Of a DNA stretch of 64,000 nt, positions 1 to 64,000 are shown piece after piece. The translations under genes and the position numbers were made by a program. The notes beneath the pieces were generated by a model, which ran no database searches, was not told where the DNA came from, and worked only from the letters and a program-made list of their open reading frames with translations. The DNA lies in NCBI GenBank assembly GCA_021155085.1, contig JAJNQA010000021.1, forward strand, positions 2,875 to 66,874, given 5' to 3'. The stretch's first letter is position 1, and every line of letters begins with the position of its first letter. The stretch comes from Heliomicrobium sp. GTDB lineage: Bacteria > Acidobacteriota > Blastocatellia > RBC074.

Positions 1-1
1 C

Positions 2-1027
2 AGCCCGGAAGAATTGCAGAAGATGTTTGACGATGACGGGCCGAATTCAATCTTTGTTCGCGAAGGCTATCTGCGCCGCGTCAAGATGGACGCGAAGGTC
101 AATGACGACGGTTGCAATGGCAAATTCGGCGAAGACGACGCGGGCGATGTCATCGCCGGCTACGCACCGGGCATGCCGCCCGAAGTTTTTGAACCGGGTG
201 TTGCGAAAAAGGTTCCCGCCGGAGCGACGCTGATTTTCCAGATTCATTACTCGAAAGTCGCCGGTTCCGTGCAAAAGGATCGTTCGTCCGTCGGGTTGAT
301 TTTCGCCAAAGAGCCGCCGCAAAAACGCATGATCAAACGCGGCATCGAAAATGTCTTTTTCAAAATTCCCGCCGGAGCCACCGCGCACAAGGCGACCGCC
401 TGCTGGCAGCCGAAAGAAGACGTCACCGTTTATTCGATGATGCCGCACATGCACTACCGCGGCGCGGCGATGGAATACAAGGCAACCTATCCCGACGGCA
501 AAACCGAAGTCCTGCTCAACGTGCCGAACTACGATTTCGGCTGGCAGACTAATTACGCGCTGGCCAAACCGAAGCTGATTCCGAAAGGCACGAAGATTCA
601 GGTCACGGCGACCTTCGACAATTCAGCGAAAAACAAAGCCAACCCCGACCCGGCCAAGGATGTGCGCTGGGGCGATCCGACATACGACGAAATGCTGATT
701 GGTTACATTGACTTCATCCCCGAACGCAAAGCCGTTGCGGGGATGGACGCCAAAGCACTGGCCGCCTTCGTCGGGCTGTATGACGCCGGATTGATGAAGA
801 TGAAGGTGGTTCAATCCGGTAACCAGCTTTTCGCTGAAATCGCCGGACAGCCCAGAATCGAACTGTTGCCCGAAGCCGAAAACAAATTCTTCATTCGCGA
901 GATTCAGAATTACGTGACCTTCAGCCGCAACGAAAAAGGCGAAGTCACGGAAGCCACGGTGGAAATGGGCAACCGCCCGATCAAAGCAAAAAAGAAGGTT
1001 GATGCTCCGGCTGGCAGCGGCAATTGA
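2..1027 (+). CDS. PHM/DBH-like copper type II monooxygenase domain protein, paralog 1. It is 5'-truncated by the window edge; the N-terminal part expected to carry the cytochrome c module lies outside the window.
   Basis: The reading frame is open back to base 2. The C-terminal region has MPHMHYRG (HxH CuM motif) and YDEMLIGY (Met ligand), and NYDFGWQTNY, colinear with paralog 2 downstream. Paralog 2 alignment shows the window begins just after the HH CuH position. Confidence 0.6.
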   Translation, partial: SPEELQKMFDDDGPNSIFVREGYLRRVKMDAKVNDDGCNGKFGEDDAGDVIAGYAPGMPPEVFEPGVAKKVPAGATLIFQIHYSKVAGSVQKDRSSVGLIFAKEPPQKRMIKRGIENVFFKIPAGATAHKATACWQPKEDVTVYSMMPHMHYRGAAMEYKATYPDGKTEVLLNVPNYDFGWQTNYALAKPKLIPKGTKIQVTATFDNSAKNKANPDPAKDVRWGDPTYDEMLIGYIDFIPERKAVAGMDAKALAAFVGLYDAGLMKMKVVQSGNQLFAEIAGQPRIELLPEAENKFFIREIQNYVTFSRNEKGEVTEATVEMGNRPIKAKKKVDAPAGSGN

Positions 1028-1213
1028 TCTTACTTTACAAAAGGCGCGAGAAAATCCGTGTAAAAGCGCAGGTTTTCTGCGCCTGGGTTGTATGTTGAAA
1101 TGTGAGTTCGATCCGGGGAATCAAGCAGGAACTGGCAATCAGCCAACGCACCCGTGAATTTCCGCAAGCACATCGCTTGCTCAAACCATAGCAAAGTGTT
1201 CAGAGGTGAATTG

Positions 1214-2476
1214 ATGAAAAAAGCGTCTACCATTTCCGCCGCGATGTTTCTGGCGGCTTTCTGTTTATTCAATCTGCCGGTCACGAACGCCGACAACGAA
1301 CCTAAATCACCGGCCAAAGAGGTTACTTTCAGCAAGGACATCGCGCCGCTCTTTTACAAAAGTTGCAGCGAATGCCATCGCGCGGGTGAAATCGGGCCCT
1401 TTTCAGTGATGAGCTTCAAGGAAGTTCGTCCGTGGGCGAAATCCATCAAGGAGCAGGTTGTCAGCAAGGAGATGCCTCCCTGGCACGCCGATCCAAATCA
1501 CGGTCAATGGATGAATGACCGCCGTTTGTCGCAGGCGGAAATTGACAAAATCATCGCCTGGGTGGATGGCGGCGCGAAAGAAGGCAATCCGAAAGACCTG
1601 CCGCCCGCACCGAAATTCGAGATGGGCTGGAACATCGGCAAACCCGATCAGACCTTTTCCATCCCGGAACAGAGCATTCCGGCGACCGGCGTCGTCGCTT
1701 ATCAATACGTCAAAGTGCCAACCAACTTCAGTGAAGACCGCTGGGTAACGGCGGCGGAAATCCGCTCGACGGGCCGCGAAGCGATGCATCACGTGATCGT
1801 CTTCATTCAGGATCCGAAAAATCCGACACGCACCGACGGCAACTTGCTGGCCGGTTTTGCTCCCGGCGAACAGCCAACCAAGTTTCCAGCCGGATTCGCC
1901 AAAAAGGTTCCGGCGGGAGCGACCCTGATGTTCCAGTTGCATTACACGCCGAACGGCAAGGAACTGAAGGATGTCACAACCATCGGCCTGAAGTACGCAA
2001 AGGAAGAACCCAGGCATCAGGTCCTGACGCGTCCCGTGCTCAACACCGGCTTCAAGATTCCCGCCGGCGCGACCAACCATGAAGTCAAAGCGTTTTACAC
2101 GTTCAGCGAAGACGCGCACATTGCCAGCTTCATGCCGCATATGCACCTGCGCGGCAAGGACTTTGAAATCAAGGCGCACTTTGCTGACGGCACATCGAAG
2201 ATTCTGCTCAGCGTGCCGAAGTACGATTTCAACTGGCAAACGTATTACGTGCCGAAAGAGCCTGTCGCCATTCCGAAAGGAACCAAGATCGAATGCACCG
2301 CGCATTACGACAATTCGGCGGGCAACAAATACAACCCCGACCCGACGAAAGACGTTCGCTGGGGCGATCAAACCTGGGAAGAGATGATGATCGGCTGGCT
2401 CAGCTATTACTATGAAGGAGCGAGCGCGGCCAAGCCGGCAGCGAAACCAGCGGCCGCAAGCAGCAGCGAGAAGTAG
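1214..2476 (+). CDS. Secreted cytochrome c (CxxCH) fused to a PHM/DBH-like copper type II monooxygenase core, paralog 2.
   Basis: ATG at 1214 is preceded by agaggtg and followed by a signal peptide MKKASTISAAMFLAAFCLFNLPVTNA. Heme motif CSECH is present. The CuH-like AMHHVIVF and QLHY motifs, the CuM-like MPHMHLRG (HxH) and the WEEMMIGW Met ligand are all intact. Confidence 0.7.
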   Translation: MKKASTISAAMFLAAFCLFNLPVTNADNEPKSPAKEVTFSKDIAPLFYKSCSECHRAGEIGPFSVMSFKEVRPWAKSIKEQVVSKEMPPWHADPNHGQWMNDRRLSQAEIDKIIAWVDGGAKEGNPKDLPPAPKFEMGWNIGKPDQTFSIPEQSIPATGVVAYQYVKVPTNFSEDRWVTAAEIRSTGREAMHHVIVFIQDPKNPTRTDGNLLAGFAPGEQPTKFPAGFAKKVPAGATLMFQLHYTPNGKELKDVTTIGLKYAKEEPRHQVLTRPVLNTGFKIPAGATNHEVKAFYTFSEDAHIASFMPHMHLRGKDFEIKAHFADGTSKILLSVPKYDFNWQTYYVPKEPVAIPKGTKIECTAHYDNSAGNKYNPDPTKDVRWGDQTWEEMMIGWLSYYYEGASAAKPAAKPAAASSSEK

Positions 2477-2691
2477 GTCAGGCCGCCTGCCTGACAGTAA
2501 AAGCTGAACTCCATTACTCGTAGGCCACGGATTGCTTCCCTAGCGATTCGTGGCCTATTCTGTTGCCGGAGGAAAAAAGCTTTGAGAAATACCAGGTTTG
2601 TTCAAGCCGTCGTCTGGGTCATCGTCATTTTGGTCGTTGCCGGACTTGTCTTGCCGATCATCGCGTCCATGTTCGGCCTTTTCTGAAAATT

Positions 2692-4056
2692 ATGAGAAGC
2701 GTTATGTTCAACCGCCGCCGTACAGCAATCGCCGCGCTGTTTGCCGTTTGCGCCTTCTTTCTTTCCGCTCGCACCGGCAGTTCGCATGATCCAATCACCA
2801 CCAAGGTGATGTTCAACAAGGAAGTCATCCGCATCTTGCAGCGCAATTGCCTGGGCTGCCACGCGCCGAACAAGATCAAAGCCGACATTCCGCTGACGAC
2901 TTACGAAGAAGCCAGGCCCTGGGCCAAAGCCATCAAGGAAGAAGTGCTGGAAAAACGGATGATGCCGTTTCAAGCCGTCAAAGGCTACGGCCGGTTCGAG
3001 CACGATTATGTCCTGCCGCAACGTGAGATTGAATTATTGGTTTCCTGGATCGAAGGCGGCGCGCCGCGCGGCGAAGCGAAAGATTATCCCAAAACCGAAG
3101 TGGCGCAATTGATCAAAGGCGAGACTTGGCCACTCGGCCAGCCGGATTTCATTCTACAGTGGGGCAACGACGCGCAACCCATTTCGAGTCTGAAACTAAA
3201 ACTGGAAAACGAAGCCAAGATCACTGCCGAAGACAATGTCGAAATTCGGTGCTTCGTTCTCCCGACCAAGTTCAAAACCGGCCGCTCGCTCAGCGCGATA
3301 GACTTTCGCCCCGGCGACGGCACGATTGTTCAGAGCGCGACATTCTCGATTTACGATCTTCCGCGCACACGAACGGGCAGAGCAATCGGCGACCCCGTGC
3401 TTCCGTGTGTGGCGGAAGCCAGTTCCAATCCGCTTGGAAGCTGGGTTCCCGGCCAAACCAGCAGTCATTTGCCCTCAAACACCGCGTATTGGCTTCCCGC
3501 CGGAGCAGATATTATTTTGAAAATTCACTACAGCAAGGGCGGAAATATCTCAGCGGACCGAAGTCAGTTGGCACTCTATTTTTCTAAAGAACCAATCAGC
3601 AAACTTGTTCGCTACACGCCGATTACTCCGCCTGAAACGACAATTCTGGCTAATGCGGAAAATCAGCGTGTCCAAACTTCAATGGTATTGAATAATGAGG
3701 CGGAAGCCGTCGCGATTCGTCCTTTGCTCTTCCCTTTCGCCAAATCCCTCGAAGCTACCGCCTATCGTCCGGATGGCTCTGTCGAAGTGTTGATCGTCGC
3801 CAGGCAATACCGCTACGACTGGCAACCAGCCTACCAATTCAGAAAACCGATCCCGCTTCCGAAAGGCACGCGCATTGAAGTGACGGCCTATTTCGACAAC
3901 TCCGACAACAATCGCAACAACCCGAACGATCCGCCGGTGGCGCTGCAATTTGCTGAACCGCTGTGCGAAATCGCGCTAGCGCAGGATGCCCAGCCCAAAG
4001 TCAGTTCCGTTTCCCGGGCCAGCCGCAAAAACCAACGAATCGAACCGCGTCCCTGA
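2692..4056 (+). CDS. Cytochrome c (CxxCH)/PHM-like domain protein, paralog 3, a degenerate copy lacking the Cu-ligand motifs.
   Basis: ATG at 2692 opens a signal peptide MRSVMFNRRRTAIAALFAVCAFFLSA. Heme motif CLGCH is present. The C-terminal domain is colinear with paralog 2, but HMHLRG is replaced by LLFPFAK and EEMMIG by EPLCEIA. Confidence 0.6.
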   Translation: MRSVMFNRRRTAIAALFAVCAFFLSARTGSSHDPITTKVMFNKEVIRILQRNCLGCHAPNKIKADIPLTTYEEARPWAKAIKEEVLEKRMMPFQAVKGYGRFEHDYVLPQREIELLVSWIEGGAPRGEAKDYPKTEVAQLIKGETWPLGQPDFILQWGNDAQPISSLKLKLENEAKITAEDNVEIRCFVLPTKFKTGRSLSAIDFRPGDGTIVQSATFSIYDLPRTRTGRAIGDPVLPCVAEASSNPLGSWVPGQTSSHLPSNTAYWLPAGADIILKIHYSKGGNISADRSQLALYFSKEPISKLVRYTPITPPETTILANAENQRVQTSMVLNNEAEAVAIRPLLFPFAKSLEATAYRPDGSVEVLIVARQYRYDWQPAYQFRKPIPLPKGTRIEVTAYFDNSDNNRNNPNDPPVALQFAEPLCEIALAQDAQPKVSSVSRASRKNQRIEPRP

Positions 4057-4168
4057 ACCAGTCCCTTTCTGGAAAGCAGAACGCGGAGGCCACAAATTCA
4101 TCAGGATCAAATCCGTTGAATCCGTAACATCCGCGTCGTCTGCGCTCTATTTGAGGATCCTGCTATTC

Positions 4169-6724
4169 CTATCGCAGGATCGGCGTGTCGCCGGTCTGAC
4201 CGTGCTGCTGGCTCAGCGTCGTGCCGTCCGTGCTGCGGAGGGCGTACCAGAATCCGGTGGACGAACGCCAGACCGCCACATCGGATTTTCCATCGCCGTC
4301 ATAATCGCTCGGCACCGGGATGTCGAAATACGGCGAGTAGGAAGCGCCCCAGGTCGCATCCAGCAACGAACCGTTCGAGCTGCGGATGCCGTACCACTTG
4401 CTGACATTGCCGCGCCAGATGGTCACGTCGGCTTTGCCGTCGCCGTCATAATCCGCCGGAACCGGCGTGTCGTTGTGCGGATCGTTGGAAGTTCCCCACA
4501 ACACCTGTTGCGTGGCCCCATCCGAGCTGCGTTTGATGTACCAGGCACTGGTGTTACCGCGCCAGACGGCAATGTCCGTCCGTCCGTCGCCGTCGTAATC
4601 CGCCGGAACCGGCGTATCGAAATACGGCGCGTACGAAGCGCCCCAGCTCACTTCCTGCGTGGTGCCGTTGGAGCTGAGCTTGATGTACCAGTTGGTATTC
4701 GATCCGCGCCAGACGGCAATATCCGTCTTGCCGTCGCCGTCGTAATCGCCCGGCACGGGCGTATCGCCAGACACACCCAAAGCTTCCACACGGATCGAGT
4801 TGTCCGAACTGTTAATGATGTACCAGTTGCCATCCAGCGGACGCCAGACTGCAACATCGGTTTTGCCATCGCCGTCGTAATCGCCCGTTGCGGGAACGTC
4901 GTTGTATGGCGCATAAGAAGCGCCCCACAATACTGTTCTCAAGATTCCATCCGAACTGTTGATGATCAGCCATTTGCTTTCATTCCCTCGCCAGACGGCC
5001 AGGTCGGCTTTGCCGTCGCCGTCGAAATCGTTTTTGATCGCGCGGAACTGCGAAACCACCTGCAGGAAGTAGCTCTTTTGCGCGATGCGGAACGACGAAT
5101 CCAGCACGCGGAAGGTGATCGGGAAAAGTCCCGTTTGCGTGGGTGTTCCGCTGATCACACCGGTGCTGGAATTCAGCAGCAGGCCATCCGGCAGCACGCC
5201 GCCAGTAATGCTCCAAATCAGCGGCGCCGTGCCGTTGACCGCCACCAGTGTTGCCGAATACGGAATCCCGATTTTCCCGAACGGCAGCGATTGCGTGGCA
5301 ATCACCAGTTCAGTGGAATCAGCGGTCACCGTTGTGCGCACGATGCGCGTGTTGTTCGATTCGTTCGGATCGTTGATCGAAGAATAGGTTTCGCCGATGT
5401 TGACGATTTCCGATCCCGAAGGCAGGGTTTCATCAACCTTCGCGACGATGACCACGGAGCGCGTGACCAGCAATCCGCTGGTTCCCGCCCAGGTGCAGTC
5501 CACGGTTCCGTTTTCGCCGACATCGGGCACAAAGCAACTGCCACCGCTGCTCGGCGTGGCGGAAACGTAGGTCAGACTCGTGGGCAAACTGTCACGGATG
5601 ACGACGTTGAACGCCGAATCAAACCCCTTGTTTTTGGAAGACAGCGTGTAAGTAATGTTCGTGCCGCGCACGACCGACAGCGCCGGATTCCCGGACATCG
5701 TCAGTTCCAAATCCGCGCCATCCGCCGCCAATGCCCGACAGGCATCCGGCGCAGCGCCGACCGGGATTTCCAGACGGACGCTGGCAGAAACTGCTTTTGA
5801 ATCGAAATTACGCGCGCCGGAAAATGACTGGCTGCGGTTGTTGGCATTCAAAACCGCGCCGACAAAACCACCTTCCCCGGCGGCATCTGAAAGCTCAATT
5901 TCTCCTGTTTGCCCGGATGGAATTGCGGCTTTGCTGTCCGGAAGAAGTTTGGCCAGCGGCGATTGCAACTGGCACGATTCCACCTTGGATTGGAAAGAAA
6001 CTTTGCTGCCGCCGCTATTGGAAACCAGGCCGGAAACCGCTTCGATTGGCGCGCCCTGCTTGGCCAAATTTCCGCCGATGCGATTGACGACCAGAATCGA
6101 ATCATTGCCGTCCGCGGGACTGGCTACCTTATCCAGCGTCAGCACTGCGGGAAGCTGGGCATAACCGGTAGTGCTGCCGTCAAAAACCAGCGCAGCGGAT
6201 TCCGCCGCCTTTTTCGTTCCCTGCAAAGTGCCTTCAAAATTCGCTTTTACAGCGAATGCGTTCAACGCGCCGCCGTGTCCATCCGCTGTTCTGACATCTT
6301 CTGAACCGGTCAGGTAGTTGAAGCCCAACGGTTGCCCGGTCGTTTTATCCACCGCGACGGCCACGGCATATCCGCTGCCTTTCGGATCATAATCCGATGC
6401 GCGGACTTTTACCGTTGCCCCGGCGGTTACGCACAAATAGGTGTCACTGACGCCGCAGCCAGGCTGACGGACGAAGAACAAATGAACCGTGGCCGCTTCT
6501 TTCGGGTTGGTGTTGGTGAGAGTGAGGGTGGTGTCAACGTCTTTTTGGGAGCTATCCGAGTTGTAAAAATTGTAGATCAGCACCGAACCAATTTGTTGTG
6601 TGCCGGGAAGAACCGGCGAGGGATCGGTTTTCTGAACTCGCTGTGCCATTGAACCTGCCAACGGCCAGGCTAATAAGACTGCTGAAAACAAACACAATAA
6701 TCGAACCAGAGTTGAGGATTTCAT
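4169..6724 (-). CDS. Secreted multidomain protein: N-terminal domain of unknown family, a DUF11-like conserved repeat region, and about seven C-terminal FG-GAP/VCBS-type repeats.
   Basis: ATG at 6724 has AGGAAGGAAG just upstream and opens a signal peptide MKSSTLVRLLCLFSAVLLAWPLAGSMA. It ends in DYDGDGKTD(V/I)AVWR...WYI..SSDG repeats with a ~47-aa period. The N-domain (IYNFYNSD...VHLFFV...CGVSDTYLC) is homologous to the 33608..34738 protein. Confidence 0.75.
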   Translation of the reverse strand: MKSSTLVRLLCLFSAVLLAWPLAGSMAQRVQKTDPSPVLPGTQQIGSVLIYNFYNSDSSQKDVDTTLTLTNTNPKEAATVHLFFVRQPGCGVSDTYLCVTAGATVKVRASDYDPKGSGYAVAVAVDKTTGQPLGFNYLTGSEDVRTADGHGGALNAFAVKANFEGTLQGTKKAAESAALVFDGSTTGYAQLPAVLTLDKVASPADGNDSILVVNRIGGNLAKQGAPIEAVSGLVSNSGGSKVSFQSKVESCQLQSPLAKLLPDSKAAIPSGQTGEIELSDAAGEGGFVGAVLNANNRSQSFSGARNFDSKAVSASVRLEIPVGAAPDACRALAADGADLELTMSGNPALSVVRGTNITYTLSSKNKGFDSAFNVVIRDSLPTSLTYVSATPSSGGSCFVPDVGENGTVDCTWAGTSGLLVTRSVVIVAKVDETLPSGSEIVNIGETYSSINDPNESNNTRIVRTTVTADSTELVIATQSLPFGKIGIPYSATLVAVNGTAPLIWSITGGVLPDGLLLNSSTGVISGTPTQTGLFPITFRVLDSSFRIAQKSYFLQVVSQFRAIKNDFDGDGKADLAVWRGNESKWLIINSSDGILRTVLWGASYAPYNDVPATGDYDGDGKTDVAVWRPLDGNWYIINSSDNSIRVEALGVSGDTPVPGDYDGDGKTDIAVWRGSNTNWYIKLSSNGTTQEVSWGASYAPYFDTPVPADYDGDGRTDIAVWRGNTSAWYIKRSSDGATQQVLWGTSNDPHNDTPVPADYDGDGKADVTIWRGNVSKWYGIRSSNGSLLDATWGASYSPYFDIPVPSDYDGDGKSDVAVWRSSTGFWYALRSTDGTTLSQQHGQTGDTPILR

Positions 6725-6938
6725 ACCTAACTTCCTTCCTACAAAAGTTGTGCAGTTTGATTTAGAAAAAGCTCTCAACGCGTCAGCGCTGAAAATTCGC
6801 CTATTGTTGGGACTTGAAACGTATTGGGAGAAAGGGCTGGCCCTTAGTGGCGGGTCTTACAAGTCGGGTTGCACAAGAGAGTTGGAATTAAGATTAAAGT
6901 CGCGGACTTCCATTTTCCGTTTGCCATTATTGATTTGC

Positions 6939-6974
6939 CATATGTCATTGAACGCTTCCCGCCAATGACATATG
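6939..6974. repeat. Perfect 12-bp inverted repeat (catatgtcattg / caatgacatatg) with a 12-bp spacer in an intergenic region.
   Basis: Read directly: the arms lie at 6939-6950 and 6963-6974. Confidence 0.6.
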
Positions 6975-7042
6975 ACAATTGAAAAATAACAACTGGAAAA
7001 TGAAAGAGCCACGACACGGTCAACGCTTTTGAGAAGGAATGC

Positions 7043-8260
7043 TCAGTACCACCGGACTTCGATTTCGTAATTATCCGCACCGCCCGATGAATCGCGAACG
7101 TGAATCACCGCGGTGTAATTGTTTCTGCGAGTGGGTTGTTCGACGATACGGACTTCGCCGCGTCCACGCCGTTTCTCGACGGTGACAGTCACCTCGCGAT
7201 TTGGCAGCGCGCCTGTAAAATCGGCGCGGACACTTTCCGCCGGACGGCCGGAAATCACGCGGTCGCGAACCGTCCGGTCACGGATTTCCAGCACGGTGAC
7301 ATCATCCACCCGCCCGCTCCAGGTCAGGCTCCCTGGACCGCCAATATTTCGATCACGGTCGCGCCCGTACTGATCACGGTCACGATCATAGCGGTCGCGG
7401 TCACGATTAAACCCGCCGCCCGCGCCGGCGTCACTGATCAGCCGCAGACGGAATCGCTGATTGGCTTCGCCGTTGCTGTTGTAAACCTGCATCCGACCGC
7501 CGTCGAACCGCGCGCTTGATGGTGAATCAAGCGACTTGTTACGTTGCGTGGTGAAGTAATATCCGTTATCCGGCCCCGGCTTAATCAGCCATAACTGATT
7601 GACGTCACCGCGATTTTGTCGGGTCAGCACAACTGAATCGCCATTTTCGCCACGCCCTTGAATGGTCATGACATCTCCGGTGCCTGCCAAGCGAACGTAA
7701 TAGAAGCCATTCCCAGCGTCTTCAATATCCCACTGCGAGAGCCGTCCAACGGTGGAATTTTGCACCACAGTCCGCTGGTCGTTCCCGGCGGACAGAAACC
7801 GGTTTGTGGCAACAAGCTGGATTTCATAGCGTCCCGCACGCAACACGCCAGACTGATTCCGGTCATCGTAGCGACGGTCGTCATAACGACGATCGTCGCG
7901 CCGGTCATCGCGCCGATCGTTGAGATTGTCCTCGAACTGCCAGCGCAAATTGTTGACGGTGTTGCGGCGAATATTAATCTGGCCTTCAAACGAGATCGCC
8001 CGCCAGGAGAAACGATCCGTGCTGACTCGCCCCCGTCCACGAATACCGCTTTCGGTTCGGCTGACATAATAGGTTTCAGCCGTCACAATCTGGACTTCGT
8101 AAGTGCGGCGCTCGGCTGCATTAATCTGTGTGACCAATTCGCGCTGAACCAGATCGCGGTCTTCGCGTCGGGCCGCTTGCACCTGGTTATTTTGAGCAAG
8201 CGTCACCCCCGTCAAGCCAATCAGCAGCAAAAGCATCATCAATAAATTTGTCTTTTTCAT
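7043..8260 (-). CDS. Secreted protein with a ricin-B-type beta-trefoil lectin domain and Arg/Asp-rich low-complexity repeats.
   Basis: ATG at 8260 follows an AGGAGG RBS and opens a signal peptide MKKTNLLMMLLLLIGLTGVTLA. QxW-type motifs (NQLWLI, NQRFRL) occur within a beta-trefoil-like region. DDRRDDRRDDRRYDDRRYDDR and RDRDRYDRDRDQYGRDRDR tracts are present. Confidence 0.55.
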   Translation of the reverse strand: MKKTNLLMMLLLLIGLTGVTLAQNNQVQAARREDRDLVQRELVTQINAAERRTYEVQIVTAETYYVSRTESGIRGRGRVSTDRFSWRAISFEGQINIRRNTVNNLRWQFEDNLNDRRDDRRDDRRYDDRRYDDRNQSGVLRAGRYEIQLVATNRFLSAGNDQRTVVQNSTVGRLSQWDIEDAGNGFYYVRLAGTGDVMTIQGRGENGDSVVLTRQNRGDVNQLWLIKPGPDNGYYFTTQRNKSLDSPSSARFDGGRMQVYNSNGEANQRFRLRLISDAGAGGGFNRDRDRYDRDRDQYGRDRDRNIGGPGSLTWSGRVDDVTVLEIRDRTVRDRVISGRPAESVRADFTGALPNREVTVTVEKRRGRGEVRIVEQPTRRNNYTAVIHVRDSSGGADNYEIEVRWY

Positions 8261-8291
8261 CGGTGACCTCCTAAAAAGTTCAATTCGTGGT

Positions 8292-8957
8292 TTATTCAAA
8301 CTGCTTCTTGAATTCGGCAAATTGTTGTTTCAAGTCTGTCAGTCCCTGCCGCAGTATGGCGACCTCTTCTTCCAGCTTTGCGACTCGCTCATTGCTGCCG
8401 CGCGAAGCCGAAGCTGTGGCATCGGCTTTTTCCATGGTCGCCGCAAGTTCCTCCACGTTGATGTCTCCGCCAAGCAGATGGGCGAAGCGCGATTCGCGCG
8501 AACCGGACTGTCGCGGCAGCTTGATGACCAGCGCCTGTTCACGCAAAGACAGGTTCTGCAAAGTCGTTTCAACTTCCGGCAGGTTTTCAAAATTGTGCAA
8601 ATGGGCCGTCCGCGAACGAAGTTCCCCCGGCGTTTGCGGGCCGCGCAATGCCAGCACAGTCATCACAGCCGTCTCGGCTTCATTCAATTCGTAGCCTTTC
8701 GAAAAAAGATGGCCGTATTTCGGCACGCGCGAATCCGAGCCATGAAAGGTGTAGGCCAGTTTCTTCTCGCGCAAACTATCCAGCGCACGCACCACTGTCG
8801 CTTCGTCGTAACTGACCACTGGATCGCGGTGGTTCTTTTGATTGCAGGCATTAACCAGCGCGTTCAACGTCATTGGGTAATAGTCTGGCGTCGCGATCTG
8901 CTTTTCGACCAGCGCGCCAATCACACGCAATTCATAATCATTTAAGATAACTGGCAA
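8292..8957 (-). CDS. YceH/DUF480 (UPF0502) family protein.
   Basis: The N-terminus LNDYELRVIGALVEKQIATPDYYPMTLNALVNACNQK matches the YceH N-terminus, and there is a C-terminal coiled coil. A TTG start at 8957 sits just downstream of an AAGGAGA RBS. Confidence 0.65.
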   Translation of the reverse strand: MPVILNDYELRVIGALVEKQIATPDYYPMTLNALVNACNQKNHRDPVVSYDEATVVRALDSLREKKLAYTFHGSDSRVPKYGHLFSKGYELNEAETAVMTVLALRGPQTPGELRSRTAHLHNFENLPEVETTLQNLSLREQALVIKLPRQSGSRESRFAHLLGGDINVEELAATMEKADATASASRGSNERVAKLEEEVAILRQGLTDLKQQFAEFKKQFE

Positions 8958-8976
8958 AACGAATCTCCTTATCCGC

Positions 8977-9513
8977 TTACAGCGCGCGCCGCTGCCGCCA
9001 GCGGCTCCAAAAAAGGATGGCCATAAACAACGGCACAAAAGTCAGTATTTCGTAATAGCTGACATCAAGCGCCTGTTCCAGAATTTCACCGAACGGCTGG
9101 AAGCCCGGCGCCGGAGTAAACTCGTAATAATTGAACAAGCCGAGCTTGAGCTTCTGTGACGAAAAAGGCCAGAGCAGCGCGGCTCCGCCGAACTCTTTCT
9201 TGGTCAGAAAATCCAGCAAGCCATGAGAGAGCGCGGCGGCAAAATAAATCGCGATTCCCCGCCGGGTGAAATTTCGCGCCAGCAATGCGCCCAGCATTCC
9301 CAGCGGAATCGCGAACAATATCGAATGCGAGATGCCGCCATGCAGGCGCTCGCTATATCCCAGCCCCCAGGCAAAAAACAGGTCAAAGTCCGGCGAGATG
9401 GCCAGCATCGCGCCCACCAGTAACGGCCACCAGTCAGCTCGCCACGAAAAAGCTTCACGCGAGGCAACAATGATGCTCGCGCCTGTCAAACCGTGAGCTA
9501 TCGGCAAAGGCAT
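8977..9513 (-). CDS. Membrane-bound metal-dependent hydrolase (YdjM/DUF457-like).
   Basis: Multi-TM protein with conserved His clusters (HGLTGASI, HGGISHS, LSHGLLDF). Confidence 0.55.
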   Translation of the reverse strand: MPLPIAHGLTGASIIVASREAFSWRADWWPLLVGAMLAISPDFDLFFAWGLGYSERLHGGISHSILFAIPLGMLGALLARNFTRRGIAIYFAAALSHGLLDFLTKKEFGGAALLWPFSSQKLKLGLFNYYEFTPAPGFQPFGEILEQALDVSYYEILTFVPLFMAILFWSRWRQRRAL

Positions 9514-9537
9514 AAAATCATTTTCAAAGTTCTGATT

Positions 9538-10509
9538 TCAAATTCCACCGGCATAAATCGCGTCCTCGATTCGTGCAACCTCACGGCCAATCGCTCCGCC
9601 GACTTTTGGCTCGCGATTCTCAATGACCGCGCAAGTGAAATCTTCTATCAGTGGCAGGTGAATATTCGCGTGCGGCGGAAGATGTTCCGTTCGATCGCCC
9701 GCCGCAGTTTTGATACGCAGTTCGCCTTGATTCAGCAAGGGAAGATGAAGCGAACCTTCGCTGCCGAAAATGTCCAGCGTATCCTGCGATTCAAACGAAG
9801 CATGCGTGACGGTCAACACAGCTTGCAGCTTGCTTTCAAACTCGAAGCTCGCAACACAAGTATCTTCGACTTCCCGCTCGAATAGCGCGCTGCCAACCAG
9901 GCTTGTGATGCGTTTGATTGAGCCAAACAAATTCATCAGGACCTCAATCCGATGACAGCCGAAGTCCATCATCGGCCCGCCGCCCGCTTTGGCTTTTTCC
10001 ACCAGCCAGTGCCTGTCTTCACCTGACTGCGGGTTGAAGCGTTCAAACGCGTTGATCTGCGCCAGCACCGGCTTGCCAATTTCGCCCGCCGCGATGATTT
10101 GCCTGGCGCGAAGCAGCACCGGATAAAAATGCCTGTAATAAGCGATGCCCAGTTTGACGCCGTTCGCCTGGCAAACGGAAATCATCCGGTCGCATTCTGC
10201 CGGGTTCATCGCCATCGGCTTTTCGCACAACACGTGTTTTCCGGCTTCGGCGGCGGCGATGGTTTGTTGCGCGTGCAGATAAACCGGCGTCGAAATGTAA
10301 ACCGCGTCAATTTCCGCGTCGGCGATCAACTCCCGCCAGTCGCGATGCCAGCGCCGAGCGCCAAATTCACGAGCGAAGCTTTCAGCCAAGTCCGTGCGCG
10401 AACGGTTGACCGCAACCAATTCGCAGCTTTCCAAATCGCGCAGCGCCGGAGCGACTCGCTTTCGAGAAATGTCGCCACAACCAATCAAGCCCCATCGAAC
10501 CTTGTTCAT
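9538..10509 (-). CDS. Gfo/Idh/MocA family NAD(P)-dependent oxidoreductase.
   Basis: N-terminal Rossmann segment VRWGLIGCGDISRKRVAPAL and a EKPMA motif. Lies 2 bp downstream of efp on the same strand. Confidence 0.8.
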   Translation of the reverse strand: MNKVRWGLIGCGDISRKRVAPALRDLESCELVAVNRSRTDLAESFAREFGARRWHRDWRELIADAEIDAVYISTPVYLHAQQTIAAAEAGKHVLCEKPMAMNPAECDRMISVCQANGVKLGIAYYRHFYPVLLRARQIIAAGEIGKPVLAQINAFERFNPQSGEDRHWLVEKAKAGGGPMMDFGCHRIEVLMNLFGSIKRITSLVGSALFEREVEDTCVASFEFESKLQAVLTVTHASFESQDTLDIFGSEGSLHLPLLNQGELRIKTAAGDRTEHLPPHANIHLPLIEDFTCAVIENREPKVGGAIGREVARIEDAIYAGGI

Positions 10510-10511
10510 AG

Positions 10512-11090
10512 CTACTCTTTCGCGCGGCTGACGAATTCGCCGGTTTGGGTGTTGATGCGAATGACTTCGCCTTCCTTGATAAAGAGTGGCACCCGCACTT
10601 GCAACCCGGTTTCGAGCGTCGCCATCTTGGTCGTCCCGCCCGAAGCCGAATCGCCGCGAACCCCCGGTTCGGCGTCTGTCACCGCCAGATCAACATGCGA
10701 CGGCAGTTGCAATGAAATCGGCTCGCCATTGTATTTTCGAACCTGCAACGACACGCCATCTTTCAAATAGAGCCGTTCGTCACCGAGTTGTTCTTCGGTC
10801 AGGGCGAACTGTTCATAGGAAGCATCGTCCATAAAGTGATAACCGTCGCCATCCGAATACATAAACGAAGCGGGCGTCAGTTCGACATCCGGCTCTTCGA
10901 ATTTCTCGCTGGTCTTGAACGATTTTTCCAGCACGGCATCGGTCAATAAATGCCGCAACCTCGTCCGCACCATTGTCGAAGCGCCGCGTGCGCTCGGACT
11001 GGCGAAAGTCACTTCGACCACGGTGTACGGCTGTCCTTCGACAGCGATCACCATTTTCCGCTTCAACTCATTTGCTCCAATTAGTGCCAT
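10512..11090 (-). CDS. efp: Elongation factor P.
   Basis: Colinear with EF-P at 192 aa: KMVIAVEGQPYTVVE..., KMATLETGLQVRVPLFIKEGEVIRINTQTGEFVSRA. The loop that normally carries the modified Lys reads SPSARGAST. Confidence 0.9.
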   Translation of the reverse strand: MALIGANELKRKMVIAVEGQPYTVVEVTFASPSARGASTMVRTRLRHLLTDAVLEKSFKTSEKFEEPDVELTPASFMYSDGDGYHFMDDASYEQFALTEEQLGDERLYLKDGVSLQVRKYNGEPISLQLPSHVDLAVTDAEPGVRGDSASGGTTKMATLETGLQVRVPLFIKEGEVIRINTQTGEFVSRAKE

Positions 11091-11232
11091 TTGGTTTCCC
11101 TTTAGAAGATTTCGGCGGGCGCAAAATCAAGGCTTGCTTGTTGCGCTTTGCCGGAAGTAAGAAAAGAAGTGAGAGAAGATATGATAATCTCGGCCTTCGG
11201 TAAACAGCTTCAATTCTCCGAATCAAACGCGA

Positions 11233-12402
11233 ATGAAAAAAGATGTGATCGTAATTGGCGGAGGCGCGGCAGGCCTGTTTTGCGCGCTGACCGCAGGCAA
11301 GCGCGGACGCGCCGTGCTGGTGATCGAACACGCTGAAAAGATTGGCAAAAAGATATTGATCAGCGGCGGCGGGCGCTGCAATTTCACCAATCTGCACACC
11401 GCGCCGGAAAATTTCATCTGCCGCAATCCCAACTTTCACAAATCCGCGCTGGCCCGATTCACCCCGTTTGATTTCATCGAACTGGTCCGAAAGCACAAGA
11501 TCGCCTATCACGAAAAGAAGCTCGGCCAATTGTTTTGCGACGACAGCTCCCAACAAATTGTGCGATTGCTGCTGGAAGAATGCCGCCGCGCGCGCGCCGA
11601 GATTCGCGTCAACTGTAAAATTCAGTCGGTCGAGAAAACCAGCCAGACGTTCGTCGTCGAAACCAATCAAGGACGATTTGAAAGCGAATCGTTGGTCGTC
11701 GCCACCGGCGGACTTTCGATTCCCCAAATGGGCGCAACCGATTTCGGCCACCGGCTGGCGCGGCAATTCGGGTTAAAAATAGTGCAACCGAAACCCGCAC
11801 TCGTGCCCTTCACGCTGGCGGAAAATGATCGCAGGGTTTTCAGCCCAATCAGTGGAATTTCCGTTGACGCCGTGGTCAGCCTGCGAGATCAGCAATTTCG
11901 CGAAAACCTGCTGGTCACGCATCAGGGCTTGAGCGGTCCCGCCATCCTGCAAATTTCTTCTTACTGGAATTCCGGCGAAGCGATTGAGATTGATCTGCTG
12001 CCCGATGGCAGCGCTGAGGAGTTGCTGGGCAGCGAACGAGACAGCTTGAAGGAATTGAAAACTCTGCTCGGCCAGCACTGGCCGCAGCGTTTCGCCCAGG
12101 CCTGGACGCAAATCCAGGCTGGATCGAAACCGCTCCGGCAGTATTCCAACAAGGAATTATTCGCCATTGCCGAGAGCATTCATCGCTGGCGAATCACGCC
12201 CAATGGCACTGAGGGATTCCGCAAAGCCGAAGTCACGGCGGGCGGTGTGGACACGGATGAGCTGTCATCAAAAACAATGGAATCCCGCCGCGTACCTGGT
12301 TTGCACTTCATCGGCGAAGTCGTGGATGTAACCGGCTGGCTCGGCGGATACAACTTCCAATGGGCCTGGGCGTCGGGTCACGCCGCAGGCCAAAACGTCT
12401 AA
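11233..12402 (+). CDS. HI0933/YhiN/BaiN-family NAD(P)/FAD-dependent oxidoreductase.
   Basis: Contains VIVIGGGAAGLFCA...LVIE...ILISGGGRCNFTN. Confidence 0.8.
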   Translation: MKKDVIVIGGGAAGLFCALTAGKRGRAVLVIEHAEKIGKKILISGGGRCNFTNLHTAPENFICRNPNFHKSALARFTPFDFIELVRKHKIAYHEKKLGQLFCDDSSQQIVRLLLEECRRARAEIRVNCKIQSVEKTSQTFVVETNQGRFESESLVVATGGLSIPQMGATDFGHRLARQFGLKIVQPKPALVPFTLAENDRRVFSPISGISVDAVVSLRDQQFRENLLVTHQGLSGPAILQISSYWNSGEAIEIDLLPDGSAEELLGSERDSLKELKTLLGQHWPQRFAQAWTQIQAGSKPLRQYSNKELFAIAESIHRWRITPNGTEGFRKAEVTAGGVDTDELSSKTMESRRVPGLHFIGEVVDVTGWLGGYNFQWAWASGHAAGQNV

Positions 12403-12408
12403 ATGATT

Positions 12409-15400
12409 TCAATTTCTCTTGGACATGATCGGCACGTCGCCGCTCTGTCCGTGAACCTTCGACATTTCGACATTGTCCCGGCTGCGCTTGATGGTCCAGA
12501 CGCCGGTCGACGGCTGCCAGAGGGCCGGATCGGCCTTGCCATCTCCGTCGTAATCGGCGACCGCCGGCACATCCCCTTGCGCCGCAGCCCCCAGTGATAC
12601 AGTCCGTGTCACGGCGCTGCTGCTTTCCACGATGTACCAATTCCCTTCCAACGCACGCCACACGGCGATGTCCGTCCGGTTATCCCCATCGTAATCGCCC
12701 GGCACCGGAACATCCGTGCCAACGCCCCATTCGGTGCTGATCGTCAGGGAGTCCGAACTCCGCCGGATATACCAGAACCCCGTACTTCGACGGAACACAG
12801 CCACGTCCGTCTTCCCGTCGCCGTCGTAATCCCCCGGCACGGGAACGTCGCCCAGCGGCGCAAATCCCCAGGTCCTCGCATCTATCCCGCCATCCGAACT
12901 GCGAACGATGTACCAGGCGCCTGCCGAACCGCGCCAGACCGCGACATCGGTTTTGCCATCGCCGTCGTAATCGCCCGGCACCGGCACATCCGTCCCCAGC
13001 CCCCAGAAATGGCTTTTCACCTGGCCGTCGCTGCTTTGTTTGATGAACCAGTAGCCCGCATACTCGCCGCCACGACGGAAGACGGCCAGGTCGGTCTTCC
13101 CATCGCCATCGTAATCGCCCGATACCGTGACATCGTTGTAGGGCGCATAACTTGCTCCCCACGGCGTAGCCTCCACCTTCCCATCGCCGCTGTTGGCGAC
13201 CAGCCAGTTGCCGTCGCTTCCGCGCCAGACCGACAGGTCGCTCTTGCCGTCGCCGTCGAAGTCGCTGAAGACCGTCAACGACGACGCGAAACCCGCGCCG
13301 ATCAGCACCGTGTACATCCGGTTGCCCGAACAAGCTCCCTGCGTTGCCGTGACGGTAAAGGTGTAGCTGCCCACCGCCGTCGGATAACCGAAGAGCAGCC
13401 CATTGGCGCCAAACAAGGTGACCCCCGGCGGCACGCTGCCGCTCGTGATTGTGTAGCTGTAGAGACCGGCTGGCGAAGCCGTGGCGGCGGCGTTGTATAA
13501 CTGCCCGACGTTTCCGTTGGGCAGGCTGGCCGGCAACGTGATGGTCGGGCAGCCGCCACCGCTGATGACCACGGTGTAATCGCGAAAGCCCGTGCAACCG
13601 CCGAAGCCGGTCGCCGTAATGCGGAAGTTGAACGTGCCGCCCGCGGTCGGCGTCCCACTTAAGACCCCCGTCGAAGAATTCAAATTCAACCCGGCCGGCA
13701 AACTGCCGATGGTCACGGCGTAGGTGTATCCACCTCCGGAGGGCGAGGCGGAAATCGTCTGGGTGTATGCCGTGCCCGTTGTCCCGTTCGGCAAACTGGC
13801 CGGCGACAGAGCCACCGTCGGACAGGTGATCGCCAGGGTGTAGCTTTGCGTCGCGTTGCAACCGCCAGCCGTCTGCGCCTTGATCGTGAAGGTGAAGGAG
13901 CCGACGGTGGACGGCAATCCGCTGATCACGCCGGTTGCCGGATTCAACGTGATCCCGCTCGGCAGGCTTCCCGAAATCAGCGAGAAGGTGTGGCTGCCAG
14001 CCGGCGAGACGCTGATCGTCTGGCTGTAGGCCACGCCCGCCTGACCGCCGGGAAGCGGCGAAGTCGGGCTGAGCGTAATTGTCGAGCAGGTGATGGCTAC
14101 CGTGTAAGTACGTGAACCGGAGCAACTGCCCCCCCCGCTGGTTGCTGCCGTGATCGTGAAGTTGAAAGAACCTGTGGTGGTCGGCGTGCCGGTGATCGCG
14201 CCGGTCGAGGCGTTGAGCGTCAAACCCGCCGGCAATGCGCCGCTGCTCACCGCGTAGCTGTAGGTCCCGGCGGGCGAGCCGGCCACCGTCTGACTGTAAC
14301 TGGCGCCGACCGATCCGCCCGGCAGGCTCGACGGATCAACCGTGATGGTCGGGCAACTCACTATCAGCACATAATCCTGGAACCCGGTGCAACCGCCAAA
14401 GCCTGTCGTTGTGATGCGGAAATTGAATGTCCCGCTTTGCGTTGGCGCGCCGCTGAATGCGCCGTTCGAGTTGAGTGTCAAGCCCGCCGGCAGCAGTCCA
14501 CTTGTCACCGCGAAGCTGTAATTGCCGCCCGCCGGGCTCGCGCTGATGGTTTGCGAATATGCCGTGTTGATCGTTACGCCCGGCAAACTCGCCGGGCTGA
14601 GCGTGATCGTCGGACAGACCACGTTGATGACCAGCGTGGCAGTGGTTGTCGCCCCGCAATTGTCAGTCGCGGTGATCGTCACGGTGTAACTGCCGATGAG
14701 CGCCGCGCTGAGCACCGTCACCGCTCCCGTCGCCGCGTTGAGTGAGACGGTCAGCCCGCCGTTGTTGGGCGAAACGCCTTGCAGCATCAGCGGATTGACC
14801 GTCCCGTTGTCGCTCGGCCCGGCTGCCGGATTGATGCTCGGCGTCGTCCCGGCGATGACGGTTTGCGGGTTGTAGCCGAGCATTGGGGGCGTATTCGGCG
14901 TGACTGTCACCGTCAGCGTGCCGGTGCCGGTGGCGTTTTGATTGTCGGTCACCACCAGATTGAAGGTCGCGCTGGTCGCCGCGCAGGTGGTAGCGATGTT
15001 CGCCGTCACCGCGCCGGACGGCGTGATCGTCACGCCGCTAACCGTCACGCCATTGCCGCTGGCGGTCGTCGGATTGCCGTTGATCGTGATGCCCAGCGTA
15101 TTGACCGGCTGATCCGGGTCAACCGCCGTGGCGATGGTGAAGCTGGCCGCATTGCTCCCCGCTTTGACCGTCAGCGTGTCGCTGCTGATGGTTGGCGGCG
15201 TATTGGTTGCCAACGTCGCCGTCGCTGTGTTGCCCGTCCCGCCGTTGGTTGATGTGACGTTGCCGCTGATGTTGACGAACGGCCCTTGCGCGTTCGGCGT
15301 GACATTGACCGAGACGGTGCAAGTGCCGCCCGTGCCCACCGTGCCGCCGGTCAGCATGATCCCTGTGTCGCCCGCAGTCAGCGCGCCGCCTCCGCCATCT

Positions 15401-18400
15401 TGGAGCGTGCCGCCGCAAGTGTTGGTCGTCGTCAGCGGCGTGGCCACCACCAGATTCGGCGAATTCGGGAAGTTGTCGGTGAAGCCGGCGACCGTCAGCG
15501 CGACGGTGTTGGCCGCCGGATTGGTGATCGTGAAGGTCAGCGTCGAGGTCTGGCCAACCGGCACGCTGGCCGGACTGAATGCCTTGCTGATCGAAGGCGG
15601 CGCGACCACCGTGTGCGGTTCGGTGTCAGTGCCGCCATTGAAGTTCGTATCGCCCGCGTAAGTCGCCGTCAACGTGCGTGCGCCCGGCGTGGTCAGCGTA
15701 ATGACGCAGGATCCCCCCGCGACCGTGCCGGTGCAGGTTTCCGCGCCGCCGCTGGCCGTCACGACCACGTTGCCGGTCGCAGTGCCTACGCCTGGCGGTA
15801 CTGCCAGGACCGTGAAGACGACCGTCAGGTTCTGTCCGACAAAGGATGAATCCGGATTGTCCGAAACAATCGTCGTCACCGTGTCGGCTTGGTTGGCAGT
15901 ATGCGGCGCTCCCGCCGAGGTGCTGCCGTTGTAGCTCGTGTCGCCCTGATAGGTGGCCGTCAGCGTGCGATTGCCGACCGCCGTCAGCGCCAATGTACAA
16001 GAACCTGCCGCGACCGTTCCGGTACAGGTTTCCGTCCCGCCGCTGACCGTCACCACGACGTTGCCGGTCGGCGTGCCAGAACCAGGCGCAGCCGCCGCGA
16101 CCGTGAAGTTGACCGTGATGGCCTGGCCGAAGACCGACGGATCGGGATTATCCGAGGTGATGGTCGTCGTCGTGTCCGCTTTGTTGACCTGATGCCCCGC
16201 GCCCGTGGAAGCCGGGCTGGCGTTGTAGTTCGCATCGCCCTGATAAGTCGCCGTCAGCGTCCGCACGCCCGGCGTAAACAGGGCGATGACGCACTGCCCC
16301 GCCGTCACCGTTCCGGTGCAGGAATTGACGCCATCCGAAACCAGGACATTGCCGGTCGGAGTTCCAGCACCTGGCGAAGTCACCGAAACCGTATACGTGA
16401 CCGTCACATTCTGCCCGACCACCGACGGATCCGGCGCATCGGAGAAGATCGCCGCTGTCGTGTCCGCCTTGTTGACCGTGTGCGACACGCCCGCCGAGGT
16501 GCTGCCGTTGAAGTTCGCATCGCCGCTGTAGGTCGCCGTCAGCGTCTTCGCGCCGGCTGTGGTCGAGGTCAGTATGCAACTGGCCGCTGGCAAGGTAATC
16601 GTGCAGGTTCCGCCCGTGCCATCGCTGACCGTCACTGTTCCGGTCGGCGTGCCCGTTCCCGGAGGCGTCACCGCGACATTGGCCGCCACGTTGTAGGCTT
16701 GTCCCGTCACCGACGGATCGGGCGTATACGACGTGATCGTCGTCGTCGTGTTCGCCAACGTGACCTGATGCGCTTCGGTATCGGAACTGCCATTGTAATT
16801 GGCGTCTCCCGCATAGGTCGCCGTCAAGGTTCTATTTCCAATATTGGTCAGGGTGAGCGTGCAAGTCCCCGCCGCAATCGTGCCGGTGCAGGTTTCCGCG
16901 CCGCCGCTGATCGTCACCACGACATTGCCGGTTGGCGTCCCACCGCCCGGCGCGATTGCCGTGACGGAGAAATTGACCGTGACAGCTTGCCCGACAATGG
17001 AGGGGTCCGGATTGTCGGAGCTGATGGTCGTCGTCGTATTGGCCGCGTTGACCTGATGCGCTTCGGTGTCCGAACTGCCGTTGAAATCGGCATTGCCCGC
17101 GTAGGTCGCCGTCAGAGTTCGCGCGCCTGCCGAAGTCAGCGTGATCGTGCAAGTCCCCGCCGCAACCGTGCCGGTGCAGGTTTCCGCCCCGCCGCTGATC
17201 GTCACCACGACGTTGCCGGTTGGCGTCCCAGCGCCCGGCGCAATGGACAGGGTAGTGAAATTAACCGTCACGCTCTGGCCCACGACCGATGGATCGGGAT
17301 TGGCGGAGGTGATAGTCGTCGTCGTATTGGCGGCGTTGACCTGATGCGCTTCGGTGTCCGAACTGCCGTTGAAGTTCGCATCGCCCGCGTAAGTCGCCGT
17401 CAATGTCCGCGCGCCAGCCGAGGTCAGCGTCAGCGTGCAAGTCCCCGCCGCCACCGTGCCGACGCAGGTTTCCGCGCCGCCGCTGATCGTCACCACGACA
17501 TTGCCGGTGGGCGTTCCCGCGCCGGGCGAGTTCGCCGTCACGGTGTAGTTGACCGTCACGCTCTGGCCCACGACTGAAGGGGCGGGATTGTCCGAAGTAA
17601 TGGTTGTCGTCGTATTGGCGGCGTTGACCTGATGCGCTTCGGTGTCCGAACTGCCGTTGAAGTTCGCATCGCCCGCGTAAGTCGCCGTCAAGGTTCGCGC
17701 GCCTGCCGAGGTAAGCGTCAGCGTGCAAGTCCCCGCCGCCACCGTGCCGACGCAGGTTTCACTGCCGCCGCTGACCGTCACCACGACGTTTCCGGTCGGC
17801 GTGCCCGTGCCCGGCGCGTTCACCGTCACGCTGTAATTGACCGTCACGCTTTGCCCGACGACCGACGGGTCGGGATTGTCGGAGGTGATCGTCGTCGTCG
17901 TGTTGGCCAGTGTGACCTGATGGGCTTCGGTGTCGGAACTGCCGTTGTAATTGGCATCGCCCGCATAGGTCGCCGTCAAGGTTCTGTTTCCGATGCCGGT
18001 CAGCGTGAGCGTGCAAGACCCCGCCGCGACCATGCCGGTGCAGGTTTCCGCGCCGCCGCTGATCGTTACCACGACGTTTCCCGTGGGAGTGCCGCCACCC
18101 GGTGCCGCTCCGACGACCGAGAAATTGACTGCGACAGCTTGCCCGACAATGGATGGATCCGGATTGTCGGAAGTGATGGTTGTTGTCGTGTTGGCGGTGT
18201 TGACCTGATGCGCTTCGGTGTCGGAACTGCCGTTGAAGTTCGTGGTCTGCGCGTAAGTCGCCGTCAGTGTTCTGGCGCCTGCCGCGTTGAGTGACAGGGT
18301 GCAAGTCCCCGCCGCCACCGTTCCGGTGCAGGTTTCCGCGCCGCCGCTGACCGTTACCACGACGTTGCCGGTCGGCGTGCCGCTGCCGGGGGAATTGGTC

Positions 18401-20271
18401 GTGACCGTGAAGTTGACCGTCACGCTTTGTCCGGTCACCGACGGATCGGGATTGTCGGAAGTGATGGTCGTCGTCGTATTGGCCCGGCTGACGACACTGG
18501 TGTAAGCCCTGGAGCCGGTGCAGCCGTTGCTGGTGTCGGTCGCCGTGATGGTGAAGTTGAAGGTGTTGACGGCGTTGGTCGTGCCGGTCAGCGCGCCGCC
18601 GCTCGACAGCGACAACCCGCCGGGCAGCGCGCCTGTGGTCACCGCGAAGGTGTACGGCCCGGTGCCGCCCGAAGCGCTGATCGTGGCGCTGTAGGATTCG
18701 CCGAAGACCGCATTGGAAAGCGACGTAGGATTGACCGTGATCGTCGGGCACGAGACCGTGCCGCTGATCGTGAAGTTGAAAGGATTTTCATCCGCGTCGT
18801 TGTTGTCGAAAGTCAGCGTGCCGCTAGGCGTGCCGCCCGCCGCCGCCGTCATCGTGATTTGAAAAGTCGTCGTGCCGCCGCTGCCGGCCACCGTAGCGCT
18901 GCCGAAATTGGCAGCGATGCTGAAACCAGTTGGCACGCTCAAGTTTGCCAGCGTCAGATTGGCGTTGCCGCTGTTGGTCACGGTAAAGGTCTTGGTGACG
19001 GGCGTGCCGACCGTGGTCGAACCGAAGCTGAAGGAACCGCCATCAGCGATGTTCCCTGCAAGAGTTTCAGACACGGCGATCTCAGGGCTGGCAGCGGTGT
19101 TCAGGGCGCTGGCATCAATATGGCGGATGATGGGCATCGTGCTCCCTCCTACGGCAACCACTTTGGCTGAACTTCCGCTGCCGTTGGCCACAACATCGCT
19201 TATGTTCTGGTTGGTTGTGCCTGAATCGTGGGCAGCCGACCAGGTGGCTCCATCGGTGGAGGAAATAATAGCTCCGTTTGTCCCGACTGCTACGAAAACC
19301 CCGTTGACAAAGGTCATTCTGGTTAAGCCCTGGGAGGCCAAACCTGTTGAAGATTGGGTCCAGGTAACGGCATCGGTTGACCAGACCGCTATGCCGGCAT
19401 TGTTACTGACTGCAACATAACGTCCATTGCCGTAGGCAACGGCGCGAAAGCCCGTTGAAACAGGCGAGGTCTGTTTCGTCCAAGTGTTCCCGTCCGGTGA
19501 TGTGATGATACCGCCGCTGCCGCCTACCGCCACCCATTTGCTGGTACTCGGCTCATAAATAATTGAAAAAAGCGAGCTCGTGAGCACCCCGGTGAGGGTC
19601 TGAATAGACCAGGTGCTAGCATCGGTGGATTTTACCAACTGGCCCCCGGTGTTAACGGTTCCAATGACTTTCGTCCCATCTGTTGCAAAGTTGTTGACAG
19701 TCCCGCTTGTGAGTCCCGAATTGGTTGGGGTCCAGGAGGTGCCGTTGGAAGAGGTGTAAATAGTGGCGTTTGGGAGGTTTACATTAGTGGCGGCCACCCA
19801 TTTGTTGAGGAATGGAATCCAGGTAATGTCGAACACACTTACCACAGTAGCGGCGGACATTTTGCCGTCGTATGTCCAGTTGACACCGTCGGTGGAAGAA
19901 ATAACATTCAGTTCTCCGCCGCTTGCCACAAATTTGGTTCCGTTGTGCGCAACCGTAAAGAATGTATTATTGGCATCTTGTGGTGTTACGCCCGCTGGCA
20001 CGATGGCGGTTGACCAGGTTGGCGCCATCGCCACAGTCAGTGCTCCAGGGGAAGGCAAGGCGGCCAACGGTTGAGTGTATGTACCCAGCGTATGTTTGAT
20101 CCTGGAAACGCCAGTGTCCATTGGACGGGTGACCAACTTTTGAAAAAAGTTGCCGCCTCCAGCCTTGCCCGTCACCAAAACCCGCCCAGCCAGAACTGAA
20201 AGCGTGCCGGCGACGAATAACAAGACCATCGAAAGAAACGTAATACGCGTGAAGCGCGAGGGTGTTCGCAT
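12409..20271 (-). CDS. Giant secreted surface/adhesin-like protein (~2620 aa). Domains in order: BNR-like propeller repeats, 10 tandem Ig-like repeats, 6-7 putative-Ig (He_PIG-like) repeats, and C-terminal FG-GAP/VCBS repeats.
   Basis: ATG at 20271 follows GGGAGA and opens signal/TM ITFLSMVLLFVAGTLSVLA. SxDGxTW-like motifs occur N-terminally. There are ten ~96-aa repeats of the form ANTTTTITSDNPDPSVVGQSVTVNF...AETCTGTVAAGTCTLTL...RTLTATYAGDANFNGSSDTEAHQV. Further repeats follow of the form CPTITLSPASLP...TGFGGCTG. The C-terminus carries DYDGDGKTD...AVWR repeats. Confidence 0.8.
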   Translation of the reverse strand: MRTPSRFTRITFLSMVLLFVAGTLSVLAGRVLVTGKAGGGNFFQKLVTRPMDTGVSRIKHTLGTYTQPLAALPSPGALTVAMAPTWSTAIVPAGVTPQDANNTFFTVAHNGTKFVASGGELNVISSTDGVNWTYDGKMSAATVVSVFDITWIPFLNKWVAATNVNLPNATIYTSSNGTSWTPTNSGLTSGTVNNFATDGTKVIGTVNTGGQLVKSTDASTWSIQTLTGVLTSSLFSIIYEPSTSKWVAVGGSGGIITSPDGNTWTKQTSPVSTGFRAVAYGNGRYVAVSNNAGIAVWSTDAVTWTQSSTGLASQGLTRMTFVNGVFVAVGTNGAIISSTDGATWSAAHDSGTTNQNISDVVANGSGSSAKVVAVGGSTMPIIRHIDASALNTAASPEIAVSETLAGNIADGGSFSFGSTTVGTPVTKTFTVTNSGNANLTLANLSVPTGFSIAANFGSATVAGSGGTTTFQITMTAAAGGTPSGTLTFDNNDADENPFNFTISGTVSCPTITVNPTSLSNAVFGESYSATISASGGTGPYTFAVTTGALPGGLSLSSGGALTGTTNAVNTFNFTITATDTSNGCTGSRAYTSVVSRANTTTTITSDNPDPSVTGQSVTVNFTVTTNSPGSGTPTGNVVVTVSGGAETCTGTVAAGTCTLSLNAAGARTLTATYAQTTNFNGSSDTEAHQVNTANTTTTITSDNPDPSIVGQAVAVNFSVVGAAPGGGTPTGNVVVTISGGAETCTGMVAAGSCTLTLTGIGNRTLTATYAGDANYNGSSDTEAHQVTLANTTTTITSDNPDPSVVGQSVTVNYSVTVNAPGTGTPTGNVVVTVSGGSETCVGTVAAGTCTLTLTSAGARTLTATYAGDANFNGSSDTEAHQVNAANTTTTITSDNPAPSVVGQSVTVNYTVTANSPGAGTPTGNVVVTISGGAETCVGTVAAGTCTLTLTSAGARTLTATYAGDANFNGSSDTEAHQVNAANTTTTITSANPDPSVVGQSVTVNFTTLSIAPGAGTPTGNVVVTISGGAETCTGTVAAGTCTITLTSAGARTLTATYAGNADFNGSSDTEAHQVNAANTTTTISSDNPDPSIVGQAVTVNFSVTAIAPGGGTPTGNVVVTISGGAETCTGTIAAGTCTLTLTNIGNRTLTATYAGDANYNGSSDTEAHQVTLANTTTTITSYTPDPSVTGQAYNVAANVAVTPPGTGTPTGTVTVSDGTGGTCTITLPAASCILTSTTAGAKTLTATYSGDANFNGSTSAGVSHTVNKADTTAAIFSDAPDPSVVGQNVTVTYTVSVTSPGAGTPTGNVLVSDGVNSCTGTVTAGQCVIALFTPGVRTLTATYQGDANYNASPASTGAGHQVNKADTTTTITSDNPDPSVFGQAITVNFTVAAAAPGSGTPTGNVVVTVSGGTETCTGTVAAGSCTLALTAVGNRTLTATYQGDTSYNGSTSAGAPHTANQADTVTTIVSDNPDSSFVGQNLTVVFTVLAVPPGVGTATGNVVVTASGGAETCTGTVAGGSCVITLTTPGARTLTATYAGDTNFNGGTDTEPHTVVAPPSISKAFSPASVPVGQTSTLTFTITNPAANTVALTVAGFTDNFPNSPNLVVATPLTTTNTCGGTLQDGGGGALTAGDTGIMLTGGTVGTGGTCTVSVNVTPNAQGPFVNISGNVTSTNGGTGNTATATLATNTPPTISSDTLTVKAGSNAASFTIATAVDPDQPVNTLGITINGNPTTASGNGVTVSGVTITPSGAVTANIATTCAATSATFNLVVTDNQNATGTGTLTVTVTPNTPPMLGYNPQTVIAGTTPSINPAAGPSDNGTVNPLMLQGVSPNNGGLTVSLNAATGAVTVLSAALIGSYTVTITATDNCGATTTATLVINVVCPTITLSPASLPGVTINTAYSQTISASPAGGNYSFAVTSGLLPAGLTLNSNGAFSGAPTQSGTFNFRITTTGFGGCTGFQDYVLIVSCPTITVDPSSLPGGSVGASYSQTVAGSPAGTYSYAVSSGALPAGLTLNASTGAITGTPTTTGSFNFTITAATSGGGSCSGSRTYTVAITCSTITLSPTSPLPGGQAGVAYSQTISVSPAGSHTFSLISGSLPSGITLNPATGVISGLPSTVGSFTFTIKAQTAGGCNATQSYTLAITCPTVALSPASLPNGTTGTAYTQTISASPSGGGYTYAVTIGSLPAGLNLNSSTGVLSGTPTAGGTFNFRITATGFGGCTGFRDYTVVISGGGCPTITLPASLPNGNVGQLYNAAATASPAGLYSYTITSGSVPPGVTLFGANGLLFGYPTAVGSYTFTVTATQGACSGNRMYTVLIGAGFASSLTVFSDFDGDGKSDLSVWRGSDGNWLVANSGDGKVEATPWGASYAPYNDVTVSGDYDGDGKTDLAVFRRGGEYAGYWFIKQSSDGQVKSHFWGLGTDVPVPGDYDGDGKTDVAVWRGSAGAWYIVRSSDGGIDARTWGFAPLGDVPVPGDYDGDGKTDVAVFRRSTGFWYIRRSSDSLTISTEWGVGTDVPVPGDYDGDNRTDIAVWRALEGNWYIVESSSAVTRTVSLGAAAQGDVPAVADYDGDGKADPALWQPSTGVWTIKRSRDNVEMSKVHGQSGDVPIMSKRN
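15740..18620 (-). repeat. Ten near-identical ~288-bp tandem coding repeats (Ig-like domain units) inside the giant gene. Boundaries are approximate.
   Basis: The protein periodicity and the recurring antisense pseudo-ORFs at ~285-bp spacing (e.g. 16844, 17141, 17993, 18287) show a DNA-level tandem array. Confidence 0.7.
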
Positions 20272-20586
20272 GGTATCTCCCGTTGAAAGCCACAACCCTG
20301 GGACGCTTCGCCGTCAATGATGAAGCTCCGCAAGAACTGAGATTTTTGTTTTATTTGCGGGGATGCGGAAGTTGCAACGCGCTCAATCGAATTCCCCGTC
20401 CTCAAGCACGAAAAAATTGATTCGGATTTGCCCGGTAATTACCAACCTGCGCCGATGTGACTTCGCCCAGCAACCATTGCAAGGTGAATAATGCGCGACA
20501 AGGCAATATTCGTTGCCTGCACATACTCATCAATATGTTTGGGTTCGTCAATGTCCGGCGGCCCTTTGGACACAGCCAGCACTGAT

Positions 20587-21366
20587 TTAGCGCGGCAATC
20601 CCCAAAGATCGCGGAATCGTTCAAATTCCGCCCGTGGCAACTGCACGATTAGCGGCTTCTTTTGAGGATCAAGCCAGGATAAAAGCGCTTCGATCCTGGC
20701 CGATTCCATGGCCGTGCAACCGGCAGTGCCCTTCCCCGCTCCCTGCCAGATATGCAGGAAGATACAGGAACCGCAACCAGCCTGCGGCGGATTGGCATTG
20801 TGATCCACCACAACGCCCCAACGATATAACTCATCGTCGCGGCGCATTTGCTCCGAACTTTTCCAATCGGGCTGGGCAACGCTGCCGCGTTCCAGAACGC
20901 GGTTGTAGTTCAGAGACTGCGAATCGTCCACGCATTCCAATGTTTTCGTGGCCTGTACGTAAGGTAGTTTCACCTTCGCCGCCTGCTCGCGCGACGCGTA
21001 GCCGAAGGCCGAACTCAAGCTGAAAATCCCCGCCGGCGAACGCCCATCGCCTTCTTTTTTGATCGGGTCCGAGGCGTTGGCCAATCCGGCAGGATCGCCG
21101 TGCAACCCCCTTCCCCAAGCCAGGCCATTGCGCCCGACGACAACCGGGACTTTTTCGCCAACCGGACGCCAAGCCTGACCGGCGGCTCTTTCATAACGCA
21201 GCAGTTGGCCGTCAACCGCGTTCCAGTCCTTCGTGGTGACGACGAGAAGTTGACGCGACTGCGCCAGAACCTTTGCCTGCGCCTCGGTTTGTTCTTCCAA
21301 CCACATCGAGCCATGAACCAGGCTGATGAATAAAATGCCACCCAGTAACCATTCCGTTGTGCGCAT
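20587..21366 (-). CDS. L,D-transpeptidase (YkuD/ErfK) domain protein, atypical.
   Basis: ATG at 21366 opens signal/TM MRTTEWLLGGILFISLV. YkuD-like features include GRSPAGIFSL and FLHIW...GTAGCTAM (the H...S/T-x-G-C catalytic signature). Confidence 0.5.
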   Translation of the reverse strand: MRTTEWLLGGILFISLVHGSMWLEEQTEAQAKVLAQSRQLLVVTTKDWNAVDGQLLRYERAAGQAWRPVGEKVPVVVGRNGLAWGRGLHGDPAGLANASDPIKKEGDGRSPAGIFSLSSAFGYASREQAAKVKLPYVQATKTLECVDDSQSLNYNRVLERGSVAQPDWKSSEQMRRDDELYRWGVVVDHNANPPQAGCGSCIFLHIWQGAGKGTAGCTAMESARIEALLSWLDPQKKPLIVQLPRAEFERFRDLWGLPR

Positions 21367-21540
21367 TATGAAGGTTTCCTTTCGCTCAAATAGAAGCAAA
21401 ATCGCCAGTTTCAGGGTCTTGACGGAACCGGGGAGATGTGGGAGCATACTCGCTCGTTTCGGGGCAGATCATCAAGCCCCATTGTGATTTTAGCCTGAAT
21501 ATATCGCGAAAAATCACTCTTTCATCTCGAATTTTCAGAA

Positions 21541-21615
<75 letters not shown>

Positions 21616-21657
21616 ATCCCTTCTTCCAAAAACTACTATTATCTTCATTGGGCTAGG

Positions 21658-21693
21658 CGCAATGCCTTAACAGGCATTCCAAATATCTTTTTC
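21658..21693 (+). terminator. Putative rho-independent terminator after tRNA-Cys.
   Basis: Hairpin AATGCCT-taac-AGGCATT followed by tatcttttt. Confidence 0.4.
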
Positions 21694-22061
21694 AGATGCC
21701 TGCCAGTTTCGACTGCTGGCATCGCAGTGACTGTGTGAAGCTGCAGGCAGGCCGCCAAATATTACTTGAAGCTGATTCTTGGGGATGAATTTCGACGATC
21801 TGGCGCTGAGAATAAAGGTCTTGAGGGTTTCACTGTATCAGTCACACCCGAACGGATCTCTGAATAAAAATATGGCGGCCAACAAGCAAGCAACCCACCC
21901 CTGAGAACTTGCCGTGACCGCCATTTCAGGAGGTTCACCCGTGCTGCTTAAAACGCCTGACTACGAAAAAAGTTGCGTGGAGGCCCATTAAATAAGGCTG
22001 ATCAGAAAGGTAACCGAGGAGACAGATAATCCCTCGAGGTGGTTACAGCTTGTAGAAAACT

Positions 22062-22784
22062 TCAGCTTTTGGCCTGCTCAAGATAAGTGCGCAGGCGATC
22101 CGGGACATTTGTGACGATTCCGTCCACGCCCATGGATGTCATTCGCGCAAACTGCCTTTCGTCATCTGCAGTCCAGATATAAAGCTTCTTGCCGCTGGCC
22201 CTGGTTCGGCGGGCAAGATAGCCAAAGCAAAGTTCAACCTGCAGGCAAAGCGTTTGGTAATTGATGTGCCGCAGCGCAATCCAAGGGAAAGCTTCGCGAA
22301 ATCGCACCGCTGGATTGAGCGTCTGATGACCCAGAATCAAGCCGAGTTCGATGTCACGGATTTCTTCGCCGAGCCGCCTCATCAGATCAATATCGAAGGA
22401 AGCGAGCATCACTTCGTCCTGACAATGCCGCGTGCGAATCGTTCGCAGGATTCCAGCAGCCGCGCGCGGATCCTTGATTTCCAGATAAAGCCGGACTTTT
22501 CCCTGCGTCAGATCAAGCGTTTCTTCCAGTGTCGGTATGCGCTCGCCTTTGCCCGCGTCGGCTTGTTTGATTTCTGCCAGCGTCCGTTGATTCACGCGGC
22601 CCTTCAGATTGGTTGTGTGATCGAGCGTGAAATCATGAATGACGACGACTTGTTGATCGCTACTGGCATGCAGATCAAGTTCGATCATTTGCGCTCCCTG
22701 CCGGATGGCAAGCTCGAAGGCGCGCAGCGTGTTTTCGGGTTCGTAAGCCGAAGCGCCACGATGGGCGATGATGAGTGGCGTCAT
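22062..22784 (-). CDS. Glycerophosphodiester phosphodiesterase (GDPD family).
   Basis: Contains LIIAHRGASAYEPENTLRAFELAIRQGAQMIELDLHASSDQQVVVIHD. Confidence 0.75.
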   Translation of the reverse strand: MTPLIIAHRGASAYEPENTLRAFELAIRQGAQMIELDLHASSDQQVVVIHDFTLDHTTNLKGRVNQRTLAEIKQADAGKGERIPTLEETLDLTQGKVRLYLEIKDPRAAAGILRTIRTRHCQDEVMLASFDIDLMRRLGEEIRDIELGLILGHQTLNPAVRFREAFPWIALRHINYQTLCLQVELCFGYLARRTRASGKKLYIWTADDERQFARMTSMGVDGIVTNVPDRLRTYLEQAKS

Positions 22785-22831
22785 TGTTGTGTGACAGATG
22801 GCAGATTTTGTGACTGTGGCAATTGGCACAT

Positions 22832-25093
22832 TTACTTCACCTGAAACTCGCGCGCACCCAGAATCAGCGCGGCCACGCCGCTCACCACCTGCTCGCGATT
22901 CCGCTGCGCGGTGCGTTCGTCATACTTCGCCGGCATCATCTTGGCGCGTTGCTGGTCAAGCACGCGTGCGAGATTCTCTCGGGTGTCTTTCGAGACGTCG
23001 CTGTGAATCAGGACCGCCAGCAATTCCTCAAGCAAACGCCCTGGAGACTTCATGGCGTCTGCGGCGACGAATCTGGAGACGTCCACGCGCGTACCGTTCA
23101 GCCGGTTACCGATCAGCGCCACAGCGAAGTTCATTCGTTCGAGTAACGTCGCGCTGCTCAACCAGCGCGAGGAATCTTCGGAATAGCCGGTCGGCGGCTG
23201 GCACAGGTAAAGCGCGCCCCCCATTCGCGAAATGGCTTGAATGATCGGTTGCGCGCCATCCGTGGATGCTCCCGTCGCCCGAATGGCCGATGCCGCGAGT
23301 TCAAGCGGCGATTTGATCTTGTTCCGGTAATACTTTGGCGAGTAGAAATCCGGGCTGGTCAGAATTGCACGGACAACCTGGCGGATGTCGCCTTCAGTGC
23401 GCGTGAAAACTTCGGCAACGCGATCCACCAAGCTTTCAGGAGGTTCGTCGGCGACGAAACGCTGGCAGAGCTTGCGGGAAAGGAATTGCGCGGTAGAAGG
23501 ATGCCTGGCCAGCAGATCAAGCACACGCAACCCGTCTTCGATGCCGCCGCCGGGTGCGATGCGTTTGCCGAGCACGAGCTTTTCGCCTTTGTCGTGTGTG
23601 CGTGGACGGAAGACAAAGGACCAGTTCGGCGCTGGCGTAACCGTCCAGCCAGTGAAGCAGCGCGCGACTTCCAGCACATCCTTTTGCGTGTAGCCCCCAT
23701 CAACGCCCAGCGTGTGGAGTTCCATCAGCTCGCGCCCGTAATTTTCGTTCACGCCGGGACGGCGAGGCGGCGGTGAAGTGTCGCCTTCCTTGCGCGGCGG
23801 CATGGGGACTTCGGCCTGGCTCAGGAAATTGTCCAGGTAATAGAGCATCGCCGGACTTTGCGCCGTGGCCGTCAGCAGTTCCTTGAATTTGCCGAGCGCG
23901 TGCGGGCGAATTACGTCGCGTTCGTAGGAAGTCAGCAGCAATCGTACGTTGTCCTTTTGCGCAAAGACATTGAAGTGATTGAACCAGAAATCAACCATCA
24001 CTTCCTGCAACTGCTTTTCGCTGAAAACTGCGCGCAGCAGTTTTGCCTGCTGCAATTCGCGCAGGGGCTGCTGCTGGTCACGTGCCGGAGTTTGAGGGCG
24101 TCGAGCGGTTTGCGTTAGTGGTGTTGGCGTTGGTTTCGCCTTCGGCTGGGTGTCCTGAGTCATGGACGGCGAAGCCTGCATTGTTTCGCTGGCGTTGGCA
24201 ACCTCCGAAGCCGTCATTGGGTCTGGCTTTTTCATCTCGCCGTCAGACTTTTTCGTTTCTTCGTCAGGGACGGGCTTTGGCTGCGCTGTTGGAGTAGGTG
24301 TCGGAGTCGGACGTATCGGAGCAGGCGGTGGCGGCAAGTAAAGCTGGGCGATCTCCGGCGAAGTCATCTGCAAAGTGCTCATGGCCAGTAATGGCCGCGT
24401 TAGCAAATCATCAGACAAGTCTTCGGGATGAAGCTGCGCTTCCAGATATCTTTCAATGCCCATCTCCCGCACGCGCGCAATGTCACCTGGTCGCGGGCCA
24501 AAACCCGCGCGGTTGAGCAAATGCAAAATCTTCTGCTCTTCATCCAGTGACGGAGAATTTGACGAAGCGCGGCGGCTGCGCGAGGTCGGCAGACCTATGT
24601 TTGCCGGTTGTGGAATCAGAAATTCGCCTGCGGACCAGGCCCCACTTGGCAAATTTGGGCTGAGCGGTCGAATTGCTGAAGGTGGCAGTGACGCTGCCGG
24701 AAGCGGCGGCAGGGAGTTAATCACGCCACGCAGCCGTATTTGCTGGTCCGGTTGAAGAAACGGCAGGAACTCTTCGAGCATCGCTCGGCGTTCCCGTTCA
24801 AGTTGACTCCGGAGTTCGTTGAATTGCGGGCTGCCGATCTGTTGCTGCTGCATCCGCTGCGACAGACTCTCAATCCGCGGACGCCCGCGTTTGAGAATGT
24901 CGCTTAAGGCAGTGGCGAGTTCAGGCGAAAGCTGTAACTGCCGAGTTAACTCGGCCACCATCCGTGCTTCGTCGAACAGTGGTTGTTGCGCTGCAAACGG
25001 AATCGTCCAGCCCAGCGCCAGCAGCAACCCTATCGCCAGTAAAACCCAAACCCTGGCGCGAAGTTTGTCGCGAAGATTGTCGAGCTTGCCCAT
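22832..25093 (-). CDS. DUF1800 family protein with an N-terminal TM segment and a Pro/Thr-rich linker.
   Basis: Contains VMVDFWFNHFNVFAQKDN...AMLYYLDNFLS (DUF1800 core), an N-terminal hydrophobic segment, and a PTPTPT linker. Confidence 0.6.
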   Translation of the reverse strand: MGKLDNLRDKLRARVWVLLAIGLLLALGWTIPFAAQQPLFDEARMVAELTRQLQLSPELATALSDILKRGRPRIESLSQRMQQQQIGSPQFNELRSQLERERRAMLEEFLPFLQPDQQIRLRGVINSLPPLPAASLPPSAIRPLSPNLPSGAWSAGEFLIPQPANIGLPTSRSRRASSNSPSLDEEQKILHLLNRAGFGPRPGDIARVREMGIERYLEAQLHPEDLSDDLLTRPLLAMSTLQMTSPEIAQLYLPPPPAPIRPTPTPTPTAQPKPVPDEETKKSDGEMKKPDPMTASEVANASETMQASPSMTQDTQPKAKPTPTPLTQTARRPQTPARDQQQPLRELQQAKLLRAVFSEKQLQEVMVDFWFNHFNVFAQKDNVRLLLTSYERDVIRPHALGKFKELLTATAQSPAMLYYLDNFLSQAEVPMPPRKEGDTSPPPRRPGVNENYGRELMELHTLGVDGGYTQKDVLEVARCFTGWTVTPAPNWSFVFRPRTHDKGEKLVLGKRIAPGGGIEDGLRVLDLLARHPSTAQFLSRKLCQRFVADEPPESLVDRVAEVFTRTEGDIRQVVRAILTSPDFYSPKYYRNKIKSPLELAASAIRATGASTDGAQPIIQAISRMGGALYLCQPPTGYSEDSSRWLSSATLLERMNFAVALIGNRLNGTRVDVSRFVAADAMKSPGRLLEELLAVLIHSDVSKDTRENLARVLDQQRAKMMPAKYDERTAQRNREQVVSGVAALILGAREFQVK

Positions 25094-25207
25094 CTCAATC
25101 TCCCTATGAAAAAGTGACAGTGATGAAGAGGTAGGGACATCTTACCACCAGAAGAGATTGGGCGTTAAGTGAGGGAAGAACAAAGGCCGATGGGACAAAA
25201 TTGTCTA

Positions 25208-26035
25208 TTAGAACCGCAGTGAGTGGTCCGTCAAATACTTCCAGCCCGCATCGCCGATCAAGTCCATTGATGACAATCCGTCCTGAGAAGTTCCCGGATA
25301 AACGTAGATGCCATCGCGTTCAATCACACGGGGGTCGAGCGCGCTGATGCCTTGCAGCAACTGCTTGAAAGTGGCGGCGCGCCAGTATTCGCTTTCGTTC
25401 AGGCTATTAATTGACTGCCGAAATGGCTGAACGAGTTGCGCATAAGTGGGGCGGAACTGGTAATCGCCCACATCATCAGCGACCGCCTCTTCGCGGTTAT
25501 CAATCAGCATCAGCATCGTGACGATCAGATATTCTTTCTGGTCGGAAAAGCGGTGCAGGCGATCAACCTCGGTGCTCAATTCGACATCTTCCGTCGCCAT
25601 CGAAGCTTCGATCTCGTTACGCCACTGGTTGAAGTTGCTGATGGCGGTGTTGGCATTTCCCTGAAAATCCCAAAAACCATATTCCCAGGCGTACTGGTTT
25701 TCGATCAGCAGCGAAGCGACTGATTTGATGAAACGTCGCTTTTCCTGCGCCGAATCAGTTTCGTCTTCGGCCTCAACCAGCCGCGCCAGCTGGGCGCGCA
25801 AATCGTCACCACCGAAAACCTGTATGACGAGTTGAATCCCGAAAAAAACCGCGTGATCCTCTTCGCGTCCGCGTCCTGCCAGGAATGAGCGGCGGCTGCC
25901 ATCAATCCGGCCTTGTTCATTCCCGCGCCAGGCCATGTAGATGCCGCCGGCAAAAACCGCAGCCAGAATCAGCATCACTATCCAATAAATGCCTACGCCA
26001 ATGAGAAGAGCAAATGTGTAGTTAAACACCATCAT
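25208..26035 (-). CDS. Hypothetical membrane-anchored protein.
   Basis: N-terminal TM helix IGVGIYWIVMLILAAVFAGGIY followed by an acidic soluble domain. No family recognised. Confidence 0.4.
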   Translation of the reverse strand: MMVFNYTFALLIGVGIYWIVMLILAAVFAGGIYMAWRGNEQGRIDGSRRSFLAGRGREEDHAVFFGIQLVIQVFGGDDLRAQLARLVEAEDETDSAQEKRRFIKSVASLLIENQYAWEYGFWDFQGNANTAISNFNQWRNEIEASMATEDVELSTEVDRLHRFSDQKEYLIVTMLMLIDNREEAVADDVGDYQFRPTYAQLVQPFRQSINSLNESEYWRAATFKQLLQGISALDPRVIERDGIYVYPGTSQDGLSSMDLIGDAGWKYLTDHSLRF

Positions 26036-26082
26036 TTTCAGATTCGAAGTTTTAGAGTTGAAGTTTCAGATTGCGGATTCGC

Positions 26083-27489
26083 TTATCCACCGAACCAGCC
26101 GCCGCCGCTGCGTCCATAGGAACCGGAACGTCCAGAGCGCGTTCCGGTCACGCGGCCATCGCTTCCCATGCGCACGCTGGTGCGCCCGAAACCGCTTGGC
26201 TTGGTTCTTCCGACACCGGTTGCTCCGGGGGATGTACCGACCCGAGAAGCGCTGAAAACCGTCGGACGTGATTGGGGTTGGTAACTGGGCGGCTGGAACG
26301 TCGGCCGCGAATTAATCGGCGGTGGCGGAAGGCTGCGCCCGCCGCCATATCCATAAACATAGCTTGGGCGGCTGTAATAATAGTGGTCGTAAAACCACCA
26401 ATGTGAAAACGGCGAGCCACCATAGTAATAATGCCGCACCACTGTTGATGAGGTATTGGTGGGCGAAGTCCCGGTCGCACCGCTGGTCGCTGTCAAAGGT
26501 TGATCGTAAGGTTTGAACTCGGACAACGGCAGCATGCGGACGTTAATGCCGTTTTTCTGCCATTCGACGAAATCTTCGTTGATATCGTCGAGTTCCTGCT
26601 TCTGCGTCTGGTCTTTGGTCAGGTAAATGACTTGCTGAATACCACGTTGTTTCAATTGATCAGCGGGAGGTAATTTGGCCAGATAACGATTGTCGAACTG
26701 CGTGTCCTGGTCGGCATAAGCCGCCAGACGATTCCCATCAAGCAACATCAATGCCGGCGAATTCTCCTTCAGCTTTGAGCGCTTCTCTTCTATTTCGTGA
26801 GCGTAATAGACCATCGCCCCCAGGGTTTCGTGCGCTCGCACCACGCCAAGCGGATGCGGATAATTGTCGAAGACAGGCACCAGAACCGCAGTATCCGCCA
26901 TGACTGCGCCAACGGCGATGGAAGCCGGTCCTGGCAAATCCGAAATGATCAATGTCTGATTGGCGTTGGCAGACGACGCGATCAATGTGCGCAACCCTTC
27001 GGCCCGGCTGTAAACATCAATCATCTCGTTCGTCCGTAGCGGTTTAATCTGGCTCCCGAGCGACGTTTGCGAAAGTGACTGTATCAGCGTCGGCACAAAG
27101 AACGGTTGCCAGCGAGAATCGCGCGGTTGGTAAATGGAGATTAGATAGTTTGGGTCATAGGCGCTCCAGGTTTTGCCCGCACTATCCGTTGCAGTCAGCC
27201 CTGCCGGAAAGACAAGCGATTTTTCGGTCGAGCCGACGTTCCATTCCTTGCGCTGCAATTCGAGCGAGTCAAGAGAGACTTCGGGCTCGTCATCCCCTGA
27301 CAGCTTGTAGACCGTCAATCCAGCCATGCCAAGCGCCGCCGTCCACATCAATCCCTTGCCAAGTTTGCGACGCGAAAGATGATTCGTAAACCATCCAGCG
27401 GGAGAATTATTCTGCGATGAATTTTTCATTAATGATCCTGCTTGGGCGGGCTCTTTCTTCCAGTATTTATTCGTGCGTTTCCTGGCCAT
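26083..27489 (-). CDS. Hypothetical exported protein with a possible Tat-type signal, an aromatic-rich segment and a Gly/Ser/Arg-rich C-terminal tail. An alternative start lies at 27429.
   Basis: SRRKLGKGLMWTAALGMAGL resembles a twin-arginine signal. The C-terminus reads HYYYGGSPFSHWWFYDHYYYSRPSYVYGYGGG...GRSGSYGRSGGGWFGG. Confidence 0.45.
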   Translation of the reverse strand: MARKRTNKYWKKEPAQAGSLMKNSSQNNSPAGWFTNHLSRRKLGKGLMWTAALGMAGLTVYKLSGDDEPEVSLDSLELQRKEWNVGSTEKSLVFPAGLTATDSAGKTWSAYDPNYLISIYQPRDSRWQPFFVPTLIQSLSQTSLGSQIKPLRTNEMIDVYSRAEGLRTLIASSANANQTLIISDLPGPASIAVGAVMADTAVLVPVFDNYPHPLGVVRAHETLGAMVYYAHEIEEKRSKLKENSPALMLLDGNRLAAYADQDTQFDNRYLAKLPPADQLKQRGIQQVIYLTKDQTQKQELDDINEDFVEWQKNGINVRMLPLSEFKPYDQPLTATSGATGTSPTNTSSTVVRHYYYGGSPFSHWWFYDHYYYSRPSYVYGYGGGRSLPPPPINSRPTFQPPSYQPQSRPTVFSASRVGTSPGATGVGRTKPSGFGRTSVRMGSDGRVTGTRSGRSGSYGRSGGGWFGG

Positions 27490-27509
27490 AATTTAAGCGA
27501 ATCTTTATA

Positions 27510-28955
27510 CTATTGACTGGTCACCGGTTCCAGAATGAAGTCATCCACGGTGAACACTTCTCCAGCCAGCGAGCGAAACCCGAAAGTGCCATAGAGAAAC
27601 TTTCCCTTTGTACTTCTTCCGTCCTCCCAAAACCCCAAGTCATCCTTCTGCCCGCTTATATTGGAAGTAATCCAATGTTGAATCTTGTGTCCGGTCACTT
27701 CCAGCGTAATCGTGTAGGAAGCCTCCTGATTCAATTCCGTCAAAATCGGGATGGGAGTGCCAACTTCTATAGGCTCCCTGCCATCTTCAACCAGATAAGT
27801 GTAAAAACGTTTCGGACCGTCCGGATGCGTGGAGTTCGGCCCCGCTAGGTGAAACAGGTAATAGTTGCGGCCTTCCTTATCGGCGCGTACTGCCCACGTC
27901 GCCCCTTTGCCATCATCCAGCCAGATAGTGAAGTTGATCTGCAGAATATCCCGGTACGTTTTATCTTTCAGCAATCCAAGCTGCGCCCCTTTCACCCGCA
28001 ACCGCTTGTTCCGCGCATCGCCCACCAATTCCCAGCTCGCTGGGAAACTCCATTGCGACAGCGTGCTGAAGAAATCCGTCCACCCCGCCGAAGTCACAAC
28101 CGGATCAAGTTTGACTGTAATCGTTCGCGGCCCTGGTGCCAGTATCTCTCTCCGCGACCAGGGCTGAAATCCCAATAGTTCAACCCCAATTGTTCGCTCG
28201 ACAGCGCGATCCAGTTCGTAATCTATTCTGACGGTTCCGTCATCCCTGATTTTCCCCTGCATCGCGCCATCAATCAGAACAGTCGCGCCAACTGGCCCTT
28301 GAACAGTCAACTTGGCAACTCGAGCCAGAGAGATTCGCCAATTGGCAATAGAAGTACCTGCTTCCAATCCCTTCAAGCTGTCCGTGTAATCGTTGTATTC
28401 AGGATGGCGAATCAGAAGTGAGTGGTCCCCTGGCTTCAAATCATTGATGCTAGCCATCCCGGTCTGGTCCGCTGTTGTCCTGGGCTGATCGTCAATAAAG
28501 ACCTCCGCTTTTGCCGGCAATCCACTCAACACAAGCGTAGCAAACTTCGGAGTCAATTTCAGCCGGATGATTTCACTTGTCTTTAGCGCCCTGGCTTTGC
28601 CCGAAGCATTTAGATAGCCAGGGAAACTCGCCTCGACCAGATAGGTTTTCCCCCGTGGCAACTGGATTTCAGCCTGGCCGTCTTTGTCCGCACTGAAATC
28701 TTCTATGATGCGCCCGGCGATGTCTTTGACCACGATCCGGCCATTGATCACAGGATCAAGAACGATAGCCAATACGCTTTTCGATGGCTGAGCGGGAATT
28801 GATTTAAAGACGACCCGCTCTGTCGAAGAACGCTCGCGCGGCTTTTCGACAGTATACTGACGCTGTGCAAATGCAACTTGTGATGGAAGGAAAAGCCAGA
28901 TGAAGGCCAAAGAGAAAATTGGACGAAACGGAATTGAGTGCTTGAGAGTGATCAT
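27510..28955 (-). CDS. Secreted protein with PEGA-like beta-sandwich repeats and a C-terminal DUF1080/concanavalin-like domain (tentative).
   Basis: Signal peptide IFSLAFIWLFLPSQVAFA. The C-terminus GTFGFRSLAGEVFTVDDFILE resembles the DUF1080 terminal motif. Confidence 0.45.
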   Translation of the reverse strand: MITLKHSIPFRPIFSLAFIWLFLPSQVAFAQRQYTVEKPRERSSTERVVFKSIPAQPSKSVLAIVLDPVINGRIVVKDIAGRIIEDFSADKDGQAEIQLPRGKTYLVEASFPGYLNASGKARALKTSEIIRLKLTPKFATLVLSGLPAKAEVFIDDQPRTTADQTGMASINDLKPGDHSLLIRHPEYNDYTDSLKGLEAGTSIANWRISLARVAKLTVQGPVGATVLIDGAMQGKIRDDGTVRIDYELDRAVERTIGVELLGFQPWSRREILAPGPRTITVKLDPVVTSAGWTDFFSTLSQWSFPASWELVGDARNKRLRVKGAQLGLLKDKTYRDILQINFTIWLDDGKGATWAVRADKEGRNYYLFHLAGPNSTHPDGPKRFYTYLVEDGREPIEVGTPIPILTELNQEASYTITLEVTGHKIQHWITSNISGQKDDLGFWEDGRSTKGKFLYGTFGFRSLAGEVFTVDDFILEPVTSQ

Positions 28956-28982
28956 CTTTGAAAACGCCAAAGTGTGATGAGA

Positions 28983-30887
<1,905 letters not shown>

Positions 30888-30955
30888 ATAATCCGGTTGC
30901 TGGTGACCGCCTGCAGATCAAGCGTGTTTCTAAATCCGCAAGCGATCAGCAGCAA

Positions 30956-31732
30956 TCATTTCGTCGGCCGTTTGAAGTTCAACACACAATCCTGATCACG
31001 CAAACTGACCGTCAGCGTAAAATTTCCAATGCGCAGTCGGTCCCCATCACTTAACTCTGCCAAACTCACCCGCTCTTCATTCAAATGGGTACCATTAGCG
31101 CTATCGAGATCGCAGACAAAATATTTCCCGCCATGCCGCTCAATCGCCACATGATTCCTGGAGATATTATCCCCATCAAGCACAACTTGGTTGTCAGTTC
31201 GGCGGCCGATCGTTATCCGTTCTTCGCCAAACGGTTGTGTAACACCTTCTTCCAGCCCCTTGATGACAATATGCGGATTCAACTCAATCACAGGTGGCAA
31301 ATGATGAGGCATCGTCTCACGACTTTTTAGTCCCCCGGTTCCCACCGAGGATGTGAGATGAACAAACAGGATGTTATGGCCGATGCGAAGCTGATCGCCA
31401 TCTTGTAACTGCGCCTGCTGTACGCGCTGACCATTGATGAATGTCCCGTTGCGGCTGAAATCGTGCAGGAGATAAACGACCCCGAGGCGAACAATTTCGC
31501 AGTGTAATCTGGACACCGTTTCCCCATCCAACACGACATCACAATTTTCTCCACGGCCTAATGAGGTGTGATGTTTGGTCAAAAATAGGTCGGTCCGCCC
31601 AGCACACAAACCACCAACAAAGCTTAAACAAAGCTTGCTAGCAGGAGAACTGGTTGTTGATCGCCCTCTGTCCAGTCTGATGGAAAAAGCAGATTCAAAC
31701 TGACGGGTAAAATCGTGTTCCTGGCCGATCAC
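30956..31732 (-). CDS. Protein containing two FHA domains.
   Basis: Two FHA cores are present: GRGENCDVVL...VSRLHCEI...NGTFING and IGRRTDNQVVL...ISRNHVAI...NGTHLN. Lies immediately upstream of the kinase. Confidence 0.8.
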   Translation of the reverse strand: MIGQEHDFTRQFESAFSIRLDRGRSTTSSPASKLCLSFVGGLCAGRTDLFLTKHHTSLGRGENCDVVLDGETVSRLHCEIVRLGVVYLLHDFSRNGTFINGQRVQQAQLQDGDQLRIGHNILFVHLTSSVGTGGLKSRETMPHHLPPVIELNPHIVIKGLEEGVTQPFGEERITIGRRTDNQVVLDGDNISRNHVAIERHGGKYFVCDLDSANGTHLNEERVSLAELSDGDRLRIGNFTLTVSLRDQDCVLNFKRPTK

Positions 31733-32309
31733 GGTTGATTCAATCTCCCTGAATCATATCAATCTTCAGGATTAAGCAGCATTACCCAACTATATAAATG
31801 TTGGATTGCCGCAAGTGTCTTTTAAATTTTATTGCTAAATGCGTCGAGGCAACCACTATTTGAAACCACTCAAACAAGCGCCTAGCAAAAGAGAAGGTAG
31901 CTTAGCACGACGTTATTGCTTTGGCTAGCCAACTGACTTACGACCAGCGTGGAAGAATCAGGGTGGGCGATTGCTGTTGGCGGAATAAATCTGCTAGAAA
32001 AAAATTCTGATGCTAGCGGATTTTGTGGTTAGCGTTTGATGCCCAGAAATGGTTGGGATGGATGAGTCTGATGTTCTGAGCTCTTGGGTGATGAAGCCAA
32101 CAGAGCCGGTCCCCATCTCGACATTCCGTGGACAGCAGCATATCTATCTGTTCTTTGACAGTGAAGAGGACTACAAGGCGTGCGTGGCGGACCTGAGCAA
32201 ATACCCGGCGTTTCTGCTCAAACAGTACCAGCAAAACCCGGAACTATTCCCGCAAGCGTTTGCCGCCAGTTTCGATTGCTGCAGTTCAGGCAAACAGAAG
32301 GACCTTGTG

Positions 32310-32909
32310 CTACGGTGCATCCGGCACAAGCAGGGTGGAGAGGTCTTTACGCTGCGCCCATCCTTCGTCCTTCCCTACTTGATCTGATGCACCGAAGAAG
32401 TAGAAAAGGCTCTCTACTTGCGCCAGTGTGACGTGCCGTTTAAGGCGCTCGCCGATGTTCTCGGGCGCGACGCAATGTACTGGAATCGTGCCTGGATGGC
32501 CTTCGGCCGTCCGAATCTGGGCGACATGACTGTCAAAGTTGCTGGGCGAATGCCCGGACACCTGGTCGCCGATGAAAAGATCTCCTAGCTCGACAAAGCC
32601 GGACTCTGTGTCCCGGCGACTGTCGGCGATGGCTGCCTGCTGGGGATTCGCCTGGCGGGTGGAGCGGCCGAAATGGTCGAAAAACTCTGTGCCCAATGCG
32701 AAGCGTTCCTTCCGACCTATGATTGTCAGGGGCGGCGCGCACCTCGAACGCGGTGAATTTGGCTGCTCCATGTGAGGGACCGGAATCTGTACGCGATGCG
32801 CTACCGCAACGACACAAAGCACGCGCGATCGGCAGACTGGGCAACGGCTAGGCAGTGGAACTTTCATCCTTACGGGAAAAGATTGCGAAAACTTGACAGG
32901 ATCAAGCAA
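32310..32909 (-). pseudogene. Possible degenerate MBL-fold (GloB-like) remnant. Very tentative.
   Basis: LFIGDQVSGH...TIPVHCVAPE weakly parallels the GloB C-terminal LFxGDTLFSGG...TLVxxAHE. The N-terminal His motifs are absent (TEFFDHFG). It overlaps a 112-aa ORF on the + strand (32049..32387). Confidence 0.2.
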
Positions 32910-32959
32910 ATTCTCGCCTTTTGCAAAATAATAGCCAAGCGTGACAAGAAGTCAGGGCC

Positions 32960-32976
32960 TGTCAATAATATTGACA
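32960..32976. promoter_or_regulatory. Perfect palindrome TGTCAATA-A-TATTGACA, a candidate operator.
   Basis: Read directly. It sits in an AT-rich intergenic region containing several TTGACA-like hexamers. Confidence 0.4.
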
Positions 32977-33141
32977 GCAAGATTTACCTTTAGATTATGT
33001 CGCAATGCGTGAGTACAACGTTTTTTTCATAGTGACTGCTCTTGCAGCAGTTCCAGTATTCAAAAAGTGCGTCTTTAATACCGTTTATAGTTTATAAAAA
33101 ATATTTGCCTGGCTTTAGTCTGGCCTTCTGCCAGTAGCTCC

Positions 33142-33181
33142 ATAAATCAACACAAAATCAGATAAATCAACACAAAATCAG
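33142..33181. repeat. Tandem direct repeat (2 x ~19 bp, ataaatcaacacaaaatcag).
   Basis: Read directly, within the AT-rich region upstream of the 33608 gene. Confidence 0.6.
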
Positions 33182-33607
33182 AATGATAAGGCTTAGACTA
33201 ATGAAATGCTGGTTGACTCCCCCTATAAACGCGGCTACAATCTGAGCGCGTTGGCAGCGAACCTCAATCCTTCTCTCGTGAAGTGACCCTTTCGCAGTCA
33301 CGCCTCTGTCCCTGATAATTAGCTTTCAAAAGTGGTCAAGTCAATAATCCTGAAGCTCCTTTATGCATTTGCCGGGGACAGTGGTAGTGCGTGAACTTAT
33401 TATAAAGAGCATCCCCGTTGAAGTTCTCACTGGGTAACAGGAATAATTAACTTTCGAATTCACTTGAATTTCAATTCTGTTGGCTGGTCGTGCCTTAACC
33501 CCGAATGGCTGGATTCAGGCAGGAAATATAGGGTCATGAACGTTATTATACTTTCACCCTGATCAAGCTTGTTTCTGGGCTAATGCCGCTATTAAGAGGA
33601 GAACAGG

Positions 33608-34738
33608 ATGCGAGCCTCACGTCGCCGTCTATTGTTCGGGTTTTCATATACCATCGTTTCTGCTTTACTATTTTTTGTCCTAACGCTTGATGCCAATGCG
33701 CAGGGAATCGCTGGCTTGCCTGGTAGTGCGAGTGACGCGGCTTTGGGTCGGGGAGTTAGCGACAACAAGCTTGGCAGTGTGCTTTTCTTCAACTACTACG
33801 TCAGTGATGCATTGAGTTCACAGGTCAATACTCGTATCAATATTACGAATGCACATGCAACACAAGATATTGTTGTGCATGTATTTTTTGTTGACAGTAG
33901 TACATGCAATATTGCCGATGCATTCATCTGTCTGACTGGCAATCAAACGACTACATTCCTCGCCTCGGATCTTGATCCGAATGTGGCTGGTTATTTGGTC
34001 GTGATCGCAGTTGATTCTCAAGGTCGCCCGGTCAGTTTCAACTATCTGGCTGGAGACGAGTTGGTAGTAACGCCAACAGGGCATAGGTTTGGCTTAGCTG
34101 CCATGGCTGCGGCACGCCGCGATGGCAATTTCGCCTCGCCAGCTAATTCTGATGGCACCACCGCCACAATGTTTTTTAACGGCACACAATACGATTTTCT
34201 GCCATACGCAATGGTGCTCGATAGTTTTCCGAGCCAGGTATCTGGAGTAGGTGCGCCATTAGCTGACACAAGATTATATGCTTATTCTCCGCTTCCTGAT
34301 CTAGCCACTGGTGGTAGTGCATTTAGTGGCACCTTATTCTTTCTCGTTCACAACGATACTGAGAATACCTTTTCAGGACAGCTTCCATTAAATTGCTATC
34401 TGGCTTCTGACAAACAACGAATTACATCTGTTCGTACCTCACCCCCGATAAACACAATTATTCCCAGCGGACGCACTGGTTGGGCCAGTTTTTACGCCAA
34501 CGGAAGTCAGAGGGTAGTTTGCAATACATCTGGCGCGACTGTGACGCTCGCCAACGTGCCTCTGATGGGCGCAACAGCAACAAAAGTCGGATCGTTTACA
34601 GGCGGACAAAATCTGCGGATTGCGACAACGTTCAATGCGCAGGGGTTGTCGGGTTATTCAATCACAGTTCCGCTCATTCCGCCGTCTTGTGGCTCAAGCG
34701 TTGATTACCCAACTAACGGGAGCACATTGTGTCCTTAA
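33608..34738 (+). CDS. Secreted protein of unknown family. Its N-terminal domain is paralogous to the N-domain of the FG-GAP protein at 4169..6724.
   Basis: RBS AAGAGGAG. Signal/TM LLFGFSYTIVSALLFFVLTLDANA. The block GSVLFFNYYVSD...VHVFFVDSSTCNIADAFICLTGNQTT...GYLVVIAVDSQGRPVSFNYLAGDE aligns with GSVLIYNFYNSD...VHLFFVRQPGCGVSDTYLCVTAGATV...GYAVAVAVDKTTGQPLGFNYLTGSE. GC is lower than the surroundings. Confidence 0.6.
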   Translation: MRASRRRLLFGFSYTIVSALLFFVLTLDANAQGIAGLPGSASDAALGRGVSDNKLGSVLFFNYYVSDALSSQVNTRINITNAHATQDIVVHVFFVDSSTCNIADAFICLTGNQTTTFLASDLDPNVAGYLVVIAVDSQGRPVSFNYLAGDELVVTPTGHRFGLAAMAAARRDGNFASPANSDGTTATMFFNGTQYDFLPYAMVLDSFPSQVSGVGAPLADTRLYAYSPLPDLATGGSAFSGTLFFLVHNDTENTFSGQLPLNCYLASDKQRITSVRTSPPINTIIPSGRTGWASFYANGSQRVVCNTSGATVTLANVPLMGATATKVGSFTGGQNLRIATTFNAQGLSGYSITVPLIPPSCGSSVDYPTNGSTLCP

Positions 34739-34836
34739 TTTGACAAATGTGGAAGGCTGCATCACCTCACACAATTCCTCATACACGAGCCACTGCAAAT
34801 ATGGCTAAAGTTGCCAACAGCAGTTGCTCATTCAAG

Positions 34837-34876
34837 GGCACAATCAAATTGTTGTGATTGTGCCACTACCTTTTTG
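34837..34876 (+). terminator. Rho-independent terminator.
   Basis: Stem GGCACAATCA / TGATTGTGCC with 8-nt loop, followed by ACTACCTTTTTGCC. Confidence 0.6.
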
Positions 34877-35266
34877 CCTTCCTCTCCCATCCTCAAGCGT
34901 CCTGATCTACAATTCAATCAGAAAGCGGAAATTTTATGAAACTTGACGTGGCTAAGAGCGTGGAACTGTCGGAGTTCTTTTTAAAAGGCAAACTGTGTAC
35001 CGCCACCTAATTGCGTTCATACGCTCATAAATGTTTAAGCACTTACTTCGATGGTTGAGATTGTTTTTATCAACTCGAAGAGATGGACTGTTTTGGTGAA
35101 TATAATAAAAACGGATCCCCTTCAATCCTTTACGATTGTCCCACAGATCGTCTCAGTAGCGAGTTAACCTAGTTCACCCTCACTTGAGCGTCACCAATTA
35201 TTTAATGGCGTACACGGAACTCTACTCACACAAAGCGAACTCAATTCAGCGAGAGCAATACAATTT

Positions 35267-36490
35267 ATGGCAGAGTTTACTTGCAGACTGGGAACCCCCG
35301 CAGGCGAGATTGTGACACGTACCGTTGAAGGTCTGTCCGAGCAAGAACTACGTCTGCGCCTCTCCCAGGAAGGTTATCGAATTTTCTCAGTCGAAACTGC
35401 TGGCGCGATTGCCGGCATGCGAATTCGGAGCGGCAAACAACGTTCTGTTAAGATCAAACTTGACGACTTTCTTCTCTTCAATCAGCAGTTGGCGGCGCTC
35501 TTCCATGCTGGATTGCCGGTCCTACAATCCATTCAGATGTTGCGTCAGCGCTCACCGAATGCGAAACTGCGATCTATTCTGGCCGATGTAGAAGCGCGAA
35601 TTAAATCCGGCAGCGCACTTTCAGAGGCTTTCGCGGCGCAAGGCGAAACCTTTCCGAAGATTTATACCGCCTCGATCCTTGCGGGTGAACGTTCCGGCAA
35701 TCTCGACGAAGTGTTGCGCCGATATGTTGAATTCACAAAATCAATTGCGCAACTCCGGCGAAAGATCCGCGGTGCTCTTACCTATCCGGTTATGCTGCTT
35801 TGTGCAGCGGTAGTGTTGATCATTGTGTTGACGACTTTCGTCATTCCGCAGTTCTCGTCACTTTATGAAAATATGGGCGCTGATTTGCCAAAGATTACAG
35901 TTTTTGTCGTCGGTTTTTCATCGGCAGTACGCGAAAACATCTTCTGGCTTGCACCAGCATTAGTCGGTTTTATCGCCGCAATTATTTCTTGGCGTCGGAC
36001 TGAGAATGGACGACGCACGATGGATCGCTGGATACTAAAGGTTCCGATCATTGGCGAATTGATCAGGCAGATGACGACAGCGCAATTTTCCCGCAGCATG
36101 GCAACGTTGTTGGCAGGTGGCATTACCGTAGTCGAGTCATTCCAAATTGCTCTTGCTTCCGTAGCGAACAGGGAGTTGCTGCGTTCGACCGAACCGGCGC
36201 TCCCCAAAGTCCGTGAGGGCAAGCCATTCACTGAAAGTCTGGCGGAAGCTGGATGGGTTCCTGAATTGGCAACTGATATGATTGGTGTAGGCGAACGCTC
36301 TGGGTCGCTGCGAGAGATGCTGGATGAAGTATCTGGCTTTTACGACGCGGAGACTGAAGTCAAACTTGGCCAGTTGACCAGTTTGATTGAGCCAGCCATC
36401 CTGTTTTTAATGGCTGGAGTTGTAATCACGATTCTTCTGGCAATTTACCTGCCGCTATTGCAAATGGTCAGCAAGGCAGGAGCAGCATAA
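35267..36490 (+). CDS. gspF: Type II secretion system F / type IV pilus PilC-family inner-membrane platform protein.
   Basis: GspF/PilC-like over 407 aa with two T2SSF repeats and three TM segments (e.g. LTYPVMLLCAAVVLIIVLTTFVIPQF). Confidence 0.85.
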   Translation: MAEFTCRLGTPAGEIVTRTVEGLSEQELRLRLSQEGYRIFSVETAGAIAGMRIRSGKQRSVKIKLDDFLLFNQQLAALFHAGLPVLQSIQMLRQRSPNAKLRSILADVEARIKSGSALSEAFAAQGETFPKIYTASILAGERSGNLDEVLRRYVEFTKSIAQLRRKIRGALTYPVMLLCAAVVLIIVLTTFVIPQFSSLYENMGADLPKITVFVVGFSSAVRENIFWLAPALVGFIAAIISWRRTENGRRTMDRWILKVPIIGELIRQMTTAQFSRSMATLLAGGITVVESFQIALASVANRELLRSTEPALPKVREGKPFTESLAEAGWVPELATDMIGVGERSGSLREMLDEVSGFYDAETEVKLGQLTSLIEPAILFLMAGVVITILLAIYLPLLQMVSKAGAA

Positions 36491-36518
36491 TTTCAGATCT
36501 AAGATTTCAAATTAAAAA

Positions 36519-38162
36519 ATGGCAACTGCAGCAGACCAAATCAATTCACTCTCTTCAACACCGGGGCAGGCGTCGGAACGCGAAATAGCAGAACGTGTTG
36601 CCCGGCGCTACAGGCTTAACTTTATCCCTCTCGAAAGTCATCCAGTTGATTACAATCTTGTGCAGTCACTGCCAGTGGACCTGATGCTGCGGAACAAATT
36701 CGTTCCGCTTCGCCGCGAAAACGGTCATATGGTCATCGCCATGGCGGATCCGTCGGATCTGATGCTGCTTGACGAGTTGAAAGCGCAGCTTCGGATTCCG
36801 CTTAAAGTCGAAGTCGCCACTGCAAGCGCGATCGAAGCCGTGTTGCGCAAAGGCGATGCTTCCCAGCGCGTGCTGCAGGAAGCAACTGAAGGCTTCCGCG
36901 CAGCGTTGGTCAAGGAAACAGAAAATGGTGAAGAGGTTCTTGATCTTGACCGCTTGTCTGGTGACAGCGAGATGTCGCCAATCATCAAGCTGGTGGATAC
37001 GATTGTCTTCACCGCTCTGGAAAAACGCGCCTCCGATATTCATATGGAGACTCGTGATTCAGACATGGTTGTGCGCTATCGAATCGATGGCGCACTTTAT
37101 GAAGCTGGCGACCCGATTGACATACGCCATCACCAAACGATCATCTCTCGTATCAAGGTCATGTCGGAACTAGACATCGCTGAGCGGCGCGTCCCGCAGG
37201 ACGGGCGTTTCCGCATGCGGATCAGAGGGCGCAATGTGGATTTTCGCGTTTCGATCATCCCAACTGCGCACGGCGAAGATGCGGTCATTCGTATTCTCGA
37301 CAAGGAACAGATTAATGAATCGTTCAAAGACTTGCGCCTGGAGGTTGTCGGCTTTGATCCGGTCCTGCTCGCGAAATTCCGCCGCTTTATTCTGGAGCCC
37401 TATGGAATGGTGCTGGTAACTGGTCCAACCGGTTCAGGTAAAACGACGACCCTTTATGCAGCGCTCAACGAAATTCGCAACGACGAGGACAAGATCATCA
37501 CAATTGAAGACCCGGTCGAATACCAACTTCGTGGTGTTGCACAGATCGCAGTCAATGAGAAAAAAGGACTGACTTTCGCGCGCGGCTTGCGCTCAATTCT
37601 GCGCCACGATCCAGACAAGATCATGGTCGGCGAAATCCGCGACAATGAGACCGCGCAAATTGCCATCAACTCGGCGCTCACGGGTCACTTGGTTTTCACG
37701 ACCGTCCACGCCAACAATGTGATTGACGTGATCGGGCGATTCATCAATATGGGTGTCGAACCCTACAATTTCGTCTCCGCGCTGAACTGCGTGCTGGCGC
37801 AGCGTCTGGTTCGCGTTATCTGCCCGCGTTGTCGTGAAAAATACCAGCCGACGGATGCCGATTTGATTGAAGCGGGTCTGACGCCATCAAAATTCAAAGA
37901 CCGAATTTATTACAAGAGCGTCGGCTGCGAAGCGTGCAACCATACGGGTTATCGCGGCCGGACCGCAATCCATGAACTACTGGATATGTCCGACACCATC
38001 CGGGAACTGATTATTGCGCGAAAACCAGGCTCTGAAGTCCGCCGTACCGCGATTCAGGAAGGCTTGGGCAGTTTGCGCGCATCTGCTTTACGGCTGGTAT
38101 TTGAAGGTCAAACAACGTTACACGAAATCAACCGGGTGACCTTCGTCGAAGAGATGCAGTAG
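36519..38162 (+). CDS. gspE: Type II secretion/type IV pilus assembly ATPase (GspE/PilB family).
   Basis: Walker A GPTGSGKTTT is present. A tetracysteine motif CPRC...CEAC is present. The N1 domain has FVPL...MADP. Confidence 0.9.
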   Translation: MATAADQINSLSSTPGQASEREIAERVARRYRLNFIPLESHPVDYNLVQSLPVDLMLRNKFVPLRRENGHMVIAMADPSDLMLLDELKAQLRIPLKVEVATASAIEAVLRKGDASQRVLQEATEGFRAALVKETENGEEVLDLDRLSGDSEMSPIIKLVDTIVFTALEKRASDIHMETRDSDMVVRYRIDGALYEAGDPIDIRHHQTIISRIKVMSELDIAERRVPQDGRFRMRIRGRNVDFRVSIIPTAHGEDAVIRILDKEQINESFKDLRLEVVGFDPVLLAKFRRFILEPYGMVLVTGPTGSGKTTTLYAALNEIRNDEDKIITIEDPVEYQLRGVAQIAVNEKKGLTFARGLRSILRHDPDKIMVGEIRDNETAQIAINSALTGHLVFTTVHANNVIDVIGRFINMGVEPYNFVSALNCVLAQRLVRVICPRCREKYQPTDADLIEAGLTPSKFKDRIYYKSVGCEACNHTGYRGRTAIHELLDMSDTIRELIIARKPGSEVRRTAIQEGLGSLRASALRLVFEGQTTLHEINRVTFVEEMQ

Positions 38163-38434
38163 ATGAATTTGGAACGCTTCCGGCCCCTGAGCGTTGAAAG
38201 CGCTAGTTGCGTTCGACCTGAATCCGTACCGCAACAGTGAATGTCAGCCCGTTTCACCGGAATCCGCCCCATTTTTTTTGAAGGTTTGCAGGCACCCGAG
38301 TCGTTCCACCATTTTTTGTATTTTGGCGTTTCGCCAGGAGTATTTTGTAAATGACAAGGACAAGGTTCGCCTAACCCTGTCCTGCTTTGAGATAGAGCTT
38401 GTCGAAGTTCAACACCAATAAAGAGAAGGTCACC

Positions 38435-41400
38435 ATGAACACAAACATCACGATTCGCAGATTTCTCGCCTTGTTCCTGACACTGTGTCTAATCTTGCCG
38501 GGAACTGCTCTGGCCGGCGGCGGTAAGGGCAAAAAGAATTTCAACGAGGGGAAAAAATACGAAAACGCACAGCAATGGGACATGGCCGCACAAGCTTACG
38601 CGTTGGCAGTTTCGGCTGAGCCGGACAATCCGGAATATCGGCTTCATTACATGCGCGCGTTGCAGCAGGCGTCGTTGATGTACGTCAAACGTGGCGATGC
38701 GCTCGCCGAACAAAATGATTATCCGGGCGCTTACACCGCCTACCGTTCGGCGTTTAATTATGATCAGGGCAACGAAGTTGCGCGAATCAAGATGGAGCGG
38801 ATGCTCGACCAGCAAAAGGCATTGGCCAACGGGCTGGAGCCAGTCGCTTATACGAATTCCGGCAATGTCAAACCGACCAGCGATCTGCAAATTTCGACCA
38901 AGCCGCGCAATCGTGACCTTCTGCAAAACGTTGAATTCAAAGACGCAAGCTTCAAATCGGTCGTCAAAAATCTCGGCAAACAATTGGGGCTGAACGTACT
39001 GTTCGATGATCAGGTCAAAGACGACAAAGTCACCGTGGATATGAATGATGTGACTTTGGCCAAGGCGATGGACAATATCCTGTTCATGAAGAAATACACT
39101 TTCGAGCAGATGGATCGCCGCACCATCATCGTGTATCAGGACAATCCAACCAACAAGCCGCGCTTCGAAAAACTGATGGTCAAGGCCTTCTATTTGGGCA
39201 ACATCAATGCCACACAGGCGCGCGGCGTCATCACATTGGCGCTCGGCGCGGCCCGGCAAGTTCAGCCACTGGATCAGGCTGCCGGCGGCCCAGGCGGCGG
39301 TGCGGGTGGCAGCGGTGGCGGCAATATCATTCTGGTCAAAGCCACACCGCAGGAATTGCAGGTCGTCCAGCAAATCCTGGAGATGGTTGACAAGAACAAG
39401 AATGAAGTTGTGCTCGACGTGGATATTTATGAAGTCTCGCACGACAGCATGCTGAAAATTGGCAATCAGATCGCGACTTCCCCGGTGCAAGTGGATGCGC
39501 TTGAGTACGTGGATAAAGAAACCGGCAAGCCATACTATCGGCAAACGCCGACGTCCTCGCTGGGAAATTTTGGTGGATTGGGACAGGCAAACGCTTTGGC
39601 GGGAACCGTCAATCTTCTTGGTGGCGCAGGCAGCTTTCTGGGAATGGGCGCGTTGATTGGCTTGCCGCCGACGACGTTGTCGCTGCTGCAATCAAAGGGC
39701 AATTCGAAGCTGTTGAATAAGACTCAAATTCACGTCCTCGATGGCCAATCAAACACCACCAAGGTCGGCAAAAGCGTGCCGGTACGTCTTGGCACCCAGT
39801 ATGGTTTTAACGGTGGTTTTGGTGGTGGCTCCCAACTTGGGGGAGGTCTTAATGGCGCAGTCAACGGCGCAGTGAATGGAGCTCTTGGCAACCAGTTCGG
39901 TGGATTTGGTGGATTGGGCAGCGGTATTGACTCGATTCAATATCGTGACGTCGGCCTCGTCATCGAAGCGACGCCTACCATCACTAACGAAGGTTACGTC
40001 GAAGTAAAGATGAAATTCGAGACTTCGGACGTCGCGGCTTCAGGCAGCACGAGCGAATTAACGCCGACCTTTACACAACGATCCATGCAAACCGTCGCAC
40101 GCATCAAAGATGGTGTGACATCCGTGGTTGCGGGAGTTAACCAACAGAACAAAGGCGATTCACGCGCGACCATTCCAATCATCGGGATGGTCCCAATTCT
40201 CGGACGCCTGTTCACGACTCCCAATCAGACATCCGCCCAGACCGATTTGATTATTACTGTCACGCCGCACATCGTCCGGTCTGCGGGGATTACACAAAAG
40301 GATTACCTGGCGGTCTACACCGGCGGCAACAGTACTGCCGGTGGCAGCTTGCCGCCGAGCGTGGAAGACGTCGTATACCGCGCGCAGCAGGAAGAAGAAC
40401 AGGAACGCCGGTTGATCGCGATGAATTCGCCGACGCCGCAAAGCATCCCATTGACTGCTGACAGCCAACCGGCAACCACGCAATTGGCAGGCAATCAACA
40501 ATCACAATTGGAGCAGCCAAGACAGCCGGCTGTGCAACCGGTCAACAACACGAATACCGGCGCGCCTGCGGTTCGTACTTTCGGTAACAATAATCTGGCG
40601 CCGATTTCCACTTCGAGCACATTATCGTCAGGGGCTCCGGTCGTTCAGCAAACGCCCCAGCAATTTGAGCAGAGCAATCCCACCGAGATTCCGCCAACAG
40701 AAATTGCGCTGGCAGGCAACAAAGAAGGCCCGATGAAAGATGGGGAGATGAGAGAAGGCGAGGTGATCAAGCCCGAAAATCCGGTCCCGATCGCAACGGT
40801 ATCCTTTGGACAGGATAGTGAAGAACGCCAGAAAAAGATGACTCTGATCCGGCAGCAATATGCAGATGAGCAGAAAAGGCTGGAACAGGAAGCCAAAGCC
40901 AACGCAAAATCAAAACGGGTGGAGTCAGCCCCCGCGCCGATGCCTGAAGGGATGACCGGACCAAAAACCAAAGTTCCACTGGCTGTTCCTGCCATGGGGG
41001 CTGCCCGAGGCAATGTGGGCTTCACGCTCTCGGCGCCAAATCGTCAGCAGGTTGGCAAGACTTTCAGCGTCTCGGTCGAAACAAACGGCCAGGGTCAGAT
41101 ATTTGGTGCAAGTATTGCCCTTCGTTTCGACGAATCCAAGCTGAAAATTAAATCCGTCCGAGGCGGAGAACTCTTCGGCGAACACCCGGAGTTGAGCCAC
41201 AGCATTGAAAAAGGTATCTTGAAGGCGTCCATCAAGAACCAGCAGAAATCGGGGGTTTCGGCCAGCGGGCGGGTGTTTGTGATCGAATTTTCCGCGATTT
41301 CCGAAGGCTCAACTGAAATCGGATTCAACAATGCTGACACGAAGGTCAATATATCCAGTACAACAGTCGTTGGAGCCAACGGACGGGCGGCGCAAGTCGT

Positions 41401-41443
41401 CATCAGCCGTGACGCTGTCGCAAGTTCAACCAATGAAAGATAA
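38435..41443 (+). CDS. gspD: Secretin (GspD/PilQ family) with an N-terminal TPR-like region and a C-terminal Gln/Pro-rich linker plus cohesin-like beta-sandwich domain.
   Basis: ATG at 38435 follows GAGAAGG and opens a signal peptide. The secretin core has VLDGQSNTTKVGKSVPV, IEATPTITNEGYVEVKMKFETSDV and IPIIGMVPILGRLFTTPNQTSAQTDLIITVTPHIV. After ~300 aa of low complexity, the C-terminus VGFTLSAPNRQQVGKTFSVSVETNGQGQIFGASIALRFDESKLKIKSVRGGELFG...GRVFVIEFSAISEGSTEIGF looks cohesin-like. Confidence 0.85.
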   Translation: MNTNITIRRFLALFLTLCLILPGTALAGGGKGKKNFNEGKKYENAQQWDMAAQAYALAVSAEPDNPEYRLHYMRALQQASLMYVKRGDALAEQNDYPGAYTAYRSAFNYDQGNEVARIKMERMLDQQKALANGLEPVAYTNSGNVKPTSDLQISTKPRNRDLLQNVEFKDASFKSVVKNLGKQLGLNVLFDDQVKDDKVTVDMNDVTLAKAMDNILFMKKYTFEQMDRRTIIVYQDNPTNKPRFEKLMVKAFYLGNINATQARGVITLALGAARQVQPLDQAAGGPGGGAGGSGGGNIILVKATPQELQVVQQILEMVDKNKNEVVLDVDIYEVSHDSMLKIGNQIATSPVQVDALEYVDKETGKPYYRQTPTSSLGNFGGLGQANALAGTVNLLGGAGSFLGMGALIGLPPTTLSLLQSKGNSKLLNKTQIHVLDGQSNTTKVGKSVPVRLGTQYGFNGGFGGGSQLGGGLNGAVNGAVNGALGNQFGGFGGLGSGIDSIQYRDVGLVIEATPTITNEGYVEVKMKFETSDVAASGSTSELTPTFTQRSMQTVARIKDGVTSVVAGVNQQNKGDSRATIPIIGMVPILGRLFTTPNQTSAQTDLIITVTPHIVRSAGITQKDYLAVYTGGNSTAGGSLPPSVEDVVYRAQQEEEQERRLIAMNSPTPQSIPLTADSQPATTQLAGNQQSQLEQPRQPAVQPVNNTNTGAPAVRTFGNNNLAPISTSSTLSSGAPVVQQTPQQFEQSNPTEIPPTEIALAGNKEGPMKDGEMREGEVIKPENPVPIATVSFGQDSEERQKKMTLIRQQYADEQKRLEQEAKANAKSKRVESAPAPMPEGMTGPKTKVPLAVPAMGAARGNVGFTLSAPNRQQVGKTFSVSVETNGQGQIFGASIALRFDESKLKIKSVRGGELFGEHPELSHSIEKGILKASIKNQQKSGVSASGRVFVIEFSAISEGSTEIGFNNADTKVNISSTTVVGANGRAAQVVISRDAVASSTNER

Positions 41444-41984
41444 GAAAAATCATCGGTTCATGCTCAACAATCGGTGGCTGGCAAATGCTGGCCACCGATT
41501 GTTGAATGGCAGCAAACCAGATCGCGAATCCGGTTTTACGCTGCTTGAATTGATCATTACATTGACGGTCATCGCCATTCTGGCGGCGGGCACGGTTCCG
41601 GTCGTTCACAATATGATTCGGCGCCAGAAAGAACTGGAACTACGCCGCAACCTTCGTGAGATTCGTCAGGCAATTGATGCCTACCAGGCCAGTTGCGTCA
41701 AGGGAGAGGCCGGATTCGACAAGGAAACCGATGACTGTTATCCGCCGAGTTTGGAGGCCATGGTCAAAGGCTTCAACCCGCCTGGCAAGGTCAACGAAAC
41801 CAAGCGTTTTCTGCGCCGCGTTCCGCTTGATCCCTTCACCCAAAACACGCAATGGGGCATGCGTTCGATGGAAGACGATCCATATTCGACAGGTGGCGGA
41901 CCGGGTGGCAAAAACGGCATTTTTGACGTTTACACCACTGCTCAGGGAAAAGCGCTTGATGGTTCGGACTACAGCAAATGGTAA
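41433..41984 (+). CDS. GspG-like pseudopilin/pilin 1 (prepilin N-terminal domain) with an unusually long leader.
   Basis: Contains ...RESGFTLLELIITLTVIAILAAG (G|FTLLE with Glu at +5) and the GspG-like EIRQAIDAY. About 36 aa precede the predicted cleavage site if the ATG at 41433 is used. Overlaps the secretin stop by 11 nt. Confidence 0.6.
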   Translation: MKDKKNHRFMLNNRWLANAGHRLLNGSKPDRESGFTLLELIITLTVIAILAAGTVPVVHNMIRRQKELELRRNLREIRQAIDAYQASCVKGEAGFDKETDDCYPPSLEAMVKGFNPPGKVNETKRFLRRVPLDPFTQNTQWGMRSMEDDPYSTGGGPGGKNGIFDVYTTAQGKALDGSDYSKW

Positions 41985-42529
41985 AGAAAGCCGGAAAAAT
42001 AGCAGTAAAGAGTGATGTGCAATCGAGATTGACAGCCAGATCACGGTTTGTCGAATCAGGGTTCACTTTGCTTGAACTAATCATCACCTTGACGATTCTT
42101 TCCATCTTGTCATTCGGAACCATTCCCATCGCCCGTAATGTCATCAGACACGAAAAGGAGTTGGAGTTAAAACGCACATTACGGGAAATGCGCAAGGCGA
42201 TTGATATGTATCACCGGGACTGCGCAGACCGAGGACTAATCGGCACTCTGGACCGCAAAATCAATGATGGCTGCTATCCGTTGACGTTGGAAGTCCTGGT
42301 TGAAGGCATTCCCAAGGCAGCGCCAGGAGGAATCAGCGCTTCCGGCGAAATGCTTCGCTATCTGAGACGGATTCCAAAAGATCCCATCACCGGGCGGGAC
42401 GACTGGAAATTTCGCTCGGTGCAGGACGAACCGGATTCAGAATCCTGGGGCGGAGAGAACGTCTACAATGTTTACAGTAACTCCCAGCAGATGGCGCTCG
42501 ACGGAAAGACCTACTACAAAGATTGGTAA
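41978..42529 (+). CDS. GspG-like pseudopilin/pilin 2, with a long leader.
   Basis: Contains ...FVESGFTLLELIITLTILSIL and LREMRKAIDMY. About 26 aa precede the predicted cleavage site. Confidence 0.6.
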   Translation: MVKKAGKIAVKSDVQSRLTARSRFVESGFTLLELIITLTILSILSFGTIPIARNVIRHEKELELKRTLREMRKAIDMYHRDCADRGLIGTLDRKINDGCYPLTLEVLVEGIPKAAPGGISASGEMLRYLRRIPKDPITGRDDWKFRSVQDEPDSESWGGENVYNVYSNSQQMALDGKTYYKDW

Positions 42530-42531
42530 TT

Positions 42532-42975
42532 ATGAAGTCAAAGTCTCAAAAATCTTTTTTCAGTTCTGACGCTTCGCACGAAGGGTTTCGAGCGCGGGTT
42601 CAACGCGGCTTCACATTCATGGAGTTGCTAATTGTGATGGTTATCATCGCAATTTTGGCTGCGGTGGCGATTCCGAAATATCTGGCCCATCTTCGCCGCG
42701 CAAAAGAGGTGGTGTTACGGCAGGACTTGTGGGCGATGCGCCGCGCGATTGACTTTTACTCAACAGATAAGGAGCAGCCTCCGTCTGGTCTTGAAGAGTT
42801 GGTCAGTGCAGGTTATTTGCGCGAGCTTCCGAAAGACCCAATGTGCCCTGACGACTGTCAATGGGTGACTGTCCCCGCCCAGACAGATAGTCTCAGCGCT
42901 GCTGGCGGCATCGGCGATGTGAAAAGCAGCGCACCAGGCAATGACTCAAACGGAGTTCCCTATTCAGAGTATTAA
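42532..42975 (+). CDS. GspG-like major pseudopilin/pilin 3.
   Basis: Contains ...RARVQRGFTFMELLIVMVIIAILAAVAIPKY and LRQDLWAMRRAIDFY. About 25 aa precede the predicted cleavage site. Confidence 0.65.
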   Translation: MKSKSQKSFFSSDASHEGFRARVQRGFTFMELLIVMVIIAILAAVAIPKYLAHLRRAKEVVLRQDLWAMRRAIDFYSTDKEQPPSGLEELVSAGYLRELPKDPMCPDDCQWVTVPAQTDSLSAAGGIGDVKSSAPGNDSNGVPYSEY

Positions 42976-43017
42976 GGCTCGTCATTGTTTTCCCTGGTTA
43001 TCAAGGGATCGTTATTT

Positions 43018-43971
43018 ATGAAACAACTTCCTATCTTATCCGGCCTCTGGAATTATCTGACTGCGCCCGATCTTCCCCGCACCGCACTGGCTATCAGCGA
43101 AACTCACCTGTCCATTGTCTCGCTACGACGCAGCAAAGGCGAGTTTGAGCCGCGCAACCTGGGCGTGCTGCGCTTGCCGGAAGGTTTAGTGCGCTCAAGC
43201 TTCACAGACACAAATATCTCAGATGAATCATCCCTGATGGAGCATCTGACCAGAACGGCAGCTCAGGCAGGACTCAGTCGTCCACGAAATTTAAGTGTTG
43301 CCCTGCCTTCAGGAAGTGCTCGCAGTCAGGTCATCTCGCTCGACACCATGCCCAATTCGCGCAGTGAAGTGGCAGAGTTGATCGAATGGAAGATCGAGCG
43401 CAGTTTCGGCCAGAAATTCAGCGACTTGCGGGCTAGTTACACCCGGCTGAGCGATTTTAACGGCCGGCCGCATTGGCTGGTGACCGCTGTTCATTCGCGA
43501 GTGCTGGGACAATACGAACGCATTTTCAAGGAATTAAGCTGGTCAGTCGGAATGATCGCGCCCCAGAATCTGGGAGAAGCGCAGTGGTTAATGCGGCAGA
43601 AGCTTGAAGACGATCAGGTCATCGTTAGTTTGAACGAACGCGGTTTCGATACAGTCATTGTACGTGGCACGGAACCGATTCTGGTGCGCGAAGTGGAATG
43701 CCCTCCGGAAGAACGCGAGGATGAATTTTACCGTCTTCTTATCTTCTACCGGGATCGTTTGTTGCCCGAAAATGCGCCGATCACACTCAATCGCGTGCTG
43801 ACGTTGGGAACACCCGCTGACCAGCGGCGTTTCCGCGAAGTGTTGGTGTCCGCACTGGAAAATCATGCGGTTGCACTGGACCCGCAGCAAATCGGTCTGA
43901 AAATCGAGCCCAACGCGCCATTCAACCATTTTGCCGCCTCAAGCGGATTGGCAACGATGGCGTGGGGTTAA
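43018..43971 (+). CDS. Putative PilM/GspL-like cytoplasmic assembly component (tentative).
   Basis: 317-aa soluble protein encoded directly after the pseudopilins. It has no signal peptide and only weak actin-like/PilM-like features, so the call rests mainly on position. Confidence 0.35.
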   Translation: MKQLPILSGLWNYLTAPDLPRTALAISETHLSIVSLRRSKGEFEPRNLGVLRLPEGLVRSSFTDTNISDESSLMEHLTRTAAQAGLSRPRNLSVALPSGSARSQVISLDTMPNSRSEVAELIEWKIERSFGQKFSDLRASYTRLSDFNGRPHWLVTAVHSRVLGQYERIFKELSWSVGMIAPQNLGEAQWLMRQKLEDDQVIVSLNERGFDTVIVRGTEPILVREVECPPEEREDEFYRLLIFYRDRLLPENAPITLNRVLTLGTPADQRRFREVLVSALENHAVALDPQQIGLKIEPNAPFNHFAASSGLATMAWG

Positions 43972-44205
43972 TCGGACAAAACTCGACGATTTTCCATCTC
44001 CTCACGTACCCAAGCTGTTACCCACTATTCGGTTTTCTGGGCAGAGATACGGTATACTCCACTGCCCTTCGTAACAGGCTTGGGCTGTATGTTGTCCCGG
44101 ATCGCAAAGCTTCACCACAAATTCATCATATCCAAAGACTGAAAGGAAGATATTTTCGGATGGCTGTCAGGCTCAGAGCTTGACGGTACAATCGGAAGGA
44201 TGATT

Positions 44206-44952
44206 ATGGATTCACGCACGAAACATTATTCTCTGACAAAATTTTCAATCACAGCGATTTCACTCTTCGCAATATTACTCCTTGCTGCATGCGGCAAGGA
44301 GTCGGTGGTTTCGGACAATTCCGGTCAGAACGCCGCCAGCAATTCGTCACCGGCTTCGGCCAATCCTGGCGCATCACCGCAAGCAGTTTCAACTCCGGGC
44401 GCATCGCCAGCGACTGCCCAAACAACTCCTGTGGGTCCGGTGGGACAGACCACGCCAAATTCTCCATTTGAAGCCCAACCTGGCGAAAAGAAACAAATGA
44501 TGGGAAATATTCCTGTCACGGTCGGGCCGGCGAAGCCAGCCTTGACGCCTGCGCCTGATCCATTTCCGCCGCGCCCAGCACCCGCCGTGACGACTCAAAA
44601 TGGCAAGGTTGTGCAGCAATGGCAAGCTCCAGCGGAAGCTGCCGGTCTTACCAGCCCGGTTAAAAATCGCCCGGATGCCGCAGCTCTTGGACGAGAATTC
44701 TACATGCAAAAATGTGTTGACTGTCACGGCAAGGAAGGCAAAGGCAATGGATACATGTCAGCTCAAACCAAACGTGACGGGAAACCACTCCCTCCAACCA
44801 ATCTGGCAAGTCAGATGGTGCAGGCCAATACGGACGGCGAACTGTTCTGGAAAATCACCAATGGCAAATCGCCTATGCCTGCGCACCGTGTCCGATTTGA
44901 AGACGAGCAACGCTGGTATATTGTCGCCTACCTGCGCACATTCAAACCGTAA
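44206..44952 (+). CDS. Lipoprotein with a C-terminal class I cytochrome c domain.
   Basis: Lipobox LLAAC, a Pro/Ala-rich linker, the heme motif CVDCH and a distal Met (GKSPMPAH). GGAAGG sits 6 nt upstream of the ATG at 44206. Confidence 0.65.
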   Translation: MDSRTKHYSLTKFSITAISLFAILLLAACGKESVVSDNSGQNAASNSSPASANPGASPQAVSTPGASPATAQTTPVGPVGQTTPNSPFEAQPGEKKQMMGNIPVTVGPAKPALTPAPDPFPPRPAPAVTTQNGKVVQQWQAPAEAAGLTSPVKNRPDAAALGREFYMQKCVDCHGKEGKGNGYMSAQTKRDGKPLPPTNLASQMVQANTDGELFWKITNGKSPMPAHRVRFEDEQRWYIVAYLRTFKP

Positions 44953-45169
44953 CGATTTCCAGATAGAGTTAAAATTGTAAGAAAGGCAAAGGAAACTTAT
45001 GGTTAGAGCAGAAACCCGACAGGTCTTTTTCAATTCCACGGAATCTAAATCGGGTATCAGCGCGTAGATTACGTCAAAGACCGCTGACGAAAAAGCTGAT
45101 TCATGACCTTGAACGCACTCTATTCAGCACGTTTTTTTGAGGGAAAATTATTGGAGCTTTAGCTTTTGT

Positions 45170-45934
45170 ATGACGTGGGAAGAAGTGAAAGAACTTGGAC
45201 CTTTTTATGTGCTGGGAGCGCTTGATGCGGAAACAGCGCTGAAGGTTGAAGATTTTCTACGTCACGCAACAAAAGACCAGCAGAACGAAGTGACCGAATG
45301 GCGCGAGGTCGCAGCCTTGTTGCCAATGAGTTTGCCACAAACCGCGGCTCCGCCTTTTCTCAAAGAACGCTTGCTCGTCCGGATCGCCGGGGAGGGAGCG
45401 GCCCCCTATTCAATTCAGTCGGGTTCTTCTGCCAAAGTATTACGATTCCAGCCCCAGCCGCGCGAGCCGAAACAAACGTCTCATTGGCTGGCGATGGCAG
45501 CGGCAATCTTGCTGGCATTCACCACCACTTTTCTAGCCTGGAAAAACTCCCAGCTTTCCACTCAGCTCAACCTGGCAGAGGGACAAGTCAGGGAATTCCT
45601 CTCCTCTGACACACAAATCATCTCGCTCTCCGGCGTTGAAGCGCCTGAAGCAAATGCAAAGGTGATTTGGAATAAAAAAAGCCAGAAGTGGAAAGTCTAC
45701 GTTTTCAATCTGCCTCTCCAGTCGAACGATAAAGATTATCAGCTCTGGTACGTGACCAAAGACGCCAAGATCAATGCCAAGGTTTTCAGCCCCAACGCAC
45801 AGGGCAACGCCGAATTGGATCTATCCCTCCCCCCTGAAGCTCTTCAGGGGCTTGCCGCTACCGCCGTCACCCTTGAACCCAAAGGCGGATCATCACAACC
45901 CACGGGTAAATTCTACCTTGCGGCGGAAATTTGA
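45170..45934 (+). CDS. Anti-sigma factor (RskA-like), with no adjacent sigma factor gene.
   Basis: N-terminus MTWEEVKELGPFYVLGALDAETALKVEDFL, a central TM segment WLAMAAAILLAFTTTFLAW, and an extracytoplasmic C-terminal domain. Confidence 0.5.
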   Translation: MTWEEVKELGPFYVLGALDAETALKVEDFLRHATKDQQNEVTEWREVAALLPMSLPQTAAPPFLKERLLVRIAGEGAAPYSIQSGSSAKVLRFQPQPREPKQTSHWLAMAAAILLAFTTTFLAWKNSQLSTQLNLAEGQVREFLSSDTQIISLSGVEAPEANAKVIWNKKSQKWKVYVFNLPLQSNDKDYQLWYVTKDAKINAKVFSPNAQGNAELDLSLPPEALQGLAATAVTLEPKGGSSQPTGKFYLAAEI

Positions 45935-46113
45935 GGCTGCGTTCGGCTCCTGTGGCGTTTGAAAAACCTTCATTTTGCAGTAGACTGCGGCACGTCAAAC
46001 TCAAATCCAAAATCTTAAAAGCTTGAATCAACGGATGAAAAGCGCCTGCAAGTGGCCCAGTAGTCACTGAAGACAGAGCGAACTCTTCTCATCCGCAAGG
46101 TGCAATTAATTCT

Positions 46114-47157
46114 ATGATCAAAACTTTGGAATGGACTGCGGAAGGCGTGGTGATGATTGACCAGCGTCTTCTGCCGACGGAAGAAGTTTATCCGGTCTTC
46201 CGCAATTACGAGGAAGTCGCCTGGGCAATCAAAGAAATGGTGGTGCGCGGCGCTCCTGCTATTGGAGTTGCGGCGGCCATGGGAGTTGCGCTCGGCGCTC
46301 GCGATGCGCAGACAGATGATCCCGGTCATTTTGATCAGGCATTTAATCAAATTTGCCAGGTGCTCGGCGCAACCCGCCCCACCGCCGTCAATCTGTTCTG
46401 GGCCATCGAGCGGATGCGTGCTCTATACACGAAGCTGAAAAGCCAGAATGCCTCGCTCCAAGAAATTCGCGCGCAACTGATCGCTGAGGCCCAACGGATG
46501 CACGACGAAGACATCGCAGCCAATCGCGCGATGGGACGTTTCGGCGCGGAGTTGGTTCCTGATGGCGCAACCGTGCTGACACACTGTAATGCAGGCGCTC
46601 TGGCCACAGCCGGTTATGGAACTGCCCTGGGGGTCATTCGCGCCGCAGTCGAAGCCGGCAAGAAAATTGCCGTCTACGCCGACGAAACCCGCCCGTTTTT
46701 ACAAGGCGCACGACTGACCGCCTGGGAACTTCATAAGGACGACATCCCGGTGACATTGATCACAGACAACATGGCCGGCCACTTTATGAAAGGCCGCAAA
46801 ATTGATTGCGTCATTGTCGGCGCGGATCGCATTGCCGCCAACGGCGATGTGGCGAACAAAATCGGCACCTATTCCGTCGCGGTGCTGGCCAAGGAAAACA
46901 ACATTCCCTTTTACGTCGCCGCCCCGATTTCGACACTGGACTTGAGTCTGGAATCAGGCGAGTTGATTCCGATTGAAGAACGCACTGAACTGGAAGTGAC
47001 CCACGTCAAGGGTGCGCAGTTGGCCCCAACAGGAATCAAAGTTGCCAACCCGGCCTTTGACGTGACGCCGAACCGCTATGTTGCGGCAATCATCACCGAG
47101 CGGGGCATTGCCCGCCCACCGTACCAGGAAAGTCTGCGGCGGCTGGCAAGCGATTGA
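46114..47157 (+). CDS. mtnA: S-methyl-5-thioribose-1-phosphate isomerase (eIF-2B alpha/beta/delta family).
   Basis: Start [21 protein letters not shown]... and [10 protein letters not shown], colinear with MtnA over 347 aa. Confidence 0.85.
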
Positions 47158-47295
47158 TTCTGAAACTGCATTATCACGGCCGGATCAACAGAGTTTGACC
47201 GAATAGAAAGAATGAAAGATTGCCTGCGATTGTCCCTGCAAACCCAGGTCAATCCTGTTGGTCCGGTCGAAACATCTTTTCACGTGGGAGCATCT

Positions 47296-48135
47296 ATGCC
47301 TTCAAACAACTCGGCGACGCGGGTTGGAGTATACGTTGACGTCGCCAATATCAATCGTAACGGCGGCTACGGCATGGGGTATGAAGTTTTGCGAGAATTC
47401 GCCTGCCGCGATAAAGCCGAAGCCATGCGTCTGAACGCCTATGTCAGTTACGATGCCGAAAAAGCCCGCCGCGATTCGTATTACTTCCATCGCACCAACA
47501 GCTTCTATTCGGTGCTTCGCGATTTTGGATATAAAGTTATTCAGAAAGAGGTCAAGTGGTTTACCGACGAAGACGGCAACCGCGTCGCCAAAGCCAACGC
47601 CGATCTGGATCTGGCGGTGGACGCCCTGCTGCAATCGGAAAAACTGGACCGCGTCTTGCTGGTCACCGGTGATGGAGATTTCGTGCAGGTTGTCCGTGCG
47701 CTGCAAAACAAAGGTTGCCGTGTCGAGGTTGTGGCATTCAAAAACGTTTCACACGAATTGCGCCGCGAAGCGGACATGTTTATGTCCGGTCACTTGATTC
47801 CCCATTTGCTGCCGATTGACCGCGGCCTGGAGGAAAACATCTGGGGTGAAATTGATCATCGCGTGCGCGGCATTTGCTACTACCATAAGAATGACTTCGG
47901 CTTTATGCGCTTCCTCAAACGCATTGATCCAAACCTGTGGCTAACCGACGCCAAACATCCCGATTCGCCATACGGCACGGCCTGGTTCCACGATACCAGT
48001 CTGCCATTGGGTTCCAACGGCTCCATCAGCCACGAATTGCCCAGCCGCCGATACATCTTCGAATTCAAACTGATTAAAGCCGATCAGGACAAGGGGCTGC
48101 GCGCCGTGGACATTCAAATCCTGGCGGAGTTGTAG
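47296..48135 (+). CDS. NYN/LabA-like domain protein with a C-terminal cold-shock-like (OB fold) domain.
   Basis: NYN core has VGVYVDVANI...LVTGDGDF...VEVVAF. C-terminal GICYYHKNDFGFMRF...TAWFHDTSL resembles the CSD RNP1/RNP2 motifs. Confidence 0.6.
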   Translation: MPSNNSATRVGVYVDVANINRNGGYGMGYEVLREFACRDKAEAMRLNAYVSYDAEKARRDSYYFHRTNSFYSVLRDFGYKVIQKEVKWFTDEDGNRVAKANADLDLAVDALLQSEKLDRVLLVTGDGDFVQVVRALQNKGCRVEVVAFKNVSHELRREADMFMSGHLIPHLLPIDRGLEENIWGEIDHRVRGICYYHKNDFGFMRFLKRIDPNLWLTDAKHPDSPYGTAWFHDTSLPLGSNGSISHELPSRRYIFEFKLIKADQDKGLRAVDIQILAEL

Positions 48136-48188
48136 CAAGTAATCGCAGTGGTGACCGGAAGATTGTTTCGGGATTGATCAACTCTCTG

Positions 48189-48216
48189 TTCACGAAACAG
48201 ACAGACACTGTATAAT
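48189..48216 (+). promoter_or_regulatory. Candidate sigma70-like promoter (TTCACG, 16-bp spacer, TATAAT) upstream of the SBBP gene.
   Basis: Read directly. It lies ~115 bp upstream of the ATG at 48330. Confidence 0.3.
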
Positions 48217-48329
48217 CCCCGCCGATGCGGTTGTCGCGAGTTCAGAACGAACTTTAGCCCCTTCATCAATCACCCCCGCGCCGCAACGGTGATTCAGTGC
48301 CCCAGTCGAATGAAACAATCAGGTTGATC

Positions 48330-51287
48330 ATGACTAAGCAATTCCCTATGCACGCACGGGCCGGAACTTCAGCCTTGTTGATCGGCTTACTAACCTGGCT
48401 GGGTGTTTTCGGTGTGCTGATGCAATCATCTTGGCGATCAGTTCAGCCGGCGTCCGGCGCCCAACCCAAGCTCCCAATTCCAACAGTTCAGTTACAGGTG
48501 AAAGAAGCGCTAAACAAGTTGCCGCTCAGCTTTGAAGCGAATCGCGGGCAAACAGACAAGACAGTTCAATATATTTCGCGCGGGACGAACTACACGGTCT
48601 ATTTGTCTTCAGCGGAGGCCCGGTTCGAATTGCCTGGCCCCCCCAACAGACACACGGCGTTCAACCTGCAACTGGCCGGAGCCTGCTTCAACGGGCCGAT
48701 TGAAGGCTTGGATCCCTTGCCCGCCCGCAGCAATTACTTCATTGGCAACAATCCGGATGAATGGCAGACCGATGTCCCAAGCTTTGCCCGCGTGCGGCAA
48801 CAAAATGTCTACCCCGGCATTGACGTCATTTTTTACGGCAACCGGCAACAGCTTGAATATGATTTCGTTGTCGCGCCGCATGCCAATCCGCAACAGATCA
48901 AACTGGCGTTCAAGGGCGCGCCCCGAATCGAACTGGATGGCAAGGGTGATTTACTGATTAATGCCGGCATCTCGGATCAGGCGTCTGATCGGCAAATGCT
49001 GATGCACAAGCCGGTGATTTATCAGGAAACCAATGGGCAGAGACAGGTGGTTGAAGGCGGCTTTACGATTGATGAATCGCAAACAGTTGGTTTTGAACTG
49101 GGTGATTATGACGCCAGTCTGCCGCTGGTGATTGATCCGGTTGTTGATTATGCGACCTATGCGGGCGGCAGCGGGACCGACATCGGTTACAGCATCGCGG
49201 TTGACCAACAGGGTTACGTCTATATCACCGGTCAAACCTCCTCGCTGAATTTTCCGACCAAAAGCGCCTTTGCCACCACGCTCAATGGCGCGAACGATGC
49301 GTTTGTGATGAAGCTCAGCCAGAATGGATCGAGCGTCATCTTTTCGACTTTCATCGGCGGGCGCAATCCAGGGGACAAAGGTTCGGCGATCACCGTGGAC
49401 AAAGCCGGCAACATCTACTTCGCGGGTGAAACGAATTCGCTCAACTTTCCGACCGCCAACGCTGCATTTCCAACCTTTCGCGGCAACATTGACGCCTTCA
49501 TCGCCAAATTCAATATTGATGGCAACGTACTGATCTATTCGACCTACTTTGGCGGAACTTTTTTCGATGGAGCTTATGACATCGCACTCGACCGATTCGA
49601 CAATGCCTATGTCACGGGCCGCACTTCATCAATTAACCTGCCAATGAAAAATGCGCTGCAACCCGCACTGAACGGCCAGCAAGATGCGTTCGTGACGAAA
49701 TTCGATCCTGACGGCGCGCTGCTTTATTCCACCTACCTTGGAGGCGGGCTTTCACCGGGCGCGAGCCGTGATGACGAGGCTGGCTACAGCATCGCCGTTG
49801 ATTCGCAGCAGAATGTTTATGTCACCGGCTTCACTTCCTCATCCAGTTTTCCCACGGTCAATGCGTTCCAAAACACTTTCGGCGGCGTCGAGGATGCTTT
49901 TTTGACCAAGATCAATGCGGCGGGATCGGCATTGATCTATTCGACGTTTCTGGGTGGAGACCGCGCTGAAGAAGCAAGCGCGATTGCGGTGGATGCGCTC
50001 GGCAATGCGTATGTCACCGGCTACACCTTCTCGATTGATTTCCCGATTACGGCGACCGCGCTGCAAAGGCTCTACGGCGGCAATGTGGATGCCTTCGTCA
50101 CGAAGTTCAACGCCACAGGCTCGGCGCTGCTCTATTCCACTTTTCTAGGCGGCAATGGGGCGGAAAACACCGGGCTGGTGTCAGACAATCTGCCGGTCGG
50201 CGGCATAGTGGTTGACAATCTGGGGTACGCTTATGTGACGGGAAAAACCGAATCGGCGAACTTTCCCGTCGTGCGGGCGCTGCAACCTTCCCTGCGCGGC
50301 GATGGCGATGCGTTTATCGCGAAGATTGATCCGGCCGGAACGGAACTGGTCTATTCCACCTATCTGGGAAGCAGTTTCACCGGCAACAATGGCTTCGATG
50401 AACGCGGCTTGGACCTGACACTGGACAAGGCGGGAAGTATTTATGTTACCGGCCAGGTGTTGAAAGACGATTTTTCAACCGTCGCGCCGATGCAGATGAA
50501 TTTCGGCGGCGGGCTGAGTGACGCTTTCGTGACGAAAATTTCATCGCCGGACATTGTCACCATCGCCGCGGTTTCCGCCGCCAGCTTCGTGGGCGCGTCG
50601 CTGGCCCCCGAAGAAATCACCGCCGTTTTCGGCACGAATCTGGCCAGCGGAGCCGAGCTTGCCCAAACGGTACCGCTGCCCACTTCCCTGCTCGGCGCCA
50701 GCGTCAAAGTCAAAGACAGCGCCGGCGTGGAACGTCCGGCCGGGCTGTTTTTTGTCTCGCCCGGCCAGATCAATTTTCAAATCCCTTCCGGCACCGCCCT
50801 GGGCAAAGCGACAATCACCGCGACCAACGCCCAAGCTGTTTCGATGAGCACATCGGTTTTGATCGAAAAAACCGCGCCGGGCTTGTTTGCCGCCAACGCC
50901 AACGGCCAGGGCGTTGCCGCGGCGGTATTGGTTCGGGTCAAGCCCGACAGTTCACAAATCTTCGAGCCGGTCATCCAACTCAATAATCAAAACCAATTCG
51001 TTCCCGCCCCGATTGATTTCGGCCCCGACCTGGGAAATGCCAGCGACCAACTCTTTCTGATTCTGTTCGGCACAGGCTGGCGAGGCCGCAGCGTGCTGGA
51101 CAAAGTCCGGGCGCAGATCGCCGACATCCCGGTCCCCGTGCTTTACGCCGGAGCACAAGGAGATTTCATCGGCGAGGACCAAATCAATCTGCAATTGCCG
51201 CGCGCTTTGGCCGGACGCGGCGAGGTAAACATCTCAATTACCGTGGATGGACAAATCGTCAATCTGGTGACAGTGGCGTTTCGGTAG
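48330..51287 (+). CDS. Secreted SBBP beta-propeller repeat protein with an Acidobacteria-type TIGR03437 C-terminal domain.
   Basis: Signal/[19 protein letters not shown]. There are at least eight repeats of the form GGxxxDxGxxIAVDxxGNxYVTGxTxSxNFP...DAFVTK. The C-terminal ~250 aa ([24 protein letters not shown]...[23 protein letters not shown]) matches the Solibacter-type terminal domain. Confidence 0.75.
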
Positions 51288-51297
51288 TCACGCCCTT

Positions 51298-51331
51298 CCC
51301 CGGCGTTGATCTGGCCCCGGCGTTGATCTGG
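51298..51331. repeat. Perfect tandem 17-bp direct repeat (ccccggcgttgatctgg x2) in a convergent intergenic region.
   Basis: Read directly. Confidence 0.7.
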
Positions 51332-51365
51332 ACGCAGGGGTATTTCGCTCCAACCAGTCTTGAAT

Positions 51366-54002
51366 TCACCAACCGACCTGCAGGCTAAACTTGAAAGTCC
51401 GCCCTTCATTCAGCGTGTTCGTGATCGCACCGAAGTTTGGATTGGCCAGTTCAAACCCCGGCTCAGCGAATTGCGGCGTGTTGAACAGATTGTTGGATTC
51501 GGCGCGGAATGACAGCCGCAGATCCTGTTTGAACGCCCATGACCGCGAGAGCTGTGCGTTGACATTGCGAATCGGCCCTTTGCGAAACACGTTGCGGCCA
51601 AGCGAACCGCGTTCAGCCAGCCCCACAATCTCATCTGGCCGCATGAAACGAAACGCACTTCGGAGCAGCAACTGACGAGAAGTGTCCGGGTCGGCAATCG
51701 TCCGCCCAAGAATCGAAGGATCAAGCAGGATCGGGCGGTCGCCGCCGTTGCCATCCACATTGCCGAACCCCGGCCCGTCAGAGCCCGTGGAAAGGTTGAA
51801 CGGGATTCCGGTTTTGACCAGCGCCACTGCGGAAACACTCCAGCCGCTGGCGACAGCGGAAACCCAGCGATTGAATTTCGGCGCTCGAATCGCATAACTG
51901 GTTCTGAGCAGAAAAGCGTGCGTCTGGTCGAAATCGCTGAGCCCTTTCATATCGCGCTGAGTTTCGTACTCAGTTTGACTGCGCGACTTGCGCGAGTCGT
52001 TTTCGTTGGCGGTGTTGGTGTAACTCGCGCCCAGGTCAATCGCCTTGCTAAACCAGTATGAAGCATCCACCGTCAGCCCTCGCCAGTTCGGCAGCACGAA
52101 CGAAACACGCGCCGCATCGAAATAGCCCTGAGAACCGTTCACCGTCAGCCGGTAATCGGCAATGTCCTGATTCGCGCGGCGTTCATTGACCGTCGCGGTC
52201 GTGATCTTTGACACATCGGCCACCGGATGCGCACGGTTCAGATACCACAGCACCAGCAGTTTGTGAGACCGGCTGCCGACATAGCCGAACTGCAACCGCG
52301 CGGCCTTGTTCCAGTCCGGCTCCCAACTCAGATTGTATTGGTGCGAATACGGCGTCGCCAGTTCAGGATCGAGCGCGTATACCGTCGGTTTGCCGATCCT
52401 GCCTTCAAAGGGATTGAACAGGCTTTGCGGCGCAACCACAACGACTTTGTTGTTCAGCGGCGGACTGAATCGAATCTGCTGAAAACTGACGAAGAAGATT
52501 TCGCCAAAATGCGTTCCAGACCCGCCGCGAATCACGCCCAGGCGACTAGGCAGGCGATACGCGAAACCGAATGCCGGCCCCAGATTGTTCCAGTCGCTGT
52601 CATAGGGAATCCGGTTGAGGCCATTCACCTCCACAGGCTTTGTCACAGGCTGCCAGCGCAACCCATATTGCAGATTCAATTGCGGCGAAAGCTGCCATTT
52701 GTCGCCCGCATACAATTGCGCTTCCCACATCCGAAAACCGCGATGAATGTCACCCACCGAACCGATGTATTGCGATGGTTTCCCCAACCGGAAATTCGTT
52801 ACCGCATCAGTTCCGAAATCATTGCTGAACGAAAAAAAACCACGATGCACATCCGTTTCGCTGCCGTTGATTTGACGGCGGACAAGCCCCCCGCCGGCGG
52901 CCCAGGTGTGTTTGCCATCCGCGCGTTGCCATTGCGCTCCGGCACGGATCTGATTTTGTGCGCGATCAATCGGAATGGTTCCGTCCGGGCCAAGACTGGT
53001 CAGTCCGGAGGGCGAAACAAAAGGCCCGACGGCATTCTCTTCCGGTTGCAGCAGTGAACTCAGCCGGTCGTAACTGAGCACGATATTCGTCAAGGTTTTC
53101 GTGCTCCAGATATGCGTCCAGGCTATCCGCGCCAGATGCGATTTGGTGTCCGTATCGGGGTTCTGCCCGGCGACAAGCTGAAAAGCGTCCACGTTTTGAT
53201 TCGTGAACTGATACTGCAACGCCAGTGTGTCGCGGCGGCCCAGGGTGTGATCCAGACGCAAACCAACCTGGTGATTGTTGATCGCTTGCGGAGCGTTGGT
53301 ATTCAACGCGCGCGCATTAATGTCCGTGCGGTTGGGCAGTTCTTTTGGATACGCATTCAGAAATTTCACCACCAGCGCGCGCGTCGCCGGATCGTCCGTG
53401 AGCGGCGTGCGTTCGTCCGGTCTGGGAACCAGCACATTGCCATTGACCGACCCGCGAATCTTTTGCTGAGCGGCTTCAACGAAAAGCTTCGTGCGCGCGC
53501 CGAGTCCAAACCCGGCATTGAAGCCATAATCGTTTTCGCGCGCCGGTTTGACCGCGCCGACCTGAAAGAACGACCGCGCGGTGAAAACGCTGTTGAGATG
53601 GCTTTCGTAAAGCTGGCCATGAAACCCTGCGCGCAGCGGCGCTGGCAGGGAAACTGCCGGACGCGGCGCGTTGCCGAACTCCGAGCCGAAATAATTGCTG
53701 GCTGGATTGAACTCACGAATGATTGTGGCCGTCGTTCCCAACCGGACATTCAGTTCCTTGAGCGCGCCATTGTCCACCAGATTGAATTGGACGTTTTCAT
53801 TGCGCCGGCTTTCGCCGGACGCCGAATCCGTCTTGCCCAGCATGTTCAACTCGACGCGTTTGCTGGAATCCGCTGGTTTTGATTCTTCGGCACTCTGCTT
53901 TTCCGGCTGGGAAGGTTTGCCGGTCTGTTGCGCCAAACAAGTGGCCAGCCCCACGATGAGGCAGACAAACGTTTGGCAAAAGGACGTATTCAATCGCGCC
54001 AT
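51366..54002 (-). CDS. Outer-membrane TonB-dependent receptor-like beta-barrel protein (tentative).
   Basis: ATG at 54002 follows GAGAGGGAAA and opens a signal peptide ending ...GLATCLAQQ. The 878-aa product has alternating beta-strand-like composition and a C-terminal aromatic end (FSLQVGW). Confidence 0.5.
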
Positions 54003-54182
54003 TTTCCCTCTCAATTGATTTGTTGCAGGCGAGTCGCTTGTGAATCAAGCGGGCGCACTATAACAAACTTGCCGACGCTATGTGAAAGACGCCTTGCTTG
54101 ACAGTCAGCAGAGCGTTGATTACCTTCGCGACGCCACGCAAAGTTGTCAAACATTCACGCGATCAACAATCGGCAAAACCGC

Positions 54183-55775
54183 ATGCAACCGATCCAATCC
54201 TTCGTTGACATAAAGTCTGAACACTATCGGGCGAATCATGCCGCGAATTTTCAGAACATCCTGCGACTGCAAAAAGCATTAATGGAATCCACGCTCGGCG
54301 GCGGCGAACAGTACGTCAAACGCCACATCGCGCGCGGCAAACTCCTTCCACGAGAACGCATAGAAATGCTGCTGGACGAAGGTTCGTACTTTCTGGAAAT
54401 CGCGCCGCTTGCCGGCGTGGCGATGGAAAACGAATTCGTCGGTGCGGGCGTTGTCGGCGGCGTGGGGCTGGTTTCCGGCCGGCAATGCTTCATCATCGCC
54501 AACGAAGCCACCGTCAAAGGCGGTGCGGTCAGTGAAATCGGCGCGCGCAAAAACGCCCGGCTGGCTGAAGTCGTGGCGACCAATCATCTGCCTTCGATTT
54601 CACTGGTCGAATCCGCCGGTGCTGATTTGCCTGTGCAACATAAAATTTTCGTCCCAGGCGGCGCGGGCTTTAAGGAAATCACGCGGCGGTCGAAGAACCG
54701 CATCCCCAGCATTTCGGTCGTGTTCGGCAATTCAACGGCGGGCGGCGCGTATCTGCCGGGAATGTCCGATTACGTCGTGATGGTCAAGAAACAAGCGCAG
54801 GTCTTTCTCGGCGGACCGCCGCTGGTCAAAATGGCGACAGGCGAAATCGTGGACGAAGAGAGTTTGGGCGGCGCGGAAATGCACTCGAAGATTTCCGGTC
54901 TTTCCGATTATCTGGCCGAAAACGAACTCGACGGATTGCGCATTGCCCGCGAAATTGTCTCGCATTTGCAGCCAAGTATTGAGCCGCAACGCGCAGCCAC
55001 GGAAGCACCGCTCTATCCCGCCGACGAATTGCTGGGCATCACTTCTGCCGATGTGCGCGTCCCCTTCGATGTCAAAGAAGTCATCGCCCGCATCGTGGAT
55101 GGCTCCCGCTTCGAAGAGTTCAAGTCACGCTACGGCGCGACGCTCATCACCGGCTGGGCACGCATTCACGGCTTTCTGGTGGGCATTCTGGGCAACAACG
55201 GCGTGCTGCTTTCCGAATCCGCTGGCAAGGGCGCGCAATTCATCCAGCTTTGCAATCAGCAAAACATCCCGCTCATCTTCCTGCAAAACATCACGGGCTT
55301 TATGGTCGGGCGAAGTTACGAAGAGCAAGGCATCATCCGCAATGGCGCGAAGCTGATCAATGCCGTGTCCAATTCCACCGTCCCGGCCATCACGGTAATG
55401 ATCGGCAGCAGTTACGGCGCGGGCAATTACGCGATGTGCGGACGGTCTTATGATCCGCGATTCGTTTTCACCTGGCCGAATCATCGCATTGCCGTGATGG
55501 GCGGCCAGCAACTGGCCGGCGTGATGGACATCATCAAACGCGATGCCGCCGCGCGATCAGGCCAGCCGATTGACGAAGCCAAACAGGCGATGGCCAAACA
55601 AATGCTGGAAGCGCAGATTGAAAAAGAATCCGATCCGTACTTCGCGACGGCGCGGCTGTGGGATGACGGCATCATTGACCCCCGCGACACCAGAACCGTG
55701 CTGGCGATTGCGCTGATGGCTGCGCATCAAAAACCGTTCGCGGGAACGATGGAATGGGGAGTATTTCGGCATTGA
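54183..55775 (+). CDS. Methylcrotonyl-CoA carboxylase carboxyltransferase (beta) subunit.
   Basis: Colinear with the MCCase beta/LiuB N-terminus (MQPIQSFVD...[23 protein letters not shown]) and with the acyl-CoA carboxyltransferase core. Confidence 0.8.
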
Positions 55776-55849
55776 TGATCCGCCAGAAATGATCGGGCAA
55801 TCTTGTCAGAGATTTGCGGCCAGGGAGCAGGGACCGGAAAAGAGGCTTT

Positions 55850-56227
55850 ATGGAAATAAAAAGCTATCGGGATTTGAAAGTTTGGCAAAAAGCGATGGAG
55901 TTGGTGTTGATGTGCTACAAGCTGACGGAGAAACTACCGAAATCGGAAACGTACGGATTGAGCAGCAAGATTCAAAACACAGCTTCCAGCATTCCGGCAT
56001 ATATTGCTGATGGTCACAGCCGTGAAACAACGGGCGAGTTTCTCAACCGGCTGTCATCGGTTTTGGGTTTTGTGGCAGCGCTTGAAACACATTTGCTGGC
56101 AACTGAAATGTTGTCGTTCCTGCCCATGAAGGACATTCAGCCGACGCTCGATAAATGCGCCGAAGTTGGCAAAATGACCAATGGCTTGATGAAAAGCCTA
56201 AGAAGCGGCGGGCGCCCTAACCCCTGA
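55850..56227 (+). CDS. Four-helix-bundle protein (TIGR02436 / 23S rRNA intervening-sequence protein family), copy 1.
   Basis: Contains [19 protein letters not shown]...IPAYIADGHSR. RBS AAAGAGG. Paralogous to 60958..61323. Confidence 0.75.
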   Translation: MEIKSYRDLKVWQKAMELVLMCYKLTEKLPKSETYGLSSKIQNTASSIPAYIADGHSRETTGEFLNRLSSVLGFVAALETHLLATEMLSFLPMKDIQPTLDKCAEVGKMTNGLMKSLRSGGRPNP

Positions 56228-56265
56228 TCTCAAGCCGCTATTCCCTGACACTTCAAACAAACGGC

Positions 56266-58242
56266 ATGAAACCTTTTCGCAAAATCCTGGTCGCCAATCG
56301 CGGTGAAATCGCGTCACGCGTGCTGCGCACTTGCCGAACAATGGGCATCGCCACGGTCGCGGTTTATTCCGACGCTGATGTCAACTTGCCGCACGTTCGC
56401 TTCGCCGACGAAGCCGTTCATCTGGGCGCTGCGCCCGCTAAAGATTCCTATCTGAATATCGCCAGAATGATTGAAGCCGCCAAACAAACCGGCGCGGAAG
56501 CGATTCATCCCGGCTACGGTTTTCTATCGGAGAATCCCGAATTTGCCGAAGCCTGCGCGGCGGCGGGAATCGTGTTCATCGGTCCGCAGCCGGAAGCGAT
56601 TCGCAAGATGGGATTGAAAAGCCCGGCGCGGAAATTGGCGGCGGCGGCAGGCGCGCCGGTGGTTCCGGGTTACGACGGTGAAAATCAAGATGACGAAACA
56701 CTGCGCGCTGAAATTCTGAAAATCGGCTTCCCTGTTTTGATCAAGGCTTCGGCGGGTGGCGGCGGCAAGGGAATGCGCGTGGTGCGCACGGAAGCCGAAA
56801 TCGCCGACGCCATCGAAAGCGCCCGCCGCGAAGCCGAAAAGGCTTTCGGCAATGGCGCGTTGCTGCTGGAAAAATTCATTGAAGGCGCGCGCCACATCGA
56901 AATCCAGATTCTCGGCGACCAGCACGGCAACCTGGTTCATCTGTTCGAGCGCGATTGCTCGCTGCAACGGCGGCATCAGAAAGTGATTGAAGAAAGCCCT
57001 TCGCCCGCCATCCTTCCGGAAATGCGCGCACGAATGGGCGAAGCGGCGGTCAACATCGGACAGGCAATTGGTTACACCAGCGCGGGCACCATTGAATTCA
57101 TTCTGGCTCCGGGCGGCGAGTTCTATTTCATCGAAGCCAACACGCGATTGCAGGTCGAACATCCCGTAACCGAAATGGTCACCGGATGGGATCTGGTCAA
57201 GCTGCAAATTCAGATTGCCGAAGGCCGTCCCCTGCCTTTAACGCAGAAAGAGTTGAAAGCCACCGGCCACGCCATCGAAGCGCGGCTCTATGCGGAAGAT
57301 CCAAACAACAGTTTCCTGCCCGTCACCGGACGGATTCACCACTGGCGGCTGCCCGCGGGAATTGATGGCGTGCGCGTGGATTCGGGCGTCGAGGCCGGAA
57401 TGGAAGTTGGCATCTATTACGACCCGATGCTGGCCAAACTGATTGCGCACGCTGAAGACCGCGAAACAGCCATTCGCCAATTGTGCTATGCGCTCCGACA
57501 GACTTCGATCCAGGGGGTTCAAACCAACCGCGGCTTTTTGATTCGGCTGCTGCAACACGATACTTTTCAACGGGGCAAGGCGGACATCAGCTTCATCCCG
57601 GAACATTTGGATGAACTCGTGGATGGGGCAAATCCGCGGCTTGAACAGGCTTCAGTCATTGCGGCAGCCTTGTATCTACAACAAAACCAGCAAATGGCGG
57701 ATTCCCTGCTGGCGCGGATTCCGCCGAATTATCGCAATAATCCGTATCGCGCGCCTTCGATGAAGCTGTTGATCGGACAGCAGGAGACAGAGGTTTCTTG
57801 CCGCCATCTTGCGGAGGGCAAGTTTGAGATTGCGGCGCTGGGAGCGATTGCCGTGGCAGAGGTTTTATCCTGTGAACGCGACCGCCTGCGGCTGGCGATT
57901 GACGGCATTCAGCGGGAATTTTGCGTCACGGAAGTGAATGACCGGCTTTTTATTGATTCCTCGCTTGGGGCAAGTGTCATCACGCGACTGCCCCGGCATC
58001 CGATCCCTTCGACGGCGGGTCAGGAAGGCGCGGCGAGTTCGCCCATACCCGGCGTGGTGCTGAAAATTCTGGTCAGCGAAGGCCAGCCCGTCGCCGCCGG
58101 TGAAGCGCTGCTGATTTTGGAAGCGATGAAAATGGAGCAGACCATTCGCGCCACTTCCGACGGCATAGTCGAAGCAATCAAAGTCACACCGGGGCAGGTG
58201 GTTTCCCCCGGCGATGTGCTGGTTCAGGTGCGGACGGTGTAA
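56266..58242 (+). CDS. Methylcrotonyl-CoA carboxylase biotin-carboxylase/BCCP (alpha) subunit.
   Basis: Biotin carboxylase N-terminus KILVANRGEIA. ATP-grasp domain. C-terminal biotinyl domain with EAMKMEQ. Confidence 0.85.
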   Translation: MKPFRKILVANRGEIASRVLRTCRTMGIATVAVYSDADVNLPHVRFADEAVHLGAAPAKDSYLNIARMIEAAKQTGAEAIHPGYGFLSENPEFAEACAAAGIVFIGPQPEAIRKMGLKSPARKLAAAAGAPVVPGYDGENQDDETLRAEILKIGFPVLIKASAGGGGKGMRVVRTEAEIADAIESARREAEKAFGNGALLLEKFIEGARHIEIQILGDQHGNLVHLFERDCSLQRRHQKVIEESPSPAILPEMRARMGEAAVNIGQAIGYTSAGTIEFILAPGGEFYFIEANTRLQVEHPVTEMVTGWDLVKLQIQIAEGRPLPLTQKELKATGHAIEARLYAEDPNNSFLPVTGRIHHWRLPAGIDGVRVDSGVEAGMEVGIYYDPMLAKLIAHAEDRETAIRQLCYALRQTSIQGVQTNRGFLIRLLQHDTFQRGKADISFIPEHLDELVDGANPRLEQASVIAAALYLQQNQQMADSLLARIPPNYRNNPYRAPSMKLLIGQQETEVSCRHLAEGKFEIAALGAIAVAEVLSCERDRLRLAIDGIQREFCVTEVNDRLFIDSSLGASVITRLPRHPIPSTAGQEGAASSPIPGVVLKILVSEGQPVAAGEALLILEAMKMEQTIRATSDGIVEAIKVTPGQVVSPGDVLVQVRTV

Positions 58243-58395
58243 CCGGGAACCGGCACGACTCAAATCGAAGGCACCAGCCGTTTCGTGGCTACACCGAAAA
58301 TGATATTGTTTGCCACGCCAGCGAATGACTGGCTTCCCTTCTCAACAAGTCTTCAAACAATATTTCATTGAGCACCAACACGGAGGCAAAAAACC

Positions 58396-59571
58396 ATGTC
58401 ACAGGCAACCAGGCAGGCTTTGGACATTCCGACTTTTCCTTATTTCACCGAAGAACATGGCATGTTGCGCGAAACTGTCAAACAGTTCAGCGAACGCGAA
58501 ATCGCGCCGTACGCCGAAGAATGGGATGAAGCAGGCATCTTCCCGCGCGAGTTGTTCAAGAAAGCCGGCGACCTGGGCCTGTTCGGCATTCGCACCGATC
58601 CGCGCTGGGGCGGCAACGGCCTGGACTGGTGGGCGACGGCGGCTTATCTGGAAGGTTTGTCCTACGCCAACAACGGCGGCGTGGTGATGGCGCTGATGGT
58701 GCAATCGGACATGACCTTGCCAGTGCTGGAAGAATTGGGAACCGATGAACAGCGCGAACTATTTCTGAAACCTGCCGTCGCCGGAGACTTCATCGCCGCG
58801 CTGGGCGTCAGCGAACCCGGCGGCGGTTCGGATGTGGCGAACCTCAAAACCCGCGCGGTAGTTGACGGCGAGGATTTCGTCATCTCCGGCCAGAAGCTTT
58901 GGATCACCAACGGCACGCGCTCGGACTTCATTCTGCTGGCTGTTCGCACCGGCGAAGAAGGTTACAAAGGCATTTCCTTCGTCGTTTTCCCGACCTCCAC
59001 GCCCGGCTTCAGCATCGGCAAAAAGCTGAAAAAAGTCGGCAACCTGTCATCAGACACGGCGGAACTGTTTTTCGACAATTGCCGCATTCCGCGCCGTTAC
59101 CTGCTGGGCGAATTGAACAAGGGTTTTTATTACGTGATGCAGAACTTTCAGGGCGAACGGTTGGTGGCGGCGCTGGGCGCGGTTTACAAGATGGAACGCG
59201 CCATCGAATACGCCGTCGCTTATGGCAAGGAACGCAAAGCCTTCGGCCAGCCCATCGGTTCGTTTCAGGTCTGGCGGCACAAATTCGCCGAGCATCTGGC
59301 CAGCGTCGAAGCCGCAAAATGGCTTTGTTATCGCGCGCTGGATTTGATCAACCGGGGCGAACCCGCCGTCAAGGAAATCACGATGGCCAAGCTGTTCTGC
59401 TGCGATCTGGATCAAAAAGTGATGTACGACTGCATGCAGATTATGGGCGGATTCGCCTACACCACGGAATATCCGATTGGCCGCGCCTGGCGTGACGCGA
59501 GATTGAACACCATCGGCGGCGGCGCTTCGGAAATCATGAAAGAGATCATCGCCAAACAGTGCAAACTATAA
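58396..59571 (+). CDS. Acyl-CoA dehydrogenase (isovaleryl-CoA dehydrogenase-like).
   Basis: ACAD N, middle and C-terminal domains are present, including the catalytic-base region near [22 protein letters not shown]. Confidence 0.8.
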
Positions 59572-59750
59572 GTGCAGCAGCCAACAGGTGCCGGGACCAA
59601 TCGGGAACGAGAACCGCTACGCCATCGCTGTCTTGAAGCATTTGGCGCGTTGTGCAATGGGTAGTTTTCCAGTTGTGATTGCTCCTCCGACCCACGCGAA
59701 GGCCCAATGAAATTTGCCAGCGGCGCTGGCCATCACAGGAGTTTTGATAA

Positions 59751-60293
59751 ATGACTTTCTGCCTTACCTTCATCCTTCTGATCATTTCCGCCTTTTTTCA
59801 ATCCCCAAAGACTGCACAACCCAACGAACTTCCGCCAGAATGGTTTGGTGATTGGTCGGGAACACTGATCATTCCATCTGCCAAAGTCAGACAGGAAGTT
59901 CCAATGGAACTGCATATCCACCCCATCAAAGGCGAACAAGTGTATCAATGGCAGATCGTCTACGGTTCGGGCGACAAAAAGAACGTGCGCAATTACAAAC
60001 TACTGCCTCAATCAGACAAACCCGGCACTTTTGTTCTGGATGAAGTAAACGGCATTTTGCTGGACTGCCGCCTGATGGGAAACGTGATGTTCAGCCAGTT
60101 CAAAGTCGGCGACGTGTTGCTGACAACACGCGAAGAATTGCGCGACGGAAAATTATTCTCGGAAATCATCACGTCCAGGTTCAGTTCGCCGCGTATTACC
60201 GGCGACAAGGGCAAAGAAACCGAAGTTCTCTCGTATCCGCTGCAATCCATTCAATACGCCACGTTAACCAAACAGAACCCCGCCGCCAAATGA
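59751..60293 (+). CDS. Hypothetical secreted protein.
   Basis: Signal peptide [22 protein letters not shown]. No family recognised. Confidence 0.4.
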
Positions 60294-60304
60294 AGGAGTG
60301 CGTT

Positions 60305-60883
60305 ATGCATCCACAATTCGAAGAACCAATGAGTTGGTTTCCCATTCCCGCCGAAGATCAATTGCCTGAAAGCCTGCAGGGCTTGTTCAAAAAGGCCCGA
60401 GAGAAAGTCGGCTTCGTGCCGAACGTCTTTCGCGTCTACAGCTTTCGGCCAGAACGCTTCAGCGCGTGGTTTGCGCATTACAAACAACTTCACGAGCCAA
60501 CCGAAAACCTGAGCGCCGCCGAGCGCGAAATGATCGCCGTCGCCGTTTCGATGGCCAACGGCTGTTTGTATTGTCTGGTCGCGCACGGCGCAGCGCTGCG
60601 GCAAACGCTGGGCGATCCGATCCAGGCCGACCGCATTACGCTTGATTACAAACGCGCGGGCCTGGACGCCAAAATGGAAGCCGTGCTGGATTTCGCCGTG
60701 CTGCTGACCGAATCGCCGGTCAATGCATCGCCCGTGGACATCGCGCATCTGCAAAGCTTCGGCCTGACGCTGGAAGAAGTCTGGGACGTGATCGAAATCG
60801 CCGCGATGTACAACTTCACGAATCGCATGGCTTCGGCGACGGGGATGATCCCGAACCGCGAATACCACGCTTTGGCAAGATAG
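60305..60883 (+). CDS. Carboxymuconolactone decarboxylase/AhpD-like (peroxidase-related) family protein.
   Basis: AAGGAG sits 6 nt upstream of the ATG. The CxxCxxxH-type motif [15 protein letters not shown] is present. Confidence 0.7.
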
Positions 60884-60885
60884 GT

Positions 60886-60915
60886 GGTAGGTTATAGGTG
60901 ACAGGTTGCAGGTGG
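60886..60915. repeat. Left arm of an imperfect inverted repeat flanking four-helix-bundle gene copy 2.
   Basis: taggttataggtgacaggttgcagg matches the reverse complement of 61352..61381 (taggttgtaggtgacaggttgtagg) at 23 of 25 positions. Confidence 0.65.
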
Positions 60916-60957
60916 TGGGATTGAAAAACTCAGCAACAATTCAGCTAGGAGGAAACT

Positions 60958-61323
60958 ATGAAAATTCAGAGTTACCGTGATCTGTTGGTTTGGCAGAAAG
61001 CGATGGAACTGGTCGTTGAATGCTATAAGTTCGTCAGCAGCCTGCCCAAAAATGAAACTTATGGTTTGATCAGCCAAGTGCAACGCGCAGCCGTATCAAT
61101 CCCTGCCAACATCGCCGAAGGACAAGGACGTGATCATTTAGGTGATTACCTTCGTCATCTTTCCATTGCCAATGGATCGTTAAAAGAATTGGAGACGCAC
61201 TTGCTCCTGATTGGGCGGCTGGGCTACCGCCCGGAACAAGACGCCGAACCGATGCTTGTGCAGTGCGCCGAAGTCGGCAAAATGCTGTCCGGCCTTTCAA
61301 AAAGTCTGAGAGGCAACCGGTAA
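60958..61323 (+). CDS. Four-helix-bundle protein (TIGR02436 family), copy 2.
   Basis: Contains [19 protein letters not shown]...[20 protein letters not shown]. Flanked by the 25-bp inverted repeat. Confidence 0.75.
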
Positions 61324-61351
61324 ATAAAGCATTCGTTATCTGCAGCCACTT

Positions 61352-61381
61352 CCTACAACCTGTCACCTACAACCTACAACC
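61352..61381. repeat. Right arm of the inverted repeat flanking four-helix-bundle gene copy 2.
   Basis: cctacaacctgtcacctacaacctacaacc, the reverse complement of the left arm. It also contains cctacaacc direct repeats. Confidence 0.65.
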
Positions 61382-61391
61382 TGGAGAACGC

Positions 61392-63131
61392 ATGGCAATC
61401 AAAAACGAGTTGGCGCACTGGGAAGCCGAGGACTTCGGCATTCAACTGATTGATCTGACCGTCGGCGATTTGCTGGATCAACGCGCCAGCGAAATCCCGG
61501 ACAAGGAGGCATTGGTCTACAACTATCCTGAATTCGGGTTGGAACTGCGGCTAACTTACGCCGAGTACTGCAATGCGGTCAATCAACTGGCGAAGGGCTT
61601 GATGGCGCTCGGCATTGAAAAAGGCGATCACGTCGCGGTTTGGGCGACAAACCTGCCGGAATGGATTTTCCTGGAAATGGCGCTGGCCAAAATCGGCGGC
61701 GTGCTGGTGACGGTCAACACCAACTACCGCGCGGCGGAAATCGAATACGTGCTGCGGCAGGGTGACATCAAGGCGCTGTTTTTGATCGAAGAGTTTCGCG
61801 GCAATTCATATCTGGAATCCGTTTACGCCGCCGCGCCGGAGTTGAAAGACATGAGCGATTCCATCAGCCACGAATTACAAAGCGAGAAACTCCCTCGGCT
61901 GAAGCGGGTCGTCTTGATTGGCTCCAAAGCGCTGGATGCTCCGAAGCCGGGCGTGATGCTTTATTCGCAGGTCCTGGCATTGGCTGACAGCGTCTCCAGC
62001 GAAGAGTTGCAAGCCAGACAGGCCAGCGTTAGTCCGCAGGATGTGGCGCAAATTCAATTCACCAGCGGCACGACGGGGTTTCCAAAAGGCGTTATGCTGA
62101 CGCATCACAGCCTGATCAACCAATCGCACGTGGCAGCGGCGCGCGGCGATTTGCGCGCCACCGAACGTTATGTGACGGCAATGCCTTTCTTCCATATCGC
62201 GGGCAGCCTGGGCGGAATCATCTATGCCACTTTTCTGGGTTGCACGCTGGTTCCGCTGATTGCCTTCGATCCGGTCAAGCATCTGGAACTGTTCGACAAG
62301 GAAAAAGGCTCGTTCACCTTCGCCGTCCCAACGATGCTGGTGGCCATGCTCAATCATCCGCGCTTTGGCGAATTTGACCTTTCGGCAGTCCGTTCAATCT
62401 TCACCGGCGCAACGCCCGTTCCGGTCGTGGTGATGGAACAAATCAAGGAACGAATTGGCGCGGATTGTTCGATTGTTTTCGGAATGACGGAAACCTGCGG
62501 CGCGGTGACGCAATCGTTTTACACCGACAGCTTCGAACTGAAAGCCGCCACCGTCGGACTGCCCATTCCGCACACTGCGATCAAGATTGTGAATCCGGCG
62601 ACCGGCGAAACCTGCAACTGCGGGGAATCGGGCGAACTGTGGACGAAGGGTTTCTCGAACATGGCGGGCTACTACAAAATGCCTGACAAGACGGCGGAAA
62701 CACTGGATGAAGACGGCTGGCTGCATTCGGGTGACCTAGCCGTGATGCGCCCGGATGGCTACATCAACATCGTCGGGCGCGTTAAGGACATGATCATTCG
62801 CGGCGGCGAAAATATTTATCCGGCGGAAATCGAAGCTTTCCTGATGCGCCATCCGAAAATCGCCGAAGCGCAAATCATCGGCATCCCTGATTCGTTTATG
62901 GGCGAAGAGGTCTGCGCAATGATCCGGTTGAAACCCGGCCTGGAGGCAACCGAAGACGAACTCCGCGAACACTGCCAGGCAAACATCAGCCGCCACAAAG
63001 TGCCGAAGCATTTCCGATTTGTCGAATCGTTTCCGTTGACGGCCAGCGGCAAAGTCCAGAAGTTCGTTCTGCGCGAACAGTTGATCAAGGAAATGGGCCT
63101 GGAGAACGTGGCGGGGATGAAGACGGCTTGA
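61392..63131 (+). CDS. AMP-dependent acyl-CoA synthetase/ligase.
   Basis: AMP-binding motif [11 protein letters not shown] and TGDLA...DGY...GRVKD are present. GGAGAA lies upstream of the ATG at 61392. Confidence 0.8.
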
Positions 63132-63216
63132 GATCAACGCGACAGCTCTTCAAGCTTCCATCCCCGGTTTCGGATATCTCCCCTGCTGTCAACCAACAAC
63201 ATTGACTGGAGCGTTT

Positions 63217-63912
63217 TTACGCCTTCTGCGACGCGGAAGCTTTGCGATCCGCCATCGCCGACCGCAGCAACGTGATTGCGGTGTATACGACTACCACTAC
63301 CACCAACCAGCGGACGTATTTCAGATCCATCTCCTTGACGATGTAGGCCGCAATCAGCACCGCAGGAATACCACCCAGCGCCAGTCCCAGCGCGGCTTTC
63401 AGATTGAAACTGCCTTTCTGGATGAACTGCGTGCTGCCGACCGGCATCAGAAAGGCGCAGGACCCCATCATGATTGGAAAGGCGGCTTTCGGATTCATGC
63501 CGAGCAGACTGATCATAATCAGGCAAGGGCCGTACAATCCGATGCCCAGCGACATTAGCGCGCCCAGTGTGAAATTGCCGATAATGCCAATCAACAGTTT
63601 GATGCCATGCAATCCCATGTCCGTGCCACCAGAGGCGCTTTTGTTGAACAGCGTCATCAGCGTCAATCCGGCAGCAACCAGCAGCGCGATTCCCATACCG
63701 ATCTGAATTGTGCGGCGTGGCAATCGCGAAACAACACCTGCGCCCAGCCACATTCCCAGCACGGACGCGGCAATTAACGCGATCAACGTCGTCATCTCGA
63801 CTTCGACGATGGCGATGTAGATGAACGCCTGTGTGATCGTGGGCAACGTATGACCGACGTTGAGCGTGCCAGGCAGCCATTCATCTTTTACCAGCTTCCA
63901 GAACTTGTACAT
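63217..63912 (-). CDS. TauE/SafE-family sulfite/anion exporter (membrane).
   Basis: Polytopic membrane protein with Gly-rich TM helices (GMGIALLVAAGLTLMTL, LGALMSLGIGLYGP). Confidence 0.65.
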   Translation of the reverse strand: MYKFWKLVKDEWLPGTLNVGHTLPTITQAFIYIAIVEVEMTTLIALIAASVLGMWLGAGVVSRLPRRTIQIGMGIALLVAAGLTLMTLFNKSASGGTDMGLHGIKLLIGIIGNFTLGALMSLGIGLYGPCLIMISLLGMNPKAAFPIMMGSCAFLMPVGSTQFIQKGSFNLKAALGLALGGIPAVLIAAYIVKEMDLKYVRWLVVVVVVYTAITLLRSAMADRKASASQKA

Positions 63913-64000
63913 CGAAGTCGTGGTCGCGAACGAACCGATCCCCAGCGTGTCGAAGAAATTGGCGATGAAACCAATTGCGGTGTGTAGCGCTCCGGGAGCA

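Follow-up and report, generated by a model that had tools for sequence, protein, structure and literature searches.

A four-helix-bundle gene enclosed by inverted heptamer arrays between two genes of a Blastocatellia degradation operon

The locus and the arms around copy 2

The window analyzed here is the whole 64,000-nt stretch of contig JAJNQA010000021.1 (assembly GCA_021155085.1) from position 2,875 to 66,874 of the forward strand. Within it lies a co-directional fatty-acid/terpene degradation cluster of the liu/atu type, and two gaps of this cluster hold genes for four-helix-bundle proteins, termed copy 1 and copy 2 (Table 1). An earlier interpretation made from the letters of the DNA, here called the sequence-only reading, had described the two genes as TIGR02436 paralogues in gaps of a methylcrotonyl-CoA carboxylase/acyl-CoA cluster. 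This description was borne out: both ORFs scored above the PF05635 and TIGR02436 cutoffs, the two proteins are 56% identical and the flanking genes were identified as metabolic genes.

Table 1. Features of the degradation cluster, in coordinates of the window
Feature	Position	Strand	Basis or remark
Carboxyltransferase (MCC-type)	54144-55775	+	profile-HMM search
Putative vestige of copy-1 5' array, AGGGAGC AGGGACC	55822..55835	+	sequence reading; comparison with L141 and L142; weak alone
Four-helix-bundle gene, copy 1 (125 aa), in the carboxyltransferase-biotin carboxylase gap	55850..56227	+	PF05635 87.7 bits, TIGR02436 79.7 bits
Putative vestige of copy-1 3' array, TTCCCTGAC	56241..56249	+	sequence reading; weak alone
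Biotin carboxylase with MCC-alpha BT domain	56266-58242	+	profile-HMM search
Acyl-CoA dehydrogenase	58396-59571	+	profile-HMM search
CMD/AhpD-like 'peroxidase-related enzyme' gene, upstream of copy 2	60290..60883	+	TIGR01926 184.9 bits, PF02627
5' arm, G/T-rich heptamers AGGTGGT AGGTTAT AGGTGAC AGGTTGC AGGTGGT GG	60882..60918	+	inverted repeat and period-7 array
Box CTCAGCA-N5-TCAGCT, then cassette Shine-Dalgarno AGGAGG (60947-60952), 5 nt before ATG	60929..60952	+	read from sequence
Four-helix-bundle gene, copy 2, 121 aa	60958..61323	+	PF05635 126.9 bits (cutoff 33.8), TIGR02436 123.8 (24), NF008911 151.9 (137)
3' arm, C/A-rich heptamers ...CCTACAA CCTGTCA CCTACAA CCTACAA CCT	61346..61382	+	inverted repeat; abuts ligase Shine-Dalgarno
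Acyl-CoA ligase gene, downstream of copy 2	61383..63131, including Shine-Dalgarno GGAG 61383-61386; ATG 61392	+	PF00501, PF13193, NF009233 602 bits

Copy 2 matched PDB entries 2gsc (XCC0516; E = 1.7e-22, residues 8-118) and 2rld (2e-6) at the level of sequence only, and a solved member of the PF05635 family is described in the literature as a toroidal homopentamer. The family has been reported to resemble the DGR accessory protein Avd (PMC10053308), and the homologous four-helix-bundle fold of bAvd was reflected in a weak match to PF22296 (26.1 bits, cutoff 40). Membership of a DGR was rejected, as NF033474 scored 31.3 and 36.1 bits where the cutoff is 80 and the neighbors are all metabolic, with no reverse transcriptase among them. 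PADLOC gave no matches and thus no support for a role in a defense system, and no rRNA or other Rfam family was detected in 55600-61600.

The gap between the CMD and ligase genes is filled exactly by the copy-2 element. Its heptad arms span from the CMD stop codon (TAG, 60881-60883), the AG of which opens the first heptad unit (T/AGGT), to the Shine-Dalgarno sequence of the ligase gene (ACCT/GGAG), whose start was set by comparison with the gene call in L001 and by reading of the sequence. Inverted-repeat search returned arms of 37 nt each that are 86% complementary and have 427 nt between them. Each arm is built of about five tandem heptamers, (AGGTnnn)5 and (nnnACCT)5, and TRF detected a period of 7 at 60879-60906 and 61352-61382 with 4.0 and 4.4 copies, respectively. 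Neither a run of three or more AGGTNNN units nor a second copy of the arm was found elsewhere in the 64-kb window. The 25-bp inverted repeat noted in the sequence-only reading is real, with 60888-60912 pairing to 61352-61376 at 23 of 25 positions where 100 shuffles gave a chance expectation of none, but the arms in fact extend over 37 nt and their make-up of tandem heptamers had been overlooked. The long-range stem proposed around the ORF was also recovered. When 60870-61395 was folded as RNA, the MFE and centroid structures alike paired the arms (-179.1 kcal/mol, z = -4.07; none of 100 shuffles reached this stability), and folding of the stop-to-start segment gave 34 arm-to-arm pairs (z = -5.8). 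The box that precedes the cassette Shine-Dalgarno occurs in L109, L114, L127, L021 and L027 as well, and in a degenerate form in L120.

The copy-1 ORF, in contrast, was not bracketed by any inverted repeat. Nearby, the search yielded just a 12-nt palindrome (56310-56327), situated downstream within the following gene, and one 10-nt pair with its second arm in the ORF itself. The weak complementarity noted earlier around copy 1 is thus confirmed as far as a bracketing repeat is concerned, but a cassette with decayed arms was missed. Orthologues of copy 1 sit at the same carboxyltransferase-biotin carboxylase junction, that of L141 has clear complementary arrays, and the 3' vestige TTCCCTGAC can be aligned to ...AAATCCCTGACATTTC of L142 and to the L141 units TCCCTGA. 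Read against these orthologues, copy 1 is an older cassette of the copy-2 kind whose arms have eroded.

Orthologous junctions and the protein family

The same CMD-ligase junction is occupied by the cassette across diverged Blastocatellia genomes. Arrays were present in 8/8 occupied junctions whose sequence was read, and the ACCT/GGAG boundary was kept in all occupied orthologues. Eight orthologous junctions had neither the gene nor the arrays. Such loci had been envisaged in the sequence-only reading with identical spacing, but their spacers measure 47-107 nt compared with ~508 nt here, and the difference is one of presence and absence. The CMD stop codon was TAG in all eight occupied sites shown with sequence, while the empty sites had four TAA, two TGA and one TAG (L124 left out). 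None of the nine displayed ligase loci without an upstream CMD gene carried arrays. Comparison of occupied and empty sites revealed no visible target-site duplication, and the two kinds of site were interleaved on the ligase tree.

The long-range stem was part of the MFE structure of 8/8 orthologues; most or all of it was lost in the centroid folds of L120 and L127. Arm lengths were very unequal in L114 and L127 (4 units vs ~15). Array lengths differed between orthologues by whole 7-nt units, with 3' arrays expanding independently of 5' arrays. Contigs with an identical protein (L001-L010) were uninformative for covariation, their flanks being all identical. Among the copy-2 orthologues the median dN/dS was 0.054 at saturated synonymous sites (dS > 1), the AGGT core being retained, and the protein is under strong purifying selection. 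Because the cassette is found at the same junction across saturated synonymous divergence and under strong purifying selection, it is ancient and vertically inherited: it was acquired long ago in Blastocatellia, passed on by descent and is missing from some lineages. These same observations are at odds with the mobile cassette suggested in the sequence-only reading, as far as this copy is concerned.

In a survey of the wider family, bracketing inverted heptad arrays (repeat score of at least 14) were found in 49 out of 67 diverged homologue loci and in 0 out of 199 decoys (Fisher p ~1e-38). A gene bracketed by inverted heptad arrays is the norm for the PF05635 family. The type of heptad unit tracks the protein tree clade by clade. 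Homologues of 64% identity in Cyanobacterium aponinum, where near-identical paralogous copies of the cassette occur, are flanked by AGGTnnn units too; in other clades the units are AGTCGGG, GGCAGTA, AGATCGC and the like, and Nostocales plasmid cassettes use TCAGGAG, ACAGGTG, AGGGTGT and CTTCTGC. Only one clear arm was seen in some cyanobacterial cassettes. Given these differing units, the idea that AGGUG and CACCU mimic Shine-Dalgarno and anti-Shine-Dalgarno sequences was discarded as an explanation for the family at large. A telomere-like origin of the G-rich arrays was also rejected, since whichever strand is read they are G-rich on the 5' side and C-rich on the 3' side, a polarity opposite to that of 3'-end addition.

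Heptad hairpins without an ORF, which are tight inverted pairs, occupy intercistronic gaps of L120, L122, L123 and L128. Those of L122 reach precisely from stop codon to Shine-Dalgarno sequence at three junctions, and in L120 a hairpin of the cassette's unit family lies 3.3 kb from the cassette. In L056, L066, L074, L085, L087 and L120, the unit of the ORF-less arrays is also that of the local cassette.

Relation to rRNA intervening sequences and other repeats

Knowledge of ORF-bearing rRNA intervening sequences (IVSs) dates back to the early 1990s, and that of intergenic heptamer repeats to about 1990. To our knowledge neither has an accepted function, and full-text literature search found no paper that connects the two. 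Two out of 80 sampled homologues, L080 and L085 (53-54% identical protein), were located at helix 45 of 23S rRNA genes, as confirmed with Rfam, and have heptad arrays as arms. The Coxiella IVS has a 28-bp terminal stem, an S23p ORF in the loop and, in its 5' part, tandem heptamers whose count varies from strain to strain; RNase III cleaves the stem itself, on the 5' side at the first repeat (PMC4990558). On account of the layout in L080 and L085 and of the Coxiella heptamers at the RNase III cut sites, the comparison of the copy-2 cassette with rRNA IVSs rests on shared architecture and goes beyond analogy.

The likeness to the IVSs of Leptospira, Coxiella burnetii and Brucella covers the protein family encoded in the loop, a long terminal stem (28 bp in Coxiella, 37 bp at copy 2), overall size (444 nt in Coxiella, ~501 nt for copy 2), 5' tandem heptamers of variable copy number in Coxiella and in the copy-2 orthologues, patchy presence among relatives and transcription within a host RNA, as is presumably the case for copy 2. 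The host RNA of copy 2 differs in being a polycistronic mRNA, and the site is a gap between stop codon and Shine-Dalgarno sequence instead of the tip of helix 9, 25 or 45. Moreover, copy 2 evolves under strong purifying selection and its Shine-Dalgarno sequence is strong; the Coxiella S23p protein, by contrast, is reportedly unexpressed and its ORF decaying (PMC4990558). The strong conservation of the copy-2 protein is therefore unexplained by the IVS precedent. Excision by RNase III has been shown only for the IVSs of Coxiella, Leptospira and Salmonella (PMC4990558).

Taken together, we conclude, with a probability of roughly 0.9 for the architectural and family conclusions jointly, that the copy-2 element is a gene-in-hairpin cassette between two genes of an mRNA operon and of the same type as ORF-bearing 23S rRNA IVSs. 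The kinship claimed in the sequence-only reading, of an rRNA IVS transplanted into an mRNA operon, hence stands, but "transplanted" does not, the cassette being an ancient resident. Since only 2/80 homologues lie in rRNA, the rRNA IVS is a special case of an element family found mostly outside rRNA and not its source. In other words, the gene for the IVS protein is as a rule accompanied by inverted heptamer arrays, and most of its copies are in operon gaps.

Cyanobacterial STRR heptamers are intergenic tandem 7-nt repeats. The REP/BIME, REPIN-RAYT and Neisseria Correia/NEMIS families are short inverted-repeat elements of operon intergenic regions that form co-transcribed hairpins and exist in autonomous and non-autonomous forms, those of the Correia/NEMIS family being cleaved by RNase III. 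Elements of the REP and Correia type, REPINs among them (PMC3116915), have arms of unique sequence and require a known transposase (RAYT or IS) for mobility, unlike the copy-2 cassette with its tandem-heptamer arms, its four-helix-bundle cargo without known catalytic activity and no associated transposase. When compared against MITE and IS criteria, the cassette has inverted repeats and no nearby transposase, and relatives hold ORF-less copies of the same unit.

TAACTGA repeats of Beggiatoaceae, Cyanobacteria and Bacteroidetes lie in forward orientation immediately upstream of start codons (MacGregor 2015; PMC4679880). Like the copy-2 arms, these repeats and the heptamers of Nostoc PCC 7120 are intergenic tandem 7-nt arrays, but they are reported as single direct-repeat arrays for which no inverted partner and no link to PF05635 are noted; the terms 'four helix', '23S' and 'intervening' are absent from the text of PMC4679880. 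The copy-2 units AGGTGGT, AGGTTAT, AGGTGAC and AGGTTGC are not identical to published TAACTGA or STRR units, the closest units here to TAACTGA being the CAGTTGx units of L060, L083 and L086 (reverse complement xCAACTG).

In Geobacter metallireducens, pairs of hepta- or octanucleotide arrays on opposite strands (classes 1-3) were interpreted as DNA sites for global regulators of the IHF/HU type (Aklujkar et al. 2009; PMC2700814). These pairs are located between the 3' and 5' ends of successive operon genes, as at moaA-mosC, cbiG-cobQ and proB-proA, and the class 3 pairs considered from that source are ~85-100 nt apart (PMC2700814). Read on the other strand, the class 3 unit MTYCTGA becomes TCAGRAK, the type of unit present at four-helix-bundle cassettes of Nostoc and Trichormus. 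The pairs match the ORF-less heptad hairpins described above and differ from the cassettes in having no ORF between the arms; no four-helix-bundle or IVS connection was drawn for them. The gene-in-hairpin design, seen in rRNA IVSs and in many unrelated operons of other bacteria, thus connects several repeat families that earlier work had treated apart.

Possible modes of action

A mechanism at the RNA level, comprising an operon transcript, pairing arms, RNase III and action of the four-helix-bundle protein on the arrays, is in our estimate an even bet. The cassette would be transcribed within the operon, because no sigma-70-like promoter was predicted in 60600-61600, no terminator was predicted in the cassette region and the gene is co-oriented with its neighbors. 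Across the family, the four-helix-bundle gene was co-oriented with the upstream gene in 9/10 independent contexts with reliable gene calls, a count confined to properly called contexts since a crude ORF caller on metagenome loci mis-called, for example, the CMD gene of L027. Once transcribed, the arms would pair, loop out ~430 nt and bring the upstream stop codon beside the downstream ribosome-binding site. An insertion looped out in this manner might do little harm to expression of the operon, much as an rRNA helix lengthened by an IVS stem leaves the ribosome unimpaired. The stem is long enough to serve as an RNase III substrate and cleavage would release or modulate the four-helix-bundle mRNA; we infer that the copy-2 mRNA may be processed in this way. 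The protein, a member of a family with a pentameric solved structure and a relative of the nucleic-acid-binding DGR protein Avd, probably acts on its own heptad arrays, as unit type and protein clade co-vary. A vague analogy to IVSs thereby becomes testable in terms of binding of the protein to the arrays, RNase III activity on mRNA stems and translational coupling preserved by the hairpin.

Alternatively, the arrays could act on DNA, as terminal inverted repeats in mobilization or recombination with the ORF-less forms being MITE-like, or as paired sites for a protein such as the four-helix-bundle pentamer or IHF/HU, the RNA stem then being a by-product. The stem mismatches point in this direction, as G.U and A.C mismatches were equally frequent (35 each, with 75 transversions) and the wobble bias predicted from selection on a sense-strand RNA was not observed. 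The arms are mainly of one unit family without strict mirroring: when the unit order of the 3' arm was permuted, a mirrored order of variant units gained weak support (observed values exceeded the permutation mean at 26 of 38 loci; combined p = 0.23, low power), and the arms may just be arrays of one unit in opposite orientation. Co-variation of unit type with protein clade, ORF-less arrays that share the unit of the local cassette, the interleaving of occupied and empty sites, the paralogous copies in C. aponinum and the IHF/HU interpretation of the Geobacter pairs (PMC2700814) are equally in line with action on DNA. We nevertheless consider it rather unlikely. The elements are strictly confined to the space from stop codon to Shine-Dalgarno sequence where operon genes are co-oriented, and to rRNA helix tips that are dispensable; a transcript, and not DNA, imposes such limits. 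The homologous Coxiella stem is demonstrably cut by RNase III (PMC4990558). Furthermore, copy 2 has kept its junction while divergence reached saturation, Blastocatellia cassettes had no transposase, integrase or other recombinase beside them, target-site duplications were not visible and no relatives were found on viral contigs in IMG/VR (single-protein query) or in the phage genomes of INPHARED.

A role in tuning translation, as has been suggested for TAACTGA repeats upstream of starts in Beggiatoaceae and cyanobacteria (PMC4679880), would assign the 3' array to the ligase gene and the 5' array to the four-helix-bundle gene, and candidates for binding the arrays would be S1, Csp or CsrA-like proteins. 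Like TAACTGA repeats, the 3' arm stops right before the start region of the following gene, at its Shine-Dalgarno sequence or ATG, some cassettes have a single array and the 3' arrays expand independently. Array complementarity, however, is far beyond chance in most loci, the arrays dominate the predicted folds, ORF-less elements are tight inverted pairs and the rRNA copies have no downstream start codon to regulate, and we judge this role improbable. Least credible by far is that the repeat is a product of chance or a slippage-made simple sequence unrelated to the gene. Heptamer counts do shift easily, both between orthologues and between Coxiella strains, but this reading is refuted by the shuffle, decoy and empty-junction controls, i.e. 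no matches expected by chance in 100 shuffles, arrays in 49/67 loci vs 0/199 decoys and in 8/8 occupied junctions read vs 0/8 empty ones. In addition, the AGGT core is kept across phyla at 64% protein identity and the arrays persist though dS exceeds 1.

As a tentative extension, which we regard as possible although the odds are against it, PF05635 proteins and inverted heptamer arrays might constitute one widespread and unrecognized class of hairpin elements that settle at transcribed sites able to accommodate added structure, namely rRNA helix tips and operon gaps, with ORF-bearing and ORF-less forms and with the four-helix-bundle pentamer as the trans-acting recognizer of its own unit. If so, rRNA IVSs, the paired sites of Geobacter and at least part of the STRR/TAACTGA heptamers of cyanobacteria, Beggiatoaceae and Bacteroidetes would be facets of one system. 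For annotation, small four-helix-bundle genes that interrupt conserved operons are recognizable as cassettes and not as components of the pathway. Further contexts in which cassettes were found are the cas6-cas4 junction in Anabaena sp. 90 and conjugation clusters in Nostoc plasmids.

The copy 2 cassette and its heptamer arms

Both four-helix-bundle (4HB; PF05635/TIGR02436) genes lie on the forward strand in gaps of one co-directional cluster encoding a carboxyltransferase, a biotin carboxylase with an MCC-alpha BT domain, an acyl-CoA dehydrogenase, a 180-aa ORF, a CMD/AhpD-like protein (CMD) and an acyl-CoA ligase. Their products are 56% identical and score above profile cutoffs, in agreement with the sequence-only reading of two paralogues in cluster gaps. 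A 25-bp inverted repeat had also been placed around copy 2. The 25-mer was located at 60888-60912 and its reverse complement, with two mismatches (23/25 complementary), at 61352-61376; shuffled sequence gave no such matches, and the real arms proved longer, at 37 nt. Predicted RNA folding paired the arms in the minimum-energy structure and in the centroid alike (z = -4.07), and predicted folding of the stop-to-start segment gave 34 arm-to-arm pairs (z = -5.8), which bears out the proposed long-range stem enclosing the ORF.

The feature overlooked in that reading is that the arms are made of tandem heptamers. The 5' arm consists of AGGTGGT AGGTTAT AGGTGAC AGGTTGC AGGTGGT and the 3' arm of a complementary nnnACCT series; no further (AGGTNNN)x3 runs were found elsewhere in the 64 kb. 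The first unit starts within the upstream gene's TAG stop codon (T/AGGT) and the last directly precedes the ligase Shine-Dalgarno (ACCT/GGAG; ATG at 61392), and the cassette therefore occupies the intercistronic spacer exactly. The cassette region was searched for a sigma-70-like promoter, an intrinsic terminator and an Rfam family and none was found. A box, CTCAGCA-N5-TCAGCT (60929-60946), follows the 5' arm ahead of the cassette Shine-Dalgarno, is kept in most occupied orthologues and is a possible internal regulatory or binding site. The 180-aa ORF (59751-60293) matched no Pfam or NCBIfam family; it shares 4 nt (ATGA) with the start of the CMD gene and is also conserved ahead of that gene in three comparison loci (L001, L021, L112).

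No inverted repeat was found to bracket the copy 1 ORF in the window, where only weak complementarity had been noted earlier. Its relatives are found at the equivalent junction downstream of the MCC-type carboxyltransferase, and a locus with a 79%-identical orthologue (L141) carries ATCAGAG/GCCAGAG upstream and complementary TCCCTGA/TCTCTGA downstream. As these arrays are clear in L141 and persist as traces alone in the window, copy 1 is an older cassette whose eroded arms account for the weak complementarity.

Coordinates of cassette features in the window and in comparison loci
Feature	Sequence	Position	Details
Copy 2 inverted-repeat arms	window	60882-60918 and 61346-61382	37 nt, 86% complementary, 427 nt apart; repeat finder
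Copy 2 ORF	window	60958-61323	above curated cutoffs of PF05635, TIGR02436 and NF008911
Copy 1 ORF	window	55850-56227	passes PF05635 and TIGR02436
Copy 1 array traces	window	55822-55835 and 56241-56249	comparison with L141
Locus with a 4HB gene between cas6 and cas4, type I-D CRISPR-Cas operon (L139)	Anabaena sp. 90 plasmid pANA02, NC_019429.1	43092-45833	
ORF-less hairpins	L122	1096-1192, 6129-6235, 6624-6720	
ORF-less hairpins	L123	6140-6228, 7598-7715	
ORF-less hairpins	L128	6129-6219, 6607-6703	
ORF-less hairpin	L120	6203-6338	

Heptad arrays in the protein family and in 23S rRNA

Scanning metagenomes for 4HB homologues yielded 80 loci, at 53-90% identity. In the majority, the gene is preceded by a G/T-rich heptad array and followed by a complementary C/A-rich one. 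An inverted-array score of at least 14 was reached at 49 of 67 loci and at 0 of 199 decoy positions in the same DNA (Fisher p ~1e-38). The unit varies by locus (AGGTGTC, AGGTTTT, CAGTGGT, CAGTTGC, AGTCGGG, GGCAGTA, GAGTGGC, AGATCGC, AGGTCTT) and is co-inherited with the protein, its type tracking the protein NJ tree. AGGTnnn/nnnACCT units also surround 64%-identical homologues in Cyanobacterium aponinum, an AT-rich member of another phylum. Cassettes on Nostocales plasmids occupy other operon gaps (between cas6 and cas4, in conjugation-type clusters, beside an integrase gene) with units TCAGGAG, ACAGGTG/ACAGGGA, AGGGTGT or CTTCTGC, and only one arm is clear in some. In the Anabaena plasmid, ~30 ACAGGTG/ACAGGGA heptamers precede the 4HB gene and no clear complementary array follows it. 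C. aponinum CP138348 (L108, regions 2720-3000 and 5900-5990) has two near-identical 4HB copies 3 kb apart, both with a conserved upstream box (CTGACGTTACGCACTTATTnATGTGTTAAGTTAAGG); between box and gene, copy a has an extra inverted heptad pair around ~140 nt of non-coding DNA, which looks like a hairpin inserted inside a cassette.

Two of the 80 loci (L080 and L085) lie inside 23S rRNA genes (Rfam LSU_rRNA_bacteria, 2489 and 2072 bits), with the 4HB ORF at the helix-45 position. The arms of the L085 cassette (1292-1766) read CGAGTGG CGAGAAG CGAGTGG CGAGTGG and CTCGCAA CTCGCCC CTCGCTT CTCGCCA. An ORF-less hairpin ~650 nt upstream (510-680) comprises ~ten CTAGTGG units, a 29-nt loop and (CCACTAG)n, and spacing alone would place it at the helix-25 site. 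Two intervening sequences (IVSs) with nearly the same heptad unit were seen in one environmental 23S rRNA gene (L085; also L080). The Coxiella IVS is 444 nt long, with a 28-bp terminal stem, an S23p ORF in the loop and two or three tandem GACAGAT heptamers, the number varying between strains; RNase III cleaves within the stem, the 5' cut falling where the first repeat begins (PMC4990558). Terminal stem, ORF in the loop and tandem heptamers are likewise found in L080/L085 and in the window cassette, and the likeness to rRNA IVSs first proposed from the sequence is upheld as homology. The copy 2 stem exemplifies a heptad-hairpin cassette found across the family, rRNA IVSs included; the copy 2 cassette is of the IVS type and resides in an mRNA operon, and tandem-heptamer arms unify such elements.

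Heptad arrays also occur apart from the gene. In 226 kb of Blastocatellia DNA chosen independently of it, 7 period-7 arrays lay next to a 4HB gene and 19 did not. Most of the latter were tight inverted pairs, with a G/A-rich array, a ~20-50-nt spacer and a complementary array (predicted folding energies -34 to -97 kcal/mol). In four Blastocatellia relatives, gaps between genes of the same atu/liu-type cluster are filled by hairpins with units AGTACAA, AGTAGAA and AGGTTTC (table), three of which occupy successive gaps of L122; each runs from the stop codon to the next Shine-Dalgarno or ATG. Arrays away from 4HB genes often match the local cassette unit at a Hamming distance of at most 1 (L056, L066, L074, L120); judged by the family-survey cassette units, distant arrays in L085 and L087 share it as well.

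Several groups have described heptamer arrays separately, without tying them to the 4HB family. MacGregor 2015 (PMC4679880) reported TAACTGA direct repeats just before start codons in Beggiatoaceae, Cyanobacteria and Bacteroidetes, left their function unassigned and made no mention of 4HB genes or IVSs. A Nostoc preprint speculates that heptamer repeats are protein-bound, and Aklujkar 2009 (PMC2700814) read paired opposite-strand hepta-/octanucleotide arrays between adjacent G. metallireducens operon genes as IHF/HU sites. No link between heptamer arrays and PF05635 was found in the open full-text literature searched; the term PF05635 appeared there only in a paper on diversity-generating retroelements.

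History at the CMD-ligase junction

The DNA comes from a member of the Blastocatellia (Acidobacteriota). Homologues 81-94% identical occupy the same position between CMD and ligase in diverged genomes whose broader gene context differs. A survey anchored on the ligase, with one genome per species, gave 26 loci, among which four occupied junctions were added (L109, L114, L120, L127) and eight were empty, with CMD directly before the ligase and spacers of 47-107 nt holding neither gene nor arrays; at the rest CMD was absent upstream or the contig end was too near the ligase to decide. Arrays and gene are coupled: arrays were present at all occupied sites read and at none of the eight empty ones. 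Array length changes by whole units (~5+5 in the window, ~4+16 in L114, ~4+15 in L127, ~9+4 in L109), and the L132 contig opens with ~18 CTGACAC units reaching the ligase. Ten contigs from different samples with an identical 4HB protein had identical arrays, and thus no short-term array instability was seen.

The 4HB gene is under purifying selection in orthologue comparison, with a median dN/dS of 0.054 and synonymous sites saturated in many pairs, so the protein is functional and has long resided here. The AGGT core has outlasted divergence sufficient to randomise neutral sequence. Copy 2 had been framed as mobile and transplanted; this was wrong, the cassette being ancient and vertically inherited at one junction. 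Occupied and empty sites are interleaved on the ligase NJ tree, a pattern that would fit a single old gain followed by several losses; the cassette may instead have been gained repeatedly and site-specifically here. Three empty spacers (L112, L115, L116) carry unrelated long hairpins, and a MITE-like inverted repeat (TAGACAGGATnnACAAGATT...AATCTTGTTCATCCTGTCTA), absent from the window, lies upstream of the ligase in L110, L113 and L126. The junction seems to attract several kinds of hairpin elements.

Proposed mode of action and other features of the window

The cassette would be co-transcribed with the operon, and its paired arms would form a stem in vivo, bringing the upstream stop codon beside the downstream ribosome-binding site. 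RNase III may cleave this stem, and the 4HB protein may bind the heptad arrays; the family member of solved structure forms a toroidal homopentamer. Action of the arrays at the DNA or protein level is a serious rival to this RNA reading, and is kept because stem mismatches have no excess of G.U over A.C, mirroring of unit order between the arms is weak, and the arms are unequal, with the stem lost in two centroid folds.

Elsewhere in the window, tandem repeats at 16697-18484 (period 288 nt, 6.2 copies, 80% match) and 4436-4766 (period 147 nt, 2.3 copies) probably correspond to domains repeated within large proteins. An 882-aa minus-strand ORF (51366-54014) overlaps plus-strand ORFs at 52227-53057 (276 aa) and 53112-53882 (256 aa), neither of which gave a family match. 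Perfect two-copy tandem duplications are present at 33142-33182 (20 nt) and 51298-51331 (17 nt).
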